From NCBI GenBank assembly GCA_030649945.1, contig JAUSFE010000104.1, positions 6,004 through 70,003 on the forward strand: 64,000 bases of DNA, written 5' to 3'. Below are positions 1-64,000 of the stretch, piece by piece. Positions within the stretch are counted from its first letter, which is position 1, and every line of letters begins with the position of its first letter. This DNA comes from Dehalococcoidia bacterium (GTDB lineage: Bacteria; Chloroflexota; Dehalococcoidia; SM23-28-2; RBG-16-64-32). The translations under genes and the position numbers were made by a program. The notes beneath the pieces are model-generated. The model did not search any database, had not been told where the DNA came from, and was given only the letters and a program-made list of their open reading frames with translations.

Positions 1-116
1 ACAGTGCGCGCTCCGGGACCCAGCACCCGGGTCGCACCCGGCGACGGCGGGGGAGCGCAGGCGCCACGACAGACCCTTCGTTCCTCAGGGTGACAGGTTA
101 GCGATAACATAGTCCC

Positions 117-160
117 GTGAAGATAACCGTCGAGCTCCAGGCCCACCTCAAGCAGTACGA
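117..160 (+). repeat. Duplicated 5' segment (~44 nt, 2 mismatches) of the moaD-like gene start; its reading frame continues into unrelated sequence
   Basis: 'tgaagataaccgtcgagctccaggcc(c/t)acctc(a/g)agcagtacg' occurs at 119-160 and again at 297-340; the translated peptide MKITVELQA is repeated. Confidence 0.6.
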
Positions 161-173
161 CCTGAACGCCACT

Positions 174-259
174 TGTCATCCTGAGCGCCGAACACGCTTG
201 CTCGTGGCGATCACGCATCTTCGCGAAGGGATCTGGGGTGGGGCAGACCCTCGCTGCGC
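174..259. repeat. ~85-bp repeat element (copy 1) with core 'cttcgcgaagggatctggggtggggcagacc', lying between the duplicated moaD 5' ends
   Basis: A 31-nt segment is near-identical to one at 54204-54233, and a flanking 'tgtcatcc(t/c)gagc' motif is shared. Confidence 0.55.
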
Positions 260-295
260 GGCCAGCGGGGACCCGCAGACCCGGACAAAGCAGCC

Positions 296-529
296 ATGAA
301 GATAACCGTCGAGCTCCAGGCCTACCTCGAGCAGTACGCGCCGGACGGCCGGGGCGTCTTCGACTGCGAACTGCCGGCTGGCGCGCGCGTCTGGGACCTT
401 GTGCGCAAGCTGGGCGTGCCGGACGAACTGGCCAACGTCGTCGTCGTGGGCAACACGGCGACGGACTTGGAGTACGAGCTGAGCGAGGGCGACCGCGTCA
501 CGCTGATCCCGCCGATCGCCGGCGGTTAA
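296..529 (+). CDS. moaD: MoaD/ThiS-family sulfur-carrier protein (77 aa, C-terminal Gly-Gly)
   Basis: Small ubiquitin-like ORF ending in ...PPIAGG; typical size and GG terminus for this family. Confidence 0.7.
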   Translation: MKITVELQAYLEQYAPDGRGVFDCELPAGARVWDLVRKLGVPDELANVVVVGNTATDLEYELSEGDRVTLIPPIAGG

Positions 530-727
530 GAGCACCCCCGGATCTTCAGCCCGTCGCCGACGCCCCAGGGCTGACTCTGCAGCTACAGCTTCAGTAACAA
601 TTGCCCGGCCGCTGCCGTCAAATTGTTGACAACGGTTTGCGCTTGCGCTAGCCTTGCAAATGCGACCAGTTGCAGTTGCCATTGATAGCTCCGGCACTGC
701 GAAATTGCCAAACAAACTGGACCTACC

Positions 728-1174
728 ATGAGCTGTGAGACAGAGACCGCCATCGCCCTCAGGGACGCCGGGCAGAAGGTGACGCCCCAGCGCATGCTCA
801 TCCTCTGCACGGTGCGTCATGCGCGCGAGCACGTCACCGCCCCCGGGCTCATCGAGGAGGTGCGCCGCGCGTATCCCTTCCTCGATCCCTCCACCGTCTA
901 CCGCACCCTTTCGTCGGCGGCGGCCCTGGGGCTCGTCAGCGAGACGGACATGGGCGCCGGGGACACGGAGTACGAGTGGATCGGCAAGGACCGCCACCAT
1001 CACCTGATCTGCCGCTCCTGCGGTGACGTCACCTCGCTCGATAACAGCTACCTGGATAGCCTGGCCACCGCCCTCTACGACGAGCTTGGCTTCCGGGCGG
1101 ACCTCGGCCATTTCGCCATCTTCGGCGTCTGCGCGCCGTGCCGGGCCCGGTCCGGGGCAGCAGCAGGCGACTGA
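728..1174 (+). CDS. Fur-family metalloregulator (Fur/Zur/Nur-like)
   Basis: Winged-helix N-terminus with ...TPQRMLIL... and a C-terminal HHHLICRSCG...CAPC metal-binding region; placed immediately upstream of a Ni/Co transporter. Confidence 0.85.
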   Translation: MSCETETAIALRDAGQKVTPQRMLILCTVRHAREHVTAPGLIEEVRRAYPFLDPSTVYRTLSSAAALGLVSETDMGAGDTEYEWIGKDRHHHLICRSCGDVTSLDNSYLDSLATALYDELGFRADLGHFAIFGVCAPCRARSGAAAGD

Positions 1175-1183
1175 GCCGAAGCG

Positions 1184-2254
1184 ATGTTCGAGCTGCTCTC
1201 CGCCTCCACCCCGTTCGGTTTCTCCCCGCCGGCCCTCTCGATCGCCGGCTCCGCTGGCGTAATAGGCGCGGCCATCGCGCTCGGCATCCGCCACGGCATC
1301 GACTGGGACCACATCGCCGCCATCACGGACATCACCAGCACGACCGCTGCGGTGGATACCGGGGAGAAGTGGCTGGTCAGCGAGCCCGGCGTGATGCTCA
1401 CGGACGAGTCCCATCACAAGCTCGCAGGCGCGGCGGCGTCCGCGGGCACGGCCTCCGCGCAAGTCGCCGTGGAGGAGGGAGAGCCGTCTCACACGCACCG
1501 GCACCTGTCCGTCCTCCACCACCCCCACAACGGGCCGGCGACCGCGCGCAACGGTCACCTCGGCGCGACCATCGATACGTTCGTGCGCAAACAACGGCCG
1601 GCCCTGCTGCTGGGGACCATGTACGCCCTGGGCCACGGCAGCGTCGTCTTCGCGCTGGGGCTGCTTGCCCTCCTGGCGCGCGAGTTCCTGCCCGACTGGA
1701 TCGACCCCGTGATGGAGCGTGTCGTGGGCGTGACGCTGCTGTTCCTGGCGGCGTACCTCTTCTATTCTATCTACCGCTTTTTCCGCGGCGGCGACGAGTT
1801 CCAGATGAGAAGCCGCTGGATGCTCGTCTTCGCGGCTGTCCGTAACGGCTTTGAGCTGATCCGGTCCCGCCTGCTGGGGCGGCCACACCATCACGTCCAC
1901 GAGGCGCAGCGATACGGCGTGCGCACGGCCTACGGCATCGGCATGATCCATGGCGTCGGCGCGGAGACCGGGACGCAGGTGCTGGTGATCACGACCGCGG
2001 TGGGCGCCGGCAGCCAGCTGATGGGCGTCGTCGCCCTCGCCGGCTTCCTCGTCGGCCTGATCATCTCGAACTCTGTCGTCACCGTGATCAGCGCCGCGGG
2101 CTTCGTCTCCTCGCGTCAGCGGCAGTGGATCTACGTAGCGGCGGGCATCTTCGCGGCAGTCTTCAGCCTGGTCGTGGGGACGTTCTTCCTCCTCCGGGCG
2201 TCAGACATCCTGCCGGACCTGGACCGCTTCTTCGGCTGGCTGGGCCCGCGCTAG
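1184..2254 (+). CDS. NicO/RcnA-family nickel/cobalt transporter with His-rich loop
   Basis: Multi-TM protein with a GIRHGIDWDHIAAITD (HxxxxDH) signature and a His-rich loop HTHRHLSVLHHPHNG. Confidence 0.6.
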   Translation: MFELLSASTPFGFSPPALSIAGSAGVIGAAIALGIRHGIDWDHIAAITDITSTTAAVDTGEKWLVSEPGVMLTDESHHKLAGAAASAGTASAQVAVEEGEPSHTHRHLSVLHHPHNGPATARNGHLGATIDTFVRKQRPALLLGTMYALGHGSVVFALGLLALLAREFLPDWIDPVMERVVGVTLLFLAAYLFYSIYRFFRGGDEFQMRSRWMLVFAAVRNGFELIRSRLLGRPHHHVHEAQRYGVRTAYGIGMIHGVGAETGTQVLVITTAVGAGSQLMGVVALAGFLVGLIISNSVVTVISAAGFVSSRQRQWIYVAAGIFAAVFSLVVGTFFLLRASDILPDLDRFFGWLGPR

Positions 2255-2290
2255 AGGCGGGGGCCAGCCGCCGGCCCGGCATCCAGACTA

Positions 2291-2905
2291 ATGCCGCTTT
2301 CCGTCCTCCTGCACTTCGGTGGCGCCGGCACCTATACCGCCGCCTTCATGGTTTCAGTCGCCTTCGTGCTCGTTTTCGTGTTCAGTTTTGCTGTAGGCAG
2401 GCTGCCCGAGGGCGTTACGCGTTGGAGCGGGGCCTGGGCGGCGGCCTGGCTGCGCGCCTCTCTGCCCCGCCTCACGGTGGCCGGCGTCTTCGCCGGCGGC
2501 CTCTTCCTGGCCTCGAGCCTCTCGGGCGGCGGCGACGGCGGCACAGCCGGGAACGCGGCCCTCTGCAATCGCCCGCTCCCGCCCGTCACCTCGCAGCCGG
2601 TAACTGAGCAGCGCCTGCAGGCGGCGATCGCAGACATGCGGCGCGTGGGAGAGGCGGCGCGCAGGGGAGACAGCGACCAGGCGCGAGTGGTTTTCTACGA
2701 GGGCGGCTCACACAACCTGACCCACGACATCGACAGGCCCCTGAGAACAGCCGCTGCGGGGCTCGCCCGGGACCTCTGCCTCAGCATGGTGGAGCTGGAG
2801 CGCCAGTTCACGGGCAAGCTGGACGCCGGGATCATCGCCCGTGAGGCCAACGCCTCGGCCGGCGTCCTGGAGAAGGCGGGCGGGGTGCTGGCGCTGGCAC
2901 CGTGA
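2291..2905 (+). CDS. Hypothetical membrane-anchored protein
   Basis: N-terminal TM helices; coding periodicity; no recognisable domain. Confidence 0.35.
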   Translation: MPLSVLLHFGGAGTYTAAFMVSVAFVLVFVFSFAVGRLPEGVTRWSGAWAAAWLRASLPRLTVAGVFAGGLFLASSLSGGGDGGTAGNAALCNRPLPPVTSQPVTEQRLQAAIADMRRVGEAARRGDSDQARVVFYEGGSHNLTHDIDRPLRTAAAGLARDLCLSMVELERQFTGKLDAGIIAREANASAGVLEKAGGVLALAP

Positions 2906-2914
2906 GCGCCTGCG

Positions 2915-3280
2915 CTACGCCGGCGCCACCTTGATATCGTTGCCCTCCACCTGCACGGGATACGTCTTTATGGGTTCGCTGGGCGGAGGGCTCACAACAT
3001 CTCCCGTCCGCACGTTGAACTGGCCGCCGTGGAACGGGCACTCCACAACGTCATCCACGAGCAGACCTTCGCCCAGGGGGCCGGCCCGGTGCGTGCAGGT
3101 GTTGCTGAAGGCGACGAACTCCCCGTTGACGTTCGCGATCGCCACCTCCTCGCCGCCCACCTCCACAATCTTCATCTCGCCCGGCGGCACCTCGTCCACA
3201 GTAGCCACCTTCACGTAGTCGGCCATGCCAGCTCCTCCTGCATAAGCGAAGTATTCGGTGTCGCAATCATAACAGGCCAC
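2915..3280 (-). CDS. Rieske [2Fe-2S] ferredoxin (small oxygenase ferredoxin component)
   Basis: CTHRAGPL...CPFHGGQF motif (CxH-x17-CxxH), 121 aa. Confidence 0.8.
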   Translation of the reverse strand: MACYDCDTEYFAYAGGAGMADYVKVATVDEVPPGEMKIVEVGGEEVAIANVNGEFVAFSNTCTHRAGPLGEGLLVDDVVECPFHGGQFNVRTGDVVSPPPSEPIKTYPVQVEGNDIKVAPA

Positions 3281-3435
3281 CGGCTCTATTGCAGCGCCCT
3301 TTGCGGCCGTGTTACCATGCGCTGGACAGTGCTGCTGTCTTGACCTTTAAGGCGGTCCCGTGAGGCTGCCAAGGAGCGATAGTGCTGACGCAGACCTGCG
3401 TCCCCGCTAAGAACACATACAGGCCGGCCGGCGGT

Positions 3436-3466
3436 CCCTCCCCCTGTTGCGGGAGGGCCTTTTGTT
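3436..3466 (+). terminator. Putative pyr-leader attenuator hairpin (intrinsic terminator) upstream of pyrR
   Basis: ccctccc-cctgttgc-gggaggg followed by ccttttgtt; its position matches the PyrR-regulated leader terminators described in Bacillus-type pyr operons. Confidence 0.5.
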
Positions 3467-4028
3467 GCGGGGGCCGCGCCTCTTGAACGGCCACGTAGTC
3501 CTCTCCGCAGACGATATCCGCCGCGCCATCCGCCGCATCGCCCACGAGATCGTGGAGCGGAACCGCGGCCTGGAAGGCCTGGTGCTGGTGGGCATGCGCA
3601 CGCGCGGCGTCCCGCTGGCCCAGCGGCTGGCCGCCGCCATCCAGGAGTTCGAGGGGGCAGCCGTGCCCGTCGGGACGCTGGACATCGGCCTCTACCGCGA
3701 TGACATCGCCTCCCTGGAACTGCGGCCGCACATCCAGCCCACGGAGCTGCCGGGCGATATTGACGGCAAGCGCGTGGTACTGGTGGACGACGTGCTCTAC
3801 ACGGGCCGCAGCATCCGCGCCGCCCTGGACGCCCTCACGGACTTCGGCCGCCCGGCCAGCATCCAGCTGGCGGTCCTCGTGGACCGCGGCCACCGGGAGC
3901 TGCCCATCCGACCGGACTACGTGGGCAAGAACATCCCCACTTCCCTGCACGAAGAGGTGGAGGTCTGCCTGGAGGAGGCCGACGGCCGGGATGAAGTGCG
4001 CCTTGTGCGCGGAGAGGGCGAAAGATGA
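3447..4028 (+). CDS. pyrR: PyrR, bifunctional pyr operon regulator/uracil phosphoribosyltransferase; true start probably TTG at ~3483
   Basis: [18 protein letters not shown]... and the PRPP-binding [20 protein letters not shown]; alignment to B. subtilis PyrR suggests the ORF's first ~12 codons are leader. Confidence 0.85.
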
Positions 4029-5059
4029 GCCGGGAACGCTTGTCCCCGGAACCCGCCTCAGGCGGGCCGGTCGCCCCTGCTATCGAGACGAAACCCCGCG
4101 CCGGCTGGACGCGCAGCCACCTGCTGGACCTTGACGACTTCACTCCCGGGGAGATGGAAACCGTCATGGAGACGGCGGGTGCCATGAAGGAGGTGCTGGG
4201 CCGCGAGGTACCGCGCGTGCCGGCGCTGCGCGGCAAGACGATCATCACCCTGTTCTACGAGGCCAGCACCCGCACCCGCGCGTCCTTCGAGCTGGCCGGC
4301 AAGGCGCTGGGCGCCGACGTCATCAACGTCGCGGCCGGCGGTTCCAGCGTCGAGAAAGGCGAGTCGCTTATCGATACCGTGCGCACGCTGCAGGCGGTGG
4401 GCGCGGACGTGCTCATCATGCGCCACCCGTCGTCGGGGGCGCCGTACCTGGTCACGCGGCACGTGGAGTGCAGCGTGATCAACGCCGGCGACGGCTGGCA
4501 CGCGCACCCCACGCAGGCGCTGCTGGACGTTTACACCATGCGCGCCCACCTGGGCGAGCTGCGCGGACGGCGCGTGGTCATCGTCGGCGATATTGCGCAC
4601 AGCCGTGTCGCCCGCTCCAACATCTGGGGCCTGGCCGCGGCCGGCGCGGAGGTTGTGCTCTGCGCCCCGCCCACGCTGCTCCCGGCCGGGATGCGCCCGG
4701 GCGAACCCGGGCCGGAGGAGCCGCTCGCCCTGCCACGCGTGGAGGTGGAGACCAACATCGAGCGCGCCATCGCCGGAGCGGACGTCGTCATGGCGCTGCG
4801 CCTGCAGAAGGAGCGCATGCAGTCCGGACTGCTGCCCTCGATACGTGAATACGCCACGCTCTACCAGGTGACGGAGCAGCGGCTGGCGCTCGCCCGGCCC
4901 GGTGCGCTCGTCATGCACCCGGGGCCGATGAACGAGGGCGTGGAGATCTCGCCCGCCGTGGCCCGCAGTCTGCAGTCCGTGGTGGACGAGCAGGTGGCCA
5001 ACGGCGTCGCCGTGCGCATGGCGGTGCTTTATCTGATGGCGCGGGGGAAGCTGTCGTGA
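4025..5059 (+). CDS. pyrB: Aspartate carbamoyltransferase catalytic subunit
   Basis: [19 protein letters not shown] and HPTQALLD motifs; ATGA-type overlap with the pyrR stop. Confidence 0.9.
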
Positions 5060-5088
5060 CGGGGCGGCTGCCGGCAATGCGCAACGCC

Positions 5089-5116
5089 GTAGGGGTCGTT
5101 CGCGAACGATCCCTAC
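5089..5116. repeat. 28-bp palindrome GTAGGGGTCGTTCGCGAACGATCCCTAC (family B), intergenic pyrB-pyrC
   Basis: Near-perfect inverted repeat; a perfect copy of the same family lies inside the pyrC CDS at 6204-6231. Confidence 0.7.
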
Positions 5117-5135
5117 AACCGCTTGCCTTCCCACG

Positions 5136-6482
5136 ATGTCCAGGAGGTCGCGGATGACCAGCCTAGCCATTCGCGGCGGGCGGGTGATCGACCCGGCGAA
5201 CGGCGTTGACGCCGTCGCCGACGTGGTCATTGCCGACGGGCGCGTCGCGGCCGTCGGGCCGGACGCCGGCAAGGACGCCGCCGAGACGATCGACGCCCGC
5301 GGGCTCGTCGTCTGCCCGGGGTTCGTCGATATCCACGCGCACCTGCGAGAGCCAGGCTTCGAGCACAAGGAGACGATTGCGACAGGCACGCTGGCGGCGG
5401 CGCGCGGCGGCTTCACCACCGTCTGCGCCATGCCCAACACCGAGCCGCCAATCGACAACGCGGGCGCGGTCGAGTTCGTCCTGCGCACCACGCAGGCCCA
5501 GGGCGCCGTCCGCGTCCTGCCTATCGCCTGCGTCACGAAGGGCCGCGCCGGGCGGGAATTGGCCGAGCTGGCGGAGCTGGCGCAGGCGGGCGCGATCGCG
5601 TTCAGCGACGACGGTGCGCCTGTGGCCGACGCCCACCTGATGCGGCGGGCGCTGGAGTACGCCGGCATGCTCGGCGTGCCCGTCATCGACCACTGCGAAG
5701 ACCCCTCGCTGGCCGCGGGCGGCGTCATGCACGAAGGCTGGGTGTCCACCCGCCTGGGCCTGCGCGGCGTCCCCGCCTCGGCCGAAGAGGCGATGGTGGC
5801 GCGGGACATCGCTCTGGCCGAGCAGACGGGGTCGCACGTCCACATCGCGCACGTCAGCACGGCGGGCGCTGTGGACCTCATCCGCAATGCCAAGGCGCGT
5901 CGCGTCCGCGTCACGGCCGAGGTGACGCCGCATCACCTGGCGCTGACGCACGAAGCCGTTCTCACCGGCCCCGGAGAGACGCCGGGCGGACTGGCCTACG
6001 ACACCAACGCCAAGGTCAACCCGCCCCTGCGCACGCCGGCCGATACGGATGCCTGCCTCGCCGGGCTGCTGGACGGCACGATCGACTGCATCGCCACGGA
6101 CCACGCGCCGCACGCCGTCCAGGACAAGCTGTGCGAGTTCGACGCCGCGGCCTTCGGCATCAGCGGCCTGGAGACGGCGCTGGGGCTCCTGCTGACAACC
6201 CGCGTAGGGGCGGTTCGCGAACCGCCCCTACAGCGTCTGATCGAGGCGCTCACCATCGCCCCCGCACGGACGCTCGGCCTCGACGCCCGCATCGCGGGGC
6301 TGGGCACGCTGTCGCCGGGCGCACAGGGGGACGTCACGATCATCGACCCCGAGGCGGAGTGGGTTGTCGAGCCGGAGACGTTCGCCAGCAAGGGCAAGAA
6401 CACGCCGCTGGCGGGACGCAGGCTGACGGGGCGCGTGGTGGCGACGGTGTACGGGGGACGGGTGGTGTTCGATGACCGCTAA
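5136..6482 (+). CDS. pyrC: Dihydroorotase
   Basis: DIHAHLREPG...; DHAPH; amidohydrolase fold. Confidence 0.9.
   Translation: MSRRSRMTSLAIRGGRVIDPANGVDAVADVVIADGRVAAVGPDAGKDAAETIDARGLVVCPGFVDIHAHLREPGFEHKETIATGTLAAARGGFTTVCAMPNTEPPIDNAGAVEFVLRTTQAQGAVRVLPIACVTKGRAGRELAELAELAQAGAIAFSDDGAPVADAHLMRRALEYAGMLGVPVIDHCEDPSLAAGGVMHEGWVSTRLGLRGVPASAEEAMVARDIALAEQTGSHVHIAHVSTAGAVDLIRNAKARRVRVTAEVTPHHLALTHEAVLTGPGETPGGLAYDTNAKVNPPLRTPADTDACLAGLLDGTIDCIATDHAPHAVQDKLCEFDAAAFGISGLETALGLLLTTRVGAVREPPLQRLIEALTIAPARTLGLDARIAGLGTLSPGAQGDVTIIDPEAEWVVEPETFASKGKNTPLAGRRLTGRVVATVYGGRVVFDDR
6204..6231. repeat. 28-bp perfect palindrome GTAGGGGCGGTTCGCGAACCGCCCCTAC (family B) inserted in-frame within pyrC
   Basis: Perfect inverted repeat encoding ...RVGAVREPPLQ... 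inside dihydroorotase. Confidence 0.7.
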
Positions 6483-7605
6483 AGCCCTCCTCGTCCTCCA
6501 GGACGGCACCGTCTTCAGCGGCAAGCCCCTCGGCGCGCCCGCCCATTCCCACGGCGAGGTGGTGTTCTCCACGGCCATGACCGGCTATCAGGAGATGCTT
6601 ACGGATCCCTCGTTCGCGGGGCAAGTGCTGGTGCTCACCTACCCGCTGGCCGGCAACTACGGCATCAACCCGGAGGCCGTGGAGTCGAAGCGCATCCAGG
6701 TGCGCGGCCTCGTCGTGCACGAGGCCTGCGAGCGGCCCTCGCACTGGCAGTCGGAGATGACCCTGCACGACTACCTGGCGTCGCAGGACATCCCCGGCAT
6801 CGCCGGCGTGGACACGCGCGCCCTCACCCGCCGCCTGCGCCGCGAGGGGGTGACCATGGGCGCCATCACGTCCGACGAGACGGCGGGAGAGGCGCTGGCC
6901 CGTCTGCGCTCGCTGCCCGGGTACGGCGAGACGGACTTCGTGCGCGAGGTGAGCACGGACAAGCCCTACGAGTGGCAGCCTTATCCCCCGCTGGGTGTCA
7001 GGCTTCAGCCTGACACCCAGCGGCGCCACGCTGCGTCCGCCCTCCGGCGGATCGTCGTCATCGACAGCGGCGTCAAGTACAACATCATGCGCCTGCTGGC
7101 GGCGCGCGGCTGCCGGGTGACGGCGCTGCCATCGCACGCCTCCGCGGACGACGTGCTGTCGCACAAGCCGGACGGCGTCGTGTTCTCCCCCGGCCCGGGC
7201 GACCCCGCCTTCCTGGACTACCAGGTGGCGACGGTCAAGCAACTAATCGGGCGCGCGCCGGTGCTGGGCATCTGCCTGGGCCACCAGGTGCTGGGCCGGG
7301 CGTTCGGGGCGCGCACCTTCAAGCTGAAGTTCGGACACCGGGGCGCTAACCATCCGGTGCGCGACCTGGAGACGGGCCGCGTGCACATCACGGCCCAGAA
7401 CCACGGCTACGCGGTGGATCCCGACGGTCTCTCGGCGGACATCGAGGTCTCGCAGGTGCACCTGAACGACGGCACCTGCGAGGGGCTGCGGCACCGCACG
7501 GAGCCCGTCATCTCGATCCAGTACCACTCAGAGGCCTCGCCGGGGCCGCTGGACAACGTCTACGTCTTCGACCGCTTCGTGCAGATGATGGATGGCGATA
7601 GGTGA
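6472..7605 (+). CDS. carA: Carbamoyl-phosphate synthase small (glutaminase) subunit
   Basis: GICLGHQ catalytic Cys, HGYAVD, YHSEASPGP; overlaps the pyrC stop. Confidence 0.9.
   Translation: MTAKALLVLQDGTVFSGKPLGAPAHSHGEVVFSTAMTGYQEMLTDPSFAGQVLVLTYPLAGNYGINPEAVESKRIQVRGLVVHEACERPSHWQSEMTLHDYLASQDIPGIAGVDTRALTRRLRREGVTMGAITSDETAGEALARLRSLPGYGETDFVREVSTDKPYEWQPYPPLGVRLQPDTQRRHAASALRRIVVIDSGVKYNIMRLLAARGCRVTALPSHASADDVLSHKPDGVVFSPGPGDPAFLDYQVATVKQLIGRAPVLGICLGHQVLGRAFGARTFKLKFGHRGANHPVRDLETGRVHITAQNHGYAVDPDGLSADIEVSQVHLNDGTCEGLRHRTEPVISIQYHSEASPGPLDNVYVFDRFVQMMDGDR
6993..7018. repeat. 26-bp perfect palindrome GGGTGTCAGGC-TTCA-GCCTGACACCC (family A) inserted in-frame in carA
   Basis: Lies within a ~20-aa segment (QPYPPLGVRLQPDTQRRHAASALRR) that is absent from E. 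coli and Bacillus CarA between PYEW and the IVVID/VVAYDFG block. Confidence 0.7.
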
Positions 7606-7643
7606 TGTACAATAAGCGCATCAATATGTGATGAGGTGAACTG

Positions 7644-7901
7644 ATGCGCACGACGCTGAATATCGATCCGAAACTCCTCGAAAAGGTGGTTGCGATTACG
7701 GGCGAGAGGAACAAAGGGAAGGCCGTAGATCGCGCCATGGATGAGTTCCTCCGCCGGAAGGCAGTCGAAAAACTGCTGGCCGCACGCGGCAAGTTCCGCC
7801 TGCATGTCAAACACGAAGAATGGGAAGAAGCTGATCTCAAGGTCGAACTTGAGCACAAGAGGAGCAGAAGGTGGTCATCGCCGACGCGGATGTCTGGATA
7901 G
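7644..7901 (+). CDS. vapB: VapB-like type II antitoxin (Arc/MetJ-type, DUF2191-like)
   Basis: MRTTLNIDPKLLEKVVAITGERNKGKAVDRAMDEFL...; immediately precedes and overlaps a PIN toxin gene; lower GC than flanks. Confidence 0.65.
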   Translation: MRTTLNIDPKLLEKVVAITGERNKGKAVDRAMDEFLRRKAVEKLLAARGKFRLHVKHEEWEEADLKVELEHKRSRRWSSPTRMSG

Positions 7902-8269
7902 ACTACTTCGAACGTTCGTCATCACGGACCGGCCAAGCGCTCGATCGGTTGATCCGAAGCGGGCGCACGGCTGTTGCAGAACCGGTCCTGGCCGAACTCG
8001 TGCGAGGCACGCAGGGTGACGACGAGCTTCAGGAACTCAAGGAGATGCTAAGTGGGGTCCCGTACGTCGAGATGAGCCGTGAGACCTGGGTGCGGGCCGG
8101 CCGGATCGCACACGACCTCGACAGGAGGGGAACGCGAATACCGGTCGTGGACATCTTCATCGCCTCGCTGGCAATCGAAGAGGGGCACGAAGTCTTCACC
8201 CGCGACCGCCACTTCGAGCGCATTCCTGGGTTGCGTCTGTACAAGCCGAAGGGGGCTTCCGATGCCTGA
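7871..8269 (+). CDS. vapC: VapC PIN-domain ribonuclease toxin
   Basis: GTG start; VIADADVWIDY...PVLAEL...D...FIASLA: PIN acidic residues. Confidence 0.7.
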   Translation: MVIADADVWIDYFERSSSRTGQALDRLIRSGRTAVAEPVLAELVRGTQGDDELQELKEMLSGVPYVEMSRETWVRAGRIAHDLDRRGTRIPVVDIFIASLAIEEGHEVFTRDRHFERIPGLRLYKPKGASDA

Positions 8270-8738
8270 CCCCACGTACCGCCAGGCCACGATGGACGAC
8301 GCCGCCGCCATCGCCGCGATCGGCGCGCTGGTGTGGGACGAGTTCGGCGAGCGCAGCGGGCTGCCCGGCCGCATGACGGACGACGGCGTGCGCGGCCGTC
8401 TCTCCGAGTGGGGCGCCAAGGGTGCGATGTTCGTCTGCGACGCGGGCGGCGGCCTCTGCGGCTTCGCGGCCGTGCAGCCGGACCCTTCGGCAGGCTCAGG
8501 GCAGGCTCCACACCCGCGGGAGGCGGTGATGGGCGTCTGGGTGGCGCCGTCCGCGCGCGGCAAGGGCGTGGGCACGGACCTGGCGCTGATGGCCACGGAC
8601 TTCGCGCGCGCGGCGGGCTACCAGAAGCTGCGCGGCACCATCCCCGAAGGCAACGAGAGCGCGCTCTCGTTCTTCGGCGAGATCGGCAGCCTCGCGCAGA
8701 TGGTGGGCCAAGGCATGGAGTACGAGCTGCCGCTGTGA
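8262..8738 (+). CDS. GNAT-family N-acetyltransferase
   Basis: MPDPTYRQATMDDAAAIAAI...VWVAPSARGKGVGTDL (acetyl-CoA-binding motif A); ATG at 8262 overlaps the vapC stop. Confidence 0.7.
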   Translation: MPDPTYRQATMDDAAAIAAIGALVWDEFGERSGLPGRMTDDGVRGRLSEWGAKGAMFVCDAGGGLCGFAAVQPDPSAGSGQAPHPREAVMGVWVAPSARGKGVGTDLALMATDFARAAGYQKLRGTIPEGNESALSFFGEIGSLAQMVGQGMEYELPL

Positions 8739-8750
8739 GGAGATAACGTA

Positions 8751-9548
8751 ATGAGCGACGAAGCCGCCGATGCCGCGACGGTCATCCAACTGTTGAGAGA
8801 AAAACTCAAAGAATTCGACGAGAATCCCGATGTCAAGCAGTTCTCAGGAGGCACCTTCCGCGCTTTCGCGACATCGGTTGATAGTATCCTTGCGCGAGGC
8901 TTGGGCTCAGGAGGAATGAGACTTAGAACCGCGTGGCACATAGCTGCGAGCAACCTTCCTTGGCCCAACACGATGATAACACTGGGAGCGCAAGTCACTT
9001 ACTTAGAGGCCATGTTCGAGGCAAGACTTCCGGAAGTGAGGGGCACGCTGGAGGCAATCATCAGCGAGCTTGAAACATTCGGTGCCCCAGACATGCATCA
9101 GGAGACGCAGCCATCACCGCCCATTCGCCCAAGAGTTTTTATCGCACACGGAGGCGAATCGGAGGCTCTCAACAAGCTGTGCAACTTTCTCGACGAACTT
9201 GGCCTGAAGTCGTTGGTCGTCGAGCGCCTGCCCAGCGAAGGTCGGTCGGTGAACGGAAATGTAGAGCACTACCTGGACATGGCTGACTGTGCCGTTGTCC
9301 TCGCAACTGGGGACGACGTCGTCGACGGCAAGCTTCAGCCACGCGCTAACGTCCACATCGAGATCGGGCGGTTCCAGGAGCGATTCCCGCATCGGATCAT
9401 CTACCTTCTGGAGGAAGGAGCCGCCTTTCCCTCGAACGTCAGCGAGAAGGTTTGGGAGCGTTTCAGTGACAGCAACATGGAGAAGGCAATCGTCAAAGTG
9501 GTTCGTGAGGTTAGGGCGTTTGGCCTTCTTGGCGGGTCGACATTATAA
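8751..9548 (+). CDS. Two-domain protein: unknown N-terminal domain (~1-125 aa) plus C-terminal TIR-like (COG4271-type) nucleotide-binding domain; candidate anti-phage effector
   Basis: C-terminus RVFIAHGGESEALNKLCNFLDELGLKSLVVE...AVVLATGDD resembles the KVFIVHGHD...TIR-like domain family; GC ~53% versus ~70% flanks. Confidence 0.5.
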   Translation: MSDEAADAATVIQLLREKLKEFDENPDVKQFSGGTFRAFATSVDSILARGLGSGGMRLRTAWHIAASNLPWPNTMITLGAQVTYLEAMFEARLPEVRGTLEAIISELETFGAPDMHQETQPSPPIRPRVFIAHGGESEALNKLCNFLDELGLKSLVVERLPSEGRSVNGNVEHYLDMADCAVVLATGDDVVDGKLQPRANVHIEIGRFQERFPHRIIYLLEEGAAFPSNVSEKVWERFSDSNMEKAIVKVVREVRAFGLLGGSTL

Positions 9549-9607
9549 GCGTGAAGCCCGCCAGCGCTCTCACCGCCGGGCCCATCGCTCTGCGCCCGGC
9601 GGTTCCA

Positions 9608-9946
9608 CTACTCGCGGGGCCCCTCGTACACCACGCGGCCGGTGCGGATGATCTCGCGCAGGAAGGAGTGACGGCCGGGGTTATGGTACTCGCTGGACGG
9701 GTAGCCGATGGGCGCTAGCCGCCGATCGCGATCCAGGCTAGCCAGGGCAATGATCTCCTGCCGTTTCCACATGGGCACCCCTTCGAAGTCTGTTGAGATG
9801 ACCGCTACGTCAATGTCGCTATCCTCGTGCGGTCTGCCGTTCGCATACGAGCCGTACAGCACAATAGCGTCGACGTTTATCGCCGCCGCCAGGAGCCGCA
9901 CGAACTCGCCGATTACCGCTTCTAGCTCAGTCGCTGCAACAACCAC
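9608..9946 (-). CDS. Nucleotidyltransferase (MNT-type, Pol-beta superfamily) antitoxin/toxin partner
   Basis: ...IVLYGSYANGRPHEDSDIDVAV... minimal NTase motif GS-x9-DxD. Confidence 0.75.
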   Translation of the reverse strand: MVVAATELEAVIGEFVRLLAAAINVDAIVLYGSYANGRPHEDSDIDVAVISTDFEGVPMWKRQEIIALASLDRDRRLAPIGYPSSEYHNPGRHSFLREIIRTGRVVYEGPRE

Positions 9947-10290
9947 GCGTAGAACTCATTCGACTGCCTGTAGTAATTCTCAGTCGTATCGGCTGGCATT
10001 TCAAGCGGCTCATCGCCGTACCGGCTGGGGATGTATTGCTCGGTCAACTTGGCGAGCAGAGCCAATTGCTCCTGAGATATGGCCAGGCCGAGCTCAGCCG
10101 CCAGGCGGGGTAGGTCGTGAACCTTGCGGTAGGCGCCCTTCCTTTCGATCAGCCCTGCTTTCAGCAGCTTCTCTATCGCCTGGTGCAGGTGGAACAGACA
10201 ACTCAGCGTATAACCCGCTTGCCAGGCGAATTCGGCGACCGACACATCCTCGGCCGCTCGGGCTAGCCACCGCTCCGTCTCCGGCTTCAT
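9922..10290 (-). CDS. HEPN-domain protein (HEPN/MNT module partner)
   Basis: All-helical 122-aa protein overlapping the MNT gene by 25 nt; typical HEPN-MNT organisation. Confidence 0.6.
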   Translation of the reverse strand: MKPETERWLARAAEDVSVAEFAWQAGYTLSCLFHLHQAIEKLLKAGLIERKGAYRKVHDLPRLAAELGLAISQEQLALLAKLTEQYIPSRYGDEPLEMPADTTENYYRQSNEFYAWLLQRLS

Positions 10291-10330
10291 GCCCGCATCC
10301 TAGCCTCCCGTCCCGAGGGCGGTCAAACCC

Positions 10331-13674
<3,344 letters not shown>

Positions 13675-13678
<4 letters not shown>

Positions 13679-14535
13679 TACGGCTCGAGCGCGCCACCGT
13701 CGTCTCCCAGGAGCAGGTCTACGAGAACACCTACCTGATGTGGCTCTCCTGCCCGCCCGTCGCGAAGGGCGCCTCGCCCGGGCGCTTCCTGATGGTCCGC
13801 TGCTCTGACGGCAACGACCCGCTGTTGCCACGCCCGATGAGCTTCCACCGCTTCCGCCGCCAACCTTCACCCGAAGGTCAGGCTCTCAGCCGCCAACCTT
13901 CACCGGGGGGTCAGGCTCTCAGCCTGACAGGGGAGCGGGGTGGGGCACAGCCCGCAACCCAGTTCGCCATCCTCTACGACGTCCGCGGCCGCGGTACCGC
14001 CTGGCTCTCCACCCGCAAGTCCGGCGACGCCATCCGCGTCTTCGGGCCACTGGGCCGGGGCTACAGCCTGAGCCCGGCGGCGCAGAACGTCCTGCTCGTC
14101 GCCGGCGGCCTGGGCGTGGCCGCCGTTGTGGCGCTCGCGGACGAGGCCATCGCCGCCGGCAAGGCCGTGACCCTGTTGCAGGGCGCCCGCACCGTGGCGC
14201 GCCTCTTCCCCGCCCACCTCCTGCCCACCGCGGTCGAGGCTGTCTCCGCCACAGACGACGGCAGCGAGGGTCACCACGGTTATGTCACGGAGATCCTGCC
14301 CGGCTACCTCCCGTGGGCGGACCAGGTCTTCGCCTGCGGCCCCGGCCCGATGTTCGCGGCAATGGCGAACACGATGCGACAGGCGCGCTCCCGCAAGCCC
14401 GTACAGGCGCTGCTGGAAGAGCATATGGGCTGTGGTACAGGCGTCTGCTACGGCTGCGCTGTGTTCACGCGCAAAGGCGTGCGCCTGGTCTGCAGGGACG
14501 GCCCGCGCTTCGAGCTGCGGGAGGTGTTCACGTAG
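13675..14535 (+). CDS. pyrK: Dihydroorotate dehydrogenase electron-transfer subunit (FAD/[2Fe-2S])
   Basis: FNR-like fold with a C-terminal [11 protein letters not shown] cluster motif; follows carB. Confidence 0.8.
13862..13928. repeat. Tandem ~30-bp duplication ending in palindrome GTCAGGCT-CTC-AGCCTGAC (family A), inserted in-frame in pyrK
   Basis: caaccttcacc(c/g)g(aa/gg)ggtcaggctctcagcc x2 encodes [22 protein letters not shown]. Confidence 0.65.
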
Positions 14536-14583
14536 AGACCCCCCGGCGGGGCGTCTCTGAGCAGCGCCCCTGATATAATCCGG

Positions 14584-15051
14584 TTGAAGCTTCCCATGCA
14601 CGCCCATCCCGGTCCCGGTCCCGCCGGCACGGTCGCCCTCGCGGCGGCCGTCGTCGCCGTAGCCGCCGCCGTCCTTGTCGGCGGCGTCATCGTGGCCATC
14701 GCCATGGGCGGCGGCTTCGGCGGCTGGAACATGCAGGGCCACATGGGCGGCATGATGAATCGCGCCGGCAATTCGCCTCAGACGCCGGTGGTGGCGAGCC
14801 AGCCGGAGGTCTCGGTCGAGATCCGTAATTTCGAATACTTCCCGCGAGACCTCACCGTCGACGCCGGTGCCACCGTCACCTGGACGAACCGGGATTCCGC
14901 GCCGCACACGGCCACGCACACGGACGGCGGCTGGGATACGGGCATCCTGGACAAGGGCGAGTCCGCCGCCATCGCGTTCGACGCCCCGGGCGCCTACGGC
15001 TACTTCTGCTCGGTCCACCCCGCCATGAAGGCCATCCTGACCGTGCGCTAA
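14584..15051 (+). CDS. Cupredoxin (plastocyanin/amicyanin-like blue copper protein) with Gly-rich N-terminal membrane/His region
   Basis: Type-1 Cu ligands H...CSVHPAM at the C-terminus. Confidence 0.7.
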   Translation: MKLPMHAHPGPGPAGTVALAAAVVAVAAAVLVGGVIVAIAMGGGFGGWNMQGHMGGMMNRAGNSPQTPVVASQPEVSVEIRNFEYFPRDLTVDAGATVTWTNRDSAPHTATHTDGGWDTGILDKGESAAIAFDAPGAYGYFCSVHPAMKAILTVR

Positions 15052-15117
15052 CGTTGACACCGCTTGCGCGGGCAGCCTTTAATTGTCGCGCAATCTCATA
15101 TCAGGAGGACGCACCCC

Positions 15118-15945
15118 ATGGCCCCAGCCAAAGTCAGTGTCGGCAACGCCGAGATCATCTCCCTGGTCGATACGCCCATGGAGTTCCCCTGGAACCTCTT
15201 CTTCCCCAATAACAGCCCGGCGGACTTCGAGCCGTACCGGGGCCGATATCCGGAAGCCTTCGGGCCAGCCGGCTTCCACACCAACGCCGTCTGCTACGCC
15301 ATCCGGTCGCAGGGCAAGACGATCCTCTGCGACACCGGGATTGGGCCTGGGCCCATCGCTTTTCTGGGCGGCATCCGCGGCCGCCTGCTGGAGGACATGC
15401 GGGCGAAGGGCGTGCAGCCGGACGACGTGGACATCGTCGTGCACACGCATCTGCACGGCGATCATGTGGGCTGGAACCTCTCCGCGGACGGCGCCCCGAA
15501 CTTCCCGCGGGCGAAGTACTACGCCCCCCAGGCGGACTGGGACTTCTTCCGCAAGGCGCTGGACGCGAACCCCCAGATGGCACAGGTTATCCCGCTCCAC
15601 GACCAGGGCAGGCTGGAGCTGTTCTCCGGAGAGCTGACCCTGACGCCCGAGGTGACGACGCTGCCGACGCCCGGACACACTCCCGGCCACTGCAGCCTGC
15701 TGGTCTCATCCGGCGGAGAAGGGGCGCTCGTTACGGGCGACCTGGCGCACCACCCGGCGCAGGTGGACCGCACGGAATGGTCATCCGGCTTCGACACGGA
15801 CCCGGCGGCGGCCGGTCGGACGCGGGCGAAGGTCTGCGACCGCCTGGAGGCGGAGGGCCTGCTCGCAGCCTTCTGCCACTTCCCGGAGCCCGGCTTCGGC
15901 CGGCTGGTGCGGCTGGAGGGCAGACGGGTCTTCCGGGCGCTGTAG
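15118..15945 (+). CDS. MBL-fold metallo-hydrolase
   Basis: HTHLHGDHVGW zinc motif; AGGAGG RBS 10 nt upstream of the ATG at 15118. Confidence 0.75.
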   Translation: MAPAKVSVGNAEIISLVDTPMEFPWNLFFPNNSPADFEPYRGRYPEAFGPAGFHTNAVCYAIRSQGKTILCDTGIGPGPIAFLGGIRGRLLEDMRAKGVQPDDVDIVVHTHLHGDHVGWNLSADGAPNFPRAKYYAPQADWDFFRKALDANPQMAQVIPLHDQGRLELFSGELTLTPEVTTLPTPGHTPGHCSLLVSSGGEGALVTGDLAHHPAQVDRTEWSSGFDTDPAAAGRTRAKVCDRLEAEGLLAAFCHFPEPGFGRLVRLEGRRVFRAL

Positions 15946-16152
15946 GGCCCTTTCTGTCACCCTGACGGAGGAAGGATCTGTCCCTGCGACGAGGCCACGC
16001 ACCGAGACGCCCTTCCGGGACTCTGGATGATCGCTGCGTCGGTCAGAGTCCCGAGGCGTGCATGCACTGCCAGGGTGCATGCCCTGGACAGATTCTTCCC
16101 TACGGTCAGAACGACAGTTGGCGAGGGCCGGGATGCCAGGCTGGGGGCTCCC

Positions 16153-17253
16153 CTACGCGCCCGCCGGCGCCGGCTCCGCGAAGAAGTGCTGGACGCTGGT
16201 CTTCGCCGCCACCTTCTGGGCGATCGCCGCGAACGCCTGCGCCACCGGCGACCCGGGGTCGCTCTCGACGATCGGGACGCCGAGGTCCGCGCCGGTGCGC
16301 ACGTCCACCTGGAGCGGTATCTCCCCCAGGAAATCGAGCCCCAGCTCCTCGGCCGCTTCGCGCACGCCCCCGTGGCCGAAGATCTCCGTGCGCTCGCCGC
16401 AGTGGGGGCAGACGAAGTAGCTCATGTTCTCGATCAGGCCGAACACCGGCACACTCAGCTTCTCGAACATGGAGACCGCCTTCACGGCGTCTTCCAGGGA
16501 CACGGCGTTCGGCGTTGTGACGATGACGGCGCCCGCGATCGGCGCTTCCATCGCCGCGCTCATGGAGGCGTCGCTGGTGCCGGGCGGCAGGTCGATGATC
16601 AGGTAATCCAGCTCGCCTTCCGCGCCCCACGGCAGGTCGTGCATGAGCTGGCGCACGCCCGTGCCGATCATCGGCCCGCGCCAGACCACCGGCAGCCCCC
16701 GGCGCAGCACGAACCCCAGGGAGGCAACGCGCAGCCCGTAGCGCTCCACGAAGGCGAGGCCGCTGTCGGCCTGGAAGCCCTGTGGGATGCCCATCATCGT
16801 CGGTACGTTGGGCCCGGTAAGGTCCGCGTCCAGCAGGCCCACGCGCGCGCCGAAGTCCTTCAGCGCCAGCGCCAGATTCACCGCCACGGTGGACTTGCCC
16901 ACGCCGCCCTTGTTCGACGCCACGGCGATAATGTTACGCACGCCTTCAATCACCTTCGGGCCCCTGCCCACGCCTGTCGAGCGCACGGCGGCGTCCATCG
17001 TCACTTCCGCATGGCCGACGCCGGGCAGGGCCAGGATCAGGTCCTGCGCCTGCTTCTTCATCTCCTCGCGCACGGGGCAGGCCGGAGTGGTCAGCACGAT
17101 CTTCACGCTCACGTTGTCACCGCAGACGTTGACGTCTGCTTCGGAGACGAAGCCCAGGCTGACTATGTCGCGGTGCAGGTCCGGGTCCTGGATCTGGCTC
17201 AGCGCCGCCAGGACGGCAGCCGCCGTTACCTGGCTATCCTTCTCTTGTGCCAT
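16153..17253 (-). CDS. apbC: Mrp/ApbC/NBP35 Fe-S cluster carrier ATPase with N-terminal DUF59
   Basis: ASNKGGVGKST deviant Walker A and a CPHCGE cluster-binding motif. Confidence 0.85.
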   Translation of the reverse strand: MAQEKDSQVTAAAVLAALSQIQDPDLHRDIVSLGFVSEADVNVCGDNVSVKIVLTTPACPVREEMKKQAQDLILALPGVGHAEVTMDAAVRSTGVGRGPKVIEGVRNIIAVASNKGGVGKSTVAVNLALALKDFGARVGLLDADLTGPNVPTMMGIPQGFQADSGLAFVERYGLRVASLGFVLRRGLPVVWRGPMIGTGVRQLMHDLPWGAEGELDYLIIDLPPGTSDASMSAAMEAPIAGAVIVTTPNAVSLEDAVKAVSMFEKLSVPVFGLIENMSYFVCPHCGERTEIFGHGGVREAAEELGLDFLGEIPLQVDVRTGADLGVPIVESDPGSPVAQAFAAIAQKVAAKTSVQHFFAEPAPAGA

Positions 17254-17277
17254 TTGATTTCCTTCCCGAATGTGGGG

Positions 17278-17940
17278 TTACTGAAGGCCGGACGCTGCCT
17301 GCCGGGCCCCGTCACGGACGATAAACCGGCAGGAGTCCGCGCCCTCGCTCTGGAACTGCGTGCACTCCACCTCGCGGCCCAGCAGGCTGCCCAGGAGGGA
17401 GAGGTGCCAGTCGCACAGGTCCCGGTGGGAGTCCACCACGCGCCGGTAAACGCAGTTGTGGTCCGCGATCTCGAACTCCCGCCCGTCGCCCGTCCACTCC
17501 GCGAAACCGCCTTCTTCGCGCAGGATGTCCGCGACGATGGCCACGCGCTCCCCCAGCGGCTTGTCGCGCACGCGGGACTCGTGCTGGCGGTAGACGCGGT
17601 CGGCCATGCGCATGAGCAGGAGCCGCTTCTTGTCCGGGGCGCTGAGGCCGGCGATGTCCTCCGCCTGGAGGGAGGCAACCTCCTCCAGCACGAGGTTGGC
17701 CAGGCGGTCGTAGCGCTTGGGAAACCTCTCCTGGCCGCCGTCGCTCAGGCTGAAAAGCAGATGTGGGCGGCCCTTGCGCTGCCTCTCCTCGCGTGAGACT
17801 ACCAGGCCGTCGCGCTCCAGCACTGCCAGGTGCTGGCGCACCGTCATGCGGGCCAGGCCGAACTCGTTGGCCAGCGCATCCACCGTGCTGTCGCCCGCGC
17901 GCTTCAGGTGAGAAAGAATACTCTCTTTTGTAGATTGCAT
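17278..17940 (-). CDS. Winged-helix (ArsR/SufR-like) transcriptional regulator with C-terminal Cys-rich sensor domain
   Basis: N-terminal HTH (...LARMTVRQHLAVLERDGLV...), four spaced Cys in the C-terminal half; adjacent to apbC. Confidence 0.55.
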   Translation of the reverse strand: MQSTKESILSHLKRAGDSTVDALANEFGLARMTVRQHLAVLERDGLVVSREERQRKGRPHLLFSLSDGGQERFPKRYDRLANLVLEEVASLQAEDIAGLSAPDKKRLLLMRMADRVYRQHESRVRDKPLGERVAIVADILREEGGFAEWTGDGREFEIADHNCVYRRVVDSHRDLCDWHLSLLGSLLGREVECTQFQSEGADSCRFIVRDGARQAASGLQ

Positions 17941-18032
17941 GTGGAAACCTTTTTCCCTCCGGCGCCGTTATAAGTATACACAACCGCGGCCGGCAGTGAA
18001 ATAGCATTTAGAAAGTCTATACAGTGCAAACC

Positions 18033-18061
18033 TTGACAGATATACCCCAGCCGGGTATAAT
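18033..18061 (+). promoter_or_regulatory. Consensus sigma70-type promoter TTGACA-N17-TATAAT
   Basis: Exact -35 and -10 hexamers with a 17-nt spacer in an AT-richer divergent intergenic region, ~75 nt upstream of the ORF at 18137. Confidence 0.55.
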
Positions 18062-18136
18062 CCGCCCGGCGATCTGTAACGTATTACCTAGAGCGATCAT
18101 CTTCATCACAAACGATGACGGAATTCCGGAGGTGGA

Positions 18137-18436
18137 ATGATGGGTAAGGCAGCAGTAGTCGAAGAGAGACGGCCCGTGGTAGAGACGCCGGTGGAAGTCC
18201 CCACCTGCCAGCACCACTGGCTGATTGAGACGCCCAGGGGCTCCACCAGCCACGGCCGCTGCAAGCGCTGCGGCGAGGACAGGGAGTTCCGCAACTCCGC
18301 CACCGATCACGTCTGGGAGGACGAGTCCGGTAGCGGCTACAACCCCTGGCGCGGGGCCCGCTCCGCCCCCAGGTCCGCCATCGACGACGACGAGGTTAGC
18401 GCCTCTTCCCCTTCTGCACCCGTCGTCATGGCCTGA
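18137..18436 (+). CDS. Small zinc-ribbon-like hypothetical protein
   Basis: CQHHW...CKRCGED Cys/His pairs; GGAGGTGG RBS; downstream of the consensus promoter. Confidence 0.4.
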   Translation: MMGKAAVVEERRPVVETPVEVPTCQHHWLIETPRGSTSHGRCKRCGEDREFRNSATDHVWEDESGSGYNPWRGARSAPRSAIDDDEVSASSPSAPVVMA

Positions 18437-18502
18437 GACCGCCCTCGCAAGCGAAGGACGCCCCGCCGGCCCGGCGGGGCGTCCCTGTCTTCACCTTCCG
18501 CC

Positions 18503-19501
18503 GTGCCGTATATTAGGGAGAGCGTGGATCTCTCTGTAGACCTCCTGCCCGGCCATAAGCGCGGCCTCTCCCTGGCCAACCCCGTGATGACCGCCTCCGG
18601 CACCTTCGGCAACGGGCTGGAGTACGCGCGGATATTCGACATCCAGCGCCTGGGCGCCATCGTCAGTAAGGCGATCACCCTGAAGCCGCGCCGCGGCAAC
18701 GTGCAGCCCCGCATCGCGGAGACGGCGGCCGGCATGATCAACTCCATCGGCCTGCAGAACATCGGCATCGAAGCCATCCTCCGTGACGTGGCGCCCGTCT
18801 GGGCCACGTGGCGCGTGCCGGTCGTCGCCAACATCGCCGGCGAGAGCATAGCGGACTACACGGAGCTGGCCGGCCGCCTGGACGGAACGCCCGGCGTCAG
18901 CGGCATCGAGCTGAACGTCAGCTGCCCTAACGTGGAGAGCGGCCTGGAGTTCGGGGTTGACCCGCGGGCCGCCGCCGCAGTCACGGCCTCCGTCCGGCGG
19001 CGCACGGACCTGCCGCTCATCGTCAAGCTGACGCCCAACGTCTCGAACATCGTGGACATCGCCGCCGCCGTCGCCGGCGCCGGGGCAGACGCGCTCACGA
19101 TCATCAACACCTTCCCCGCCATGAGCATCGACGTGCGCCGCCGCCGTCCGGCACTGGGCTGGGGCTCCGGCGGCCTCTCCGGCCCCGCCCTCAAGCCCAT
19201 CGCCCTGCGCCTGGTCTACCTGGTCGCCCGCTCCCTGCGCATCCCCATCATCGGCTGCGGCGGGATCATGAGCGGCGAGGACGCCGTCGAGTTCATGATG
19301 GCCGGCGCCAGCGCCGTGCAGGTGGGCACGGCCACCTTCCTCAACCCCCGCGCGCCGCTGGACGTCATCGAGGGCGTGGAGGAGTTCATGCGCGCCGAGG
19401 GCATCGAAGACCTGCGCCAGATCGTGGGAGCGGCCCTGGCCGCCCCGGAGTCAGCCGATGCTGGGCGAGCCCCGGCTCAATATCTACATCCTCGGGTCTG
19501 A
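18503..19501 (+). CDS. pyrD: Dihydroorotate dehydrogenase catalytic subunit (class 1B)
   Basis: ...LANPVMTASGTFG..., NVSCPN active-site Cys motif. Confidence 0.85.
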   Translation: MPYIRESVDLSVDLLPGHKRGLSLANPVMTASGTFGNGLEYARIFDIQRLGAIVSKAITLKPRRGNVQPRIAETAAGMINSIGLQNIGIEAILRDVAPVWATWRVPVVANIAGESIADYTELAGRLDGTPGVSGIELNVSCPNVESGLEFGVDPRAAAAVTASVRRRTDLPLIVKLTPNVSNIVDIAAAVAGAGADALTIINTFPAMSIDVRRRRPALGWGSGGLSGPALKPIALRLVYLVARSLRIPIIGCGGIMSGEDAVEFMMAGASAVQVGTATFLNPRAPLDVIEGVEEFMRAEGIEDLRQIVGAALAAPESADAGRAPAQYLHPRV

Positions 19502-20012
19502 CCTGACGGCACAGCAGCGGCAGAGGGTACAGGCGCAGGTGCAGACGGCTCTCCGGGCCATCCCCGGCTGGGCCTTCCAGCTCCTGGCGGGCCGCATGGC
19601 GGAGCTGGGCGTGCGCAACCTGCCGCTAATGATCGAGCCGCGGCCCGCGCGCGCCCCCGGCAGCCAGGCGCTGAGCCTGGGCCGCATTGAGTCCCGCCCC
19701 GCCGTCCGTCTGACGCCGCGGCTGGCCGGCGCGGAGGTGGAATGGGGCCAGGACGCGCGCTACCTGGTGGCGAAGGCCATCGCCTACCTGGCCGCGCCCG
19801 AGAGCACCGATACGGACTTCTGGTCGCGCTGGGTAGAGGCCCTGGAGGCAGACCGCCTGCGCGAGAAGGCGCTGGCGGTGGGAGCGCACTGGCAGGACGT
19901 GACGACGCTGGGCCTCCTCATCGAGATGTTCGCGGCCTACGCGCTGGAGCCGCAGCACCGCCGCTGGGCGGGGCTGCCCCGCGTCAGGGCATTCCTGGAC
20001 GACTGGCGATGA
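19458..20012 (+). CDS. Hypothetical protein (start uncertain; overlaps the pyrD end)
   Basis: ORF with coding-like composition; no recognisable domain. Confidence 0.25.
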   Translation: MLGEPRLNIYILGSDLTAQQRQRVQAQVQTALRAIPGWAFQLLAGRMAELGVRNLPLMIEPRPARAPGSQALSLGRIESRPAVRLTPRLAGAEVEWGQDARYLVAKAIAYLAAPESTDTDFWSRWVEALEADRLREKALAVGAHWQDVTTLGLLIEMFAAYALEPQHRRWAGLPRVRAFLDDWR

Positions 20013-20296
20013 GCGAGCTCACGATCGCCCATAGCTCCGACCTGCACATCGATCCGCCTAAGGCGGACGCCTCGGACTCGTTTCACCCGCTGTGCAAGGT
20101 GATCGCCGCCGCGCGTGGCGTCCGGGCAGACGTGCTCCTGCTGGCCGGCGATATCTTCGACCACAACCGCCTGCCTCTGGCGCTGCTGGACCGCGCCGCA
20201 CGCACGCTGGCGGACGCGGTCCCCGCTTACTACTGCGGCTCGCCGGACCTTGCCGGCACCGTCAACGTCGTGCGGATGGGCGCCGAGGCAGTGTAG
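20009..20296 (+). pseudogene. N-terminal fragment of a calcineurin-like metallophosphoesterase (truncated)
   Basis: MSELTIAHSSDLHID...LLLAGDIFDH motifs I-II only; the ORF ends ~60 nt before tRNA-Pro. Confidence 0.4.
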
Positions 20297-20357
20297 TGGT
20301 GACGCGGCCGCCCGATTGACGCGGCGGGCGATCCCCCCTTAACCTGAATTCAGGATC

Positions 20358-20434
20358 CGGGGTGTAGCTCAGCCAGGTTAGAGCGCCTGCTTTGGGAGCA
20401 GGAGGGCGGCGGTTCGAATCCGCCCACCCCGACC
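20358..20434 (+). tRNA. tRNA-Pro (anticodon TGG)
   Basis: CGGGGTGTAGCTCAGCCAGGTTAGAGCGCCTGCTTTGGGAGCAGG...GGTTCGAATCCGCCCACCCCGA; 7-bp acceptor stem, TGG in the anticodon loop. Confidence 0.85.
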
Positions 20435-20673
20435 AGCCGCCTCCGCCTCTCACCGCCCTTTACGCTTGTCCGTCCGCCCCGTACCATGGCCCTGTGACAC
20501 AGGTGTTTCCAGCGTTCTCTCATGGCGACTCGTAGCAGCGGGCCACCCGCCTCAGGCGGGCCACCCCACTTCCAGGCCAGGGTGCGCTCCGCCCCAGGCG
20601 GACGGGAGGCCGGCAAGCGCGCGGAGCGCAACCCCCTGCCGGGCGCCGCCGGGCCCGGGAAGCGCCGGACCCC

Positions 20674-20919
20674 ATGACGGAAGAGCAGGCGCCCCTCCAC
20701 GAGGAAGGTGAGGACGACGCTCTCGCGCCGCCCGGGCCGCAGATGCCGCTCGGCATCGTCATCGCCCGCATCACCATCGTCACCGTCATGAGCTTCGCGG
20801 GCGCCGCCGCCATCTTCTTCCTGGTGGGCGCCCTCTGGCTCTATGCGCTCGCCAGCCTCGGGGCCACGGCCCTGATGCTCCTGCTGATGTTCGCCATAGA
20901 GCGCGCGGCGGAAGGATAA
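20674..20919 (+). CDS. Small hypothetical membrane protein
   Basis: Two predicted TM helices; weak support. Confidence 0.25.
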   Translation: MTEEQAPLHEEGEDDALAPPGPQMPLGIVIARITIVTVMSFAGAAAIFFLVGALWLYALASLGATALMLLLMFAIERAAEG

Positions 20920-20976
20920 TCAGTTGTGAGAAGACGTGGCCGGTGTTATGCTGTTGGCGCTGCGAGGTGATACACA

Positions 20977-21225
20977 GTGTTTCAAAGTCTCGGCGCTCCT
21001 GAACTGCTCATCATCCTGGCCATCGTCGTCGTGCTCTTTGGCGCCACCCGTATCGGTGACATCGGCAAAGGGATCGGCCGCGGCATCCGCGACTTCCGCC
21101 GGGAACTGAAGGACGACGACAAGCCGGAAGAAGGTGCGAAGGACGCGCAGCCGCCTGCGCCCGTGCCCACCGTAACCTCTTCCAGCTCCCACACTCCGGA
21201 CGACCAGAGCTACAACCAGCATTAG
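20977..21225 (+). CDS. tatA: Twin-arginine translocase subunit TatA/E
   Basis: MFQSLGAPELLIILAIVVVLFGATRI... TM helix followed by an amphipathic helix. Confidence 0.8.
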   Translation: MFQSLGAPELLIILAIVVVLFGATRIGDIGKGIGRGIRDFRRELKDDDKPEEGAKDAQPPAPVPTVTSSSSHTPDDQSYNQH

Positions 21226-21723
21226 TACCCGCTTGCGTTGAATCAGCGCAAGCAAATCTGAATCCGGTGGCACGCCCTTAATGCCTCGAAAGTCGGGCTT
21301 CGCATCGCGCCTGACACCGTGTGCCGTGGTGCCGTTGCCGCCCAGCCCACCCTCGGAATGATTGAGAATGGGGGGACACCCCCCATGCCCCCCGTCAGGC
21401 GGGCCTGCTGCCCCCTGTGCTCCGCCAACAACTTTTACCTGGTCACTGCCCCGAAAACAGCCATTGCGTGTCTCCTGGCAGAGGGCTAGCGGGGTGCGGG
21501 GGCCCTTCGGCTGCGCTCAGGACAGGCTCCGCCCCTGCCGGGGGCGTCCAGGGGTGTCCCCTGGATAACATCCGGGCGGGTGGGTGGGACAGAAGACGTA
21601 TGCAACCGGGAGGGCGCCGGTCCGCTTTCATCCTTCGTGGCGCCGGTGCGACACTGACATCAGTGATTCTGACGCGGTGTTCCGCAACGAGGTACTAGAA
21701 GCGGAATCCTCAAGAAGCACAAA

Positions 21724-21744
21724 GGCCGGCCCAGCGGGCCGGCC
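21724..21744. terminator. GC-rich hairpin GGCCGGCCC-AGC-GGGCCGGCC; probable bidirectional terminator at the end of the convergent gap
   Basis: Perfect 9-bp stem; T-richer run on the minus-strand side (after the PPIase stop). Confidence 0.4.
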
Positions 21745-21767
21745 TCTTCCGTTCGCCGCCGGGCCGC

Positions 21768-22568
21768 TTACGCCGGTTGCACTACGACCTTCTCGATGAC
21801 CAGCTGCGAGACGAGAGACGGGTCGCACTGCTGCCCGTTCATCTCGCCGTTGACTATGGCGCAGTAGTCCGGCAGAGCTCCCAGGATATCCTGGCCGGCG
21901 ATCACCTTGCCGAAAATCGTCTCCTTGCCGTCCAGCCTGGCGTCCGCCGCCAGGAGGATGCGGAACTGGCTGCCGTGCACCTCCTGGCCGCCCTCGGAAA
22001 GCGGCGGCGCCGCTACGGCCCACTGGTCGTGCTTCTCCCCGCCCGCCTCAAGGGGCAGGGAGTAGCCCGGGCCGCCCAGGCCGGAGCAGGCGGCCTGCCC
22101 GCCCGTGGAGCAGGTGGGGTCGCCGGCGACAGCGCCGAGGCCCTTGTTCACGTAGAAGAAGGCGGTGCCGTCGTAGAAACCCTTGCCGGCCAGGAAGGCG
22201 AAGCTGTTGACCGCGGAAGGGGCATCCGTCGCCAGCTGGATCTTGATCTTGCCCTTGTTCGTTTCCAGGGTGGCGATATACGGCCTCGTCCCGTCGATGG
22301 TCCTGGCCGGCCCATCGGCGAAGACGGCCGACGCCGGCGTCGGCTCGGGTGTGGACTGCGTGTCATCGATTGGGGGCAGATTGGATCTGTTGGAGCTGCC
22401 AAAGCCGGAGCCCAGCCCCACGGCGGCCATACTGGCGATCATCACCACGATGAACGTGACGTAGAACAGTTTGACGTTGAAGAGCAGGTTGATTGGAAAC
22501 GGCGGCTTTGCCTTCCTGGGTCCTTCGTATTGCGCCGGGCCACGCCGCCGCCTGCGCTGTCTGGGCAA
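21768..22568 (-). CDS. Cyclophilin-type peptidyl-prolyl isomerase with N-terminal TM anchor
   Basis: ...FFYVNKG..., ...GSQFRILLAD..., and ...DGKETIFGKVIAGQD... cyclophilin motifs. Confidence 0.8.
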   Translation of the reverse strand: MPRQRRRRRGPAQYEGPRKAKPPFPINLLFNVKLFYVTFIVVMIASMAAVGLGSGFGSSNRSNLPPIDDTQSTPEPTPASAVFADGPARTIDGTRPYIATLETNKGKIKIQLATDAPSAVNSFAFLAGKGFYDGTAFFYVNKGLGAVAGDPTCSTGGQAACSGLGGPGYSLPLEAGGEKHDQWAVAAPPLSEGGQEVHGSQFRILLAADARLDGKETIFGKVIAGQDILGALPDYCAIVNGEMNGQQCDPSLVSQLVIEKVVVQPA

Positions 22569-22677
22569 GTTGCAGTCACCTCTTCACTGATGGGTGCATT
22601 CAGTATAGCAGGTCGCATGATTACGCTCTCCGGCGGCCGGCCACTGTAACAGGTTCCCGTTCTCTCACATCTTCATA

Positions 22678-22980
22678 TTGAGAAATCACGACACAGGGAT
22701 GGGGAGACCAATCATGATGACGGCGACACAGCGAGCGAGCAGCACGGACGACGCCTGGGCCGACCTGAGCGGCCGCTGGTTCTTTGCCTGGAGGATGGCC
22801 GCGGCCTGCGAGGGCGCGCTGCGGGAGGTGCACATGGCGATGTCCCGCCAGCACGACTCCAACCGCGCGCAGGCGCTGGACAAGGTGAGCACCCTCTTGC
22901 GCCGCGAGCTGATGCGCTGGGTGCGCCGCGGCGAAGCGCTGGACATGATCGTCGAACACCTGCCGCACAACGAGGACTGA
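22678..22980 (+). CDS. Hypothetical protein
   Basis: 100-aa ORF; weak. Confidence 0.25.
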   Translation: MRNHDTGMGRPIMMTATQRASSTDDAWADLSGRWFFAWRMAAACEGALREVHMAMSRQHDSNRAQALDKVSTLLRRELMRWVRRGEALDMIVEHLPHNED

Positions 22981-23031
22981 GCGCGGACTCCGGAGCACCG
23001 GATCAGGCCGGGTCCTTCGTACGTCCGGCCG

Positions 23032-23967
23032 TCAGCCCGTCAGCGCGCTGGCCGTCCCCACCACCACCTTCGTCCCGTCCGCCTTCTGGCACCAGACGCG
23101 CACGTGCGCGCGCCGCCCGGCGCCGGAGGGCACCACGTCCATGACGTGGCCCAGGCAGCGCACGCTCTCCCCCTGCCAGAGCACGTTCACCAGGTTCACG
23201 TTCATCCGGCCGCCGGCGTACCAGCCTTCGCCGAAGCGGTCCGTCATCAACTCGGAGAGGAAACAGAGGGACATCATGCCCTGCACCACAATGTCCGGGA
23301 AGCCCAGCTTGCGCGCCTCTTCCACGTCGTTGTGGTAGTTCTTGTGCGGACCGGAGAACTTCTGGCACATCTCCAGGCTAATGTGCTTCTCCGCTCCCGC
23401 GAACTCCTCCAGCACCTCGCCCTCGTCCGTCTCAACGCGCCGGTCGGTCCTCTTCTCGCGCTCCTTGTCCACCACTACGCCCTCAGGCTTCGTCTCCAGC
23501 AGGAAGCTCTGGTGCGTGCGCCCGCGGTTCAGGAGCCGCCCGTCCGCGCCGTAGCACGACACCTCCTTCACGATGTAGTCCCGCCCGCGCCGGACATAGC
23601 GGTCCACGATGACCGAACTTGTGGTCGCCGTCTCGCCCACCGTGAGCGGGTGGTACAGCTCCCACTCCTGTCTGGCGTGCAGGTTGCCGTAGATGTTCGG
23701 CAGGTACCAGCGCAGGTCCCTGTACACCTCCGAATGCAGGATGAGCGCCGGCGCCACGGGCCCGCCGAAAGGCGACCGCCCCGTGTACCAGGGATGGAAG
23801 TCCCCCACCGCCTCGCAGTACTGCTGCACCAATTCAGGCGTAATGTCCACTGCCCGCTGCCCGAAGTAGCGGCCGATGAAGTGCTCGCCGGACGCGCTGC
23901 CGGCGCGGAGGCTGCCAAACACATCGTACTCGTACTGGCCAACAACTTGGCGGTTAAGACGGTTCAC
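23032..23967 (-). CDS. Double hot-dog MaoC-like (R)-hydratase/dehydratase; annotated N-terminus is an in-frame RHS-derived fragment
   Basis: Two hot-dog halves; the first ~28 codons (MNRLNRQVVGQYEYDVFGSLRAGSASGE) and ~65 nt of DNA (23921-23985) match the RHS gene at 26517-26580. Confidence 0.7.
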   Translation of the reverse strand: MNRLNRQVVGQYEYDVFGSLRAGSASGEHFIGRYFGQRAVDITPELVQQYCEAVGDFHPWYTGRSPFGGPVAPALILHSEVYRDLRWYLPNIYGNLHARQEWELYHPLTVGETATTSSVIVDRYVRRGRDYIVKEVSCYGADGRLLNRGRTHQSFLLETKPEGVVVDKEREKRTDRRVETDEGEVLEEFAGAEKHISLEMCQKFSGPHKNYHNDVEEARKLGFPDIVVQGMMSLCFLSELMTDRFGEGWYAGGRMNVNLVNVLWQGESVRCLGHVMDVVPSGAGRRAHVRVWCQKADGTKVVVGTASALTG

Positions 23968-24028
23968 CGTCGTTATCGTCGGAACCGAAGCGTCCTGGAG
24001 GCGAGCACGCTCAGGTTGACACTGGTCA

Positions 24029-24289
24029 TTAGGTTGCTCGCCAAGCGCTCCACAAGAAGTACACAGTGGCTATCCAGGCGCCCGCTGAGAATCCCAGAGC
24101 ACGCAACTGAGAGGTAACAGCGAACGAGACTGTTTCGACAACGGCGAGCGTCACCGTCAAAAGGGACAAGCCGATGTACAGGTTCCGGGGAGGACGGGCC
24201 GCCGGAATCCTCTCGCCCCGGAACCCGCCGCGCAAGATAACCAAAATCAGTATCACGCCGGCGACCGTAGAGACAGCGAGGACGGTCAT
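24029..24289 (-). CDS. Small 2-3 TM protein, putative immunity protein for the orphan RHS C-terminal module
   Basis: Hydrophobic 86-aa ORF immediately downstream of, and overlapping, the orphan toxin gene. Confidence 0.35.
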   Translation of the reverse strand: MTVLAVSTVAGVILILVILRGGFRGERIPAARPPRNLYIGLSLLTVTLAVVETVSFAVTSQLRALGFSAGAWIATVYFLWSAWRAT

Positions 24290-24780
24290 GGGCCGCTCCC
24301 GTCAGGAGGAAGGCACTCTTGCTGGTATTCCAGTAGCCCGATCATGATGGTTAGGAACCCTGCCACCGCCAACACTGGCTGCTGGTACACACCGCCAGCG
24401 ATGAGAGCGGCTGCCCCTACGACGAAGAATTCAGCGGCTTCGGGGCACAGCGTAACCCTGCGTATGAACTCGGAGATGTCGGGGTTTGCGGTGAGTAGGG
24501 TTGGCGGCCCCTCCGAATCAAGCCCCGTCGGGTCCACCCGGTTGACCGGGTTGTTCTCCACGTATGCGTACCGGTTCTGCGTCTGCGTACTGAGAAGGGA
24601 GCCTGGGAGCGGGTCTCGCGTCATGAAACGGCCGGTCGCCGGATCATAGTAACGCGCGCGGAGGTACTGAAGCCCGCTCGGCGAATCGGTCTGCTCGCCG
24701 GCGAACTGCCAGTAGTTCGTCGAGCTGCCACCATGCGAGCGAACGGCACCGAAGACGTCGTAGGAGTACGTGTCGGTCAC
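24286..24780 (-). CDS. Orphan RHS C-terminal fragment (RHS core end plus divergent CT domain)
   Basis: ...RARYYDPATGRFMTRDPLPGS...NRYAYVENNPVNRVDPTGLDSE followed by a unique hydrophobic ~80-aa CT. Confidence 0.6.
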   Translation of the reverse strand: MTDTYSYDVFGAVRSHGGSSTNYWQFAGEQTDSPSGLQYLRARYYDPATGRFMTRDPLPGSLLSTQTQNRYAYVENNPVNRVDPTGLDSEGPPTLLTANPDISEFIRRVTLCPEAAEFFVVGAAALIAGGVYQQPVLAVAGFLTIMIGLLEYQQECLPPDGSGP

Positions 24781-24825
24781 CGTCCCGGACGTGTTGAGGC
24801 TGTGACCTCGCGACCCTTCCGAAGA

Positions 24826-25203
24826 TCATTCACGGAAGCGGCGGCCAAATTTCCAGGCAAGACCCAAGAATATGCCCATAGCGATGCTAGTCGGAATAGC
24901 GACGGCCCACTGCCATGCGGTGAAACCGCCAAGGAATCCAAACACAAGGACAATGATAACCAGGGTCGCGGCGGTCATGAGGACGTCGTGGTCACCGGGC
25001 TTCTCGGCTTCTATGTAGGTCGCTGATTCCGGAGCGAGGTATCTTCGGTTGAATATTCGTACGGCTTCGATCAATATGGCCTGCCCGCATCCAATCGACG
25101 CGCCGATTGCCAACCAGAGCCAGAACGGCAAGCCGAGGATAAGCGCGGCCGCCGCCGCCAGCGCCGCGTCAGCCAGCACGACCCAGAGCGCAACGAACCT
25201 CAA
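24826..25203 (-). CDS. Small multi-TM protein, putative immunity protein
   Basis: 125 aa, 3-4 TM helices, sits between orphan RHS modules. Confidence 0.35.
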   Translation of the reverse strand: MRFVALWVVLADAALAAAAALILGLPFWLWLAIGASIGCGQAILIEAVRIFNRRYLAPESATYIEAEKPGDHDVLMTAATLVIIVLVFGFLGGFTAWQWAVAIPTSIAMGIFLGLAWKFGRRFRE

Positions 25204-25688
25204 GCGCTTCGCCTCGCGTCATTCAAACAGGTGACGAGACCGTAGCCGACTGAGAGAAGACCCGCACGGAAGCTGATGGATCGTAACAGCGGCGAGAACT
25301 TCGCGAACTGCAATGGAACGCTCGTCTCGGTCGATGCGTCGATCGCCAACCCCGCGTAGTCGGGCTGGCTCGCATCAATCGCAAGCGCAGCTACGAACAA
25401 CGGAGCACCGACTAGCACCCCCCAAGGTCCGAACGCCGCGAGGGCTGCGGTCGCAAACAGGCTGATTACGAGACCCAAACAATTCAAGGTTAGTGGGAAC
25501 TTGCCCCACGCCTGCCCAACACTACTCTCCGAATCCAGCCCGGTCGGGTCCACGCGGTTTACCGGGTTGTTCTCCACATAAGCATAGCGGTTCTGCGACT
25601 GCGGGCTGAGAGCGGAGCCCCGGACCGGGTCCTGTGTCAGGAACCTGCCGATGCTGGGGTCAGCGTACCACGCCCTGGGGGAGGGCAT
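25200..25688 (-). CDS. Orphan RHS C-terminal module with Gly-rich hydrophobic CT domain
   Basis: PRAWYADPSIGRFLTQDPVRGSALSPQSQNRYAYVENNPVNRVDPTGLDSE plus a hydrophobic CT; the longer ORF upstream of Met100 looks non-coding. Confidence 0.5.
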   Translation of the reverse strand: MPSPRAWYADPSIGRFLTQDPVRGSALSPQSQNRYAYVENNPVNRVDPTGLDSESSVGQAWGKFPLTLNCLGLVISLFATAALAAFGPWGVLVGAPLFVAALAIDASQPDYAGLAIDASTETSVPLQFAKFSPLLRSISFRAGLLSVGYGLVTCLNDARRSA

Positions 25689-25696
25689 CGAGGTCC

Positions 25697-26008
25697 CTAC
25701 AGACTCGCTAATCTGATATTGGCAAACAGGAAAAAAAGCACCGCTACGACGAGCAAAATGAGCCCATGAACTAGCACCAAAAGAGAGTATCTCGGTGTCC
25801 AAGGAGTATCTGCCCACCGCGAGCTTTTTTCGGTTCCCCACACAAACTGAAGGAGCGACCGCCATCGTCCCTCCGAAGTTATCCATAGTGCGGTGAGAAG
25901 GAACAACAACGCCATCAGCAGCACAGAGTACGCGGTGCCGACGAACAGAATTAGAAGGATGATAACAGCCGACAACACGCCCCATGCAGCAAAAACAGAC
26001 AATGTCAT
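25697..26008 (-). CDS. Small multi-TM protein, putative cognate immunity protein of the full-length RHS toxin
   Basis: 103 aa, 3 TM helices, immediately downstream of the rhs stop. Confidence 0.4.
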   Translation of the reverse strand: MTLSVFAAWGVLSAVIILLILFVGTAYSVLLMALLFLLTALWITSEGRWRSLLQFVWGTEKSSRWADTPWTPRYSLLVLVHGLILLVVAVLFFLFANIRLASL

Positions 26009-26061
26009 CCTGCTTAGCAGCCCCTTGGCCCGGCCTTAGCCGCCTGCTTTCTTTCCGCCAC

Positions 26062-29000
26062 CTAATCTACACACCCTGAGTCCGCAATTACGACAACGCC
26101 CCCTATTAGAACCGGCAACCCAACGACTTCTAAGAGCACAAGACCAGCAAATTGTGTCCCAGGACTAAACAGGGCTATGAGACCTGGAACTTCAATCAGG
26201 AGCCCTAGGCCAACCAACAGTCCCCCCGTCACCGCCTTGGCTACGTTGCAGCCCCCGCCACCTTCCGAATCCAGCCCCGTCGGGTCAACCCGGTTCACCG
26301 GGTTGTTCTGGACATACGCATAGCGGTTCTGCGACTGCGGGCTGAGAGCGGAGCCGGGGAGCGGGTCCTGCGTCAAGAATCTGCCGATGGTGGGGTCGTA
26401 CCAGCGGTTTCGCAGGTAGTAGAGGCCGCTCTGGGTGTCGCGCGCCTTATTGTCGAACTGTTGGCCCGTGAAGAGGAACGGCTCGCCCGTGGCACTTCCC
26501 ACGCGCAGGTTGCCAAAGACATCGTACTCGTACTGGCCAACAACCTGGCGGGTAGCACGGTTCACCGTCGTTATCGTCGAGCCCAGCCCATCCGGGAAGT
26601 AGTAGCGCTGGTTGCCGGCCGCGTCCGTGGCCGAGATGAGACCGAGTCCATAAACGTACGTCACAGGCGTAGGCGAGACAACGCTTCCCGTGGTGAATAT
26701 CGTACCATCGTCCTGCAGGATCTGCGCCCTCTTTTCCTGTAGCACAAGCGGCAGGCCAGAACCCACATCCCAGGTGTAGTTGGTGACGAACTTGCCGGTC
26801 TTTTGCGACATCCTCAGCCCATCTGCATTGTACTTGAAGTATCGCGGGCAGGTCTGGTTGAACTGCGGGATGTACTGCAGGATGTCTGTGAGGTTTATTC
26901 TGTTGTCATTGTTGAAGTCGAAAAACGGATTATAGGGCGGGTTGGGGCCAGTCGCGTTGTACACAGGTATGAACATGAGGACATCGTTCAGACCTACCCT
27001 CCCGTCATCGTTCAGGTCATAACACGGACTGGTAGCGGGAGGAGGTAGAGTGGAAGCCGGATCGAAGCCATTGAACCGGATCCGGTCCAGGCGGTTCTCG
27101 CCGTCGTACACGTAAGCTTCGTTTCCTCGGGCCGTCAGGTTCCCGTTGGCATCGTAGGTATATGGCGTCGATCCTGCTAGGGTCAGTTGGTTAGCTGCGT
27201 CGTACGTGTACTGTGTGGTGCCCCCGGAAACTTGCTGGGTACGGTTGCCGACGGCGTCATAACTGTATTGGGCGAATGTTGAATCCGCGTAGTCCACCCT
27301 CTTCAGGTGGTAGAGGTCGTCGTACTGATAAGTTTCGGGGGCACGACCGGTCCTGGTCATTTGAGTGCGGTAACCCGCGGCGTCCGTATTGTAGATGAAG
27401 TCCTCGGTGTAGAAGTTGCCGGGGTTGTGCGTGACATCTGTGACCTGACGGGCGGCGTCGTACTGGTAGCTAACGGACCCCACGCTTCCCGTGTAGGTAG
27501 TGGTCAGCAATGTTCCGTCATCGTAGTAGCTGTATGAGGTTATCTTGTTCAGCCAGTCGGTCACCGTGGCCATACTGCCGTCGGCGTTGTAGGTGTATGA
27601 GACGATCTTCCCGTCCGGGTAGTTGATTTTGGTTCGCTGGCCCGGGTACGGCGCACCAGGTCCGCTGGTTGAGTCGTACTGGTAACTCACGCTTCCTGAT
27701 GGACACACTGGCGTCGCCGGTCCGGCCCACGTGCATGACAAGCGATTCAGTGCATCGTACGTGTAGTCCGTCTCCCTGGTCGAGAGGGTATTCGCCGATG
27801 AGTCGTACGTTTTCTCGACCATCGACTTGCGATTGCCGACGTCGTCGTAGGTGTAGTCAACCGAATCGACTCGCGTAGTGGCGCCGGCATTCCAGTGCTC
27901 GAGCTGCGTCAGGTGATTCAGCTTGTCGTAGGTTATATACTTGGTGACGCGTCCGAGCGCGTCCGTGCGCTGCGTGAGGTTCGATGCGGAGTCGTAGGGC
28001 TGATACGTGGTCGTGCGTCCAAGCGCATCAGTTGTCGACTGCAAGCGGTTCAGCGCGTCATACACATTGAGCGTTGACGGACAGCCGTCGTCGATGACGC
28101 CGTCAAGCGGACTGTCGTTATCCACTCCGTTTCCGGTCCCCGAGCCACACGCATTGGCAATGCTGGCCTCCGACGTGCCGAAGGCCTGGCGATTAGCGTC
28201 GGTGATCGATATCCGGTTGCCGTTCGCGTCATAGGCATAGGTCGTCGATTTATTGAGCGCGTCGACGACCTGCACAAGGTGATCCCCGGGATCATAATTG
28301 TACTGAGTAGTCTTACCATTGGCATCAGTAACGGTCTTAAGATTCCCCTTCGCATCATACGTGTTGATCGTAGATGGGCACCCGTCATCAGCAACCGTGT
28401 CATCCCCAGGATCATCGTTCACACCGTTGCCCGTCCCGGAAGTGCCGCATTGCAGGCCGCTCTCGGCAGAGACGCCAGCCACTTGCCGCAACGGGTTGAG
28501 AACCTTGGTCACGTTGTTCTGAGCATCGTACACATAAGAACTCGTGTGTCCTAACTCGTCTGTCTTCGAGGTGACGCGGCCGGCAGCGTCGGACGTAAAG
28601 GTCGTCTTTGGCGAGCCGCTGCCGGAGAATCTTGGGTTGACGACGCCGGTCAGGTTCTTGTAGGCGTCGTTGTACTCGAAGATTGTCTTGTTGCCTGTGC
28701 ACGGATCAGTCGGCCCAGGTGGAACAATCAAGTCCGTCGATTCAACTGAGGCGATAGGCTGTCCCGCGCTATTGAATGTGGCGCAGGTCAGGGCCTTGAC
28801 GGTCCCATTTTGAGCGTCTTTCCGAACGGTCCTCGTGAGATTGCCGGTCGTCGATGAATCATAGATGTACTGGGTGTACCGGTTGAGGGGATCGGTCTCG
28901 CTGAGGATCTCGTTTAGGGCGTTGTACGTGTTTGTCCAGACCTTGCCGTTCTGAATCAACGCGCAGTTGGCGTCGGTGTTCAGGGCATCTACCTTCTGCG

Positions 29001-30948
29001 TTAAGTTGCCCTTAGCGTCGTAGCCAAATGCTGTCTTCTGACCGAGCGGATCTGTGACACAGGTCTTGCTGCTGTGACTGTCGTACTGGTATTGAGTGAC
29101 GCCTCCCAGCGGATCCTGCACGCGCGTGACACGGAAGAAGTTGTCGAACTTGTAGACGGTGTCGTAGCCGCGAGGATCCCGAAGGGTCGTTTGCCCGCCG
29201 GCCGGCGTCTGGTAGAAGAACTCCGTAATGGGTATTCCGTATAGAGCGACAGACGGATCGGTCCTTGCGAGAGTGCAATCGGGCTCCGCCGGTGGCGTCG
29301 AAGATGGCGCGCCGAACTGTTTATATATTCGGTTAGACGTGTCGTAGCAATTCTTTGCAATCAGACGGCTGTTCGCGTCGGTGATCTTGGTCAGGAGATG
29401 GTTGGACGGCGTGGCGTAGTCAAAAGTTGTGATGGCACCCCCGAGTGACGTCAATGTAAGCAGGTTGCCTGACCCGTCGTACGTTATTGCAACTGTTCGA
29501 GTGTTCGGAGATGGCAGGGTGTCAGTAATTGTCGAGAGGCGTCCGCCCGAATACGCGAACGTCAGTTTCCGGCGGTCGGGGTCTGTGCCAGGCTCTTGGA
29601 CGTACTGAAGCTTGCCAAGATCTGGACCGGATGTGAAGTACGCAAGGGTCAGAGTGTTCGAGTTCCGATCGACGATCTGCGTCAGTTTCCCGGCCGAGTC
29701 GAATGTGTAGGTCATTTGGACAGTGGAGACGAGCGTGTAGTTTCCGCCGGCGGAAGTCAGAACGTCAGCTATGTCCGGAGGGCCAAAGTAGGAACCTGAC
29801 GAATTGAGGTATCTGTCTTCTCGACCGTCGGCGTTTACCACGATCACATCCGAACCGTCGAACACCAGATGCATATCAAAGTTGTCCGTCCAACCGAAGC
29901 CCAATCGACCATCGATCGATGCCCGCGAGGAGTTGTAGGTTCGAGTGAAACCCAGTGGAGGCCCAACTGTCTGTATGTTGATGTCGGTGTTCTGGTGGGT
30001 GTAATTCCCGAAGGCGAGATTAACCGGATCAAGCGAGGTGGCTGATGCCCCAAACGACGGCGCGCCGTTGTGGTATTCCACGTAATTTGAGAGCTGGCAT
30101 GGGACCTCCCAGGCCACAATCCTTGAGGGAAAGCCAGTCTCGAATACGTTGGTCGACCACATTGCGCACAAGGGAGCAAACGTGACTCTATCGAAGTCTC
30201 CATCAGCATAGAGTCTGTTTACCGAGATGAGAGTGCCGGTGTATGAACCGTCGAGATCGTACTGCTGGAAGTGCCGAGCAGAAGGAGGGCTAAAGATAGC
30301 TGTGAACAACCAGAAGTCATCGCCGCTGGCGGCCACACTGGTGGCGCACGAACCAAAGACGTCCCCTTGATCAAGCACCTGCCCGGACTGCGAAATCTGA
30401 AAGACTGTCTTGCTGTTCTGGCTCATTGCGAAGAACGCTCCGGATGTCGGATCATAGGCAAGGCCAGCGGGTTGGAAGGTGAATCCTGTTGAGCAACTTG
30501 AAGAGGTTGTTCCTGTTAGGTCGACAGGGAACTTGAAGCTAAGAACTCCGGTGGCTCGATCGATGGTGTAGAAACGTTCCCCATCCGTATCTGGTGCTCT
30601 TCCCCAGAGTTCAGTGCCGTCCCAGGTCAGTGCGCGCAGTGTTATGGCAGGATTGGTTTGTACAGTGCCGATCAGGGATCCGTCTTGGGGGTTAATTCTA
30701 AAGAGTCTGGTGTCAGCGTCAGCCGTCCACCATAAGTCTGTCCCGTCGAAAGCAAGCCCTCGACCGGACTGGCTAGTGGTGGAGGGTGCTGCATAGTTCT
30801 TGAGGACTGATCCAGTCGCCGCTTCGGCAACCAGTCCGCGCCCAATCAGCAAGAGTCCAAAAACAAACACCAGGACAACGGGAGCGCGTATCCGCACGGG
30901 ACACCTCCAAAGTTGGCAGCCGGGGGAGATAGAAGAGGACGGGAACAT
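26062..30948 (-). CDS. RHS/YD-repeat polymorphic toxin (1628 aa) with signal peptide, embedded dockerin-like Ca-binding domain and Gly-rich hydrophobic C-terminal toxin domain
   Basis: Dozens of YD repeats (YDxxGN/RL), RHS core end DPxGL; dockerin DLNDDGRVGLNDVL/DFNNDNRINLTDIL at ~26878-27027; GC ~55%. Confidence 0.85.
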   Translation of the reverse strand: MFPSSSISPGCQLWRCPVRIRAPVVLVFVFGLLLIGRGLVAEAATGSVLKNYAAPSTTSQSGRGLAFDGTDLWWTADADTRLFRINPQDGSLIGTVQTNPAITLRALTWDGTELWGRAPDTDGERFYTIDRATGVLSFKFPVDLTGTTSSSCSTGFTFQPAGLAYDPTSGAFFAMSQNSKTVFQISQSGQVLDQGDVFGSCATSVAASGDDFWLFTAIFSPPSARHFQQYDLDGSYTGTLISVNRLYADGDFDRVTFAPLCAMWSTNVFETGFPSRIVAWEVPCQLSNYVEYHNGAPSFGASATSLDPVNLAFGNYTHQNTDINIQTVGPPLGFTRTYNSSRASIDGRLGFGWTDNFDMHLVFDGSDVIVVNADGREDRYLNSSGSYFGPPDIADVLTSAGGNYTLVSTVQMTYTFDSAGKLTQIVDRNSNTLTLAYFTSGPDLGKLQYVQEPGTDPDRRKLTFAYSGGRLSTITDTLPSPNTRTVAITYDGSGNLLTLTSLGGAITTFDYATPSNHLLTKITDANSRLIAKNCYDTSNRIYKQFGAPSSTPPAEPDCTLARTDPSVALYGIPITEFFYQTPAGGQTTLRDPRGYDTVYKFDNFFRVTRVQDPLGGVTQYQYDSHSSKTCVTDPLGQKTAFGYDAKGNLTQKVDALNTDANCALIQNGKVWTNTYNALNEILSETDPLNRYTQYIYDSSTTGNLTRTVRKDAQNGTVKALTCATFNSAGQPIASVESTDLIVPPGPTDPCTGNKTIFEYNDAYKNLTGVVNPRFSGSGSPKTTFTSDAAGRVTSKTDELGHTSSYVYDAQNNVTKVLNPLRQVAGVSAESGLQCGTSGTGNGVNDDPGDDTVADDGCPSTINTYDAKGNLKTVTDANGKTTQYNYDPGDHLVQVVDALNKSTTYAYDANGNRISITDANRQAFGTSEASIANACGSGTGNGVDNDSPLDGVIDDGCPSTLNVYDALNRLQSTTDALGRTTTYQPYDSASNLTQRTDALGRVTKYITYDKLNHLTQLEHWNAGATTRVDSVDYTYDDVGNRKSMVEKTYDSSANTLSTRETDYTYDALNRLSCTWAGPATPVCPSGSVSYQYDSTSGPGAPYPGQRTKINYPDGKIVSYTYNADGSMATVTDWLNKITSYSYYDDGTLLTTTYTGSVGSVSYQYDAARQVTDVTHNPGNFYTEDFIYNTDAAGYRTQMTRTGRAPETYQYDDLYHLKRVDYADSTFAQYSYDAVGNRTQQVSGGTTQYTYDAANQLTLAGSTPYTYDANGNLTARGNEAYVYDGENRLDRIRFNGFDPASTLPPPATSPCYDLNDDGRVGLNDVLMFIPVYNATGPNPPYNPFFDFNNDNRINLTDILQYIPQFNQTCPRYFKYNADGLRMSQKTGKFVTNYTWDVGSGLPLVLQEKRAQILQDDGTIFTTGSVVSPTPVTYVYGLGLISATDAAGNQRYYFPDGLGSTITTVNRATRQVVGQYEYDVFGNLRVGSATGEPFLFTGQQFDNKARDTQSGLYYLRNRWYDPTIGRFLTQDPLPGSALSPQSQNRYAYVQNNPVNRVDPTGLDSEGGGGCNVAKAVTGGLLVGLGLLIEVPGLIALFSPGTQFAGLVLLEVVGLPVLIGGVVVIADSGCVD

Positions 30949-30992
30949 GGTTGCGTGACGGACACCATGCCGTCAACTCTGGCCTGAACCCC

Positions 30993-31035
30993 AAAAAAAG
31001 AAAAACCGCCGGCCCAGACCCGATATGGGTCTGGT
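30993..31035 (-). terminator. Rho-independent terminator on the minus strand ending the TolB-like operon
   Basis: Hairpin CCAGACCC-ATATC-GGGTCTGG followed on the minus strand by a TTTTTCTTTTTTT run. Confidence 0.6.
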
Positions 31036-31217
31036 TCGGCGCTTCAAACCAGAGACAGTCGCAGCCGACATGGCCACACCCCCAATCTTCAGTTCGTCGT
31101 CATTGTAGTCAACTGTCAGGACTTGTCAAGAGGGCGGTCTGCCTCATAAGTTCGGTAACCCGCACTTTTGAGGCATCACGTGGCGATCCGCCCCGACGGG
31201 CGGGCGTCTGCCCGCGC

Positions 31218-32384
31218 TCACGGCTGCAGCGCCTCTGACTGGCCCGTGTCGTTCGTCTGCCGCACCAGTCCCGTGCCGTCCGCGTTCACGGTGTAGACGT
31301 CCCGCCGGCCGTCGTGGCCGTAGGAGAAGGCGAGGCGGGAGCCGTCCGGAGACCAGGCCGGCCAGGAGGTGAAGCCCTCGTCGCGCGTGATCCGGACCTG
31401 GCCCGTGCCGTCCGCGTTCGCCACGTAGACCTCCGTGTTGAAGTCCCGGTTGGAGATGAAGGCCAGGCGCGTCCCGTCCGGGGACCAGCTGGGCCAGATG
31501 TCCGCGCGCGGCGCCGACGTGACACGCGTGAGGAAGGAGAACTGCGTGTCCACGACGTAGACATCCGCACTGGCGTCCCGGTCGGAGACGAACGCCAGGC
31601 GGACGCCGTCCGGGGACCACGCGGGGTAGACATCGTCCAGCGGGCGCACGCTCAGGTTCACCTGCCGGGAGCCGTCCGCGTCCATAACGTAGATCTCGCC
31701 GTTACCGTCGCGGTTGGACTCGAAAGCGATGCGCGTGCCGTCCGGGGACCAGCTGGCGGAGAAGTCGTGGCCCGGCCCGCGGGTCAGCCGCTTGACGTTA
31801 CCGCCGTCGCCGTCCATCACGAAGAGGTCCAGGTCGCCGCCGCGCGCAGAGCCGAAGGCGATGCGTGTGCCGTCCGGCGACCAGGAGTAGGGGATATCGA
31901 TCCCCCGCTCGTGAGTCAGGCGGCGGACGTCGCTCCCGTCCGCGTTCATCGTGTAGACCTCGCCGTCGCCGTCCCTCTCGGAGTAGAAGGCGATGCGGGC
32001 GCCGTCCGGGGACCAGATGGGGAAGGCGTCGGGCCGGGGGTCGTCGGTGAGCCGCACCGGCCCAGAGCCACCCAGCAGCATCACGTAGATGTCCACGTTG
32101 TCGTCGCGGTCCCGGATGTTGAAGTTGCGGTCCGAGTAGAAGGCCAGGCGAGTGCCGTCCGGGGACCAGACGGGGGCGCTGTCCCAGCGCAGGCTCTGCG
32201 TCAGGGGGTAGGGCCGGCTGTTGCCGGTGTTCGGTATGCGGATCTCGTACTCGCCGTCGCGCCGCGGCAGGAAGATCAACCTCGTGGGCGCGCCTCCGGC
32301 GCCCCCGCAGCCCAGGACAGCGAGCAGGCCTGCCAAAGCCAGCAGGAGCAGGCCGGCGCGGACGGCCCGGAGCGCGGTGGTCAT
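31218..32384 (-). CDS. TolB-like WD40/PD40 beta-propeller lipoprotein
   Basis: Repeated WSPDGTRLAF.SDRDG..EIYVMDADGS units; signal/lipobox ...LAVLGCGG. Confidence 0.75.
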   Translation of the reverse strand: MTTALRAVRAGLLLLALAGLLAVLGCGGAGGAPTRLIFLPRRDGEYEIRIPNTGNSRPYPLTQSLRWDSAPVWSPDGTRLAFYSDRNFNIRDRDDNVDIYVMLLGGSGPVRLTDDPRPDAFPIWSPDGARIAFYSERDGDGEVYTMNADGSDVRRLTHERGIDIPYSWSPDGTRIAFGSARGGDLDLFVMDGDGGNVKRLTRGPGHDFSASWSPDGTRIAFESNRDGNGEIYVMDADGSRQVNLSVRPLDDVYPAWSPDGVRLAFVSDRDASADVYVVDTQFSFLTRVTSAPRADIWPSWSPDGTRLAFISNRDFNTEVYVANADGTGQVRITRDEGFTSWPAWSPDGSRLAFSYGHDGRRDVYTVNADGTGLVRQTNDTGQSEALQP

Positions 32385-34270
32385 CACCGCGGCCGCCATA
32401 CGGGGTCCGAATCCGCGGCCGGGTCGTTGGTGAGCCGCGTCAGGCCGGAGCCGTCGGGGTTGACGGCGTAGATCTCCTGGCTGCCGTCCCGGTCCGACAC
32501 AAACGCCAGCCGCGAGCCGTCTGACGACCACCGCGGCGTCGTCTCCCCGGCGGGGGACTGCGTCAGGTTCGTTAGCGCGCTGCCGTCCGCGTTGACCAGG
32601 TACACCTCGCTGTTCCCGTCGCGATCGGAGTTGAAGGCGATGCGCGCGCCGTCCGGCGACGAGGCCGGCGAGGAGTCCCTGCCGGGGCCGTCCGTGACCC
32701 GGACGAGGCCGGTGCCGTCCACGTTGATCAGGTACACGTCGCGGCTCCCGTCCCGCTCGGACTCGAAGGCCAGCCGCGCGCCGTCGGGAGACCAGACGGG
32801 GTCCTCGTCCGGGCCGGGGCTGTCCGTCAGCCGCCGGAGCCCGCCGCCGTCCGGCCGCATCACGTAGACGTCGCTGTCCCCGTCGCGCTCCGACGCGAAG
32901 GCGATGAGCGCGCCGTCGGGCGACCAGGCGGCCGCGTAGTCCCGTCCCCGCGATTCCGTCAGCCGCCTCACCTCCGTGCCGTCCGCCGTCATGACGTACA
33001 GCTCCGGGAAGCGGTCGCGCTCGGACTCGAAGACGATCTGCGCCCCGTCCGGCGACCAGCGGGGGTGGTTGTCCGGCACCCGGTTGCTGGTCAGCCGCAC
33101 CAGGTTAGAGCCGTCCGCGTCCATGACGTATATCTCGTCATTGCCGTCACGGTTGCTCTGGAAGGCCAGGCGGACGCCGTCGGGCGACCAGGCGGGAGAC
33201 TGGTCCACGGACGGCCTGTCTGTGAGGCGGGTCAGGGGGGAACCGTTGGCGTCCACGATCTCCACCGTCAGCCGCCCGCTCTGGTTGGAAGAGAAGGCGA
33301 TGCGCAGACCGTCCGGCGACCACGCCGGCGCGAACAACGCGGACGACTTGCGCGTGGCCAATTGCGCTGCCCCGGAGCCGTCCAGATTCATCTTGTAGAT
33401 ATCGCGGCGGCCGTCCCGGTCCGAGTAGAAGACGATGCGCGAGCCATCCGGCGACCAGTCCGGATCTCCGTCCGCAGACGGGTCGTTGGTTAGCTGTGTG
33501 AGCCCCGTGCCGTCCACGTTGATGGTGAAGATGTCAGTGTTGCCGGCGCGGTCGGAGGCGAAGGCGATGGTGGAGCCGTCCGGCGACCAGGCCGGCTCCA
33601 CATCCGCGGCCGGACTGTCTACAAGACGCACCGGGTCGGAGCCGTCTGCGTTCATGAGGTAGATGTCCAGGTTGCCGTCCCGGGTGGACTCGAAGGCGAT
33701 GCGCGAGCCGTCCGGCGACCAGTCCGGGAAGCTGTCCGCCGCGGCGTTGTCTGTGAGCCGGGTCTCGCCGGAGCCATCGGTGTTAGTCAGGTAGATATCG
33801 GTGTTGCCATCGCGCTCGGAGACGAAGGCGATGCGCTTCCCGTCCGGTGACCACGCCGGCAGGCTGTCCAGACCGGGGTTAGCGGTGAGACGGACCTGGC
33901 TGGAGCCATCCGAGTTCATGGTGTAGATGTCCGCGTCCCCCTCACGGGCGGAGCCAAAGGCGATGCGCGCGCCGTCCGGGGACCAACTGGCATAGCCGTT
34001 GGTAAAGCCGGTTCTGCCGGAGAGGCTCGTGACGCCGTAGCCGAACTCGCTCACGGTGTAGATCTGCGTTCGCACCTGCCCAGCGGACACGTAAGCCAGG
34101 AAGTCCGCCCCCGCGCGCGTGGGAGTGGGCTGCGGCGTGCCCGCCTGGATCGGCTCGCCGCTCTCTTCCCCGCAGGCCGCCGCCGTCAACGCAAGCACGA
34201 CGAGCAGCAGACACGCTGCGGCCGGGGCGGCGGCTCGTGAGGCGGGCCTGGTCAGGGACAGGGAAGACAA
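32384..34270 (-). CDS. TolB-like WD40/PD40 beta-propeller lipoprotein (628 aa, ~12 repeats)
   Basis: Same PD40 repeat units; lipoprotein signal ...LTAAACGEE; stop overlaps the downstream paralogue's start. Confidence 0.75.
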   Translation of the reverse strand: MSSLSLTRPASRAAAPAAACLLLVVLALTAAACGEESGEPIQAGTPQPTPTRAGADFLAYVSAGQVRTQIYTVSEFGYGVTSLSGRTGFTNGYASWSPDGARIAFGSAREGDADIYTMNSDGSSQVRLTANPGLDSLPAWSPDGKRIAFVSERDGNTDIYLTNTDGSGETRLTDNAAADSFPDWSPDGSRIAFESTRDGNLDIYLMNADGSDPVRLVDSPAADVEPAWSPDGSTIAFASDRAGNTDIFTINVDGTGLTQLTNDPSADGDPDWSPDGSRIVFYSDRDGRRDIYKMNLDGSGAAQLATRKSSALFAPAWSPDGLRIAFSSNQSGRLTVEIVDANGSPLTRLTDRPSVDQSPAWSPDGVRLAFQSNRDGNDEIYVMDADGSNLVRLTSNRVPDNHPRWSPDGAQIVFESERDRFPELYVMTADGTEVRRLTESRGRDYAAAWSPDGALIAFASERDGDSDVYVMRPDGGGLRRLTDSPGPDEDPVWSPDGARLAFESERDGSRDVYLINVDGTGLVRVTDGPGRDSSPASSPDGARIAFNSDRDGNSEVYLVNADGSALTNLTQSPAGETTPRWSSDGSRLAFVSDRDGSQEIYAVNPDGSGLTRLTNDPAADSDPVWRPR

Positions 34271-34389
34271 GAGTCGCTAGCGATTCTTAGTCCGGCGTAG
34301 TCTTCTGTCAACTTTCGTCCAAACGGCCCGCTTTCTCATTGCAGGCTAACTCGTTCGGGACGTAAACTACAATCCCACGGTACCTCTTC

Positions 34390-35517
34390 ATGCTACTGGT
34401 CGCCCGGAAGAACCTGTTCTCGGAGAGGACGCGGCTCGCCATCTCAGTCGGCGGCGTCGCCCTCTCCGTTTTCCTCATCGGCATCCTGCTCTCGCTCTTC
34501 CGCGGCTGGAGCCAGCAGGTGGGTAGCTTTGTGGAAGACGTCCCTGCTGACCTGTGGGTGACCAGCGACGGCACGACGGACTTCGTCACCGCCGCGTCTA
34601 TCGTGCCGGAGAGCCTGGCCACGCAACTCGCCTTCGTCCCGGAAATAAAGACGGTGAGCTCGCTCATAGTGCGGCCCATGGCGATGTACCGGGCAGGCGA
34701 CGATCCCAGGCACACGTTTGACGTCCAGTTCGTCGGCTACGACCCGGCGGTCGGCCTGGGGGGCCCGCTCCGCATCGTGGGCGGCAAGAGTCCGCCCGGC
34801 CCGGACGAGATCATCGTGGACAGGGAGATGAGCAGGCGCCACGGAGTGATGATAGGCGACAGCCTGGTGCGGGGCACCAAAGCCGTGACCGTGGTGGGCT
34901 ACTCCAGCGGCGGCGATTTTGTCTACACGCAGGTGGCGTTCGTCACCATCCCCACCGCCATCGATTTCCTGGACCTGGAGCCGAAGGACCAGCGCACGTT
35001 CTTGCTCCTCAAGCTGGAGAACCCGGCGAACCGGGAGAACGTGGCCCTGCGGCTGGAGCTCACCATCCCGGGCGTGCACGTGATGAGCGGCGAGGAGTTT
35101 GCCCAGGAGACCCGGGATCGCATCCTGGGCCAAATCCTGCCCATCCTCATCGTGGTGCTCATCGTCGCCTTCGTCGTGGGCCTGGCCGTCGCCGGGCTGA
35201 CGATTTACACTGCCACCGTCGAGAAGTCGCGAGAATATGGCATCCTGAAGGCGGAGGGGTTCACGAACTCGTTCCTGTACCGCGTCGTCTTTGAGCAGAG
35301 TTTGATTACGGGGTTGCTGGGGTTCCTGGTGGGCGCGGGCCTCACCGTGCTGGTAGCGCCCATCGCCCAGGACAACGTGCCGCAGTTCGTGGTCTTCATT
35401 CGCTGGCAGGACATCCTGGCGATAGCGGGCGTCACCCTCCTCATGGCCCTGATCGCGGCGTACATCCCCATCCGGCGCATGGCGAGCATTGACCCTGTCA
35501 CAGTCTTCAAAGGCTAG
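34390..35517 (+). CDS. ABC transporter permease, FtsX/MacB-like
   Basis: N-terminal TM, large extracytoplasmic domain, 3 C-terminal TM; FtsX-type topology. Confidence 0.7.
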   Translation: MLLVARKNLFSERTRLAISVGGVALSVFLIGILLSLFRGWSQQVGSFVEDVPADLWVTSDGTTDFVTAASIVPESLATQLAFVPEIKTVSSLIVRPMAMYRAGDDPRHTFDVQFVGYDPAVGLGGPLRIVGGKSPPGPDEIIVDREMSRRHGVMIGDSLVRGTKAVTVVGYSSGGDFVYTQVAFVTIPTAIDFLDLEPKDQRTFLLLKLENPANRENVALRLELTIPGVHVMSGEEFAQETRDRILGQILPILIVVLIVAFVVGLAVAGLTIYTATVEKSREYGILKAEGFTNSFLYRVVFEQSLITGLLGFLVGAGLTVLVAPIAQDNVPQFVVFIRWQDILAIAGVTLLMALIAAYIPIRRMASIDPVTVFKG

Positions 35518-36222
35518 GTGCCTTCGCGCGTGAGTGATTGCAGTCTGGTCCTGAACCTGGAGGGCGTCAGCAAGGTCTACCGCTCCGGCGAGTTCAGCGT
35601 GAGGGCCCTGGACAAGGTGAGTCTGCAGGCCCACGCCGGCGAGATGATCACCATCATGGGTCCGTCCGGCTCCGGTAAGACCACCTTGCTAACGATCGCC
35701 GGCGCCCTGCTCCGCCCAACCGAGGGACGCGTGAGCATCTGCGGCGTAGACGTCACGGAGATGGACCAGGGACGGCTAGCCGCCATTCGCCGCACCAAGG
35801 TGGGGTTCATCTATCAGAGCTTTAACCTGCTGGAGGCGCTCTCAGCCGTGGAGAACGTGCGGCTGGTCATCCACAACGGCTCGCGGGCCGGCGCCGCGCA
35901 GGCGATGGCCCGGGCCATGGACCTTCTGGAGGTCTTCGGGCTCAGCCACCGCATGCACTCGCTGCCGCGCAAGATGAGCGACGGCGAAAAGCAGCGCGTC
36001 GCCATCGCGCGGGCCCTGGCCAAGGACGCCGATCTCATCCTGGCGGACGAGCCGACCGCCAACCTGGACGCCAAGCGTGGGCAGGAGGTCATGGCCCTTC
36101 TGCGTGAGAAAGCGCTGGAGCTCAGGCGCGCCGTCATCGTCGTCTCGCACGATGAGCGCATCCGCCAGTTCGCCCAGCGCGTTGTCTGGCTGGAAGACGG
36201 CCGCCTGCGCGACCACCACTAG
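35518..36222 (+). CDS. ABC transporter ATP-binding protein (MacB/LolD-like)
   Basis: Walker A GPSGSGKTTLL, signature MSDGEKQRVAIARAL, Walker B LILADEPT. Confidence 0.85.
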   Translation: MPSRVSDCSLVLNLEGVSKVYRSGEFSVRALDKVSLQAHAGEMITIMGPSGSGKTTLLTIAGALLRPTEGRVSICGVDVTEMDQGRLAAIRRTKVGFIYQSFNLLEALSAVENVRLVIHNGSRAGAAQAMARAMDLLEVFGLSHRMHSLPRKMSDGEKQRVAIARALAKDADLILADEPTANLDAKRGQEVMALLREKALELRRAVIVVSHDERIRQFAQRVVWLEDGRLRDHH

Positions 36223-36263
36223 GCGCCCGCGCTCCCATCTCTGCACCGGCGGCCGCCCCCGTA

Positions 36264-36284
36264 GGACAGGCCTTCAGCCTGTCC
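36264..36284. repeat. 21-bp perfect palindrome GGACAGGCC-TTC-AGCCTGTCC (family A), intergenic
   Basis: Same arm consensus and TTCA centre as the copies in carA and carB. Confidence 0.65.
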
Positions 36285-36557
36285 CGACCCCCCGCGTGCC
36301 GAAGTCATGTCGGGCAAAACCCGTCGGGAAAGCCGGACAGACCCCGACAGACCGTAGCGGTGGGCCGCATTAACGTCGGTTTCGACGCCCGCGGACGGCG
36401 CTCCGGGAACGGAGTGACGGACGGAATAGCGAGCGGCAATTGCCTGGCAAGAGTCCCCTCGCCCTGCCCTCGCCTTCCCCTTAGTGTCTCTAACCAGATA
36501 CCCTAGATGGTGACGGCGAAAACTCATCCAGATTGGCATCAAAAGGAGAACGTACAT

Positions 36558-36989
36558 ATGACGAGCTCTCGCAAGCGGATCCCGGGTTTCCTCTTATTGC
36601 CCATCGCGGCCCTTTCAGCCGTGGCCGTTCTGGCCGCTGCCTGTGGCGGCGGCGACGAGGAGACGACCCCGCCCACGACGGCGGCCGCCGCCGCTGCATT
36701 CGACATCTCCCTGGGCGACAACTTCTTCGACCCCAAGACGTTTACGGTGAAGGCCGGCCAGGAAGTAAAGTTCACTATTAAGAACAACGGCGTGGCCATT
36801 CACAACATGCGCTTCGCCGGCGATGACAACACCTTCGACAACGCGGACGACGTTGTCTCCAAAGATGTGATCATCAAGGCAGGGCAGAGCTCGGAGCTGG
36901 AGATGAAGGCGCCGGCAAAGGCCGGCACGTATAACTTGAAATGCGACTTCCACCCCGTGGAGAGCACGGGCACGATCACCGTCAAGTAG
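36558..36989 (+). CDS. Cupredoxin-like lipoprotein (blue-copper fold)
   Basis: Lipoprotein signal ...LAAACGGG; ...IHNMRF...KCDFHP Cu-site residues; AAAGGAG RBS. Confidence 0.6.
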   Translation: MTSSRKRIPGFLLLPIAALSAVAVLAAACGGGDEETTPPTTAAAAAAFDISLGDNFFDPKTFTVKAGQEVKFTIKNNGVAIHNMRFAGDDNTFDNADDVVSKDVIIKAGQSSELEMKAPAKAGTYNLKCDFHPVESTGTITVK

Positions 36990-37054
36990 ACCCCAGAACG
37001 AACGCTCGGCGGCTTGGCGGGGCGCCCCGGCTCATGAACCGGGGCGCCCGCGCG

Positions 37055-38389
37055 TTAGCGTGTGCCGGCCGCCGGGGCGGGGCCCAGCAGGGTCCCGAGC
37101 GCGGCGGCGGTCCACCGGCCCGCGCACTGCAGCGCGAACCCCAAAAGGAAGGAGGGCACCGCCGCTCCCAGCCATGTGGCTTCATCGCCCAGCGGGAAGG
37201 GCAGCCCCAGGGCATCGCCAAAGGCCGCGTCCCCGGCGTCGCGCCACCAGCCGATGTCGGCCGGCGTTATCCACTGGTACAGGACGAAACCGCAGACCCA
37301 CGCCAGCCACGGCGCCCAACCGAAGGGCCTGCCGGCCCCGGCGCTCTCCAGCAGGCGGTCCGCGATCAGCACGCCGAAGAGCGGCACGAACGCCGAGCCC
37401 AGCAGCAGTACCGACGGCTCGAAGTCCAGGAAGTCGAACGGCACAGCCAGCGCGATCGTGATGGCGGCCACCCCAACGGCGATCTTGCGGCGGTCCAGGC
37501 GGACCAGCGACCCTGCCGCCAGCGACGCCGAGTAGCCGTTCGCGAAGACCTCGTCCAGTTGTAGCACCGCCAGCAGCACGAGGGCGCCGACACCCATCTT
37601 CATGCCCACCACGAATCCGGCCACGTCCCCGCTTTCCACCGCGGGCAGATAGATGATGCCCAGCACGCCCAGCCAGACAGTGCCCACGAACAGTCCGGCG
37701 AAGCTGCCGGCGGCGGCGCTGCCCGCGCTCTTGCCAAAGCGCGCGTAGTCGGCCACCAGCGGCAGCCAGAGGAGCGGCGCCACGAGCATTATGTCGACCG
37801 CCTGCCAGAAGGAAGGCCAGCCGCCTGCGGCCGGGCGCTTGAGATAGGCGGGGACCTCGAACTCCATGTAAGCGGAAAGAGCGATGACGGTCGCGATGAG
37901 CAGGACCAGCCAGACGCCGCCGCGCCGCAGCAGCCTGCGCACGACGAAGTCCCGCCCGGCCAGCAGCAACGCCAGCCCCAGGAGCCCGAAGGCGATCACC
38001 CAGAGTGGCCGCAGCCCGGCCCCCAGGGCGCGCTCGCTGACCAGCGCGGCGGCGCCCGCGATGAGCGAGAGCGCCAGCCCGCCGAAGACCACGTTCCTCA
38101 CCAGGAGCAGCGCCGCCAGCACCGGCGAGGCCCGCTCGCCGAACAGCCCCGCCAGCAGGCCGGCCGTCGAGAGGCCGCTGCGAGCGGCCAGGCTGGCCAC
38201 CGCGGCCACGAGCAGCGCGGCGATGAACGCGGCGGTCACGGTGGCCAGGACGGCGCGCTCGATGCTCAGCGCCGGTACCAGCAGCGAGCCGAACGGCATG
38301 AGGTACAGGCTCACGCCCAGCGTGGCCCAGAGCGCGAAGTGGTCAAGGAAGCGGAAGGTCCTCTCTGCCGGCGCCGTCTCGGCCGTCAC
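37055..38389 (-). CDS. 12-TM permease (possibly NCS1/purine-cytosine permease-like), translationally coupled to the upstream molybdoenzyme alpha gene
   Basis: ~12 hydrophobic segments; GTG start at 38389 forms a GTGA overlap with the alpha1 stop (38386-38388). Confidence 0.45.
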   Translation of the reverse strand: MTAETAPAERTFRFLDHFALWATLGVSLYLMPFGSLLVPALSIERAVLATVTAAFIAALLVAAVASLAARSGLSTAGLLAGLFGERASPVLAALLLVRNVVFGGLALSLIAGAAALVSERALGAGLRPLWVIAFGLLGLALLLAGRDFVVRRLLRRGGVWLVLLIATVIALSAYMEFEVPAYLKRPAAGGWPSFWQAVDIMLVAPLLWLPLVADYARFGKSAGSAAAGSFAGLFVGTVWLGVLGIIYLPAVESGDVAGFVVGMKMGVGALVLLAVLQLDEVFANGYSASLAAGSLVRLDRRKIAVGVAAITIALAVPFDFLDFEPSVLLLGSAFVPLFGVLIADRLLESAGAGRPFGWAPWLAWVCGFVLYQWITPADIGWWRDAGDAAFGDALGLPFPLGDEATWLGAAVPSFLLGFALQCAGRWTAAALGTLLGPAPAAGTR

Positions 38390-41376
38390 ACCATCTTCTC
38401 CACTTCCACCGGGATCGCCCTGTCCACCTGCTGCTGCACCCAGTTCATCGGGTAGTAATTGAGATGCCCGTAGCCTCCCGCCAGGTGCAGCCACTTGATC
38501 ATGCCCGGGATGATGATGTCGTAGGACTTCCAGTTGCGGTGCTGGTAGGGCTCCCAGGCGTGGTAGACGATCACCTGCCCCGGCCGCGCCGCCGACGAGA
38601 GCTTCGTGTGGATGAAGAACTCGTCGAAGTCATTATGGACGCGCACCTCTTCCCCATCCGCGATGCCGCGAGCCTCCGCATCCCCCGGGTTCATGATGAT
38701 CAGGGGGTGACCACGATGGGTGCGCAACAGCGTCTCGTTGACGACGTTGATGGAGTGGATGCTCCAGCGCTGGTGGCCGCTGGTCATCGTCAGCGCGTAA
38801 TCGCCGCCCATGCGCGGGTTCGGCTTGTGCACGGGCAGCTCTTCTCCCGCCTCCAGGAACCACTCGTGGTCGATGTAGAACTGGATGCGCCGCGTCATCG
38901 TCGGATACGGCACCTTGCGCTCCACGTGCCAGCGCAGCGGCGAAATCGTCTCGTCCGGCTTGATGTCGGTCGCCAGCGCCAGCCCCAGGGCGTCCGCGCC
39001 CAGGCCGGTGAAGCGGATGATCCCCTTCTCGCGCACCTTCTTCAGGTCCGTCTTCTCCGGCAGCGCGCCCACTCGCACCGTGTCCTTCACTATCTCCTCG
39101 GCCAGCTTCTCCCCGTCCCGCTCCTTGATCGCTCCGTGCATCGTGAACACGTCGTAGACGTCTCGCAGCCGGTAGGCCCGGCCGCCGTCGTCGGAGTACT
39201 CATCGATGCCGCGCTCCGTGGCGCGCTGCTGGAGCTTCGCTGCCAGCAGCGCGAATATCTCCCACACCGGCTTCGCCTCGCCCACCGGCTCCACGGCCTT
39301 GTCCGTGAAGGTCAGGAAGTTGATGTGCGCCGTGGGGAAGCGGAAGTCCACCTTCTCGTAGAAGCCGGCCGCCGGCAGGACGATGTCGGAGAAGTAGGCG
39401 GTGGTGCTCATGCGCAGATCGCAGGAGACGATGAGCTTGAACTTGGGCCAGACCTCATTCAGGAGCTGCTTGAAGCCGCCGCGCGTACGCCGGAGGGTAG
39501 ACCCGGCGACGCCCAGGTACACCCGCGGAGGCTTGTCCGGCGCGGGCCTCACGAGGCCGTCCCACCAGCCACGGTCCATCGCCTCCTGCATGTACTCATC
39601 GAAGGTGCGCTTCATCTCCGGATCGTTCCACTCGGGCCGGTTCCAGACCTCCTTGTAGCCCGCGTGGTGGTACCAGTAGAAAGCGGGCGGCACCATTAGC
39701 GGCGTAGCGGGCATGTCCGTGACGGTCTTGCCCCGCACCTCTTCCTGCACCGTCCCGATGGCCACCATCTCCTCGGTGAGCGTGTCGTCCTCGTCAAGGA
39801 GCCGCTTCTCCACCTTGCGGGCCTTGCGGGCGAACTGGAGGAACCCCTCCAGCCCGGGCCGCGTTTTGAGGAGGCCGCTGGGGACCAACTGGGCGCTGTT
39901 CCAGCCGCGCATGCCTGTCCCCTTGCGCCCGAAGTTGCCTGTAAGAGCCATGACCAGGGCCATCGCCCGCTCCATGAGGTCGCCATGGTAGTACTTGTTC
40001 ACGTTGAACCCCTGGAGCATGTGCACGGCCTTCGCCGCGGCCACTTGCTTCGCCAGTCGCCTGATGATCATCGGTTGCACGCCGGTAATCTTCGACGCCG
40101 CCTCCGGCGTGTACGCCTGCAGGAGGGCCACTAGATCCTCGAACGCGGGCCTCACCCGCACCTCCGAACCGTCCGCCAGCTTGACGGGCGCGTCCCCCCG
40201 GAGCGCCGGCGTTGCGCCGCCCAGGTCCAGCGTCCTCCGCGACGCCTTGAGCACGGCGCCGGTTTTCTCGTCCAGGAAGTAGAACTGGTCGTCGCGGCCG
40301 CCGGCCTCCAGGTCGCTCTCCCGCAGGAAGCGCCGGTTGTCCTGACGCACCAGGAGCCCCAGGTCCGTCTGCTCGCGGACGAACGCCTCGTTAACCTTGC
40401 CCTCATCGATGATGACTTTGCACATGGCCAGCGCCAGCGCCGCGTCGGTCCCGGGCTCTATCGGCACGTACAGGTCGGCGTGGATGGACGAGGCGTTGTA
40501 GTCCGGCGCGATGGACACCACTTCGGCGCCGTGGTAGCGCGCTTCCCAGATGAAATGCGCCGAAGGGATACGCGTGTACAGTGGGTTCATGTGCCAGATC
40601 AGCAGCAGGTCTGCATGGAACCAGTCGTCGATGGAAGACACGAACTGGAACTTGCCAAACGTCTGGTACAGGCCGACGTTGAAGTCGGAGGTGAGGCCGT
40701 TGGAGTCCAGCGTCGTCCCACCGATGAGCCGCATCAGGCGCCAGGCGGGGGAAGTTCCGTTGACAGTGCCGCCCTCGCCGGAACCGAACTCGTAGATCAC
40801 CGTCTCCGGCCCCGATTCCTTGATGGCGTCCAGCATGGCGTCCGCGACATCGGTCAGAGCCTGGTCCCAGGTGATGCGCTCCCAATTGCCCTCGCCGCGC
40901 TCTCCGGTGCGCCTCAGCGGGTACTTCAGGCGCTCCGCCCCGTACATCACGCGGCTGAAGCAGGCGCCCTTCTGGCAGCCCCGCGGGTTCATGTCTGGCA
41001 CGCCGTCTTCAATGTGCGGGTAGACGGCGGATTGCTCCTCGCGCCAGACGATGCCGTCCTTTGTGTAGACGTGGAATGAGCAGCCTCCCGGGTAGCAGTC
41101 CACAAGGTGCGTGCCCCAGGTGACCTTGTCCCACGTCCACTTCTTGCGGTAAAGGTCCTCCCAGCCGGTGTAGGCGTAGTAGCGGTAGACCTCGTCCTCG
41201 GCCGTGGTCTGGGCCAGGCGGAAGCCCAGCCGCGTGAGGCTGAGGCCTACGACAGTGCCGCCGACGCCTTTCAGGAAGGTGCGGCGGGATACGGGACGCA
41301 GGGCATCACCGCCGTTCCCCGCGCCGGCCGCGCGCGCCCGGGCTGCCCGCGGGCGGACGCCCGCCCGTCTGGGCAC
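38386..41376 (-). CDS. Type II DMSO-reductase-family (ethylbenzene dehydrogenase-clade) molybdopterin alpha subunit, paralogue 1, with twin-arginine signal
   Basis: ...SRRTFLKGVGGTVVGL Tat motif; FS0 motif H-LVD-C-YPGG-C...C; MGD-binding domains; ~1000 aa; probable GTG start at 41376 just downstream of the alpha2 stop (ORF-track ATG is at 41499). Confidence 0.75.
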   Translation of the reverse strand: MPRRAGVRPRAARARAAGAGNGGDALRPVSRRTFLKGVGGTVVGLSLTRLGFRLAQTTAEDEVYRYYAYTGWEDLYRKKWTWDKVTWGTHLVDCYPGGCSFHVYTKDGIVWREEQSAVYPHIEDGVPDMNPRGCQKGACFSRVMYGAERLKYPLRRTGERGEGNWERITWDQALTDVADAMLDAIKESGPETVIYEFGSGEGGTVNGTSPAWRLMRLIGGTTLDSNGLTSDFNVGLYQTFGKFQFVSSIDDWFHADLLLIWHMNPLYTRIPSAHFIWEARYHGAEVVSIAPDYNASSIHADLYVPIEPGTDAALALAMCKVIIDEGKVNEAFVREQTDLGLLVRQDNRRFLRESDLEAGGRDDQFYFLDEKTGAVLKASRRTLDLGGATPALRGDAPVKLADGSEVRVRPAFEDLVALLQAYTPEAASKITGVQPMIIRRLAKQVAAAKAVHMLQGFNVNKYYHGDLMERAMALVMALTGNFGRKGTGMRGWNSAQLVPSGLLKTRPGLEGFLQFARKARKVEKRLLDEDDTLTEEMVAIGTVQEEVRGKTVTDMPATPLMVPPAFYWYHHAGYKEVWNRPEWNDPEMKRTFDEYMQEAMDRGWWDGLVRPAPDKPPRVYLGVAGSTLRRTRGGFKQLLNEVWPKFKLIVSCDLRMSTTAYFSDIVLPAAGFYEKVDFRFPTAHINFLTFTDKAVEPVGEAKPVWEIFALLAAKLQQRATERGIDEYSDDGGRAYRLRDVYDVFTMHGAIKERDGEKLAEEIVKDTVRVGALPEKTDLKKVREKGIIRFTGLGADALGLALATDIKPDETISPLRWHVERKVPYPTMTRRIQFYIDHEWFLEAGEELPVHKPNPRMGGDYALTMTSGHQRWSIHSINVVNETLLRTHRGHPLIIMNPGDAEARGIADGEEVRVHNDFDEFFIHTKLSSAARPGQVIVYHAWEPYQHRNWKSYDIIIPGMIKWLHLAGGYGHLNYYPMNWVQQQVDRAIPVEVEKMV

Positions 41377-41384
41377 AGGCGGAC

Positions 41385-44195
41385 CTATGCTCCGTTCGCA
41401 CGCTCCACCTCCAGACGGACGAGGCGGTCGGCCGTCGTCGGCTGCCAGCACTGCGACCGGAAGCGGAGGTGCCCATAGCCGCCGGCCAGGCCCAGCCACT
41501 TGGCCATCCCCGGTTCCATATTGGCCGGGTCCTTCCAGCCGGGGAACATGAGCGGCTCGAAGCCGTTGTAGACGATGACCTGGCCCGGGCGCACGGACGG
41601 AGCCACCCTGGCCCAGACCTGGAAGCTCCCCTTGTCGTTGTAGCCTTTCACCAGGTCGCCTTCACGGATGTTGCGGTCGGCGGCGTCGTAAGGGTTCATG
41701 AACATGAAGGGCCGCCCCTGGTGCGTGTCCTGGATCATGCGGTTCATGATGTTCGCGGAGTGGATGCTCCAGCGCGGGTGGCCGCTCGTCAGCATCAGCG
41801 GGTAGTCGCCGCCCATCTTGGGCGCGTCCTTGTGCATGGGCAGCTCCTCGCCGGCCTCCAGGAACCACTCGTGGTCTATGTACAGTTGCGCGCGGCGGGT
41901 AAGGGTGGGATAGGGCAGCTTCCGCTCTGTGTGATGCCGCAACGGCGTGTGCACCTCGTTCGGCTTCAAGTCAGACGCCTGGTTCACGGCCATCGGCTGC
42001 AGGCCCCAGTCCTGGAACCGGATGTATCCCTTGCGCCGCAACGTCTCCAGCGTCGTCCCCTCCGGCAGCGTGCCGTCTACGGTGCCGTCCTCGATCATCT
42101 CGCGCACTATCTTCTCGTCTTCGTCGAAGTAGCCGTTAAGGGTGTAGCGGTTGTACAGGTCGTCCAGCCGCCTCATCGCGCCGCGACCGTCGGTGTACTC
42201 GGTGAAGCCGCGCGCCTTTGCCCTCTCCTCCACCTTCTTGGTCAGCATGCGGAAGATCTGGGGCTCGGACAGCGCCTCGCCGGCCGGCTCCACGGATTTG
42301 TCGTTGAAGACCATCTGGTTCATGTGCGTGGTAGAGAAGTGGAAATTGATCTTCTCCGCGTGCGTCGCCGCGGGCAGGATGATATCCGAGTGCATTCCCG
42401 TCGTGTTCATACGCCAGTCGATGAACACCACCATCTTGAGGTTGGGCCAGAGGTGCTTCAAAAGCTGGTCCTGGCCGCCGCGCGTGCGCCGCAGGGTGTT
42501 GCCGCCGACTTCGAGGTAGACCCGCGGGGTCGTCTCCGGCCCCGGGCGGACGTGCCCCTGCCACCAGCCCTTGGAGACGGCTTCGTTGAAGTAGTCGTCG
42601 AACTCGCGCCGCATGCTCGGGTCGTGCCACTCGCGGCGGTTCCAGTTCTCCTTGAAGCCGCAGTGGTAGTACCAGAAGAACGCGGGCGGGGCGCCCTCTC
42701 CCATGGCCGCGCCGCGCGTCGCCAGTTCCGTCACCGCCAGCTCGTGCGTTACCGTCGGATCCTCGGCCTTGAACGAGCGCAGGATGGAGTCCACCATCTG
42801 CAGCGCCCGGCTGGCGCCCTCCGGGCCGGGCATCATCTTCATGGCCGTCATCATGCCCGGCCAGGGGCCCACGGACCACATCCGGATGCCGGAGCCCTTC
42901 TTGCCCCAGTTCCCGGTGAGTCCCAGCATCAGGCACATGGCGCGTTCCATCAGGTCCGCGTGGTAGTTCTTGCCGGAGTTGAACCCCAGCAGGATGTTCG
43001 TCCGGCTGGTCGCCACCCGGCGCGCCATCTTGCGGATCGCCTCCGGGTTAATGCCGCAGATCTCTGACGCCTTTTCCGGCGTGTAGTCCTCCAGCCGCTT
43101 GAGCACCAGCTGGAACACGGGTTGCACCTCTACTTCCGTGCCGTCAGCCAGGCGCACCTGCGTCCGCGTCTCCAGGGATGGGTTCACCTTGCCCAGGGCC
43201 AGCGTGCCGCGCGGCGCCTCGACGACCTGCTTTGTGCGCGCATCGAACCAGTAGAACTGGTCGTCCCGGCCGCCGGCCTGCAGGTCGCTCTGCCGCAGGA
43301 AGCGCTCGTTGTCCAGGCGCACCAGCAGCGGCAGGTCCGTCTGCTCCTTGATGAACGGCTTGTTGTGCAGCCCCTCCTCGATGATCACCTGAGACATCGC
43401 CAGCGCCAGCGCCGCGTCGGTCCCCGGGCGCACCGGCAGGTGGTAGTCTGCGTGGACGGCCGAGGGGCTGACGTCCGGCGCTACGGTGACGACGCAGGCG
43501 CCCTTGTAACGGGCCTCCGAGACGTAGTGGTAGTAGGGGATGCGCGTGTAGACGGGGTTCATGTGCCAGATCATGATGGTTTCCGAGAGGAACCAGTCGT
43601 CCACGCTGCTGGCGAAGATCTTGCCGAACGTCAGGTACATCCCCGGGGCGAAGTCATTGACGACGCCGTCCAGGTCCATCGTGATGCCGCCCACCAGCCC
43701 GGTGAAGCGCGTGACGGCGCTCAACGCCATCGGGCCCCCCTGGGCCCCCGTCATCTCGTGGATTATGGACTGCGGCCCCTGCTCCTGGATGGCGTCGATC
43801 ACCGCGTCGGCGACCTCTGTGATCGCCTGGTCCCAGGTGATGCGCTTCCAGCGGCCGGCACCCCGCTCCCCTACCCTCTTCATCGGGTAGAGGATGCGTT
43901 CCTGGGAGTACAACATCTGGCCCCACATGGCGCCCTTCTGGCAGCCCATGGGGTTCAGGTCCGGGACCCCCTCCTCTATCGTCTGGTAGGTGGCGCCCGG
44001 CTCCTCGTAGAGGACCACGCCGTCCTTCACGTAGACGCGGAAGGGGCAATTGCCGGGGTAGCAGTCCACGCAGTGGGAGACCCAGGCCACCTTGTCCCAC
44101 TTCCACTTCTGGCGGAAAAGGTCCTCCTGGGACTGGTACTTGGCAGTGGCGCCGGCCCCGGTTGTCTGTAGCGTCCGCAGTGTAGAGTCCGCCAT
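41385..44195 (-). CDS. Type II DMSO-reductase-family molybdopterin alpha subunit, paralogue 2 (no Tat signal)
   Basis: MADSTLRTLQ...KWKWDKVAWVSHCVDCYPGNC...; 936 aa; paralogous to alpha1 and alpha3. Confidence 0.8.
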   Translation of the reverse strand: MADSTLRTLQTTGAGATAKYQSQEDLFRQKWKWDKVAWVSHCVDCYPGNCPFRVYVKDGVVLYEEPGATYQTIEEGVPDLNPMGCQKGAMWGQMLYSQERILYPMKRVGERGAGRWKRITWDQAITEVADAVIDAIQEQGPQSIIHEMTGAQGGPMALSAVTRFTGLVGGITMDLDGVVNDFAPGMYLTFGKIFASSVDDWFLSETIMIWHMNPVYTRIPYYHYVSEARYKGACVVTVAPDVSPSAVHADYHLPVRPGTDAALALAMSQVIIEEGLHNKPFIKEQTDLPLLVRLDNERFLRQSDLQAGGRDDQFYWFDARTKQVVEAPRGTLALGKVNPSLETRTQVRLADGTEVEVQPVFQLVLKRLEDYTPEKASEICGINPEAIRKMARRVATSRTNILLGFNSGKNYHADLMERAMCLMLGLTGNWGKKGSGIRMWSVGPWPGMMTAMKMMPGPEGASRALQMVDSILRSFKAEDPTVTHELAVTELATRGAAMGEGAPPAFFWYYHCGFKENWNRREWHDPSMRREFDDYFNEAVSKGWWQGHVRPGPETTPRVYLEVGGNTLRRTRGGQDQLLKHLWPNLKMVVFIDWRMNTTGMHSDIILPAATHAEKINFHFSTTHMNQMVFNDKSVEPAGEALSEPQIFRMLTKKVEERAKARGFTEYTDGRGAMRRLDDLYNRYTLNGYFDEDEKIVREMIEDGTVDGTLPEGTTLETLRRKGYIRFQDWGLQPMAVNQASDLKPNEVHTPLRHHTERKLPYPTLTRRAQLYIDHEWFLEAGEELPMHKDAPKMGGDYPLMLTSGHPRWSIHSANIMNRMIQDTHQGRPFMFMNPYDAADRNIREGDLVKGYNDKGSFQVWARVAPSVRPGQVIVYNGFEPLMFPGWKDPANMEPGMAKWLGLAGGYGHLRFRSQCWQPTTADRLVRLEVERANGA

Positions 44196-44204
44196 GGGAT
44201 CCCC

Positions 44205-44873
44205 CTAGCTATCGCTGATCTGCCGGCTGAGGTACACCCGCTCGGCTTCCAGGAAGCGCCCGGCCAGCGAGACGGCCGAGCGGTAGAACGCGCCGCCGCC
44301 GCGTTCGCGCTTGACGCGCGCCGTCAGCGCCGGCCACCAGCCCGCGAGCTGTCGGTTCAGGAAGTCCCGCTGCGCCCGCAGGCAGGACAACCGCTCTTCC
44401 TCGTCCTCCGCCTCCGCCTCCTGGCGCGAGAGGTAGTGCATGAACTCCAGCTCCACGCTGGCGTGGTCCGGCATTAGCCCGGCCCGGATGCGCACGCCGA
44501 AGAAGCTAAAGAAGCGCACCAGTTCTTCCATTGTGCGCAGGCGGTCTTGCCCGTAGTGGCCGCTGTGCAGGGGGCACGGCGGCCCGGCCCGCCCGCCCAC
44601 CTCAAACAGGCGGATGTAGCCGGACTGGAAAACGTCGTAGTCCGCGTGGACGTCCCATCTCAGGGACTGCGGAATACGAAAGTGGTAGGGGAGCCCCGCG
44701 CAGGCAGTGGTAAGGTCTTGCAGCCAGCGGTTCTCGCGGATCTCGAGATGGAGCCGGTCTTCCGGGAACGAGAATGTCCTGGAAAACAGGGCATAGATGC
44801 GGCTTCGGGCACAGACCGAAGCGCTCTCTTCACCGGAAATTCCGTCTCGTGACAGGATGGTGGCGGTTGTCAC
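44205..44873 (-). CDS. TorD/NarJ/EbdD-like system-specific chaperone (delta)
   Basis: All-helical 222 aa with ...YIRLFEVG...ELEFMHYL... redox-enzyme maturation protein signature; sits between the beta and alpha genes. Confidence 0.7.
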   Translation of the reverse strand: MTTATILSRDGISGEESASVCARSRIYALFSRTFSFPEDRLHLEIRENRWLQDLTTACAGLPYHFRIPQSLRWDVHADYDVFQSGYIRLFEVGGRAGPPCPLHSGHYGQDRLRTMEELVRFFSFFGVRIRAGLMPDHASVELEFMHYLSRQEAEAEDEEERLSCLRAQRDFLNRQLAGWWPALTARVKRERGGGAFYRSAVSLAGRFLEAERVYLSRQISDS

Positions 44874-44904
44874 GAGGCTCCCCTACCCTGGGTAATATCG
44901 ATGC

Positions 44905-45957
44905 TCACCGTTGCTCCACCCACTGAATGTCGGCTGGATCCCGGTCGAACGGCTTGAACATGTCCTTCCACCAGTAAGCGATGAGCGTGTCCATCAGCTC
45001 GGACTTGCCGCCGTTCCTGGTGGTCTGCATCTCCGTCTGCAGCGTTTCCAGCGCGGGCCTGACGCGCGGCCCGAAGAGCGATTCCAGGTAGTCCGTAGGG
45101 ATGCGCGGGGAGCTTTCGTCGAAGCTGCCGTCTTCGTTCAGGCGCGCCGGACCGATGGGCGGAATGTAGAAGATGTTGGGCTCAGTGCCATACTCGGGGT
45201 GCAGCGGCAGCGCCACCTCCCACTTGCGCACCAGCTTGTGAATGGGGCCCGCCTCGTCGTCCATGAAGCCGAACCAGACGGCCCGGCCCGGGCACTGGCG
45301 CACGCAGGCGGGCGCCACGCCCTGCTCCACGCGCGGGAAGCACATGATGCACTGCTGGCTGACCTGCCGCACAAAGTTGAAGTAGATTTTCTTGTAAGGA
45401 CAGGCCTCCAGGCAGAACTGGTGCCCCTGGCAGCGCGACTCATCGCGCAGGACGATGCCGTCCTCCTTGCGCTTGTACATGGCCCCCTGCGGACAGGCCT
45501 CCACGCAGGCGGGCTTGGTGCAGTGGTTGCAGAGGCGCGGCAGGTAGAAGAAGTAGGAGTTGGGGTATTCACCGGCGCCCTGGTCCTCGTCCCAGTTTGG
45601 GCCCCACTTCGGCTCCTCGCCGATGGGGTGCAGGTAAACGGACTGGCCCTTGCCGCCGTAGAGGACCTCGTCGTAGTTGAAGTCCCAGCCCCCGCCCCAC
45701 TCCTCGCGCAGCGGCCGCCGCCCGGGCTGCGGCACGCCTTCGCGATAGCCGCCGCCCATGGCCTCCCAGTCCTTGGGGTGGCCACGGCCCGGCAGCGTGT
45801 TGACCGTGCACCACCACTGGTACTCGCTGCCCTCGTCGCGCGTCCAAAGGACCTTGCAGGCCACAGAGCACGTCTGGCAGCCGATGCACTTGTTCAGGTC
45901 GAAGACCATCGCCACCTGCCGGGCGGCAGCGCTGCCGCTTCCGTTCGCTTTCGTCAT
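44905..45957 (-). CDS. Fe-S beta subunit (EbdB/DdhB/SerB-type, 350 aa, 4 ferredoxin-like Cys clusters)
   Basis: CIGCQTCSVACK, CNHCTKPACVEACP, CQGHQFCLEACPY, CIMCFPRVEQGVAPACVRQCP. Confidence 0.85.
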   Translation of the reverse strand: MTKANGSGSAAARQVAMVFDLNKCIGCQTCSVACKVLWTRDEGSEYQWWCTVNTLPGRGHPKDWEAMGGGYREGVPQPGRRPLREEWGGGWDFNYDEVLYGGKGQSVYLHPIGEEPKWGPNWDEDQGAGEYPNSYFFYLPRLCNHCTKPACVEACPQGAMYKRKEDGIVLRDESRCQGHQFCLEACPYKKIYFNFVRQVSQQCIMCFPRVEQGVAPACVRQCPGRAVWFGFMDDEAGPIHKLVRKWEVALPLHPEYGTEPNIFYIPPIGPARLNEDGSFDESSPRIPTDYLESLFGPRVRPALETLQTEMQTTRNGGKSELMDTLIAYWWKDMFKPFDRDPADIQWVEQR

Positions 45958-46030
45958 TGCGGGTTACCCCCTTCTGCGCCGCGGGCCGGGCCGGGCAGGT
46001 TATCGCGCTGCTCTGCGCGGCGCTGGACGT

Positions 46031-46678
46031 TCATTCAATCACCAGGTCCAGCCACTGGCGGGAACAGGAGTGCAGGCCGCCGCGCTCCTGGCTGGAGCCT
46101 TCCCACACGGCGAAGGCCACCTTCGCCGGATGCGCGGAACTGAGCTTGACGTTCGTCTTTCCGTTCGCGGACAGCGGCCGGGCGAACACCACGTACCAGC
46201 GCCCGTCCTCCCAGCGCGCCCGCGCCTGCACCTGGCGCTCCGGTGAGTCCTCCTCGGTGCCGTAGCCCTGGCAGGACCTGTTCCGGGCCTCATCTGTCGC
46301 GAAGTTGGCCCGCCAGTACCAGGCGTTGATCGGCGAGCGCGGGGACCCCATCGTCTCCAGCGGCGCGTCGCCCTTCAGCGGGAAGATCACACTGGCGGCG
46401 TCCGGGAACACGGAGCCGTCCCCGAAGTCCGTGTCCTTGGATTCGTCGGGCCACTCCAGGCGGAACAGAATGTCGCGGGAGTTGTGGGCCGTCTGCACTT
46501 TCAGGTTGCGCACGGCGCCCACGGGCCGCCCGGCCCAGACAGTGCGGACGTAGCGCGACGGCTGCAGGTCCACGCGGGCGCCCGCCATACGCAGCTCCTC
46601 TGCCGGCACTTTCTTCCACTGGAAGGCGCCCGAATTCAAAAGGGTCTTCGTGGCAAGCTGTAACTTAACTGCTCTCAT
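46031..46678 (-). CDS. Heme-b gamma subunit, EB_dh (ethylbenzene dehydrogenase gamma) family, without signal peptide
   Basis: ...FPLKGDAPLETMGSP...WYWRANF...AFAVWEGS... matches the EbdC/DdhC/SerC fold; N-terminus MRAVKLQLATKTLLNSG lacks a hydrophobic h-region. Confidence 0.65.
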   Translation of the reverse strand: MRAVKLQLATKTLLNSGAFQWKKVPAEELRMAGARVDLQPSRYVRTVWAGRPVGAVRNLKVQTAHNSRDILFRLEWPDESKDTDFGDGSVFPDAASVIFPLKGDAPLETMGSPRSPINAWYWRANFATDEARNRSCQGYGTEEDSPERQVQARARWEDGRWYVVFARPLSANGKTNVKLSSAHPAKVAFAVWEGSSQERGGLHSCSRQWLDLVIE

Positions 46679-46755
46679 CAGGCTTCTCCCCGGCTAGACT
46701 GGCCTCCAGCTCGTCTTGGGCTCGCGTTCTTTATCGTTCATAGCGCTCCGGGGCG

Positions 46756-47484
46756 TCAGTCGGGCAAAGGCCGGATTTGAAGGTCGGGGTTTTCCCTACA
46801 CTCCTTCAGCCACTCCAGGTCCCGCCGGCAAAACTCCCCCGCGAAGTCCAGCAGCGCGCCGTAGAAGAGCGAGGGCTCCGCGGCGGCGGCCGCCCGGTCC
46901 CGCAGCCGGGGCAGCCAGCGGCAGAGGCGGCGGCCCAGGAAGTCCGCCTGCGCCAGCGTTAGCTCCGCGCTGGTGCCGCCGCCCGCCGCCTGCTTGAAGG
47001 CGAGGTAGTGCATGAACTCCAGCTCCGTGCAGAGGTGGTCCGGCCGGTCCCCCGCCCCGGCTTGCAGCCCGAAGTGCTCGTAAAAGCGCACCAACTCCTC
47101 CATGATCTTCATCCGCCCCGCGCGGTGCGATCCCTCGTAGAGCGGGCAGAACGGCGTGCCGGCCCCCACCTCGAACAGGCGGAGGTAGTCGTGCTCCAGC
47201 GCCGGATAATCGCGCCCGCGGGCGCCGGCTGCGCCCAGCTCTCCCAGCGCGGGCAGCTCAAACGGCAGGTGCGCCGCGGCGGAGGCAAGGTCGTCGCCGA
47301 GGCTGGCGGAGGCGAGGCTGGGCGTCGGGAAATCGAAAGCGCGTGCCAGCAGGCCGTAGACGTGGCTACGGGCAGCCGCCGCCGTCTCGCCGGGGCCCTG
47401 CACGGCGATCCGGGCCAGGTAGCTCACACCGGCCTCTTCAGCGTGCCCGGGTCCCGTGTGAAGCCGCCGAACATGCTCTTCCAC
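46756..47484 (-). CDS. TorD/NarJ-like chaperone (delta), second copy
   Basis: ...YLRLFEVGAG...ELEFMHYLAFKQ...; paralogue of 44205-44873. Confidence 0.65.
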   Translation of the reverse strand: MEEHVRRLHTGPGHAEEAGVSYLARIAVQGPGETAAAARSHVYGLLARAFDFPTPSLASASLGDDLASAAAHLPFELPALGELGAAGARGRDYPALEHDYLRLFEVGAGTPFCPLYEGSHRAGRMKIMEELVRFYEHFGLQAGAGDRPDHLCTELEFMHYLAFKQAAGGGTSAELTLAQADFLGRRLCRWLPRLRDRAAAAAEPSLFYGALLDFAGEFCRRDLEWLKECRENPDLQIRPLPD

Positions 47485-48476
47485 TCGTACGCGATGAGCG
47501 TGTCCAGCATCTCGGACTTCTCGCCCCGCCGCGTCTTCGCCATCTCGGTGCGGAGCGTGTCCAGCACGCGGTTCACGTCCGGCCCGAAGAGCGACTCCAG
47601 GTACTGGCGGGGAATGCGTTCCGACCCTTCGATAACGTCGCCGTTGTCGTCGAACAGCGGCGGCGAGAGCGGGGGCACGTAGTACATGTTGGGCTCCGTG
47701 CCGAACTCAGGGTGCAACGGGATGGCCACCTTCCACACCTTCACCAGTTTGTGGACGGCGCTCTCCTCGTCGTCCAGGAAGCCGATGAAGCGCACCCGGC
47801 CGGGGCACTGGCGGAAGCAGGCGGGGGCCACGCCCTGCTCAATGCGCGGGTAACAGAGGATGCACTTCTGGGAGACCTTCTTCGCCTGGTTGAAGTAGAT
47901 GCGCTTGTAGGGGCAGGCCTCCATGCAGAAGCGATAGCCGCTGCAGCGCTCCTCGTCTATCAGCACAATGCCGTCGTCCACGCGCTTGTAGATGGCCTGG
48001 CGCGGGCAGGCGGCCAGGCAGGCCGGGTTGGTGCAGTGCATGCAGATCATCTGCAGGTAGAAGAAGTAGGAGTTGGGGTAGGCGCCGCTGGCCTGGTCCT
48101 CGTCCCAGAGGGGGCCCCAGTTGTCGTCCCCGGTCTTCGGCTGCAGGTGCTGGTTCATGCCCTGTCCGCCGTAGAGCACATCCTCGTAGTTGAACTCCCA
48201 GGCGTGCCCAAACTCGCTCAGCTTTGGCAGCCGGCTGGGGCGCGGCTCCCCGTCCTGAAAGCCACCGCTCAGTTTCTGCCAGCCCCTGGGCGTGCCCTCG
48301 CCGGGCATTGTGGAGACGATGTTCCACCACATGTACTCCATACCCTCTTCGTCGGTCCAGAGCGTCTTGCAGGCGATGGTACAGGTCTGGCAACCCAGGC
48401 ACTTGTTCATGTCGAAGACAGCGGCCAGCTGTCTCTTGACTGGCGGCGGCTGGACGGGCACGGCCCTAGCCCTCAA
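47424..48476 (-). CDS. Fe-S beta subunit, second copy (350 aa)
   Basis: CLGCQTCTIACK, CMHCTNPACLAACP, CSGYRFCMEACPY, CILCYPRIEQGVAPACFRQCP. Confidence 0.85.
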   Translation of the reverse strand: MRARAVPVQPPPVKRQLAAVFDMNKCLGCQTCTIACKTLWTDEEGMEYMWWNIVSTMPGEGTPRGWQKLSGGFQDGEPRPSRLPKLSEFGHAWEFNYEDVLYGGQGMNQHLQPKTGDDNWGPLWDEDQASGAYPNSYFFYLQMICMHCTNPACLAACPRQAIYKRVDDGIVLIDEERCSGYRFCMEACPYKRIYFNQAKKVSQKCILCYPRIEQGVAPACFRQCPGRVRFIGFLDDEESAVHKLVKVWKVAIPLHPEFGTEPNMYYVPPLSPPLFDDNGDVIEGSERIPRQYLESLFGPDVNRVLDTLRTEMAKTRRGEKSEMLDTLIAYEWKSMFGGFTRDPGTLKRPV

Positions 48477-49113
48477 TCTCCAGCGGCTGCCACTCCAGCG
48501 TCACCGCCTTCAGGCCGGCGCGCTCGCCGCCGGACCCTTGCCACACGGCGAACGCCACCTTCCCCTGCTGCCCGGGGTGGAGCGCCGCCACGTCCGCCGT
48601 CTCCGCCCACATCCGGCGCGAAATCACCACGCTCCAGCCGCCGGCGCCGTAGACGCCGCGGCCGCTGACGCCGCCGTTCGCGCTGCGCACCGTGGTCCCG
48701 AGGCCGCGGGCCGTGACGCTGAACGGCGCCTCCAGGTCGGGCCGCCAGTACCAGGCGTTCACCGGGTAGTCCGGGGAGCCCATGCTCAGGAGCGGCGCAT
48801 CGCCCTTCACCGGGAGCAGCACCGCCGCCGCGTCCGGGAACTGGTCCGTGTCCGCAATCTCGTCGTCCTTCGTATCGTCCGCCCAGCTCAGGCGGAAGAA
48901 GATGGCTGCTTCGTTGTGCGCGGCCTGCACCGCCACCTGCTTCGTTACCCCGTAAGGCCGGTCCGCCCAGGAGGCCTGGACATAGAGGGACGGTTGAGCG
49001 CCCAATGGAGTCGGTTCAAGGAGCACAGTCTCCTGGGGGACCGGCCGCCATTCGGGGGCGGCGGGGTCCAGCAGCCGGGAGCTATCAGCGCTGAGACGCC
49101 TGACCCTAACCAC
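48466..49113 (-). CDS. EB_dh-family heme-b gamma subunit, second copy, without signal peptide
   Basis: ...LPVKGDAPLLSMGSPDYPVNAWYWR...AFAVWQGS...; paralogue of gamma1. Confidence 0.6.
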   Translation of the reverse strand: MVRVRRLSADSSRLLDPAAPEWRPVPQETVLLEPTPLGAQPSLYVQASWADRPYGVTKQVAVQAAHNEAAIFFRLSWADDTKDDEIADTDQFPDAAAVLLPVKGDAPLLSMGSPDYPVNAWYWRPDLEAPFSVTARGLGTTVRSANGGVSGRGVYGAGGWSVVISRRMWAETADVAALHPGQQGKVAFAVWQGSGGERAGLKAVTLEWQPLEIEG

Positions 49114-49303
49114 AACCCCAGTCTGGCCGCCGCCCCAGAGGCCCGTCTATCGGGCAGCGCCAGTCATTGGCCTGTGGGGAAAAGCCTGACCCTTGACGCC
49201 GCAGTTTGCCCGATAGACAGGCCCCGACGCCGGTCACGAGACTGAGACCTGACGGTAAGGAGACGGCAGCAGCCCCGCAGCGGGCTTAGGCGAGGAGCAG
49301 GCT

Positions 49304-50362
49304 ATGACCATCGATCTGAAAGAGGGCGCGCCCGCACAGGCGCAGCCCCTGGACCTGAGCTGGCTGGACCTGGAGAACACCTGGGGTGTCCGCGCCAAGC
49401 CCGGGCGCCGGGGCCTCACGCTGGAGGAGATCGAGATCGGCCCGAACGCCCCGGCGCCGACCACCGACAACCAGAGCGCGCGGACGCGCGGAGCGCTCCG
49501 GCGCAGCGCCGCGCCCAGGGTGGGGCACCCGTACACGGCCAAGTCAGAGGTCTGGGCGGCCAATGCGGCCATGCTCTACGAAGAGGCCGTGCAGCGCCAG
49601 TGGTCCTCCGCCACTGACATCCCCTGGGAGACCCTGCAACCGCTGCCCGATGACATGGAGCGGGCCATGTGCCAGCTCTGCACGTTTCTCACGGAGATCG
49701 AGTTCATCGCCGGCGACGTGCCCGGCATGTGGCTGCCGGAAGTGAACAGCGAGTACCACGAGATCAAGCTCTTCCTGCTCACCCAGATCATGGACGAGGC
49801 CCGCCACCTGGACGTCTTCCGCAAGCGGGCCTTCGCCAACGGCGGCGGCCTGCTCAGCGGCGGCCCCGGCCTGGGCCTGCGCGCGATCCTGGAGTCCACG
49901 AATTACTCGGAGATGTCGGCCCTCATGCACGTTCTGGCGGAAGGCTTCATCCAGTCCGTCTTCCGCATGGGCGAGTACATAGCCCAGAACGAGGCGGAGA
50001 AGCGTATCTTCCGGCTCTGCGCGCAGGACGAGTCCCGCCACGTGGCCTACGGCGTGATGCACCTGAAGTACCTGGGGGAGAACGAGCCCGAGCGGCGCGA
50101 GGAGGTGCACTACTACCTGGACCGCGCCGAGGGCGTCTTCAGCTTCGACGACAGCCCCGCCGCGGCGGACCTTTCGGAGGCGCTCGCCATCCTCATGGCC
50201 GGCGGCCTGAGCAACCTGGACCGCGGCATCCCGATGGCGATGGCCGTACGCCGCAAGCAGGTCAACGAGTACATGCATCGCCTGGACGTGGCCGGCTTCG
50301 GAGACCGCCGCGACCGCATGCACCCGCTGCTTAAGGCGTTCCTCGACCCACCCAGGAATTAA
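49304..50362 (+). CDS. Ferritin-like diiron-carboxylate protein (putative oxygenase/oxidase; family unresolved)
   Basis: Two ExxH motifs (MDEARHLDVF, AQDESRHVAYG) plus upstream Glu residues (TEIEF, LAEGF) in a helical scaffold; start may lie downstream of the annotated ATG. Confidence 0.55.
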   Translation: MTIDLKEGAPAQAQPLDLSWLDLENTWGVRAKPGRRGLTLEEIEIGPNAPAPTTDNQSARTRGALRRSAAPRVGHPYTAKSEVWAANAAMLYEEAVQRQWSSATDIPWETLQPLPDDMERAMCQLCTFLTEIEFIAGDVPGMWLPEVNSEYHEIKLFLLTQIMDEARHLDVFRKRAFANGGGLLSGGPGLGLRAILESTNYSEMSALMHVLAEGFIQSVFRMGEYIAQNEAEKRIFRLCAQDESRHVAYGVMHLKYLGENEPERREEVHYYLDRAEGVFSFDDSPAAADLSEALAILMAGGLSNLDRGIPMAMAVRRKQVNEYMHRLDVAGFGDRRDRMHPLLKAFLDPPRN

Positions 50363-50384
50363 CGTCCCACGCTAGGAGGCGGCG

Positions 50385-51977
50385 ATGCCCGACGCGACCT
50401 ACGACGCCATCATCATCGGGGCCGGCCATAACGGCATGGCCCTGGGCGCTTACCTGGCCAAGGGCGGCTGGGACGTCGCCATCTTCGAGAAACGAGCCGA
50501 GGAGGGCGGCGGCCTCTGCACAGAGGAGCTGACCCGCCCCGGCTTCCTGCACAACCTCCACTGCAACTACCACACGCTGGTGGGCGTCTGCCCCGTCTAC
50601 GACCACCTGGAGCTGGCAGACAAGCACGGCCTGCGTTACGTGCGGCCCCCCGTGCAGATGGCCTCCATCTTCAGCGATGGCACCGCCCTCACCGTGCACA
50701 CCGACCTGGAGAAGACGTGCGCCTCCATCGCCCGCTTCTCGCCGAAGGACGCAGACACCTTCCGCCGCCTGTACCAGGAGACGAAGGGCTACCTGGACAT
50801 GATCCTCCTCACCCTCATGTACACCCCGCCGATCTCCATGCGCGACATCACCAAGGCCCTGGTGTCGTGGGGCATCGAGGAGAAGAGCGAGTTCCTGAGC
50901 GTCCACCTGCGGCGCCTGAGCATCAACGAGTTCCTGGACCAGCACTTCGAGAACGAGCGGGTGAAGGCGCACCTGGCTTTTCACGCCTCGGTGGCCGGCT
51001 ACTCTACGGATCGCAAAGGGCTGGCGGTATCTCTCCCGCTGCTCATCGGCAAGATCGATAACTGGCACCTCTGCATCGGCGGCTCGCACGCGCTGGCCCA
51101 CGCCATCTGGGAATCCTTCGCCCAGGCGGGGGGCCGCGTTTTCCTGAACCACGGTGTGGACCAGATCCTGGTGGAAGACGGGAAGGCGGCAGGCGTCAGG
51201 CTGCAGGACGGCAGCGTCGCGCGCGCCCGCCACCTGGTGGCCAGCTCCATCAGCCTGGAGCAGACCTTCCTGCAGATGCTAGACCCCAAACTGCTGGCCG
51301 CAGAGTTCGTGAAGGAAGTGCAGGGCTTCCCGCATATGGACTGGTCCTTCTTTAGCGTGCACCTGGCCCTGGCGCGCAAGCCGGACTACAAGGCCGCGCA
51401 GTTCGATCCGGACGTGAACGACGCCTGGGTCATCAACCTGGGCTACGAATCCCCGGAGGACATCAACCGCCACTGGCGGGACGTGCGCGCCGGCAAGCTG
51501 CCGGACCCGCGGCCCAACGTCGCCGTCAACTCACTCTTCGACCCCACCGATGCGCCAGACGGCTCTTACACCGGCCTGATCCGGCACTTCGCCCCGTTCA
51601 GCCTGGCGACGGGCGGCCCCGAGGCCTGGGACGAGATGGCGGAAGGTTACGGCCGGCGCTGCATAGAGAAGTGGCAGGAGGCGGCCCCGAACCTGAACAA
51701 CGGCGCCATCCTGGACTGGGCCACGTACACCCCGCTCGACATCTCCCGCCGCATGCCCAACATGGTCCGCGGCGACTGGATGGGCGGCCTGATAGACCTG
51801 GACAACATGCTGGACCAGCGCCCCTTCCCGGCGCTCTCCCAGTACAAGAGCCCTATCGACAAGCTCTACATGTGCGGCGCCACCCAGCATCCGCACGGCT
51901 TCGTCACCTTCGCGCCCGCCTTCAACGCCCTCCAGGTCATCGCGGACGACTACGGGCTTGAGCGCTGGTGGAGGTGA
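50385..51977 (+). CDS. FAD-dependent oxidoreductase, phytoene-desaturase (CrtI)-like family, copy 1
   Basis: N-terminal Rossmann motif YDAIIIGAGHNGMALGAYLAKGGWDVAIFEKRAEEGGG; ~530 aa. Confidence 0.75.
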   Translation: MPDATYDAIIIGAGHNGMALGAYLAKGGWDVAIFEKRAEEGGGLCTEELTRPGFLHNLHCNYHTLVGVCPVYDHLELADKHGLRYVRPPVQMASIFSDGTALTVHTDLEKTCASIARFSPKDADTFRRLYQETKGYLDMILLTLMYTPPISMRDITKALVSWGIEEKSEFLSVHLRRLSINEFLDQHFENERVKAHLAFHASVAGYSTDRKGLAVSLPLLIGKIDNWHLCIGGSHALAHAIWESFAQAGGRVFLNHGVDQILVEDGKAAGVRLQDGSVARARHLVASSISLEQTFLQMLDPKLLAAEFVKEVQGFPHMDWSFFSVHLALARKPDYKAAQFDPDVNDAWVINLGYESPEDINRHWRDVRAGKLPDPRPNVAVNSLFDPTDAPDGSYTGLIRHFAPFSLATGGPEAWDEMAEGYGRRCIEKWQEAAPNLNNGAILDWATYTPLDISRRMPNMVRGDWMGGLIDLDNMLDQRPFPALSQYKSPIDKLYMCGATQHPHGFVTFAPAFNALQVIADDYGLERWWR

Positions 51978-51983
51978 GGCTGG

Positions 51984-52481
51984 TTGGCGGCCCCGGCCGT
52001 GCGGGTGAGGCTGGCCGATGGCGCCCGCAGCGGCCTGGCCAGCATGGTGCAGCAGTTCCTCGAGCAGGACCTGACGGACTTCGAGGGCAAGCGCCGGCGG
52101 GCCTCGCGCCTGCGGGGCAAGCTGGCGATGACGGCCGTGGACCACGAGGTTACCGTCACCCTGGAGTTCGCCGGCGACCAGATCAGCATCTGGGACGGCG
52201 AGCGCGCGCCGCTGGACGCCTCTATCGCCGGCCCCTACCGCTCGCTGGTCGGCCTGCTGCAGGGAGAATCGCACCCGCTCGTCGAGCACCTGCGCGGGCG
52301 GCTGCGCGTGCGCTCCAGCCTGCGCAAGCCTTTTTTCCCGCTGCGGGTGCACGGCCTGATGAAGCTGCCACCGGTAGAGCGCGAGGCCAGGGCGCGCCCG
52401 CTCTGGGCCTACGCAGCGGCGGCCGGCCTGGCGGCCGCAGCAATCTCGGGAGCGGTCGCGGCCGCTCTCCTGCTCACTTGA
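51984..52481 (+). CDS. SCP2 sterol/lipid-carrier-like domain protein
   Basis: ...ASIAGPYRSLVGLLQGESHPLVEHLRGRLRVRSSLRKPFFPL... resembles the SCP2 C-terminal alpha/beta sandwich. Confidence 0.5.
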   Translation: MAAPAVRVRLADGARSGLASMVQQFLEQDLTDFEGKRRRASRLRGKLAMTAVDHEVTVTLEFAGDQISIWDGERAPLDASIAGPYRSLVGLLQGESHPLVEHLRGRLRVRSSLRKPFFPLRVHGLMKLPPVEREARARPLWAYAAAAGLAAAAISGAVAAALLLT

Positions 52482-52493
52482 GGGAGGTCTGAC

Positions 52494-54098
52494 ATGCCGG
52501 ACGCCACATACGATGCGATAGTGATCGGCGGGGGCCACAACGGCCTCTGCACCGCCGCCTACCTGGCCCGCGCCGGCCTCAAGGTGGGCGTCTTCGAGCG
52601 CCGCCACGAGGAGGGCGGCGGCGCTCACACGGAAGAGGCCACGGTGCCGGGCTTCTGGCACAACCTCCATGCCCAGTACATGGAGTTCATCGATTACATG
52701 CCCTTCTACCACGACTTTGAGCTGCCCAAGTTCGGCGCCCGCATGATCAAGCCGGAGGCCCAGGTGGGCATCGCCTTCGCGGACGGCCGGCCGCCGCTGG
52801 TCATCTACACGCCGGAGTTCGAAGACCGGACGTACAAGAGCATCGCGCAGTTCTCCAAGCACGACGCGGAGGTCTTCACGGAGGTCCGGCGCAAGGTGCT
52901 GGCGAAGGACCAGTACCTCGCCGCCATGCTCTATACCCCGCCGCCCGACGAGTCCAGAAGCGAGACGGCCGGGGCGATCGCCGGCAAGCTGTTCGAGCTG
53001 TGGATGGAGCTGGGCTTCAAGCCGGGCGAGCTGCAGAAGTCGCCCAAAGTGCTGATCGACGACCTCTTCGAGTCCACGGAGATGCGGGCGGTCATGTACC
53101 GGCAGTGCATCGAGTGGGGGTCCAACCTTCACTCCGGCAACGGCGTGGGCTTCATCATCTCCGTCATCTGGCTCTGCGGCATCCACTACATGGCGGTCGG
53201 CGGCACCCATACCCTCGCCCACGCCATGGCCAGCGCCGCCCTGCATGAGGGCGTGGACCTGCGCTACAACGCCCCCGTGACCCAGATTCTGACCACCAAT
53301 AACCACACCACCGGCGTGCGCCTGAAGGACGGCCGGGTCATCGAAGCGAAGATCGTCGCCTCCAACGCGGACCCGCGGACGACGTTCATGGACATGATCG
53401 GCTGGGACAAGCTCTCGCTCTTCCGCAAGGAGCGCCTGGCCAACTGGCGCTTCGGCCCGGAGCACGTCCTGGGCACGCCTTCCTTCGCCTTGCACGAGCC
53501 GCCGGACTACAAGTCCGCAAAGCGCGACCCGGCCATCAACAAATGCTTCTACACGATCGTCGGCTTTGAGAACGCCCAGGAGGTCAACAACTACATAGAG
53601 CAGGCGTACGGCAGCCGCGTGCCGGAGACGCCCGGCGCCGGCACCTGGGTGAACACGCTGTGGGACCCCAGCCAGGCGCCGCCCGGCAAGCATGCCATGA
53701 ACGGCTGGTTCTTCTTCCCCAAGGCCTCCTCGCTGACGCCGGCCGAGTGGGACGACGTGCGCTCCACCTACAACAGCCGCTTCCTGAGCCTCTGGGCCCG
53801 GTACGCGCCCAATATGACCCGCGAGAACGTCATCGCCGAGAAGCTGTACGTCCCCTTCGACATCGAGAAGAAGATTGGCATGCCGGAGGGTGACTTTTCG
53901 CACGGGCGGCCCGGCTCCATGGTGCTGGGGGTCCCGCGCGCCTACAGCTACCGGACGGAGATCGAAGGCCTGTACATGTGCGGGGCCTCCGCGGGCGGCG
54001 GCGGCCTGAGCGCCGCGCCGGGCTACAACGCCTTCAAGGTCATCGCCGACGACAACGGCCTGGCGAAGGTCTGGCAGCGGGAGGACCGCATCTATTAG
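52494..54098 (+). CDS. FAD-dependent oxidoreductase, CrtI-like family, copy 2
   Basis: YDAIVIGGGHNGLCTAAYLARAGLKVGVFERRHEEGGG; paralogue of 50385-51977. Confidence 0.75.
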   Translation: MPDATYDAIVIGGGHNGLCTAAYLARAGLKVGVFERRHEEGGGAHTEEATVPGFWHNLHAQYMEFIDYMPFYHDFELPKFGARMIKPEAQVGIAFADGRPPLVIYTPEFEDRTYKSIAQFSKHDAEVFTEVRRKVLAKDQYLAAMLYTPPPDESRSETAGAIAGKLFELWMELGFKPGELQKSPKVLIDDLFESTEMRAVMYRQCIEWGSNLHSGNGVGFIISVIWLCGIHYMAVGGTHTLAHAMASAALHEGVDLRYNAPVTQILTTNNHTTGVRLKDGRVIEAKIVASNADPRTTFMDMIGWDKLSLFRKERLANWRFGPEHVLGTPSFALHEPPDYKSAKRDPAINKCFYTIVGFENAQEVNNYIEQAYGSRVPETPGAGTWVNTLWDPSQAPPGKHAMNGWFFFPKASSLTPAEWDDVRSTYNSRFLSLWARYAPNMTRENVIAEKLYVPFDIEKKIGMPEGDFSHGRPGSMVLGVPRAYSYRTEIEGLYMCGASAGGGGLSAAPGYNAFKVIADDNGLAKVWQREDRIY

Positions 54099-54161
54099 TG
54101 CACCGTTTCCAAGTCACCTTGACTGTACCCCGCTGTACTTTGAGCGCGGTGCCATCCCGTC

Positions 54162-54248
54162 TGTCATCCCGAGCACGACGGCATCTGCCACGCGGCTCTG
54201 CGCAGCTTCGCGAGGGATCTGGGGTGGGGCAGACCTGCGAGCGAGGGA
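54162..54248. repeat. Repeat element copy 2 (core 'cttcgcgagggatctggggtggggcagacc')
   Basis: Matches 221-250 near the window start; shares the flanking 'tgtcatcccgagc' motif. Confidence 0.55.
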
Positions 54249-54350
54249 CGATGGCGCGCCCAAACCCCTCGTGTACCGTCCCTCACTTCAAGGGTGCGCC
54301 GTGGCAAGGCTGTTCTTGAGACACTACACCAGGAGGTAAAGGGGAGTCTA

Positions 54351-54803
54351 ATGGCTGCAATCTATACAACGCAGTGGTACGAGGAGCTGAAAGAGCTCCT
54401 GAACGGCAACCCGGAGGTGGAGAGGAATGCCCCCAGGGGCAAGTACAGGGTGCTGGCGGAGATACTGGGGGACGGCTCTTCGCCCTACTTGAAGGAGGGC
54501 GAGCAGCGGTTCTTCACGGTGGACCTCACCGATGGCCGCTGCACGGAGTACCAGGAGGTGACGGAGGCGCCGCCGCGCAAGGCCTTCGACTTCATCTTCG
54601 AGGTCCCTGCCTCCATCTTCGAAGGCATCGCGGCCGGGCTGGTGGACCCCGTCAACGCCGGGCTCAAGGGGACGATCAAGATCACCGGGGACATGCGCAT
54701 CCTGATCCGGCACGCCGACCTCGTGAACGTCCTCTACGATATCTACGCCAGGGAAGTGGACACCAGCTGGCCCAGCGGCAGGCCGCCCTACGGCCAAAAC
54801 TAG
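54351..54803 (+). CDS. SCP2-like lipid-carrier domain protein
   Basis: ...ASIFEGIAAGLVDPVNAGLKGTIKITGDMRILIRHADLVNVL... SCP2 signature; AGGAGG RBS before the ATG at 54351. Confidence 0.55.
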   Translation: MAAIYTTQWYEELKELLNGNPEVERNAPRGKYRVLAEILGDGSSPYLKEGEQRFFTVDLTDGRCTEYQEVTEAPPRKAFDFIFEVPASIFEGIAAGLVDPVNAGLKGTIKITGDMRILIRHADLVNVLYDIYAREVDTSWPSGRPPYGQN

Positions 54804-54824
54804 CGGCGAATAACCAGCGCCGCC

Positions 54825-55250
54825 TCAGCCGGCGGCCGGCCAGCTCTCGGCCACCAGCTCGTCGAGCTGCGTCTCCGCCTGTTCCTTGGCGATGCAGGTG
54901 TAGCCCCAGCGCTTGCGCACGGCCTCCCGGTAATCGTCGGAGTACTCGCTCAGGAGGACGATCACGTGCAGCCTGGGAAAGGCATCTGCCAGGCGGCGCA
55001 GACGCGCGGCGCTCTGGTTGACTACGAGGTCGAAATCCAGCAGGGCGATATCCGGGTCGGTCCTGCGGGCCAGCCTCACGGCCTCCGTCAGCGTGGCCGC
55101 CTCACCCATGATGTTGCAGTGGGCGTGGTGGCTCAGCACGCGGCGCAGGGTCTCCCGGTAATGCGCGTTCCTGTCGGCAATCAGCACGCGGACCGGGGCG
55201 CACCCTCCGCGCGCCGATGGCGAAGGTCCGGATTTCCTCTGAATACTCAC
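54825..55250 (-). CDS. Stand-alone CheY-like receiver-domain protein
   Basis: VLIADRN...DIALLDFDL...VIVLLSEY...IAKE receiver signature residues. Confidence 0.55.
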   Translation of the reverse strand: MSIQRKSGPSPSARGGCAPVRVLIADRNAHYRETLRRVLSHHAHCNIMGEAATLTEAVRLARRTDPDIALLDFDLVVNQSAARLRRLADAFPRLHVIVLLSEYSDDYREAVRKRWGYTCIAKEQAETQLDELVAESWPAAG

Positions 55251-55399
55251 GGCTGATCAACCCCAAGCATCGGGCCGCAGGGGTCTCCCTGTCTGTCGGG
55301 CAATGGTAGACTTCCCTGTAAGGCAGCCCCTATCTGCGGTAGGGCGTCGCCCCACCGGCCTCCACCACCGCGATGCTATAATCAGGCTGCCAGCAAGAA

Positions 55400-56557
55400 G
55401 TGGAACTTAATGTGGTAGTGAACGCAGAGAAGATGTGGGAGCCCGCGGTCCGGGCGGTGGACCTTGGCCAGACCCTACAGGCGCTCGCACACGGAGAGCG
55501 ACTGAAGATAGTGCGCTTCCTCCTTAACCGCGAGGCCACCGCCGGGGAGATAGCGGACGCCCTGGCGATCGGCGCCGGGCAGGCCCGTCGCCAGCTGCGC
55601 GCCCTCACCGCGGCCGGCCTGGTGGATTCCTATCCCAGCGCTGAGGGCGAGCGCTTCAAGCTGGACCAGCAGGCGGTAGCGCTGGTCAGTGCCTCCGTGG
55701 TCCGCCTGCTGACGCCTCCGCCCGGCGGCGCCAGACGCCCGGTCCTGGCCGGCAGCGACGGCGCCGACGTGTTCACCATTCGCGTTCCCGATGCGCCTGA
55801 CGCCTGCCTTTCCTGCCAGAACTCCCCTTTCGTGGCGAAGGTCCTGGACGACCTCGACACCGTGCTGCGCGAGGCGCGCGCCTACCACTCCCGCCTGCTC
55901 CAGCTCTCCTCGCAGGTGCTGACCGCCCACGAGGCGGAACGCAAGCGCATCGCCCGCGAGCTGCACGACGATACGGCCCAGTCCCTTACCTCTATCCTCG
56001 TCCGCCTGCGGCTGCTGGAGCGCTCTCTGAAGAGCAGCGAATCGCGGCGCAAGGTGGAGGAGCTGCACGACCTGACCGGCACGGCGCTCGATTCCGTGCG
56101 GCGGATGGCGGTGGACCTGCGCCCCACGGCCCTCGACGACCTGGGCCTGGAAGCTGCCCTCCGCTCCTACATCGAGAATTTCTGCTCCAGTTGGCCGGTG
56201 CAGGTGCGTTTCTCCACGACCAACATCCGGCGCCGGCTGCCCCCGGACGTCGAGCTGGTGCTCTACCGCGTGGCGCAGGAGGCCCTGTCCAACATCGCCA
56301 AACACTCCTCTGCCAGCTCGGCTGAGGTCTCCCTGGGCAGGCGCAACAACATTGTGACCCTGACGATCAGAGATGACGGACGCGGCTTTGACCCGGCCAA
56401 CCTGACGCCGTCGTCCGGCGGCGGGCTCGGCCTCTTCGGCATGCGCGAGCGCATGAGCCTGGTCGGCGGATCGCTGGAGATCGATTCGGCGCCGGACAGC
56501 GGCGCCCGGATTACGGGCCGCGTCTCTTTACGCGGGCGGGCCGGGGCTGCAAGATAG
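55400..56557 (+). CDS. Cytoplasmic sensor histidine kinase (HisKA_3/NarX-type) fused to an N-terminal ArsR-type HTH domain
   Basis: N-terminus ...LKIVRFLLNREATAGEIADALAIGAGQARRQLRALTAAGLV; H-box ELHDDTAQSLTSI; HATPase_c G-boxes; no TM segments. Confidence 0.75.
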   Translation: MELNVVVNAEKMWEPAVRAVDLGQTLQALAHGERLKIVRFLLNREATAGEIADALAIGAGQARRQLRALTAAGLVDSYPSAEGERFKLDQQAVALVSASVVRLLTPPPGGARRPVLAGSDGADVFTIRVPDAPDACLSCQNSPFVAKVLDDLDTVLREARAYHSRLLQLSSQVLTAHEAERKRIARELHDDTAQSLTSILVRLRLLERSLKSSESRRKVEELHDLTGTALDSVRRMAVDLRPTALDDLGLEAALRSYIENFCSSWPVQVRFSTTNIRRRLPPDVELVLYRVAQEALSNIAKHSSASSAEVSLGRRNNIVTLTIRDDGRGFDPANLTPSSGGGLGLFGMRERMSLVGGSLEIDSAPDSGARITGRVSLRGRAGAAR

Positions 56558-56563
56558 GTCGCG

Positions 56564-57220
56564 ATGGAAAGTAAGATCCGCATCCTCCTGGCAGATGACC
56601 ACGCCATCCTGCGCTCCGGCTTGAAGGCTCTGCTGAACATGGAGCCGGACCTGAAGGTGGTGGGCGAGGCGTCCAATGGCCGCGAGGCGGTGGACATGGG
56701 GCGGACCCTGAAGCCGGACGTCATCGTCATGGACATCTCCATGCCGGAGATGGACGGCCTCAAGGCGGCGCAGGAGATGCACAACACCGGCCTCGCCTCC
56801 AAGATCGTCATGCTCACCGTCCACGCCGACGAGGACTACCTTTTTCAAACCCTCAGGTTCGGCGCCTCCGGCTACGTCCTCAAGAGCTCCGCCGACACCG
56901 AACTGATAGACGCCATCCGCACCGCGCACCGCGGAGAGGTCTTCCTCTACCCCTCGGCGGTCAAGAAGCTCCTCGGTGAGTACCTGAAGGGCGGCAGCGA
57001 GGGCCGGGAGGAGCGCGACGTCCTCACCAGCCGCGAGCGCGAGGTGCTGAAGCTGACGGCGGAGGGCTTCACGAACAACGAGATCGCCGAGCAACTGGTG
57101 ATCAGCCCCAAGACGGTGGACACTTACCGCCAGCGCATCATGGAGAAGCTGAACCTGCACCACCGCTCAGAGCTCGTCCGCTACGCGCTGCGCAAGGGCC
57201 TCCTGGTTCCCCAGGAGTAA
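56564..57220 (+). CDS. NarL/FixJ (LuxR)-family response regulator
   Basis: Receiver ...ILLADDH...VIVMDISMP...; C-terminal LuxR HTH ...LTSREREVLKLTAEGFTNNEIAEQLVISPKTVDTYRQRIMEKL. Confidence 0.9.
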   Translation: MESKIRILLADDHAILRSGLKALLNMEPDLKVVGEASNGREAVDMGRTLKPDVIVMDISMPEMDGLKAAQEMHNTGLASKIVMLTVHADEDYLFQTLRFGASGYVLKSSADTELIDAIRTAHRGEVFLYPSAVKKLLGEYLKGGSEGREERDVLTSREREVLKLTAEGFTNNEIAEQLVISPKTVDTYRQRIMEKLNLHHRSELVRYALRKGLLVPQE

Positions 57221-57354
57221 CCCCACATCCACTGTCGGGTAAATTCCGACCGTAAGTCCCGCTCCGCCTGACAGACGCCGCCCCGTCCCGCTGCCTAATG
57301 TGGTGCCAGACAGGGGCGAGGCCGCCACGGCTGCCCGCTCAGAAAGGGACGCGG

Positions 57355-57870
57355 ATGGTACCGGTCATCAGCTTTGTAGGGAACTCCGGCGTGGGCAAGA
57401 CCACTTTCCTGGAGAAGCTTGTCCCCGTGCTCAAGGCGCGCGGCTACCGCGTTGCTGCCATCAAGCACGATGTCCACAACTTCACGGTGGACTACCCCGG
57501 CAAGGACTCGTGGCGCCTGACCCAGGCCGGCAGCGATGTCGTTATCCTGTCCTCCCCCAGCCGGCTCGCCCTCATGGAAGACGTGCGGGATGAGCGTACC
57601 CTGGAGCAGTTGGCGGAGATGGTCTCGGACCGCGCCGACATCGTCGTCACAGAAGGTTACCGTGGCGCTTCCGCGCTTAAGGTCGAGGTGTCGCGCCGGG
57701 CCCACAGCACGGTGCTCACGGCGCGCCTGGATGACCTGATGGCCATCGTCACCGACCATCCCTTCGACCTCAACACACCTCAGTTCGACCTCGACGATGC
57801 CCCGGCCGTGGCCGATTTCCTGGAGCAGCGCTTCGCCCTCAAGCCGCGGCGGCAGCTCTCCTGCAAGTGA
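57355..57870 (+). CDS. mobB: Molybdopterin-guanine dinucleotide biosynthesis adaptor protein MobB
   Basis: MVPVISFVGNSGVGKTTFLEKLVP...RVAAIKHD Walker A P-loop. Confidence 0.8.
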   Translation: MVPVISFVGNSGVGKTTFLEKLVPVLKARGYRVAAIKHDVHNFTVDYPGKDSWRLTQAGSDVVILSSPSRLALMEDVRDERTLEQLAEMVSDRADIVVTEGYRGASALKVEVSRRAHSTVLTARLDDLMAIVTDHPFDLNTPQFDLDDAPAVADFLEQRFALKPRRQLSCK

Positions 57871-58105
57871 GCGCTGCGGCGCCCGGCCGGGAATCCCGCC
57901 CCGGCGCCGGGCCACTACGCAAACGAGCATCGCCTGACAGGGTTGGGGGTGAGGGTGGGGGAAAACCCGACAGACAAATCCGTGCCTGCCTGACTGACCG
58001 CCTCCCTCGCGCTGCGGATACTCGTAGGGAGCGCCCCGCCAGACCGGGCGGGCAGCTCAGAAGAAGTGCGATCACACGCAACCCAGACAACGCCGGGAGG
58101 TACAC

Positions 58106-60907
58106 ATGGTGACCAGGGCCCAGACAAACGGCAACGGAGCGTGGGCCGAGCGGTACCGCGACAAGTGGAAGTGGGACAAGGTCACCTGGGGCAGCCACTC
58201 CGTAGACTGCTACCCCGGCGGCTGCCCGTACCGCGTCTATGTGCGCGACGGCAAGATCATGCGTGAAGAGCAGTCCGGCTCCTTCGACGTCGTCCAGGCA
58301 GGCGTGCCGGACATGAACCCCATGGGCTGCCAGAAGGGCGCCTGCTGGGGCTACCAGCACTACGGGCCGGATCGCGTTACCCAGCCCCTCAAGCGCGTGG
58401 GCGAGCGGGGAGAAGGCAAGTTCGAACCCGTCTCCTGGGACGTGGCCCTCAAGGACATCGCGGACGCCATGCTGGACGCCGCAGTGGACCAGGGGCCGGA
58501 GTCCATCATCACCCTCATGACGCCGGAGCCCGGCGCCGCCCCCTCCCGCGCCTTCATGGGCGTGCTCGGCTCTCCACTCACCGACGGCAACGCGGAGTTT
58601 CAGGACTGGAGCCCCGGCTACTACCTCACCTGGGGCAAGTTCAACCCCGTCTCTTCCATGGATGACTGGTTCCTGGCCGAACTAACATTGATCTGGCACT
58701 GCAACCCCGTCTACACCAACATCCACTGGTTCCACTACGTGAACGAGTCGCGCTACAACGGCGGCGAGGTCATCACCATCGCCCCGGACTACAGCCCCTC
58801 CAGCATCCACTCGGATCACCACGTGCCGGTGCGCATCGGCACCGACGCGGCGCTGGCGCTTTCGATGTGCAAGGTGGTCATCGACGAGGGCCTCTACAAG
58901 AAGAAGTTCATCCAGGAGCAGACCGACCTGCCGATGCTTGTGCGCAAGGACACCGGACACTTCCTGCGCGGCAACGAGGTGAACGCCGGCGACCGCGAAG
59001 ACCAGTTCTTCTGGCTGGACAGCAAGTCGCGGCAGGTGGTCCCCGCGCCCAGGGGCACCCTGGCCATGGGCGATGTGGACCCGGCCCTGGAGGGCACCTA
59101 CAAGGCCAGGCTGGTGGACGGCTCCGAGGTGGAGGTGCAGCCGGTCTTCGAACGCCTGCGGGAGTCTCTCAAGGACTACGACCCCGAGGAGGCAGCGAAG
59201 GTCTGCGAGGTGAGCGCGGACATGATCCGCATGATCGCGCGCAAGGCGGCGGTCAAGCGGACGAAGATCTTCAGCGGCTGGAACTCCGGCAAGTACTACC
59301 ACGGCGACCTCATGGAGCGCTCCATGGCCCTGCTCCTGGCGCTCACCGGCAACTGGGGCAAGCAGGGCACAGGCACACGCTCCTGGGCCATCAGCGGCCT
59401 GGATGGGCTGGCCTTCCTCACCTCCAAGGGCAAGCCGGGGCAGGACGCCGCGCGCGAGTTCCAGCGTCAGACGCTCGCCATGCGCCGCCTGCTCAGCCAG
59501 GAAGACCCCACCATGACCATGGAGATGGTCCTGAACCGCGCTCAGGAGATGGGCGCCGGGCGCATGGCCGGCTTCGGCGGCATGATCCCGCCGGCCTTCC
59601 TCTGGTACCACCAGTTTGGCTACAAGGAACGCTGGAACCGCGAGGACTGGTCCGATCCGACCATGAAGCGCAGCTTCGACGAGTACTACCAGGAGGCCAT
59701 GGACAAGGGCTGGTGGGACAACCACATGGCCAAGGTCTGGAAGGACGTGGAGCCGCGCGTGCTGGTGGAGGCCGGCGGCAACGTCCTGCGCCGCCACCGC
59801 GGCGGCCAGGTGATGCTGCTGAAGCACCTCTGGCCCAAGCTCAAGATGATCGTCTCCATTGACTTCCGCATCAACACCACGGGCCTGCACTCGGACTACA
59901 TCCTGCCCGCCGCTCAGCACTACGAGAAGCTGGGCAACAGCATGCCCTCCGTCCACCATCTGAACTTCGTCCTCATCGATAAGGCCGTGGACCCGCCCGG
60001 CGAGGCCAAGTCCGACCGCCAGATCGGCCACATGCTCGTCAAGGCGCTGGAGCAACGGGCGCAGGAGCGCGGCATCAAGGAGATCAAGAACCACGCCGGG
60101 CAGACCATCCCCTTGCAGGGCGCCTACGACCGCATGACGCTGAACGGTTTCCTAAAGGACGACGAAACGGAGTTCGACGAGGCCATCAAGGACACGGCCG
60201 CCTACGGCATCATTCCCGAGGGCAACAGCCTGGAGACCCTCCGCGAGAAGGGGCACGTGCGCTGGACCGCCTGGGGCATCGCCGGCTTCGGCCTGGCCCA
60301 GGCCTCCACCATCGAGCCCGACAAGACGCACAACCCCTTCCGCTGGCACACGGAGGACAAGGTGCCCTACCCCACGCTGACGCGCCGCGCCCAGTTCTAC
60401 ATCGACCACGACTGGTTCATCGAGGGGGGCGAGGCGCTGCCGGTGCACAAGGAGAACCCGCACCACGGCGGCAACAGGGCCTTCCGGCTGACCAGCGGCC
60501 ACCCGCGCTGGAGCATCCACTCCATGAACATGACCAACAACATCATCCTCAACACCCACCGCGGCGAACCGTTCATCTTCATCAACCCGGACGAGGCCGC
60601 CCGGCGGGGGATCGAGAACGGCGAGGAGGTGCGCCTGACCAGCGACGCGGGCTCCATGCTCATTACGACAAAGCTGTCCGCCTCTGTGCGGCCGGGCCAG
60701 ATCATCCTCTACAACGGCTTCGAGCCCTACCAGCACCGCGAGTGGTACGCCCAGGGAGACGTGGAACCCGGCATGGTGAAGTGGCTGCACCTGGCCGCGG
60801 GCTACGGCCACCTGAAGTACCGGCCGTGGCACTGGCAACCGGTGCCCGTGGACAGGGGCGTGGGTGTGGACATCGAGAAGCTGCCGGCGACGGCGAAGGC
60901 CGGCTAA
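58106..60907 (+). CDS. Type II DMSO-reductase-family molybdopterin alpha subunit, paralogue 3 (no Tat signal)
   Basis: MVTRAQTNGNGAWAERYRDKWKWDKVTWGSHSVDCYPGGCPYRVYV...; 933 aa; ~230-nt leader. Confidence 0.8.
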   Translation: MVTRAQTNGNGAWAERYRDKWKWDKVTWGSHSVDCYPGGCPYRVYVRDGKIMREEQSGSFDVVQAGVPDMNPMGCQKGACWGYQHYGPDRVTQPLKRVGERGEGKFEPVSWDVALKDIADAMLDAAVDQGPESIITLMTPEPGAAPSRAFMGVLGSPLTDGNAEFQDWSPGYYLTWGKFNPVSSMDDWFLAELTLIWHCNPVYTNIHWFHYVNESRYNGGEVITIAPDYSPSSIHSDHHVPVRIGTDAALALSMCKVVIDEGLYKKKFIQEQTDLPMLVRKDTGHFLRGNEVNAGDREDQFFWLDSKSRQVVPAPRGTLAMGDVDPALEGTYKARLVDGSEVEVQPVFERLRESLKDYDPEEAAKVCEVSADMIRMIARKAAVKRTKIFSGWNSGKYYHGDLMERSMALLLALTGNWGKQGTGTRSWAISGLDGLAFLTSKGKPGQDAAREFQRQTLAMRRLLSQEDPTMTMEMVLNRAQEMGAGRMAGFGGMIPPAFLWYHQFGYKERWNREDWSDPTMKRSFDEYYQEAMDKGWWDNHMAKVWKDVEPRVLVEAGGNVLRRHRGGQVMLLKHLWPKLKMIVSIDFRINTTGLHSDYILPAAQHYEKLGNSMPSVHHLNFVLIDKAVDPPGEAKSDRQIGHMLVKALEQRAQERGIKEIKNHAGQTIPLQGAYDRMTLNGFLKDDETEFDEAIKDTAAYGIIPEGNSLETLREKGHVRWTAWGIAGFGLAQASTIEPDKTHNPFRWHTEDKVPYPTLTRRAQFYIDHDWFIEGGEALPVHKENPHHGGNRAFRLTSGHPRWSIHSMNMTNNIILNTHRGEPFIFINPDEAARRGIENGEEVRLTSDAGSMLITTKLSASVRPGQIILYNGFEPYQHREWYAQGDVEPGMVKWLHLAAGYGHLKYRPWHWQPVPVDRGVGVDIEKLPATAKAG

Positions 60908-60919
60908 AGGAGACAAGCC

Positions 60920-61963
60920 ATGGCAACCAACGGCAAGAAAGCAACCGCCGGACACCAGGTGGCCTGGGTCTTTGACCTGAACAAGTGCATCGGCTGCCAG
61001 ACGTGCTCCGTCGCCTGCAAGGTCCTCTGGAACGAGGGTGATGAGGGCTCCGAGCACATGTGGTGGATGACCGTCAACACCCAGCCGGGCAAGGGCACCC
61101 CGAAGGACTGGGAGAGCATGGGCGGCGGCTACAGCAACGGCGAGCTGCAACTGGGAAAGCTACCCACCGCGGAGGAGTTTGGCGGCGGCTGGGACTACAA
61201 CTATGACGAGGTGCTGCACGGCGGCAAGGGTCGCAGCGTCCACCTGCAGAAGATCGCCGGCAGCAAGACCTGGGGCCCCAACTGGGACGAGGACGAAGGC
61301 GGCGGCGAATGGCCCAACGCCTACTTCTTCTACCTGCCCCGCCTCTGCAACCACTGCACGGACGCCTCCTGTCTGGAGGCCTGCCCCGTCGGCGCCCTCG
61401 TCAAGCGCGAGGAGGACGGCCTGGTCCTGCGCAATGAGGACGTCTGCGAGGGCAACCAGTTGTGCGCGGCGGCGTGCCCTTACAAGAAGATATACTTCAA
61501 CGCCCCGCGCGGCGTCAGCCAGCAGTGCATCGGCTGCTTCCCCCGCATCGAGAAGGGCGTCGCGCCCGCCTGCGTCCGCCAGTGCCCGGGCCGCGCCGCC
61601 TTCGTCGGCTTCATCGACGACGAGACCAGCCTGGTCCACCGCCTCGTGAACCAGTGGAAGGTGGCGGTGCCGCTGCACCCGGAGTACGGCACCAAGCCCA
61701 ACGTCTTCTACGTGCCGCCGCTGGCGCCCGCACCCCTGAACCCGGACGGCAGCGCCAACGAAAACGCGGACCGCATCCCGCCGCAGTACCTGGAATCGCT
61801 CTTCGGCAAGGACGTGCACGGGGCGCTGGCCAACCTCAAGGCGGAGCTGGCGAAGAAGCGCCGCGGCGAGGCTTCCGAGGTCATGGACGCGCTCATCCTG
61901 TACGAGTGGAAGGACGCCCTGGGGCCCTTCTCCAAAGACCCGGCGGAGCTCGTCTGGAAGTAG
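60920..61963 (+). CDS. Fe-S beta subunit, third copy (347 aa)
   Basis: CIGCQTCSVACK, CNHCTDASCLEACP, CEGNQLCAAACPY, CIGCFPRIEKGVAPACVRQCP. Confidence 0.85.
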   Translation: MATNGKKATAGHQVAWVFDLNKCIGCQTCSVACKVLWNEGDEGSEHMWWMTVNTQPGKGTPKDWESMGGGYSNGELQLGKLPTAEEFGGGWDYNYDEVLHGGKGRSVHLQKIAGSKTWGPNWDEDEGGGEWPNAYFFYLPRLCNHCTDASCLEACPVGALVKREEDGLVLRNEDVCEGNQLCAAACPYKKIYFNAPRGVSQQCIGCFPRIEKGVAPACVRQCPGRAAFVGFIDDETSLVHRLVNQWKVAVPLHPEYGTKPNVFYVPPLAPAPLNPDGSANENADRIPPQYLESLFGKDVHGALANLKAELAKKRRGEASEVMDALILYEWKDALGPFSKDPAELVWK

Positions 61964-62113
61964 GATGCGGCGCGGCTGAGGGGCCACCTGCGAGTGTGCC
62001 GGTCGCCGGACGAATGCACGCGATCATCCCCGGCGCAGTGACGCCGGACGCCTGCGCGGTCCACTGTGCGCGCCGCGGGCCGGCACCCCCGTGGCGCGGC
62101 TGGTGAGCCGGCG

Positions 62114-63220
62114 GTGAACAGCTCGCCGCCGGCAACCACGGCCTTCCCGCTTTTCCAGCGCTTCCCGCAGCTGGAGGCGGCAGTCCCACGCGTGCCGCTC
62201 TCCCCCGGCGCCAGCCCGGTCGCTCCCCTGGCGGCGCTGCGCAGGCGCCTGGGCGGGGACGAGATCTGGATCAAGAACGATGGCCTCTACGGCACGCTCT
62301 ACGGCGGCAACAAGCCGCGTAAGCTGGAGTTCCTCCTGGCGGATGCGCAACGCCGGGGCGCCCGCACTGTCCTCACCACGGGGGCGCTGGGTACCAACCA
62401 CGGACTGGCCACTGCTCTCTACGCGCCGCAGTTCGGGCTAAAGGCTGTCCTCCTCCTCACCTACGAGCAGCCCAGCGCGGACGTCGCGCGGCAGCTCTGC
62501 CGCCTGCAACGCGCCGGCGCCGTTCTCCACTACACCGGATCGCTCCCGCGCACCGTCCTGCTGGCTCCGTACTACATCCTGCGATACGCCTCTCGCGGCC
62601 CCTGGCGCTGGCCGTACATCCTGCCGCCCGGCGGCTCCACCCCTCTCGGCGCGCTGGGTTATGTCAACGCCGCGCTTGAGCTCGCCGCCCAGATCGACGC
62701 CGGCGAGTTGCCGGAGCCGGACACGATCCTGGCGCCGCTGGGCTCGGCGGGCACCGCCGCCGGTCTCCTCCTGGGTCTGCGGATAGCCGGCCTCCGCAGC
62801 CGCCTGCTGCCCGTAGCCATTACCCGCGCCCCCACGGCGTGGGCGGTCGCGGTCGCCCGTCGGGCGAACGCCGCCGCCCGTCTCTTGACCCGCCGCGGCG
62901 CGCGGCTGGACATCGAACCCTTCAGGGGAAGGGACGTACAGGTAAGCCGCGACTGGCTGTCCCCCGGCTTCGGGCGGGCCAGCTTCGCCGGCGAGGAGGC
63001 GCGCGTGATGCTGCGGGAGTGTGAGGGGCTGGAGCTGGACTCCACCTACACCGCCAAGACGATGGCCGCCCTCATCCACCTGCGCCGTAGCGGCGCGCTG
63101 CCCGGCCGCGTGCTCTACTGGCACACCTACAACGCCATCGCCCCCGCCCCACCGGAGCCGGCGCGCGAAGACCGCGAGCGCCTGCCGGCGGAGTTTCAGC
63201 GCTTCCTCCAGGCGCTCTGA
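62114..63220 (+). CDS. PLP-dependent ACC deaminase/D-cysteine desulfhydrase-family enzyme
   Basis: ...GGNKPRKLEFLLADAQRRGARTVLTTGALGTNHGLATA...; GTG start at 62114 by alignment to DcyD N-termini. Confidence 0.7.
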   Translation: MNSSPPATTAFPLFQRFPQLEAAVPRVPLSPGASPVAPLAALRRRLGGDEIWIKNDGLYGTLYGGNKPRKLEFLLADAQRRGARTVLTTGALGTNHGLATALYAPQFGLKAVLLLTYEQPSADVARQLCRLQRAGAVLHYTGSLPRTVLLAPYYILRYASRGPWRWPYILPPGGSTPLGALGYVNAALELAAQIDAGELPEPDTILAPLGSAGTAAGLLLGLRIAGLRSRLLPVAITRAPTAWAVAVARRANAAARLLTRRGARLDIEPFRGRDVQVSRDWLSPGFGRASFAGEEARVMLRECEGLELDSTYTAKTMAALIHLRRSGALPGRVLYWHTYNAIAPAPPEPAREDRERLPAEFQRFLQAL

Positions 63221-63341
63221 CCGCCCTCCCGCAAATGGGGGAAAACCTTACGGACGATAGGCGAATGCCGGATAGAAATGGTACTCTGGCCATCGCAGAC
63301 TCTAGCCCGGACGGCCTTTACACCAGCAGGGGAGCGCTAAG

Positions 63342-64000
63342 ATGACAACCTACCTGGAGCTGAACAAGCAACTCACGTTCGACGAAGCCAACATCAAGGA
63401 GCAGATCCACCGCTTCGGCGTGGAGGTGCTGCGCCCCGCCGCCGCGGAGCTGGACCAGATGCCGCCGGAGGACGTCATCGCGGACGGGTCGGTCCTCTGG
63501 CAGGTGTTCCGCAAAGCGTACGGGCTGGGTTTCCACACCTCCGGCCTGCCGGAGGCCCTGGGCGGCGCCGGCATATCGCCGCTGGCGCGCCACATCCACG
63601 GCGAAGAGATGGGCTGGGCCAGCGCGGACTTCGCCATCGGCCTGGGCGTCACCCCTTTCCCCTTCTCCTTCGCGGCCATGAGCGGCAACGCGGACATCAT
63701 GCGCGACGTGGTGATCCCGTTCACGCAGGACAAAGAGGCGAAGTTCGTCGGCTGCTGGGCCATCACCGAGCCGGAGCACGGCTCCGATAGCCTGCTGATC
63801 GGCTCGGAGCAGTTCCGCCAGCCGGATACCGCCTTCGACCTCTCCGCGCGGGAGGACGGCGACGAGTGGGTGATCAGCGGCCAGAAGTCCGCCTGGGTCT
63901 CCAACGGCACCATCGCCACGCACGCCCTCACCTTCCTGGGCATAGACCGCAGCCGCGGCAGCTCCGGCGGCGGCGTGGCCCTCATCCCGCTCCACCTGCC
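63342..64000 (+). CDS. Acyl-CoA dehydrogenase (5' partial, runs off the window end)
   Basis: ...CWAITEPEHGSDS...; ACAD N-terminal/middle-domain signature; open to the window end. Confidence 0.65.
   Translation, partial: MTTYLELNKQLTFDEANIKEQIHRFGVEVLRPAAAELDQMPPEDVIADGSVLWQVFRKAYGLGFHTSGLPEALGGAGISPLARHIHGEEMGWASADFAIGLGVTPFPFSFAAMSGNADIMRDVVIPFTQDKEAKFVGCWAITEPEHGSDSLLIGSEQFRQPDTAFDLSAREDGDEWVISGQKSAWVSNGTIATHALTFLGIDRSRGSSGGGVALIPLHL

Follow-up and report, generated by a model that had tools for sequence, protein, structure and literature searches.

Defence hotspots flanked by core genes are known from Pseudomonas aeruginosa, where they have been described as core defence hotspots (PMC10250203), and from E. 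coli, as hotspots of defence islands (PMC10121019). The stretch of DNA analysed here (the window, 64,000 nucleotides) comes from an uncultured Dehalococcoidia bacterium and carries a pyrimidine operon in the order pyrR-pyrB-pyrC-carA-...-carB-pyrK, in which carA and carB are parted by a spacer of 2725 bp. The favoured reading, held with moderate confidence, is that the carA|carB junction has long served this Dehalococcoidia lineage as a slot between core genes, in which small stand-alone genes of the toxin-antitoxin (TA) and abortive-infection type have been repeatedly gained, lost and replaced. This reading draws on gene content, composition, comparative presence and absence, junction statistics, and the incongruence between cargo and host. 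Loci from related genomes are given below as L numbers.

Layout and base composition of the spacer

The original prediction had placed the carA end and the carB start about 2.7 kb apart, which is borne out by gene calls and Pfam. The six genes that it had described between them (VapB, VapC, a GNAT acetyltransferase, a TIR-like two-domain protein and a convergent HEPN/MNT pair) were recovered from the ORF list and by profile searches with Pfam, PADLOC and NCBIfam, and they account for all spacer ORFs from carA to carB (Table 1). It was also right that foreign-looking genes separate carA from carB, with an opposite-strand unit standing directly before carB. At the head of the operon, a PyrR-binding leader was matched over the full model length with E 8e-4 and 46.2 bits, short of the gathering score of 54; this leader belongs to the operon context and lies outside the islet.

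Table 1. Features of the carA-carB slot and its operon context, in window coordinates
Feature	Coordinates	Strand	Details
PyrR-binding leader (attenuator), upstream of pyrR	3340-3466	+	Rfam RF00515
pyrR	3447-4028	+	ORF
carA, left conserved slot flank	6472-7605	+	Pfam CPSase_sm_chain + GATase
vapBC leader	7606-7643	+	-10-like TACAAT 7608-7613; palindrome CATCAATATGTGATG 7619-7633; SD GAGGTG 7633-7638
vapB antitoxin, 85 aa	7644-7901	+	PF09957, 36.9 bits vs cutoff 23.4; GC3 0.67
vapC PIN-domain toxin, 132 aa	7871-8269	+	PF01850 56 bits; NCBIfam NF047959 VapC 84 bits vs cutoff 80; GC3 0.74
GNAT acetyltransferase, 158 aa	8262-8738	+	PF00583; GC3 0.93
TIR-like two-domain protein	8751-9548	+	PF10137 56 bits vs cutoff 24.7; GC3 0.65
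GC-rich hairpin, convergent gap	9557-9618	.	core stem 9572-9581/9594-9603
MNT nucleotidyltransferase, 112 aa, presumed antitoxin partner of HEPN	9608-9946	-	PF18765/PF01909; GC3 0.77
HEPN-domain protein, 122 aa, first gene of pair	9922-10290	-	PF05168 72.8 bits; GC3 0.76
Promoter-like site in 40-bp divergent spacer	10291-10330	-	TTGACC 10326-10321, 18 nt, TAGGAT 10302-10297, 6 nt to HEPN ATG
Inverted repeat/hairpin over carB TTG start	10319-10338	+	8 bp, GCGGTCAA/TTGACCGC, 10319-10326/10331-10338; -14.3 kcal/mol
carB, right conserved slot flank	10331-13678	+	Pfam CPSase_L_D1/D2/D3 + MGS; TTG start

The GC content is 58.8% in 7606-8261, 73.4% in the GNAT gene and 59.3% in 8739-10330. For the whole spacer this gives 61.7%, less than in the remainder of the window (66.6%) and in the pyr genes on either side (about 70%). 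The lower GC that had been claimed for the spacer therefore holds for five genes (GC3 0.65-0.77) and not uniformly, the GNAT gene being native in composition beside pyrB, pyrC, carA, carB and pyrK (GC3 0.87-0.94). In all ten loci compared, the GC3 of the TIR-like gene lies below that of carA, for example in L162 (0.57 vs 0.82) and L169 (0.62 vs 0.86), and so it does in L176 (0.70 vs 0.91) and L177 (0.41 vs 0.79). The composition supports the view that the spacer genes, except for the GNAT gene, are foreign-looking accessory genes of the TA/defence type.

The source contig belongs to a MAG, so that a chimera could be suspected, but an independent short assembly (L081, Logan SRR13727527) shows the identical carA-vapBC-GNAT-TIR-like order, because of which misassembly was set aside. 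With the architecture common to more than ten other genomes as well, the chance of an assembly or binning artefact is negligible.

Occupancy of the junction in related genomes

The supposition that carA and carB are normally adjacent is not supported by the relatives. Of 75 related loci, 44 have a carA|carB junction occupied by 450 nt or more; for pyrB|pyrC, pyrC|carA and carB|pyrK taken together, the figure is 27 of 130 (Fisher p = 6e-8). In about a third of related loci, carA and carB are directly adjacent (<120 nt). The comparison genomes are all MAGs or metagenome contigs; the closest have a carA 81-84% identical to that of the window, and at this distance no recent gain or loss event was directly seen among them. 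Genomes over a class-level range, with carA 52-84% identical, retain the slot. A Pfam census of the gap ORFs of 56 loci returned HEPN (7), GNAT (7), PF10137 TIR (6), MNT (4), PIN, VapB, DUF559 and Ymh (2 each), and AbiJ_NTD4, Schlafen AlbA_2, HicA, HicB and GIY-YIG (1 each); AbiU2 was found in L031. In this tally the cargo is mostly of TA/Abi-type domains, with many ORFs without a family and some metabolic ones (PEP carboxylase, signal peptidase).

The vapBC, TIR-like and HEPN-MNT genes, whose GC3 is low throughout, sit at the same sub-positions in some relatives and are missing from others. The order is carA-GNAT-MNT(-)-HEPN(-)-carB in L002, L003 and L004, carA-vapBC-GNAT in L086, and carA-HicAB-GNAT-TIR-like-MNT(-)-HEPN(-)-...-carB in L176. 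Different combinations of modules in different relatives therefore speak for independent occupants of a long-lived variable slot.

Judging from its synteny, the GNAT gene is a native, vertically inherited member of the operon in this clade. Orthologues of 151-155 aa with a C-terminal (GM)E/QYELPL were found in L002, L003, L004, L083, L084, L086, L087, L110, L162 and L169, directly 3' of carA or 3' of vapBC; the window protein has a 7-aa insertion (SAGSGQA). Among the complete loci of the closest clade, all except L088 have the gene between carA and carB, with L087 being simply carA-GNAT-carB, and a more divergent copy (41%) follows HicAB in L176.

The vapBC pair is a predicted type II TA by its domains, gene order and palindrome. 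The antitoxin gene comes first and overlaps vapC by 31 nt, and the vapC stop overlaps the GNAT start; acidic residues of VapC are D5/D7, E37/E42, D94 and D112, assigned to the active site by position only. The leader, a putative autoregulated promoter/operator, received no call in the consensus promoter scan, and is kept in L086 (TATACT and the perfect palindrome CATCAAT-A-ATTGATG), whose proteins are only about 50% identical; the insertion point is likewise common to the window and L086. In their nearest relatives, which are L082 and L111 in the case of the window and L084 in that of L086, carA runs straight into the GNAT gene, and the carA stop overlaps the GNAT ATG in L084, L083 and L002.

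A single TA/defence islet, recently acquired and inserted into a contiguous carA-carB pair, would agree with the lower overall GC of the spacer, with the low GC3 of five of its six genes, and with the loci in which carA and carB lie next to each other. Such an event is very unlikely, as the synteny largely refutes it: the mid-spacer GNAT gene is native and syntenic across the clade, and vapBC, the TIR-like gene and HEPN-MNT recur separately, in other combinations and at the same sub-positions, in relatives whose carA is 57-84% identical. Even non-coding boundaries recur in relatives, that at the vapBC leader in L086 and that at the HEPN promoter spacer in L002-L004, and protein identities of 26-73% exclude the relatives as recent recipients of the same islet. 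The original prediction of a foreign islet splitting carA from carB thus survives for the five foreign-looking accessory genes, and fails for the single islet, since the GNAT gene is vertical and the modules are three and separate. The synteny comparison that it had put forward as a refutation came out half way, in that the gene families of the spacer recur at this position in relatives, with native composition in the GNAT gene only.

An integrase-mediated genomic island was also considered and rejected: there are no tRNA genes in 1-20000, no flanking direct repeats around the spacer and no integrase or transposase among the spacer ORFs. The same absences count against a single islet.

On the slot reading, the junction in the window would contain one native GNAT gene and three independent accessory modules. 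The first would be vapBC, which has a leader of its own and entered precisely where carA ends and the GNAT gene begins; the second, a PDC-S35-type protein whose N-terminal helical domain, a presumed sensor, would control a CAP12/Pycsar-clade TIR; and the third, the opposite-strand HEPN-MNT pair, with its own putative terminator hairpin and, in the 40 bp that part it from carB, its own conserved putative promoter. Since the plus-strand cargo is co-oriented and tightly packed, with stops and starts overlapping or nearly so, it would ride on operon transcription. Turnover would most likely rely on recombination within conserved flanking genes (carA, GNAT, carB) and not on an integrase.

Between lineages whose carA is no more than about 60% identical, flank recombination is implausible, although these lineages too have the TIR-like family in the slot.

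The TIR-like two-domain protein

TIR domains of the CAP12/Pycsar clade turn NADase upon oligomerisation (bioRxiv 10.64898/2026.04.30.722052). The spacer protein joins an N-terminal three-helix domain (about residues 8-110) to a C-terminal TIR of the CAP12/Pycsar type (about 128-256). The PADLOC search proposed for the spacer identified it as a candidate PDC-S35 (PDLC05005, E 2.1e-20, residues 10-259 against model positions 5-255 of 264); PADLOC gives this system candidate status, and no paper mentioning the name was found in the literature searched. The AF2 model (pLDDT 86) has a predicted beta-hairpin before the catalytic helix, and Foldseek matched it to SfTIR-STING (7un8, the closest solved structure), the SARM1 TIR and DNPH1. 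Within the motif R-x-N-V-x-I-E-x-G, R198, N200 and E204 are invariant, E204 in 42 homologues.

The N-terminal domain has no match in Pfam or NCBIfam, and a PDB sequence search (E up to 1) was empty, but a Ymh/HEPN-type protein that occupies this slot in L007 has a homologous N-terminal domain (hhalign 97.8%, E 8e-13), which on sequence grounds is an effector swap, typical of defence genes. The protein is accordingly described as a candidate single-gene abortive-infection effector, which upon activation would most likely cleave NAD+.

Assignment to CBASS or Pycsar was rejected. An ORF and Pfam survey of the slot and flanking operon revealed no CD-NTase or pyrimidine cyclase, and the N-terminal domain is not a STING, SAVED or cyclic-nucleotide-binding domain; without a cyclase, and with an N-terminal domain that has no Pfam match, the protein cannot be filed under either system.

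An alternative is that the TIR-like protein, possibly together with the GNAT protein, is an accessory of the car/pyr operon and not a defence protein, for example a nucleotide N-glycosidase or a nucleotide-sensing regulator. Such a role would tie it to carbamoyl-phosphate or pyrimidine metabolism. Homologues looked up regardless of context lie between carA and carB in 7 of 10 cases, often with overlapping stops and starts (carA-GNAT-TIR-like-carB in L162 and L169), and even in a different wider operon, as with nadE-carA-TIR-carB in L174; this fidelity could stem from a functional link with carbamoyl-phosphate synthetase or with operon regulation. In addition, the gene lies under the PyrR leader, and the fold is also similar to that of DNPH1, a deoxynucleotide N-hydrolase whose substrate is a modified pyrimidine nucleotide. 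However, of the 56 related gaps downstream of carA that were screened by Pfam, only 6 contain PF10137, so that carbamoyl-phosphate synthetase does not need it, and its GC3 is always well below that of the operon. Pairwise identities of the TIR-like protein do not track those of carA (Spearman 0.04, 45 pairs), and copies from other contexts nest among slot copies in distance trees, whose deep branching is not robust at the 25-70% identity of the sequences. A type IIG restriction-modification gene adjoins a close homologue in L164, and another close homologue is part of a VapBC/Phd/HEPN-MNT cluster in L171. In structure, the protein is best matched by the TIR NADase domains of immune proteins, and both the N-terminal domain in common with the Ymh/HEPN effector and the full-length PADLOC match point to defence. 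A role as operon accessory is consequently considered unlikely.

The HEPN-MNT pair and expression of carB

The HEPN and MNT genes overlap by 25 nt. MNT contains the GSx10DxD catalytic motif (GSYANGRPHEDSDID) but scores 44.3 bits against NCBIfam MntA (NF047752), below the cutoff of 60, and the Rx4-6H RNase motif is absent from the whole window HEPN protein, with none conserved in four orthologues; for both reasons the pair may not be a classical toxin-antitoxin. The copies in L002, L003 and L004 are 62-70% (MNT) and 35-42% (HEPN) identical.

The pair appears to carry a conserved promoter and terminator of its own. The promoter-like hexamers and their spacing are kept in L002, L003 and L004 (promoter scan, four-genome alignment), and the GGCAGGTCAAAC motif is also present 5' of the L176 HEPN gene, which has a neighbour other than carB; with the -10-like hexamer so close to the HEPN ATG, a leaderless or near-leaderless mRNA is implied. 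The hairpin in the convergent gap, partly conserved in L002, is the probable terminator of the minus-strand transcript (-48.7 kcal/mol, z -4.5, followed by a U-containing tail), and is weaker as plus-strand RNA (-34.6 kcal/mol, z -1.7, no U run).

An inverted repeat over the carB TTG had been noted before; it is present and overlaps the start, although its coordinates, given as 10317-10334, had to be corrected to 10321-10336 for GGTCAA-ACCC-TTGACC and extended to 10319-10338. There are 44 perfect 6-bp repeats with a 4-nt spacer in the window, and a 6-bp repeat alone is therefore not beyond chance. In L002-L004, carB starts with an ATG, with which the window TTG aligns, and the stem is only 5 bp; the repeat is best explained as the conserved, putative minus-strand -35 box (TTGACC) abutting carB codons 1-3.

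With regard to carB, the promoter prediction that had been suggested as a check gave no consensus plus-strand promoter between carA and carB, nor elsewhere in 7300-10800, the scan being tuned to sigma-70 and liable to miss Chloroflexota promoters. No conserved plus-strand -35/-10 upstream of carB was seen in the four-genome alignment either, and the only PyrR leader found with Rfam is that at the operon start. The terminator scan, likewise tuned to sigma-70 and liable to miss Chloroflexota terminators, gave a single weak plus-strand site (10155-10167, 5-bp stem), where about 2 are expected in shuffled sequence. It is rather unlikely that carB is transcribed from a promoter of its own within or next to HEPN-MNT, the cassette uncoupling it from carA. 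In favour of such a promoter, the convergent-gap hairpin could act as a bidirectional terminator, and carB has its own SD-like GAGGG, 11 nt upstream of the TTG, and its own start codon, with no overlap with the upstream gene. Against this stand the missing promoter signals, the weakness of the hairpin on the plus strand, and the single PyrR site, as carB would escape regulation by pyrimidines if it had such a promoter. Expression of carB by read-through of the PyrR-controlled operon transcript is probable instead: plus-strand transcription from the pyr promoter, and probably also from the vapBC leader, would cross the antisense HEPN-MNT genes into carB, whose translation would start independently at a weak TTG sitting in a hairpin.

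Comparison with known systems

The individual modules resemble described systems to different degrees. As in type II VapBC, a VapB of the PF09957 family precedes an overlapping PIN toxin gene, the leader has a palindrome, and VapC exceeds its NCBIfam cutoff; the module is ordinary, and what is unusual is its position, precisely between the end of carA and the beginning of the GNAT gene. The TIR-like protein shares PF10137, the invariant Glu, the beta-hairpin and an SfTIR-STING-like fold with the CAP12/Pycsar-clade effectors (TIR-STING 7un8, PycTIR/Cap12), and differs by its three-helix N-terminus without a Pfam match and the lack of an adjacent cyclase. Characterised HepT toxins are known from the DUF86 family. 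The HEPN-MNT pair is like type VII HepT-MntA in being an overlapping bicistron of a minimal HEPN and a minimal nucleotidyltransferase with GSx10DxD, whereas its HEPN is of the PF05168 type without Rx4-6H and its MNT falls below the MntA equivalog cutoff.

O-antigen and capsule clusters are fixed-locus, low-GC, allele-replacement loci between conserved flanking genes. By analogy, the slot has a constant map position, persistently low GC, alleles that depart from the host tree and conserved flanks, with other cargo and other biology. In Neisseria gonorrhoeae, a repeat-rich variable spacer reportedly lies between carA and carB; it consists of non-coding repeats, in contrast to the TA/defence genes found here.

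The closest likeness is to the hotspots of P. aeruginosa and E. coli, with which the slot shares a fixed position between housekeeping genes, a variable cargo that appears rich in TA, Abi and defence domains, atypical composition and, often, the lack of a recognisable mobile element. It differs in lying inside a biosynthetic operon, between two subunit genes of one enzyme; in its small cargo of one- or two-gene units, mostly co-oriented and packed with the operon genes; in its class-level range; and in the strong tie of one protein family (PF10137/PDC-S35) to it. The carA-carB slot can thus be described as a core-gene-flanked defence/TA hotspot lying inside an operon, with its defensive function and transcription inferred. 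In essence, the genes of carbamoyl-phosphate synthetase appear to be split by TA and candidate anti-phage genes in a repeatedly refilled operon slot, and not by a one-off insertion.

Layout of the pyr operon and of the interval between carA and carB

The pyr operon of the window was laid out from open reading frames (ORFs) and Pfam matches. As stated in the original prediction, carA and carB are separated by some 2.7 kb, and ORF, Pfam, PADLOC and NCBIfam analyses recovered all six genes named for the spacer. The low GC attributed to this segment holds only in patches: five of the genes have a GC at third codon positions (GC3) of 0.65–0.77, but the GNAT gene, with 73% GC and a GC3 of 0.93, matches the pyr genes (GC3 0.87–0.94) in a window of about 66% GC. 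The PyrR-binding leader lies directly upstream of pyrR, slightly overlapping its start, and is the sole match between 2500 and 16000, where no second PyrR site was found. The stretch carA-vapBC-GNAT-TIR-like is identical in the independent assembly L081, and an artefact of assembly is excluded. In the window, the cargo comes without a tRNA gene, an integrase or flanking direct repeats.

Features of the pyr operon and its spacer in the window, with inserts at other pyr junctions in comparison loci
Feature	Locus	Position	Strand	Remark
PyrR-binding leader	window	3340-3466	+	RF00515, 46.2 bits, E 8e-4, below gathering score 54
pyrR	window	3447-4028
pyrB	window	4025-5059
pyrC	window	5136-6482
carA	window	6472-7605
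Spacer between carA and carB	window	7606-10330		2725 bp
VapB	window	7644-7901
VapC/PIN	window	7871-8269
GNAT	window	8262-8738
TIR-like	window	8751-9548		265-aa protein, C-terminal PF10137 TIR domain
MNT	window	9608-9946	-
HEPN	window	9922-10290	-
carB	window	10331-13678		TTG start
pyrK	window	13675-14535
Inserts at pyrC–carA	L001, L002, L003, L004, L082			161-254-aa proteins
Trypsin_2 protein at pyrB–pyrC	L169	2304-3146
Insert at carB–pyrK	L162	10067-10738		223-aa protein

Other irregularities were seen in the window. The N-terminal third of pyrK contains a repetitive stretch resembling a small in-frame duplication or an inserted repeat. A low-GC block of 7.4 kb (23851–31250) holds, on the minus strand, a 1628-aa Rhs-repeat protein (RHS_repeat, DUF6531, dockerin; ORF 26062–30948), followed downstream on the same strand by several small family-less ORFs (24029–25985); the block probably encodes an Rhs toxin together with immunity or orphan-tip genes. 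A short GC trough (to 0.50) lies at 17751–18300 between convergent or divergent genes and contains no convincing ORF save one of 99 aa (18137–18436), which contains cysteine and has no Pfam match.

Occupancy of the slot in relatives

The comparison covered carA-centred loci on 80 genome contigs and 80 metagenome contigs, with more added through look-ups of TIR-like homologues; these MAG or metagenome loci carry L numbers. With occupancy defined as at least 450 nt in a junction, and among loci whose carA is at least 52% identical (mostly Chloroflexota), carA–carB was occupied in 44 of 75 cases, against 7/37 for pyrB–pyrC, 17/73 for pyrC–carA and 3/20 for carB–pyrK (Fisher p = 6e-8). By Pfam and PADLOC, the gap ORFs comprise HEPN (7), GNAT (7), PF10137 TIR (6), MNT (4), PIN (2), VapB (2), DUF559 (2) and Hypoth_Ymh (2), besides AbiJ_NTD4, Schlafen AlbA_2, HicA, HicB and GIY-YIG, found once each, and AbiU2 in L031. 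A few ORFs are metabolic or have no assigned function: an archaeal-type PEP carboxylase, a signal peptidase and a 138-aa family. The cargo is usually lower in GC than its flanks, and no target motif common to the cargo types was found upstream of carB.

The conserved protein of about 138 aa occupies carA–carB in six Dehalococcoidia genomes (L014, L017, L024, L026, L028 and L035) and has no Pfam or PADLOC match. L083 carries a small hydrophobic, membrane-like protein (2430–2806) directly upstream of carB, its stop overlapping the carB start, and L117 a protein of about 110 aa (3470–3815) between HEPN and carB. The other pyr junctions of close relatives hold different, tightly packed ORFs of low GC3 (0.47–0.62) that are absent from the window. 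Such inserts are tolerated by the entire operon, and the preferred site is carA–carB.

One native gene and three accessory modules

Downstream of carA, all complete loci of the closest clade (carA identity of 67% or more) carry GNAT; the one exception, L088, shows an unrelated ORF of 190 aa instead. Its orthologues measure 151–155 aa, with a conserved C-terminus and an identity that drops roughly in step with that of carA; L087 reads simply carA-GNAT-carB, and carA and GNAT overlap, stop on start, in L084, L083 and L002. The window copy differs from all orthologues by a 7-aa in-frame insertion (SAGSGQA, at about 8480–8510), coinciding with the tandem 10-mer GGCAGGCTCA/GGGCAGGCTC. NCBIfam and PDB sequence searches for a specific role gave weak generic GNAT matches, all far below cutoffs, and a short N-acetylglutamate synthase, which would tie GNAT to arginine or carbamoyl phosphate, was dropped as unsupported.

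In the window and in L086, vapBC fills precisely the gap from the stop of carA to the start of GNAT, behind a common leader (a -10-like TAYAMT, the palindrome CATCAAT..TGATG and a Shine-Dalgarno (SD) sequence), with proteins only about 50% identical; L082 and L111, the nearest relatives of the window, and L084, that of L086, all lack it. In the carA tree, the L004 sequence, translated out of frame, is disregarded. The minus-strand HEPN-MNT pair, called in high-GC loci by tblastn and per-strand ORF sets, lies between GNAT and carB in L002, L003 and L004, which also have the window's 40-bp spacer to carB, and the hairpin downstream of MNT is partly shared by L002. The pair is absent from L169, L162, L083 and L087. 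Its HEPN protein lacks Rx4-6H, and its MNT protein scores below the MntA cutoff.

The layout of the window is mirrored in L176 (carA 68% identical), which reads carA-HicA-HicB-GNAT-TIR-like-MNT(-)-HEPN(-)-ORF-carB, with a different toxin-antitoxin (TA) pair and the same GC3 contrast. A TIR-like gene followed by convergent MNT-HEPN was observed in four loci: the window (8751–10290), L117 (1612–3245), L171 (1654–3105) and L176 (5001–6616). L171 holds this triplet without carA/carB flanks, with identities of 67% for TIR-like but only 39% for MNT and 26% for HEPN. Since the MNT and HEPN alleles of L171 are far more divergent than its TIR-like allele, the genes did not move together as one block, and a single transferable three-gene unit was rejected. 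The pairing is possibly functional, or may merely reflect how common MNT-HEPN pairs are.

The single inserted islet originally proposed is largely excluded, as relatives carry the modules separately and in differing combinations and GNAT is native.

The TIR-like protein and its descent

A context-blind look-up placed seven of ten TIR-like homologues between carA and carB (L162, L169, L172, L174, L175, L176 and L177). Of the other three, L164 has its copy next to a type IIG restriction-modification gene, L166 in unrelated surroundings and L171 within a VapB/PIN/Phd cluster; these non-slot copies nest among the slot copies. In L162 and L169 the gene stands between GNAT and carB, with stop and start codons that overlap. 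Compared with the window protein, the L162 copy is 62% identical and that of L169, the closest relative, only 41%; across 45 pairs, TIR-like and carA identities are uncorrelated (Spearman 0.04). TIR-like GC3 is below carA GC3 in all ten slot loci compared, and likewise in L176 and L177. The metagenome scan with carA returned no relative closer than 79%, and because the best relative overall, L169, reaches only 81–84% in carA, no recent gain or loss can be pinned down.

In the AlphaFold model (pLDDT 86), three long helices form an N-terminal bundle, and the C-terminal domain is alpha/beta, with a beta-hairpin directly before the helix that bears the invariant motif R198-x-N200-V-x-I-E204-x-G. 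Among solved structures, the model best matches the TIR domains of SfTIR-STING (25% identity) and SARM1 and the N-hydrolase DNPH1. According to a preprint, PF10137 falls in a single TIR clade whose members are oligomerisation-activated NADases with this hairpin and a catalytic Glu (10.64898/2026.04.30.722052). The full-length match is the PADLOC candidate PDC-S35. Because no cyclase lies near the gene and the N-domain matches no sensor family, the protein is not assigned to CBASS or Pycsar. Homology links that N-domain to its counterpart in a Ymh/HEPN-type protein of the L007 slot (hhalign 97.8%); judged from the sequences, the two proteins represent an effector swap on a common module. Plasmid and phage collections gave only remote TIR-domain matches, below 32% identity.

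Expression of carB

Between carA and carB, no plus-strand consensus promoter was found, and the single weak terminator-like site on that strand (10155–10167) does not exceed what shuffled sequence yields. In the convergent gap, the minus-strand RNA forms a hairpin of -48.7 kcal/mol (z -4.5) with a U-containing tail, and the plus-strand RNA is unremarkable (z -1.7, no U run). Transcription from the pyr promoter would thus be expected to run antisense through MNT-HEPN into carB, and the vapBC leader probably adds plus-strand transcripts that read into it.

On the minus strand, TTGACC-18 nt-TAGGAT ends 6 nt before the HEPN ATG. L002–L004 keep both hexamers, and the motif also precedes HEPN in L176 despite a different neighbouring gene; this conservation and recurrence indicate that the 40-bp spacer belongs to the HEPN-MNT cassette. 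The position of the motif implies a leaderless or near-leaderless HEPN-MNT mRNA; alternatively, the promoter could lie inside carB and translation use a purine-rich SD-like element 13 nt upstream of the HEPN start.

Translation of carB would start at TTG, 11 nt after GAGGG, within a hairpin of 8 bp (-14.3 kcal/mol). As carB of L002–L004 has an ATG start and a 5-bp stem, initiation is probably weaker in the window, where the hairpin may lower carB translation. The inverted repeat noted earlier at this start does exist, at 10321–10336 (10319–10338 for the 8 bp) rather than where it had been placed. It was rejected as a special element: the window has 44 instances of a 6-bp repeat with a 4-nt spacer, relatives pair only 5 bp, and the -35 box and carB codons explain the conservation.

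Interpretation and comparison with known systems

With moderate confidence, we read the interval as a long-lived, core-gene-flanked slot inside the pyr operon that gains and exchanges small TA/abortive-infection-type genes, and that here comprises a native GNAT and three accessory modules independent of one another. The slot resembles allele-replacement loci, which exchange by recombination in conserved flanks, in its persistent low GC, fixed position, mismatch between cargo and host trees and lack of mobile-element hallmarks. Because recombination is implausible between lineages whose carA identity is only about 60%, it does not fully account for the fidelity of the TIR-like gene to the slot.

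That the TIR-like protein is functionally tied to the car/pyr genes seems unlikely to us, and slightly less likely still are two forms in which the placement itself would be functional. Either effector dosage is coupled to the pyrimidine pool through the PyrR attenuator, or the TIR-like protein guards carbamoyl-phosphate synthetase itself. In the former, genes downstream of the attenuator would follow the pyrimidine nucleotide pool; phage replication would drain UMP/UTP and de-repress the operon, and de-repression would bring more plus-strand effectors and antisense transcription across HEPN-MNT, making the pyr operon a nucleotide-depletion sensor for abortive infection. If true, either form would explain the seven placements out of ten at carA–carB despite a phylogeny that does not follow the host.

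Should the pattern of an exchanging slot hold, it would provide, in carA and carB, a marker pair with which candidate defence genes could be collected from uncultured Chloroflexota; a natural series for comparing members of the candidate PDC-S35 TIR-like family, effector swaps on the common N-terminal domain among them; and a testable link between PyrR regulation by the pyrimidine pool and the expression of toxin/abortive-infection genes. For annotators, a split carA/carB is the normal state of the lineage in these genomes, not an error or a recent insertion.

To our knowledge, defence/TA hotspots have not been known inside an essential biosynthetic operon with cargo that uses the operon's transcription. 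Literature searches on PDC-S35, a split carA/carB or such a slot returned nothing relevant, with incomplete coverage, so that an earlier description is possible. Core-gene-flanked defence hotspots are established in Pseudomonas and E. coli (PMC10250203, PMC10121019). What appears to be new is an intra-operon slot that separates the genes of one enzyme's two subunits, with cargo co-oriented and tightly packed with the operon, its persistence over a class-level range of uncultured Chloroflexota, and the strong tie of one candidate defence family to it.

Follow-up and report, generated by a model that had tools for sequence, protein, structure and literature searches.

A TIR-like protein in the carA-carB gap of Dehalococcoidia pyrimidine operons is a candidate single-chain sensor-effector NADase

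RESULTS

A TIR-like gene lies within a pyrimidine operon

Within a 64,000-nucleotide stretch of Dehalococcoidia DNA (here called the window), the gap between carA and carB of the pyrimidine (pyr) operon holds a gene for a 265-amino-acid protein that we call TIRL (Table 1). On balance, we think it likely that TIRL is a single-chain sensor-effector NADase of the abortive-infection type that is carried as mobile hotspot cargo inside an essential operon. The points in favor of this explanation are a PF10137 domain with its predicted active site, a match to the PADLOC candidate PDC-S35, an N-terminal module that is shuffled among effectors, variable cargo in the slot, low GC content, and relatives that lie in defense or mobile contexts outside the operon. 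The co-resident toxin-antitoxin modules vapBC and MNT/HEPN, and SpbK and Swarozyc as architectural precedents, add to these points.

The TIRL open reading frame (ORF) is exactly the one named in the original prediction. It is intact, with an ATG start and a TAA stop, and its ATG follows the GNAT stop codon (8736-8738) by 12 nt. The product is 100% identical to the NCBI entry "nucleotide-binding protein [Dehalococcoidia bacterium]" (P0001, from a Dehalococcoidia metagenome-assembled genome), and a homology search found 218 homologues, about 40 of which are full length. Together with the PF10137 match described below, these findings mean that TIRL is not a chance ORF. A scan of genome contigs with narrow peptide patterns found 6 loci. 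Using tblastn against a phage collection, we obtained one weak match (28% identity to the TIR domain), and a plasmid collection contained 1086 records with PF10137-type relatives, all below 36% identity. A match from Burkholderia (H2) is full-length-like and carries no annotation.

Scanning 7400-10500 for sigma-70 promoters and for terminators, an approach that is uninformative for Chloroflexota, gave nothing on the plus strand near TIRL. The leader of the pyr operon is PyrR-site-like, which suggests transcription under pyrimidine control, and TIRL would probably be cotranscribed with the operon.

Table 1. Features of the carA-carB gap and of TIRL (positions in the window)
Feature	Position	Strand	Basis
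carA, upstream core flank of the slot	6472..7605	+	Pfam CPSase_sm_chain + GATase
vapB-vapC (PIN) toxin-antitoxin pair, low-GC cargo	7644..8269	+	Pfam VapB_antitoxin E 3e-9, PIN E 7e-15
GNAT acetyltransferase, conserved upstream flank of the slot	8262..8738	+	Pfam Acetyltransf_1 E 4e-11
Shine-Dalgarno GGAG, 8 nt 5' of the TIRL ATG	8739..8742	+	Sequence reading
TIRL gene, 265 aa: N-terminal helical module, linker, TIR-like domain	8751..9548	+	ORF list, translation
N-terminal three-helix module, aa 1-116; helices 8-29, 36-67, 79-110	8751..9098	+	AlphaFold
Pro-rich linker, low confidence, aa about 112-127	9084..9131	+	AlphaFold
TIR-like domain, aa 128-258, PF10137 CAP12/Pycsar type	9132..9524	+	Pfam, profile vs PDB, Foldseek
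Predicted active-site motif R198-A-N200-V-H-I-E204	9342..9362	+	HMM alignment to 7un8, residue roles from PMC9402430
Decayed copy of the carB 5' end, immediately 3' of the TIRL stop	9552..9625	+	Repeat D1, alignment
MNT (nucleotidyltransferase) + HEPN pair, between TIRL and carB	9608..10290	-	Pfam Polbeta/NTP_transf_2, HEPN E 3e-20
carB, downstream core flank of the slot	10331..13678	+	Pfam CPSase_L domains

The C-terminal domain carries a conserved predicted TIR active site

The C terminus of TIRL is a TIR-like domain of the CAP12/Pycsar type and not a member of another flavodoxin-like family. Pfam assigned aa 128-238 to PF10137 (STIR clan) over profile positions 1-117 of 119, with 56 bits (E 4.8e-15) against a gathering cutoff of 24.7 bits. 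The TIRL family profile matched Cap12/SfSTING in the PDB (7un8; E 1.4e-4). The AlphaFold model of the domain has the beta-alpha repeats of a TIR/flavodoxin-like fold, and Foldseek returned the SfSTING TIR as its best match (E 8e-5, probability 1.00), ahead of SARM1, TLR, and plant TIR structures, with DNPH1 also among the matches. These results bear out the TIR-like assignment that had been made from a motif beginning RVFIAHGG at ~9132; the full motif, RVFIAHGGESEALNKLCNFLDELGL...VVLATGDD, occupies aa 127-189 and starts at nt 9129-9132.

Next, we consider the residues that may carry out catalysis. In the HMM alignment to 7un8, R198, N200, and E204 align with SfSTING R78, N80, and E84, of which E84 is catalytic and R78 and N80 contact NAD+ (PMC9402430). 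All three residues are invariant in 43/43 full-length homologues aligned. Among nonredundant relatives, the catalytic Glu, which the original prediction had singled out for checking, is retained in 78/78, and the three residues occur jointly in 73/78. Furthermore, about 23 residues of the catalytic domain are under strong purifying selection across homologues that are 38 to 68% identical. By analogy to SfSTING, we predict that E204 acts in catalysis and that R198 and N200 bind the substrate. The PF10137 domain is thus a predicted N-glycosidase, most likely an NAD+ hydrolase. What counts against the NAD+ reading is that a TIR/NDT fold with the same Glu is also compatible with other N-glycosidase chemistry, and that the DNPH1 seen among the fold matches is a dNMP hydrolase.

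Database names, including the COG4271 label "predicted nucleotide-binding protein," would instead make TIRL a nonenzymatic TIR scaffold or a nucleotide-binding adaptor, and many animal TIRs are adaptors. However, an invariant catalytic Glu together with NAD-contacting Arg and Asn residues is unexpected in a pure scaffold, and we regard this explanation as very improbable.

The N-terminal module is shared with other effectors

The N-domain of TIRL is a widespread, uncharacterized module and not a housekeeping domain. AlphaFold modeled full-length TIRL with a pLDDT of 83 and the N-domain alone with a pLDDT of 89.7 (pTM 0.83); the pTM of the full-length model is 0.54, and the arrangement between the domains is uncertain. 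The linker is modeled without secondary structure, and its pLDDT falls below 50 at aa 118-121. Residues L15, W39, E108, and G111 of the module are near-invariant.

It had been proposed that the N-terminal ~125 aa match nothing recognizable. This held for Pfam and NCBIfam profiles, which gave no match, and for PDB folds, where no match had an E value below 0.4, but not for PADLOC, where the PDC-S35 model PDLC05005 covers aa 10-259 of TIRL (profile positions 5-255 of 264, 72 bits, E 2e-20). All five PDC-S35 models (PDLC05003-05007) match, the other four from aa ~92-116 on, that is, over the last helix, the linker, and the TIR. Thus, of the suggestion that TIRL is a candidate novel defense effector or sensor, the defense part remains the best reading, but the family is not novel.

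A profile search with the N-domain found 546 representatives. Among the best 150 of these, 35 carry this TIR, and 45 are proteins of at least 230 aa without it. The effectors in those 45 non-TIR proteins include Ymh-HEPN (12 proteins), PLDc_2 (5), and DpnII-MboI REase (4). The N-domains of these siblings match PDLC05005 positions 1-121, and their effector halves match the Aga_HEPN, PD-Lambda-3_B, and PDC-S05 models. The fusion of one N-domain to TIR, Ymh-HEPN, PLD-nuclease, or DpnII/MboI-REase domains is the pattern of a sensor with a swappable effector.

In the mechanism that we propose, the three-helix module on its flexible linker would be the sensing or regulatory part of the protein and would restrain the enzyme. 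A TIRL monomer or dimer would be inactive, and clustering of the TIRs into higher-order assemblies would activate it, as in characterized TIR NADases. The trigger, by analogy an oligomeric phage protein, would bind the N-module and bring about this clustering, after which the clustered TIRs would deplete NAD+ and the infected cell would arrest its growth.

A TIR of this kind could alternatively generate a signal, as Thoeris ThsB does, by producing a cADPR-like or related nucleotide for a receptor or effector encoded elsewhere in the genome. Bacterial TIRs can produce signals, as SpbK does (see below), and the active-site residues fit either outcome. However, the characterized PF10137-type TIRs (Cap12/TIR-STING and PycTIR) deplete NAD+ as terminal effectors, and no partner gene is conserved beside TIRL across 80 loci. 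Additionally, the siblings carry directly toxic HEPN, PLD, and REase domains at the same position, which argues that the C terminus is a killing module. Given these findings, signal generation appears improbable.

TIRL is probable cargo of a variable slot in the pyr operon

TIRL is compositionally foreign to the operon in which it lies. Its GC content is 0.561 and its GC3 is 0.65, compared with ~0.70 and ~0.93 for the pyr genes of the window, and the neighboring GNAT gene is native in composition (GC 0.734, GC3 0.93). The original prediction had given TIRL the lowest GC of its islet; this is correct for GC3, but its total GC is tied by that of vapB (0.558; vapC [PIN], 0.627). In 45/45 loci, TIRL is lower in GC than the flanking pyr genes, with a mean gap of 12 points that widens to 25 points at GC3. 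The GC of TIRL also rises with that of the host (r 0.65). This correlation points to a long stay within lineages and not to frequent transfer, and it counts against the explanation that we favor.

The surroundings of TIRL are better described as a recurrent carA/GNAT-carB cargo slot of the pyrimidine operon, common to most relatives and to alternative defense-like genes, than as the islet originally proposed. Directly downstream of TIRL is carB or pyrK in 45/56 assessable relatives (~80%), and directly upstream is carA, GNAT, or pyrC in 35/51. In many loci, the spacing from TIRL to carB is -10 to +33 nt, and start and stop codons often overlap or nearly abut. Defense genes do not usually occupy such a fixed slot in a nucleotide biosynthesis operon, and the placement may point to a functional link with pyrimidine metabolism.

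To set this synteny against genomes chosen independently of TIRL, we used the seven closest genomes picked solely by CarA identity (77 to 85%). TIRL was found in 0/7. GNAT follows carA in 7/7, as it does in L001 and L003, and the GNAT-carB slot either is empty or contains PDC-S11-like PD-(D/E)xK proteins, a DUF4436-like gene, or small ORFs. No TIRL remnants were detected at E values up to 0.01 in loci L091-L097, which are without TIRL, and hhalign showed no relationship between the PDC-S11-like occupant and the TIRL N-domain (probability 0.2). TIRL identity is also incongruent with that of its flanks: compared with the window locus, carB is 83% identical in L003 and TIRL 41%, and the corresponding values in L001 are 81% and 62%.

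Relatives outside the pyr operon have SMODS+SLATT, an Eco57I-type methylase, Mrr_cat, or an integrase and a primase as neighbors. Close full-length relatives off the operon lie beside an RM methylase (L013) and on an integrase-bearing element (L040), and a few with a different N-domain (L088 and L090) adjoin SMODS+SLATT. Taken together, TIRL is probably horizontally circulating cargo of a recombination hotspot at the carA(-GNAT)/carB junction of Dehalococcoidia pyr operons.

The strict synteny had at first led us to suspect a housekeeping-operon gene. This was ruled out by the absence of TIRL from all seven CarA-selected relatives, which carry other cargo, and by its uniformly lower GC. A core pyrimidine operon gene would be present in close relatives and native in composition; TIRL is neither, with a GC3 of 0.65 against 0.93.

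A metabolic role could still take another form, in which the domain hydrolyzes or binds a nucleotide (such as a pyrimidine NMP; compare DNPH1 and LOG/PpnN-type proteins) or the protein regulates carbamoyl-phosphate synthetase. The placement and close spacing of TIRL, the DNPH1 fold match, and the PyrR-site-like leader all agree with this, as do 3 non-TIR proteins that share the TIRL N-domain and are also found upstream of carB. However, unrelated genes take its place in the CarA-selected genomes, its GC3 is 25 points under the flanks at every locus, and L013 and L040 are close full-length relatives off pyr operons. Moreover, exchanging the C-terminal domain for an HEPN RNase, a PLD nuclease, or an REase would make no sense for a metabolic enzyme. 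We consider a metabolic role unlikely.

A further possibility joins the two ideas: the helical N-module family may act as a guard of carbamoyl-phosphate synthetase or of the pyrimidine supply. It would bind CarA/CarB or sense a pathway metabolite. If a phage took over or blocked nucleotide synthesis, the guard would release its own toxin, be that a TIR NADase, an HEPN RNase, or a PLD/REase nuclease, and PyrR-controlled coexpression would tune the guard to nucleotide demand. This idea is speculative, and we hold it to be doubtful. If true, the principle of sensing would itself be new, with a family of immune sensors coupled both genetically and physically to a core biosynthetic enzyme.

Other cargo in the gap also recurs. 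The vapBC pair is present in L092, L093, and L097, and the MNT/HEPN pair is present in L007, L031, L093, and L096. In the window, the decayed copy of the carB 5' end contains the direct repeat D1 (9576-9602 versus 10368-10394) and was aligned with the carB 5' ends of the window, L001, and L003. This decayed duplicate implies that TIRL and carB were once immediate neighbors and that the MNT/HEPN pair came between them afterwards.

The same gap could therefore be read as a site where a selfish, addictive, or hitchhiking toxin cassette settles without anti-phage benefit and is kept because deletions in an essential operon are counterselected. Toxin-antitoxin modules accumulate in it, the carB scar speaks of repeated insertions, and embedding between essential genes would hinder loss. 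However, the catalytic-domain residues of TIRL are under purifying selection, no antitoxin or immunity partner is conserved, and the models matched by the family and by its sibling effectors derive from genes that lie inside RM, BREX, or DISARM loci. A purely selfish cassette is, in our judgment, an improbable explanation.

DISCUSSION

If our reading of TIRL as a sensor-effector NADase is right, a compact single-gene TIR-like NADase joins the bacterial immune proteins, and PDC-S35 gains a defined domain logic along with a predicted active site and a mechanism that can be tested. The three-helix module would then be a widely shuffled putative sensor that was previously undescribed. In abundant uncultured Dehalococcoidia, the carA-carB junction behaves as a defense hotspot within a pyrimidine operon that is essential and tightly packed, and the occupants of the junction alternate among TIR, HEPN, PLD, and PD-(D/E)xK candidates and toxin-antitoxin pairs. 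A literature search for defense hotspots at carA/carB gave noisy matches only. These observations widen "guilt by embedding" from defense operons to housekeeping operons, and they offer a simple route to mining new defense genes in streamlined, uncultured bacteria. They also pose a testable question, namely whether immunity is coupled to the supply of nucleotides.

Cap12/TIR-STING (SfSTING, 7un8) and PycTIR have the Pfam family, the fold, and the R-x-N-x3-E motif in common with TIRL, and they are terminal NAD+-depleting effectors that are switched on by oligomerization or filament formation. Unlike Cap12/TIR-STING/TIR-SAVED of CBASS, TIRL has no STING, SAVED, or cyclic-nucleotide-binding domain, and the NCBIfam Cap12 equivalog was rejected (14 bits against a cutoff of 450). 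In contrast to PycTIR of Pycsar, TIRL has a three-helix bundle as its N-domain and gave no cNMP-binding match. Thoeris pairs ThsB with ThsA or another effector, whereas TIRL has no adjacent effector; its neighbors are GNAT, vapBC, MNT/HEPN, carA, and carB. As originally noted for cyclases and SIR2/ThsA, Pfam analysis of the window neighbors found no cyclase, CD-NTase, SIR2, or ThsA gene adjacent to TIRL.

Swarozyc and Evangelion, which are DUF4062 TIR-like NADases, are portal-activated single-protein defenses with auxiliary domains. TIRL has no DUF4062 match in Pfam and therefore represents a separate family within the TIR/NDT assemblage. A relative with a tandem N-domain (L059) has a weak DUF4062 match (E 2e-4, below the Pfam cutoff) alongside PF10137.

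The AbiJ-NTD1 to NTD5 domains (Anantharaman et al. 2013, on the HEPN superfamily) are N-terminal domains of ~100 to 140 aa, of which NTD1, NTD2, and NTD5 are mostly alpha-helical. They are fused to Ymh-HEPN, HKD/PLD nucleases, REases, and TIR or "flavodoxin-fold nucleoside deoxyribosyltransferase" domains and have been proposed to sense phage components while restraining the toxin. Their likeness to the TIRL N-module lies solely in the fusion repertoire and the logic of the architecture. PF10137 is the sole Pfam match of TIRL at E values up to 1, and there are 0 AbiJ HEPN fusions among the 45 non-TIR proteins.

SpbK of Bacillus subtilis ICEBs1 is a single-gene anti-phage protein in which an 18-aa linker joins an N-terminal helical bundle to a TIR. 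The phage portal binds its N-domain, which clusters the TIRs and turns on the NADase, and SpbK makes N1-cADPR although no receptor gene adjoins it. At 266 aa versus 265 aa, SpbK and TIRL are near equal in size and layout (in TIRL, a bundle at 1-110, a linker of ~16 aa, and a TIR-like domain at 128-258). They differ in TIR subfamily and in the N-domain, which has four helices in SpbK and three long helices in the TIRL model. We detected no relationship in sequence between the two: SpbK is neither among the PDB profile matches of TIRL (E up to 1) nor among its top 50 fold matches.

PDC-S35 is one of 145 candidates predicted by PADLOC through "guilt by embedding" and was defined from genes inside RM, BREX, and DISARM loci of RefSeq genomes. 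The name was not mentioned in the literature searched. TIRL differs from these genes in lying in a pyrimidine operon of uncultured Dehalococcoidia. At a moderate similarity of 72 bits, PDC-S35 is a single-gene candidate with the same full-length architecture as TIRL.

The TIRL protein and its TIR-like domain

The open reading frame of TIRL is genuine: it runs from an ATG to a TAA stop codon and encodes 265 amino acids, with a GGAG Shine-Dalgarno sequence 8 nt before the ATG, right behind the stop codon of the GNAT gene. Its product has a 100% identical counterpart in NCBI, encoded by a Dehalococcoidia MAG (172,898-bp contig), and 218 homologues at E <=1e-3, about 40 of them full length with 38 to 68% identity. 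The original prediction assigned the C-terminal part to the TIR-like domains from a motif that we located at amino acids 127 to 189, and this assignment is supported on several counts. Amino acids 128 to 238 match Pfam PF10137 (CAP12/Pycsar effector TIR domain; E 4.8e-15, well over the gathering score), and for a profile built from 43 full-length homologues, Cap12/TIR-STING (7un8, E 1.4e-4) was the only family of solved structures to reach significance. The AlphaFold model (pLDDT 83) comes nearest to the TIR domain of SfSTING; TIR domains of SARM1 and other proteins come next, and the related N-glycosidase DNPH1 is similar too.

In the HMM alignment, P-R198-A-N200-V-H-I-E204 of TIRL falls onto P-R78-D-N80-V-V-F-E84 of SfSTING, for which the PDB chain numbering is shifted by 8 residues. 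In SfSTING, R78 and N80 coordinate the phosphodiester and ribose of NAD+, with E84 serving as the catalytic residue (PMC9402430). R198, N200, and E204 do not vary in the homologue alignment; among 78 nonredundant relatives, the glutamate whose presence was to be checked is retained in all and the complete triad in 73. Therefore, given the PF10137, Cap12, and SfSTING matches and the conserved triad, the C terminus does not fall into a non-TIR flavodoxin-like family. That TIRL is a noncatalytic adaptor appears highly improbable, and that it generates a signal for a distant receptor is improbable.

An N-terminal module shared by several effectors

Amino acids 1 to 116 are confidently modelled as three long helices (pLDDT 89.7, pTM 0.83), followed by a proline-rich linker of low confidence. 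The earlier statement that the N-terminal part matches nothing stands for Pfam and NCBIfam, which gave no match, and for PDB folds, where the search yielded nothing better than E 0.49, but not for PADLOC, whose model PDLC05005 (phage defence candidate PDC-S35) spans amino acids 10 to 259 (E 2e-20). PADLOC's PDCs are 145 untested candidates whose source genes lay within BREX, DISARM, or RM loci (bioRxiv 10.1101/2024.01.29.577857), and our literature search found no mention of PDC-S35.

A profile of the N-domain only, searched against 1.84 billion representative proteins, gave 546 matches at E <=1e-3 (98 at E <=1e-10). Among the best 150 of the 546, 35 carry a TIR-like domain of the TIRL type behind a single or tandem N-module, and 45 proteins of at least 230 amino acids carry another C terminus: Hypoth_Ymh (HEPN family) in 12 (best E 6e-37), PLDc_2 in 5, a DpnII/MboI REase domain in 4, another PF10137 domain in 1, and no Pfam domain in the remainder. 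The N-halves of these siblings match positions 1 to 121 of the PDC-S35 model, and their effector halves match the PADLOC models Aga_HEPN, PD-Lambda-3_B, and PDC-S05. Single-chain immune sensors are classically built in this way, from a common N-module joined to toxic enzymes that can be exchanged. AbiJ-NTD modules, proposed as sensors of phage components that restrain the toxin, have the same fusion repertoire (PMC3710099), and on this likeness a kinship with the TIRL module may be taken as a lead only.

Tandem N-modules are also common among the HEPN and PLD siblings. Two tandem copies of the module precede the TIR-like domain in three representative proteins (P0244, P0247, and P0339) similar in length to long TIRL forms (359 to 397 amino acids) that occupy the carA-carB interval at L059, L073, L079, and L087.

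TIRL as exchanging cargo of the pyr operon

The surroundings that the original prediction called an islet are in fact the pyr operon, with the order pyrR, pyrB, pyrC, carA, vapB, vapC, GNAT, TIRL, MNT and HEPN (on the minus strand), carB, pyrK, several more genes, and pyrD. A PyrR-binding-site-like RNA element at its start (see table) is consistent with putative PyrR attenuation control of the TIRL-bearing operon. We fetched 90 loci encoding relatives and located their pyr genes by tblastn; the nonredundant TIRL loci number 80, window included. Same-strand carB or pyrK lies immediately 3' of TIRL in 45 of the 56 loci with a usable downstream flank, and carA, GNAT, or pyrC lies 5' of it in 35 of 51 with a usable upstream flank. 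For most loci, the distance between TIRL stop and carB start is -10 to +33 nt, and that between carA end and TIRL start is -1 to +19 nt. This placement extends to relatives with a different or duplicated N-domain. The TIRL-to-carB distances also form another cluster, at 670 to 920 nt, which suggests inserts like vapBC or MNT/HEPN in about 10 further loci.

So strikingly fixed a position speaks for a metabolic or regulatory part in pyrimidine synthesis. As an unbiased sample, we used seven genomes picked solely by CarA identity (77 to 85%) and long contigs (L091 to L097). GNAT follows carA in all seven, TIRL is present in none, and other genes fill the slot between carA-GNAT and carB in all but L094, where it is empty; TIRL was thus rejected as a core pyr operon gene. 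Its absence from the closest relatives, the swapping of effectors on the N-module, and the foreign GC of the gene all argue against the metabolic or regulatory role, which we consider unlikely. A guard role of the N-module family for CPSase or the pyrimidine supply, which would make the position functional, is likewise doubtful and is weakened by L013 and L014, where close full-length relatives are found away from pyr operons.

The low GC noted originally was borne out gene by gene: TIRL has a GC of 0.561 (GC3 0.65) against about 0.70 (GC3 about 0.93) for the pyr genes of the window, and only vapB (0.558) ties with it on total GC. Wherever TIRL was compared with the pyr genes beside it (45 of 45 loci), the flanks have the higher GC (mean gap, 12.4 points; 25 at GC3), and TIRL GC follows host GC (r 0.65). 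TIRL is therefore compositionally foreign at every locus compared. A GC that is lower yet host correlated suggests either that TIRL has long resided in its hosts and is incompletely ameliorated or that AT-rich or rare codons are selected, possibly to hold a toxic protein at a low level. The divergence of TIRL is also incongruent with that of its flanks (carB 83% and TIRL 41% at L003; 81% and 62% at L001).

Three non-TIR siblings with the same N-module occupy comparable positions: P0241 (Ymh-HEPN) is flanked by the 3' end of carA and the 5' end of carB, P0252 (PLD) lies between pyrC-DUF6414 and carB, and P0242 (unassigned C terminus) lies directly 5' of carB. The occupants in the CarA-selected relatives were checked with PADLOC and Pfam (see table). 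The junction is a layered cargo slot, with core flanks carA-GNAT and carB and exchanging cargo between them, mostly one N-module-plus-effector family and toxin-antitoxin pairs. We give a low probability to the reading of TIRL as a selfish toxin cassette that finds shelter in an essential operon.

TIRL abuts carB in L001 and L003, and in the window its stop codon is directly followed by about 75 nt in which the 5' end of carB is repeated in decayed form, with indels of 6 and 5 nt. TIRL therefore formerly abutted carB, and MNT/HEPN was inserted later; the repeat indicates that the start of carB was duplicated or recombined when the pair entered.

GNAT, which is of native composition in the window, occurs in L001, L003, and L007 as well as in all seven CarA-selected relatives and so seems to belong to the operon as a lineage-specific core gene. 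The two toxin-antitoxin-type pairs have a GC below that of their flanks, and each recurs in some relatives (vapBC in L092, L093, and L097, 3 of the 7; MNT/HEPN in L007, L031, L093, and L096). Relatives carry inserts at other junctions: a Trypsin_2 gene at pyrB-pyrC, either a UDG-family gene or 174- to 196-amino-acid ORFs without a Pfam domain at pyrC-carA, and DUF6414 ahead of an N-N-PLD protein. Gene boundaries throughout the operon seem to tolerate cargo.

Outside pyr operons, TIRL relatives lie in defence or mobile settings. The trio in L088 and L090 resembles an operon of the CBASS-like or "conflict system" kind in which two effectors are encoded.

Features of the window and of loci of relatives
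Feature	Locus	Position (strand)	Remarks
PyrR-binding-site-like RNA (Rfam RF00515)	Window	3340-3466	Just 5' of and overlapping pyrR start; 46 bits (gathering score of 54 not reached), E 0.0013
vapB-vapC (PIN)	Window	7644-8269 (+)	
GNAT	Window	8262-8738	GC 0.734, GC3 0.93
TIRL	Window	8751-9548 (+)	
Decayed carB 5' end	Window	9552-9625	
MNT-HEPN	Window	9608-10290 (-)	
GC dips	Window	17800-18200; 22400-22800	~0.56-0.60 vs ~0.70 (first 24 kb)
tRNA gene	Window	20358-20432	71 bits
DUF4436-like gene, small ORF	L091	GNAT-carB	At the place equivalent to the decayed carB 5' end, a called 130-aa ORF with weak N-terminal CPSase_L_D1 match; MNT-like tblastn match on opposite strand
371-aa PD-(D/E)xK-like protein	L092	GNAT-carB, 8242-9357	PDC-S11, E 1e-12; motif DILYID...VETK; no Pfam match
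Small ORF, 375-aa PDC-S11-like protein, MNT/HEPN	L093	GNAT-carB; PDC-S11-like 8644-9771	E 5e-11; same PD-(D/E)xK-like motif; no Pfam match
No gene	L094 (2.78-Mb contig)	GNAT-carB	Gap ~500 bp
121-aa ORF	L095	GNAT-carB	
74-aa ORF, MNT/HEPN	L096	GNAT-carB	
168-aa ORF	L097	GNAT-carB	
Inserts at other pyr junctions	L003; L095; L091; L097; L100	4304-5146; 5454-6011; 5490-6014; 5421-6011; 5058-5789	
SMODS nucleotidyltransferase, SLATT_4 two-TM protein, then directly TIRL relative	L088; L090	3847-6242; 1264-3659 (same strand)	SMODS E 7e-28; different N-domain, TIR domain 57% identical
TIRL relative by Eco57I-type methylase	L013		
TIRL relative by Mrr_cat gene	L083		
TIRL relative on element with integrase and D5-type primase	L040		

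Proposed mechanism and known systems

Taken together, the domain composition, the intact conserved active site, module shuffling, slot variability, and foreign composition lead us to favor, with moderate confidence, a single-chain abortive-infection-type NADase. TIRL would be transcribed from the PyrR-controlled pyr operon and stay silent until its TIR domains are gathered together, by analogy with the clustering that is the rule in SfSTING filaments (PMC9402430), PycTIR, SpbK, and Swarozyc. The N-module would sense the trigger and then drive clustering, and the enzyme would cleave NAD+ or possibly another N-glycosidic substrate.

The protein is moderately interesting in itself; the arrangement in the genome would come as a surprise to specialists and can be tested directly. 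Effectors of the TIR-like NADase type have been described before, as have TIR sensors encoded by a single gene, and PADLOC already lists the family as an untested candidate. What appear to be new are the definition of the N-terminal module with its effector repertoire, the predicted active site for PDC-S35-type proteins, and, above all, a hotspot of defence-type cargo at the point where carA and carB meet within an essential operon of Dehalococcoidia. The closest functional analogue is SpbK (266 amino acids), with a helical N-domain (1 to 94), an 18-amino-acid linker, and a TIR domain (113 to 266). Because TIRL has no detectable homology to SpbK, our claim is not membership of its family but that TIRL works like SpbK, whose N-domain docks the phage portal and so clusters the TIR domains.

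Follow-up and report, generated by a model that had tools for sequence, protein, structure and literature searches.

The minus strand of the 64-kb window, as the whole stretch of DNA analysed is called here, carries between positions 23875 and 30948 an rhs array consisting of one intact RHS gene, two orphan C-terminal modules, three small genes for transmembrane (TM) proteins, and one rhs scar. The array is best explained, with some confidence, as a Sec-exported, T6SS-independent system whose C-terminal tips are membrane-depolarising mini-toxins and whose small TM proteins confer immunity. All features described below lie on the minus strand.

The main rhs gene (26062..30948) is intact and codes for 1628 amino acids. 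Its first-pass annotation as a full-length RHS protein was confirmed by matches to Pfam (RHS_repeat, 9.5e-68; DUF6531, 1.6e-18; Dockerin_1, 1.4e-5), to NCBIfam (YD_repeat; Rhs_assc_core, TIGR03696, 2.5e-21), and of its shell to the PDB Rhs shells 7q97 and Tse5 8cp6 (E 2e-21 for 8cp6). A Sec signal peptide is predicted from the translation at amino acids 1 to about 44 (30817..30948), with an Arg-rich n-region, a APVVLVFVFGLLLIG h-region, and a cleavage-like site between AEA and A. The following N-terminal region of about 255 amino acids (30049..30816), for which no Pfam family was found, is weakly beta-propeller-like (weak match to the S-layer YVTN propeller 1l0q, E 0.025) and precedes DUF6531, the RHS N-terminal plug region (amino acids 307–380; 29809..30030). 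The shell contains a type-I dockerin-like Ca-binding insert (amino acids 1310–1361; 26866..27021; 25.6 bits, the cut-off being 22.9), which is flanked by Cys1309 and Cys1367. Altogether the RHS body has 22 Cys arranged in consecutive pairs around surface inserts, a pattern expected of an extracellular disulfide-bonded protein. The RHS-associated core with the aspartyl autoprotease region (amino acids 1475–1559; 26272..26526) ends in DPTGL, and both Asp residues of DPxG...DPTGL are unchanged throughout the alignment of the cores (A1). No PAAR, VgrG, T6SS or T7SS genes were found in the 64-kb window, and judging from this gene content the array appears to depend on neither a T6SS nor a T7SS.

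Both orphan modules are 5'-truncated rhs genes whose cores retain the processing motif in the form DPTGL, as had been noted. Orphan 1 (25200..25688) combines a cut-down core of 51 amino acids (TIGR03696 positions 37–76) with the CT2 tip, and orphan 2 (24286..24780) a complete core domain of 87 amino acids (TIGR03696 positions 1–76, 2.6e-23) with the CT3 tip; the latter module is identical to P0002, an NCBI protein whose annotation assigns it to a Dehalococcoidia bacterium MAG. The orphan cores are homologous to the main gene over 130–270 nt with about 80–90% identity, including a 40-nt identical run common to orphan 1 and the main core. At both the protein and the DNA level this homology stops exactly after DPTGLDSE, which defines the tip boundary. 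A longer ORF of 261 amino acids (25200–25985) was rejected as an over-extension, its 5' part having a wrong-frame GC3 (0.43) and overlapping imm1.

The three tips are CT1 of the main gene (26065..26271), CT2 (25203-25535) and CT3 (24289-24519), with 69, 111 and 77 amino acids, respectively, in agreement with the short lengths proposed before. The earlier description of all three as Gly-rich and hydrophobic holds for hydrophobicity, with a mean Kyte-Doolittle hydropathy of +1.26 for CT1, +0.67 for CT2, and +0.45 for CT3, whereas Gly enrichment is confined to CT1 (22%, compared to 9% and 10% in the orphan tips and 8.9% in the RHS body). At least two TM segments were predicted in each tip, but canonical GxxxGxxxG glycine zippers are essentially absent, with 0–1 loose matches per tip in the window. 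The AF2 models of the tips are plain two-helix hairpins (pLDDT 79–80), with helices at residues 6–33 and 40–63 of CT1 (pLDDT 80) and at 13–24, 26–44 and 48–68 of CT3. The isolated tips gave nothing above the Pfam cut-off, no PDB sequence match at E<=10, and no match of the models to the PDB by Foldseek at E<1. Thus a soluble enzymatic fold, sought in Pfam, PDB, Foldseek and AF2, was not found, consistent with the first-pass view that no tip is a nuclease or deaminase, and homology to Tse5-CT, CDI ionophores or glycine-zipper toxins was likewise undetectable by the Pfam and PDB sequence searches.

A further shared feature is a pair of Cys residues. Cys8 and Cys67 bracket the hairpin of CT1, and all nine hydrophobic tips of this lineage contain exactly two Cys that bracket a helical hairpin (post hoc test of the Cys span, p=0.002). 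The pair is invariant in the family alignments, spaced as C-43-C in 5/5 CT3 members and as C-58/59-C in CT1. Its position suggests a disulfide-stapled hairpin, closed at the open end.

Each of the three tips is followed within 0–53 nt by a multi-TM ORF, in line with the earlier proposal of three small candidate immunity genes. Imm1 (25697..26008; 103 amino acids, about 3 TM) is the candidate immunity protein for CT1, imm2 (24826..25203; 125 amino acids, about 4 TM) follows CT2, and imm3 (24029..24289; 86 amino acids, about 3 TM) follows CT3. The TTG start of imm2 overlaps the stop codon of orphan 1 (TTGA), and the ATG of imm3 that of orphan 2 (ATGA). The coding frame of the small ORFs is backed by GC3, which exceeds GC2 in the imm1 frame and amounts to 0.69 in imm2. 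The homolog search found no relatives of the CT2 tip or of imm2; the pairing of these two therefore derives solely from ORF structure, and among the small genes imm2 is the least secure call.

For the other two pairs, tip and small ORF recur jointly, in different cassette order, on three to four other metagenomic contigs. Homologs of imm3 lie directly downstream of CT3 homologs, of which four were found, on contigs L083, L085 and L086, and an imm1 homolog (phmmer 3e-18 and 6e-15) lies directly downstream of a CT1 homolog on L085, where it is frameshifted and split over two frames. On L085 the CT3-like tip and imm3-like gene precede a CT1-like orphan with its imm1-like gene; on L083 the CT3-like pair is preceded by another hydrophobic tip, which is new and has a TM ORF of 91 amino acids; and on L086 the CT3-like pair is followed by a CT3-like tip (P0005) and a TM ORF of 105 amino acids, both of them divergent. 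The location of CT1 on the main gene here and on an orphan in L085 is consistent with cassette exchange. Divergence of tips and of their immunity candidates is correlated (Pearson r 0.64, n=10 pairs). Five tip families were recognised, which are mutually unrelated, show no cross-family matches, and have only hydrophobicity and the Cys bracket in common. Taken together, the RHS identity, the modules, and the co-conservation of tips and small ORFs corroborate the annotation of an rhs locus for polymorphic toxins that includes orphan CT/immunity cassettes. The co-conservation and the lack of a match to a soluble enzymatic fold also support the earlier suggestion of membrane-inserting tips that would be neutralised by small membrane proteins.

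The host is a Dehalococcoidia (Chloroflexota) MAG; an identical locus is carried in read set SRR13727527. The GC content is 0.55–0.62 within the island and 0.65–0.74 outside, which reproduces the earlier estimate of about 55% against a background of about 70%. Judged by GC3, which is 0.58–0.75 in the island genes versus 0.87–0.91 in host genes, the island is horizontally acquired. At its distal end, a fourth rhs fragment, the pre-core scar 'STITTVNRLNRQVVGQYEYDVFGSLRAGSASGE' (23875..23981), is 84% identical to 26473-26579 and matches core residues 1–39 (phmmer E 1e-9); the first-pass annotation, which let the locus begin at 23921, recognised the rhs locus but overlooked this fragment. The scar is fused in frame to a host-like hot-dog/MaoC-like gene (23032..23967; GC3 0.91; Pfam FAS1_DH_region from residue 30), which marks the island boundary and whose chimeric 5' end, comprising the first 28 codons and the only in-frame start codons, comes from the scar.

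The proximal boundary, with a GC step at about 31000, is marked by an intrinsic-terminator-like hairpin with a U-run (30993..31041; fold z -2.6), whose T-run on the coding strand appears as an A-run on the plus strand. The hairpin and A-tract reported near 30993-31035 are thus present, but not as the terminator of the locus, since, read along the coding strand, a near-consensus sigma-70-type promoter-like site (TTGACA-16-TACAAT, 11/12; 31102..31129) comes first, then this structure, and 45 nt after it the rhs ATG. Expression of the main rhs gene is uncertain, because the terminator separates this only good promoter-like site from the start codon and no obvious Shine-Dalgarno sequence was found upstream of the ATG.

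These upstream features, together with the distal deletion scar joined to the neighbouring host gene, the 5'-truncated orphans, the frameshifted imm1 homolog on L085, and the unameliorated composition, would also be expected if the locus were a decaying, non-expressed relic of a transferred rhs element without current function. We consider this the least probable reading, since a 4.9-kb ORF with zero stops or frameshifts is unlikely to last without selection, none of the three small ORFs or the two orphan tips is disrupted, the Cys pair and helix cores are kept despite 35–70% divergence in relatives, and truncated orphans are the normal state of rhs arrays. It is also quite improbable that the tips serve in membrane anchoring or translocation, for example as remnants of a TM helix that has lost its soluble toxin, with small ORFs that are unrelated or spurious. 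A Gly/Ala-rich TM helix does precede a soluble domain of 150–250 amino acids in the RHS tips of L017, L026, L035, L037, L045, L051 and L082, and the T6SS effector Tde1 needs a glycine-zipper segment for translocation (PMC10240207). However, the homologous tips end at conserved positions (CLPP..., DSGCV[DH]) and not as ragged truncations, the tip/small-ORF pairs are co-conserved and translationally coupled, and polymorphism at a fixed junction combined with orphan cassettes is the signature of toxin/immunity diversification rather than of anchoring.

Somewhat less remote, though still unlikely, is that the tips are non-pore membrane toxins that bind and block one particular integral membrane protein of the target cell, such as a transporter, translocon or cell-wall precursor flippase, with the small TM proteins acting as decoys or competitive binders. 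The predicted TM segments and AF2 models fit this possibility equally well. Acidic residues kept within the helices (LLE[VI]VG in CT1, PEAAEF and YQQEC in CT3) and the missing canonical glycine zippers agree with it, and the strict C-43-C spacing may likewise stem from a dedicated binding surface instead of a generic pore. Against it, no target can be named, and because the five tip families are unrelated, a generic bilayer-directed activity fits better than five specific targets. Moreover, the characterised hydrophobic polymorphic toxins Tse5-CT, CDI ionophores and EsxX depolarise membranes (PMC9637101; PMC11630599; PMC12744356).

For a membrane-depolarising toxin array we propose the following course. 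The N-terminal Sec signal peptide would export the 1628-aa RHS protein, whose YD-repeat cocoon would fold around its own 69-aa C-terminal tip, and the conserved aspartyl-protease core would cut the tip after DPTGL, as the motif and knowledge of the family lead us to infer. The payload would be non-enzymatic, namely the hydrophobic two-helix hairpin, probably with a disulfide between the two invariant Cys. On contact with a neighbouring cell it may enter that cell's cytoplasmic membrane from the outside and, as Tse5-CT and CDI ionophores suggest by analogy, oligomerise into a pore or ionophore, so that the membrane potential would be lost. The cognate 3–4-TM protein encoded just downstream would bind the toxin in the membrane and thereby protect the producer and its kin. 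The orphan modules may serve as displaced or reserve toxin-immunity cassettes, whose own immunity genes would widen protection. Their core homology to the main gene, with its 40-nt identical run, could allow recombination to swap the tip of the main gene.

The idea of a hydrophobic Rhs toxin has a precedent in Tse5 (RhsP1, PA2684) of Pseudomonas aeruginosa, whose Rhs shell acts as chaperone for a hydrophobic, non-enzymatic, pore-forming CT that inserts into membranes and depolarises cells, and in which the gene of the small 2-TM membrane immunity protein Tsi5 lies downstream (PMC9637101; PMC10684867). An Rhs cocoon, the DPxGL aspartyl-protease core, a hydrophobic CT, and a downstream gene for a small membrane protein are common to both. 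In contrast to Tse5, a VgrG4-dependent T6SS effector with a PAAR-like N-terminus, the protein described here has a predicted Sec signal and no PAAR, and no T6SS is encoded nearby. Tse5-CT comprises 149 amino acids with several TM and amphipathic helices, whereas the tips of 69–111 amino acids are mostly simple two-helix hairpins without similarity to it in PDB sequence searches; the two systems would work alike but are unrelated in sequence. To our knowledge, a conserved Cys bracket has not been described for Tse5-CT.

The CDI ionophore toxins (CdiA-CT EC93 group) are hydrophobic, helical, and depolarising, and are neutralised by membrane CdiI proteins (PMC11630599). They resemble the present array in their polymorphic hydrophobic helical C-terminal domains, small membrane immunity proteins (candidates here), and cassette diversification, but are larger, rely on CdiB/CdiA two-partner secretion in Proteobacteria, carry a distinct domain for receptor-specific entry, and did not prove similar in sequence to the tips in the Pfam search. 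EsxX and TelE (LXG/T7SS) as well as CdzC/CdzD are small helical membrane-depolarising toxins with membrane-associated immunity (PMC12744356; PMC5380434). They share the small helical domain at the C-terminus of a polymorphic toxin, but are defined by the GxxxGxxxG zipper, at most marginal here, and differ in export route and carrier domain.

WapA of the monoderm Bacillus subtilis is a Sec-dependent YD-repeat/RHS toxin of contact-dependent competition without a T6SS; its core is followed by a CT that is polymorphic, and an immunity gene (wapI) adjoins. Its tips are soluble tRNases countered by soluble immunity proteins, and it has cell-wall-binding repeats. The present protein is similar in its predicted signal peptide, RHS/YD repeats, polymorphic CT, and adjoining immunity candidate, but differs by hydrophobic membrane-hairpin tips, membrane immunity candidates, and a beta-propeller-like N-terminal region and dockerin-like insert as accessory modules. 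WapA has been cited as the Gram-positive YD-repeat example (PMC10684867).

As in the rhs loci of E. coli, Salmonella and Serratia, the main rhs gene is followed by 5'-truncated core-CT orphans with their own immunity genes. Recombination of rhs orphans has reportedly been seen in Salmonella. Orphan immunity and exchangeability are described for enterobacterial rhs loci (PMC10539506). Those arrays mostly encode T6SS-dependent nucleases, NADases and deaminases with soluble immunity proteins, whereas every cassette here is a predicted membrane hairpin. Class II and circular bacteriocins of Gram-positive bacteria are hydrophobic helical peptides of 40–70 amino acids that permeabilise membranes, have their ends constrained by cyclisation or disulfides, and are countered by small membrane immunity proteins. 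The analogy is functional only, as bacteriocins are ribosomal peptides with leaders and dedicated ABC exporters, whereas the tips here form the C-terminal part of an RHS cocoon. With putative two-helix membrane peptides as payloads, the locus would be an atypical representative of an established class of systems.

The main rhs open reading frame (26062-30948, minus strand) is uninterrupted and encodes a protein of 1628 amino acids. It contains multiple RHS/YD repeats of the shell type, detected by the Pfam family RHS_repeat (E = 9.5e-68, eight stretches) and the NCBIfam family YD_repeat (TIGR01643, E = 1.8e-38), and matches solved Rhs shells in the PDB, Tse5 among them, with E values down to 2e-25. 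Pfam places a DUF6531 domain at residues 307-380, and the RHS-associated core (TIGR03696, E = 2.5e-21) occupies residues 1475-1559. The core carries the aspartyl protease motif ...QDPLPGS-(x21)-VDPTGL, in which the two catalytic Asp residues do not vary between the main gene, the downstream orphan modules, and relatives. The N-terminus reads as a putative Sec signal peptide, in which an n-region rich in Arg precedes the h-region APVVLVFVFGLLLIG and the motif AEA|A, and the following ~255 residues are weakly beta-propeller-like (1l0q, E = 0.025). All 22 Cys residues of the protein fall in consecutive pairs. The 20 located outside the C-terminal tip (CT1) are paired around surface inserts, for example Cys1309/1367 around a type-I dockerin-like insert identified by Pfam (residues 1310-1361; 26866-27021, minus strand), which is what one would expect of an extracellular protein with disulfide bonds. 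No cohesin partner for the dockerin-like module was seen within the window. The shell also contains two Asp-rich repeats of the form GTGNGV(D/N)(D/N)D...DDGCPS (~28080-28450, minus strand), which are bracketed by Cys834/857 and Cys934/956 and resemble Ca-binding loops.

Downstream of the main gene, two 5'-truncated modules with core homology alternate with three small open reading frames, all on the minus strand. The tip of the main gene is followed by imm1 (25697-26008; 103 aa), a candidate immunity gene. Orphan 1 (25200-25688) retains half of the core (TIGR03696 positions 37-76) and a 111-aa tip (CT2), and its TGA stop codon overlaps the TTG start of imm2 (24826-25203; 125 aa). Orphan 2 (24286-24780) has the full core (TIGR03696 positions 1-76) and a 77-aa tip (CT3), and is connected by an ATGA overlap to imm3 (24029-24289; 86 aa). 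Each of the three small reading frames has 3-4 predicted transmembrane (TM) segments, and none matches a family in Pfam or NCBIfam. An alternative 261-aa reading frame for orphan 1 (25200-25985) was rejected: its 5' third has a GC3 of 0.43 and overlaps imm1, and it is the overlapped imm1 frame, not this 5' third, that carries the right-frame GC3 signal.

The core copies form a repeat family (D1) of 200 nt with 64-74% identity, which rises locally to 83-92% over 84-126 nt and includes one identical run of 40 nt. On the protein level, the main gene, the orphans, and relatives are homologous exactly up to the end of DPTGLDSE, and on the DNA level the homology of the three copies stops at the same point; beyond this conserved junction the three tips of the window are mutually unrelated. 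The locus belongs to the RHS polymorphic toxins, all testable defining features of this class being present, and has an orphan array. This agrees with the first-pass annotation, which had recognized an RHS toxin locus with orphan cassettes: the RHS assignment is borne out by Pfam, NCBIfam, and the PDB shells, and the orphan cores by TIGR03696. Orphan 2 is 100% identical to a database protein (P0002; NCBI 'MAG: RHS repeat-associated core domain-containing protein [Dehalococcoidia bacterium]'), and a Logan assembly (L084) contains an identical 1.8-kb copy. An exact-sequence look-up returned no record identical to the 1628-aa RHS protein or to imm1.

All three tips are short and hydrophobic, as had been noted before, with mean hydropathies of +1.26 for CT1 (69 aa), +0.67 for CT2 (111 aa), and +0.45 for CT3 (77 aa) and at least two predicted TM segments in each. 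Their description as Gly-rich applies to CT1 (22% Gly) but not to CT2 (9%) or CT3 (10%), the RHS body containing 8.9%. Canonical glycine zippers are essentially absent: the motifs GxxxGxxxG or [GAS]xxxGxxx[GAS] gave 0-1 loose matches per window tip and none in the CT3 family, and no Gly-zipper Pfam family matched. AlphaFold2 predicts CT1 (helices 6-33 and 40-63, pLDDT 80, single-sequence input) and CT3 (helices 13-24, 26-44, and 48-68, pLDDT 79) as simple helical hairpins. Pfam searches with the isolated tips yielded no family above the cut-off; a sub-threshold match to DUF3040 (21.7 bits, cut-off 24.7 bits) was dismissed as a generic TM hairpin. The PDB sequence search with the tips returned nothing at E<=10, and Foldseek against the PDB nothing at E<1, its matches being generic helical hairpins only. 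No domain or fold of a soluble enzymatic RHS toxin (nuclease, deaminase, NADase, or ART) was detected by Pfam, NCBIfam, PDB sequence search, or Foldseek, in line with the earlier proposal that the tips are not nucleases or deaminases. The comparison with Tse5-CT was made through the PDB sequence searches, in which the Tse5 chain matched the RHS protein only in the core (residues 1497-1559). By these comparisons the window tips appear to lie outside the Tse5-CT, glycine-zipper, and all Pfam toxin families, and their hydropathy together with the modeled helical hairpins makes them candidates for pore-forming or membrane-depolarizing toxins.

A further feature common to these tips is a pair of Cys residues. 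In the nine hydrophobic tips, which represent five unrelated families, the number of Cys is exactly two (9/9): one shortly precedes the first TM helix, and the other closely follows the last. Neither varies in the family alignments, despite a 35-70% difference at other positions. The spacing is C-43-C in 5/5 CT3 members, including the distant database protein P0005, and C-58/59-C in CT1 (test of the Cys span on the tips, applied post hoc: p = 0.002). In the AlphaFold2 models the two Cys sit on either side of the helix pair, where the hairpin is open, and a disulfide between them would probably staple it. The hydrophobic tip families share this architecture without detectable common ancestry; consistent with this, comparisons of CT1 with the tip of the closest genomic relative, and of imm1 with the small reading frame next to it, showed no significant similarity (E = 0.27-0.74). 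This relative (L001) is likewise a Dehalococcoidia MAG, its tip being 95 aa long and its TM reading frame 74 aa, and was the useful one of only two loci retrieved in a genome-collection scan with the last 445 residues of the RHS protein.

The degree to which such tips are unusual was judged against a background of 80 metagenomic loci that were retrieved with the core alignment (all with a core identity of <=57%) and contained no homologs of the window tips; they yielded 49 complete RHS tips after removal of duplicates. The background tips have a median length of 170 aa and a median hydropathy of -0.34 (n = 49). Only one of the 49 is short with at least two TM segments, and only one, a 39-aa Ala-rich tail, reaches a hydropathy of >=0.45. 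The former (L003, 694-1130) is 133 aa long, contains six Cys besides its two predicted TM segments, and is followed by a 94-aa TM reading frame. In seven unrelated metagenomic RHS proteins (L017, L026, L035, L037, L045, L051, and L082) a TM helix rich in Gly and Ala immediately follows the DPxG[EL] junction, and the tip then continues into a soluble domain of 150-290 aa; this helix may serve for entry into the membrane ahead of an enzymatic toxin. In the lineage of the window, all intact (untruncated) modules are of the hydrophobic mini-tip type (3/3 in the window, that of L001, 2/2 each in the related loci L083 and L086, and two complete modules, besides one 33-aa tip, in L085). An exhaustive HMMER profile search with the CT3 tip against 1.84 billion cluster representatives gave four hits, namely the window's own protein, P0003, the distant P0005 (E = 9e-6), and P0004, a low-complexity repeat protein that was discarded as a false hit. 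Since only three credible members of this one family, including that of the window, were found, these families are very rare. Word-indexed searches with the CT1 and CT2 tips detected no tip homologs, but the CT1 search overlooked the CT1-like orphan in L085 and its negatives are therefore weak evidence.

The small reading frames recur together with the tips, as anticipated for immunity genes, for two of the three pairs (CT1/imm1 and CT3/imm3) among L083, L085, and L086, three metagenomic contigs that show the surroundings of the CT3 hits. In L083, a hydrophobic tip of a new kind is paired with a TM reading frame of 91 aa, and homologs of CT3 and imm3 follow (phmmer, 3e-23 and 5e-21). In L085, CT3 and imm3 homologs are followed by a longer orphan with a CT1 homolog (3.7e-16) and an imm1 homolog, and distally by a truncated orphan and the database protein P0001. 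L086 has CT3 and imm3 homologs followed by the divergent P0005 tip and a divergent 105-aa TM reading frame, which keeps the RFRP motif and TM2 similarity (E = 0.017). For CT1/imm1 and CT3/imm3 the adjacent downstream candidate immunity gene is thus co-inherited with the tip, and in five CT3/imm3 pairs, which are not independent of each other, tip and immunity divergence correlated with a Pearson r of 0.64 (p = 0.05). No homologs of CT2/imm2 were found. The imm1 homolog of L085 (1588-1898) is split over two reading frames by a frameshift or an assembly error, and the gene may be decaying there.

CT1 resides on the main gene in the window and on an orphan in L085, where the cassette order differs too; both are predicted by cassette shuffling through core recombination. 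A direct tip swap would have been evident if the first module of L085 were the 3'-terminal part of a complete main rhs gene, but this was rejected because the upstream sequence is not RHS-like and the module shares the truncation point of orphan 2, TDTYS[YH]DVFG. Two orphan modules of L085 (809-960 and 2152-2290) have a common 5' flank outside the RHS frame, TAALRPLTRREPTFWPAG[NS]QRYYFPDALGST, and therefore were apparently duplicated or displaced together with a frameshifted upstream rhs stretch.

The rhs island is of foreign composition. Its low GC content in a high-GC background, reported previously, was reproduced, with a drop from 0.65-0.74 to 0.55-0.62 between ~24000 and 31000, and GC3 is 0.58-0.75 in all island genes compared to 0.87-0.91 in flanking host genes. 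In addition to the main gene and the two orphans, which had been counted correctly, a fourth rhs fragment that the first-pass annotation missed is present at 23875-23981 (minus strand; repeat family D3, 84% identical to 26473-26579); in phmmer it corresponds to residues 1-39 of the core (E = 1e-9). It is joined in frame to the neighboring host hot-dog/MaoC gene, whose Pfam domain begins at residue 30, precisely where the RHS homology stops, and the chimeric gene groups with the host genes by GC3 (0.87-0.91). The fusion looks like a deletion scar that made a chimeric N-terminus. The hot-dog/MaoC-like gene (23032-23981, minus strand) has lost its own 5' end and has 28 codons of rhs pre-core instead, and its in-frame start codons lie only within rhs-derived DNA; the same 311-aa gene call is present in the Logan copy. 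A tRNA-Pro(TGG) gene is located at 20358-20435 (plus strand), 3.4 kb past the distal island end, and no integrase or direct repeat tying it to the island was found.

On the proximal side, the terminator and A-tract that had been described as bounding the locus are real, but lie upstream of the rhs start and downstream of a promoter-like site. They correspond to a long, GC-rich hairpin with the run U5CU7 (31041-30993, minus strand), 45 nt upstream of the rhs start codon, and the site is a near-consensus sigma-70-type promoter (TTGACA-16-TACAAT; 31129-31102, minus strand). The hairpin and U-run begin ~60 nt after this site, and the rhs ATG has no obvious Shine-Dalgarno sequence. Most simply, the hairpin marks where the PD40 operon of the host ends and where the insertion has its proximal boundary, although the promoter-hairpin unit could be a ~100-nt small RNA, an attenuating leader, or the PD40 operon terminator; Rfam gave no match within 23500-31500, this unit included. 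Directly upstream of the island, two adjoining genes of host GC content (31218-34270, minus strand) encode PD40/WD40-like beta-propeller proteins of 437 and 628 aa with 7 and 12 repeats, and their region contains a 132-nt periodic DNA repeat (31242-31497).

RHS toxins are best understood as enzyme-carrying T6SS cargo. Neither Pfam nor NCBIfam detected a PAAR family in the main RHS protein, and no T6SS or T7SS components were seen in the rest of the 64-kb window, which encodes PD40 propeller proteins, an ABC transporter, pyrimidine-biosynthesis enzymes, and molybdopterin oxidoreductases. Since the features of T6SS Rhs effectors (PAAR/prePAAR and an adjacent VgrG, chaperone, or T6SS genes) were looked for and are lacking, the locus does not encode such an effector. 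A membrane-acting payload makes sense for a carrier without injection apparatus. The RHS protein would be exported by Sec with the tip encapsulated in its shell, and autoproteolysis after DPTGL, as suggested by knowledge of the family and the two conserved Asp, would release it. The freed hairpin could then enter the cytoplasmic membrane of a neighbor and depolarize it, the cognate small TM protein would neutralize the tip within the membrane, and the orphans may serve as reserve cassettes expressing immunity. The first-pass annotation, which had proposed membrane-acting RHS toxins with membrane immunity proteins, was largely correct in its observations; its interpretation is supported, and the concept has precedents.

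More tentatively, and with rather limited confidence, the locus may represent a Dehalococcoidia-specific, bacteriocin-like clade of Sec-exported RHS proteins specialized entirely on hydrophobic two-helix hairpins of ~45-85 residues that an invariant Cys pair staples at the open end, in which the shell acts only as a solubilizing delivery capsule and at least five unrelated hairpin families, each with a co-diversifying immunity protein of 2-4 TM segments, circulate as cassettes. In size, such payloads would fall below every RHS toxin known to us and, if this reading is true, they would be functional analogs of circular or class II bacteriocins. It would also explain the use of RHS toxins without T6SS or T7SS, because the toxin would have to get no further than the outer side of the target's cytoplasmic membrane.

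If the main reading, that of RHS-borne membrane toxins with membrane immunity proteins, is confirmed, it would show how monoderm or T6SS-less bacteria use RHS weaponry. Dehalococcoidia are known almost solely from metagenomes, and competition systems would thereby be documented in them. Minimal, synthesizable membrane toxins of ~60 aa with matched immunity proteins would become available for studies of pore formation and intramembrane neutralization. Otherwise the locus is an ordinary, well-annotated rhs orphan array. Its value lies in rare, minimal Cys-bracketed candidate hairpin toxins and matched membrane immunity proteins from an uncultured lineage.

To our knowledge, Tse5 is the only RHS membrane toxin characterized so far; the concept of membrane-acting RHS toxins is thus not without precedent, and Tse5 is the best precedent for the locus. 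The Tse5 shell 'functions as a chaperone to encapsulate' a CT that forms pores as an integral membrane protein; Tsi5, which confers immunity, is a membrane protein with two TM segments (PMC10684867, PMC9637101). The same logic is realized with other carriers in CDI ionophores (PMC11630599) and glycine-zipper LXG toxins (PMC12744356). Because the 2012 polymorphic-toxin census listed a single pore-forming domain among ~150 toxin families, membrane payloads would seem to be a minor and little-explored class (PMC3482391). The proposed working of the window locus resembles that of Tse5/Tsi5, but the export route and the host phylum differ, the tips (69-111 aa) are shorter and simpler than Tse5-CT (149 aa) and are set apart by the conserved Cys bracket, and all cassettes of the lineage are of the membrane mini-tip type. 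The locus suggests that the cocoon-as-chaperone principle also operates in an uncultured lineage of the Chloroflexota, with Sec export and far smaller, disulfide-bracketed hairpins.
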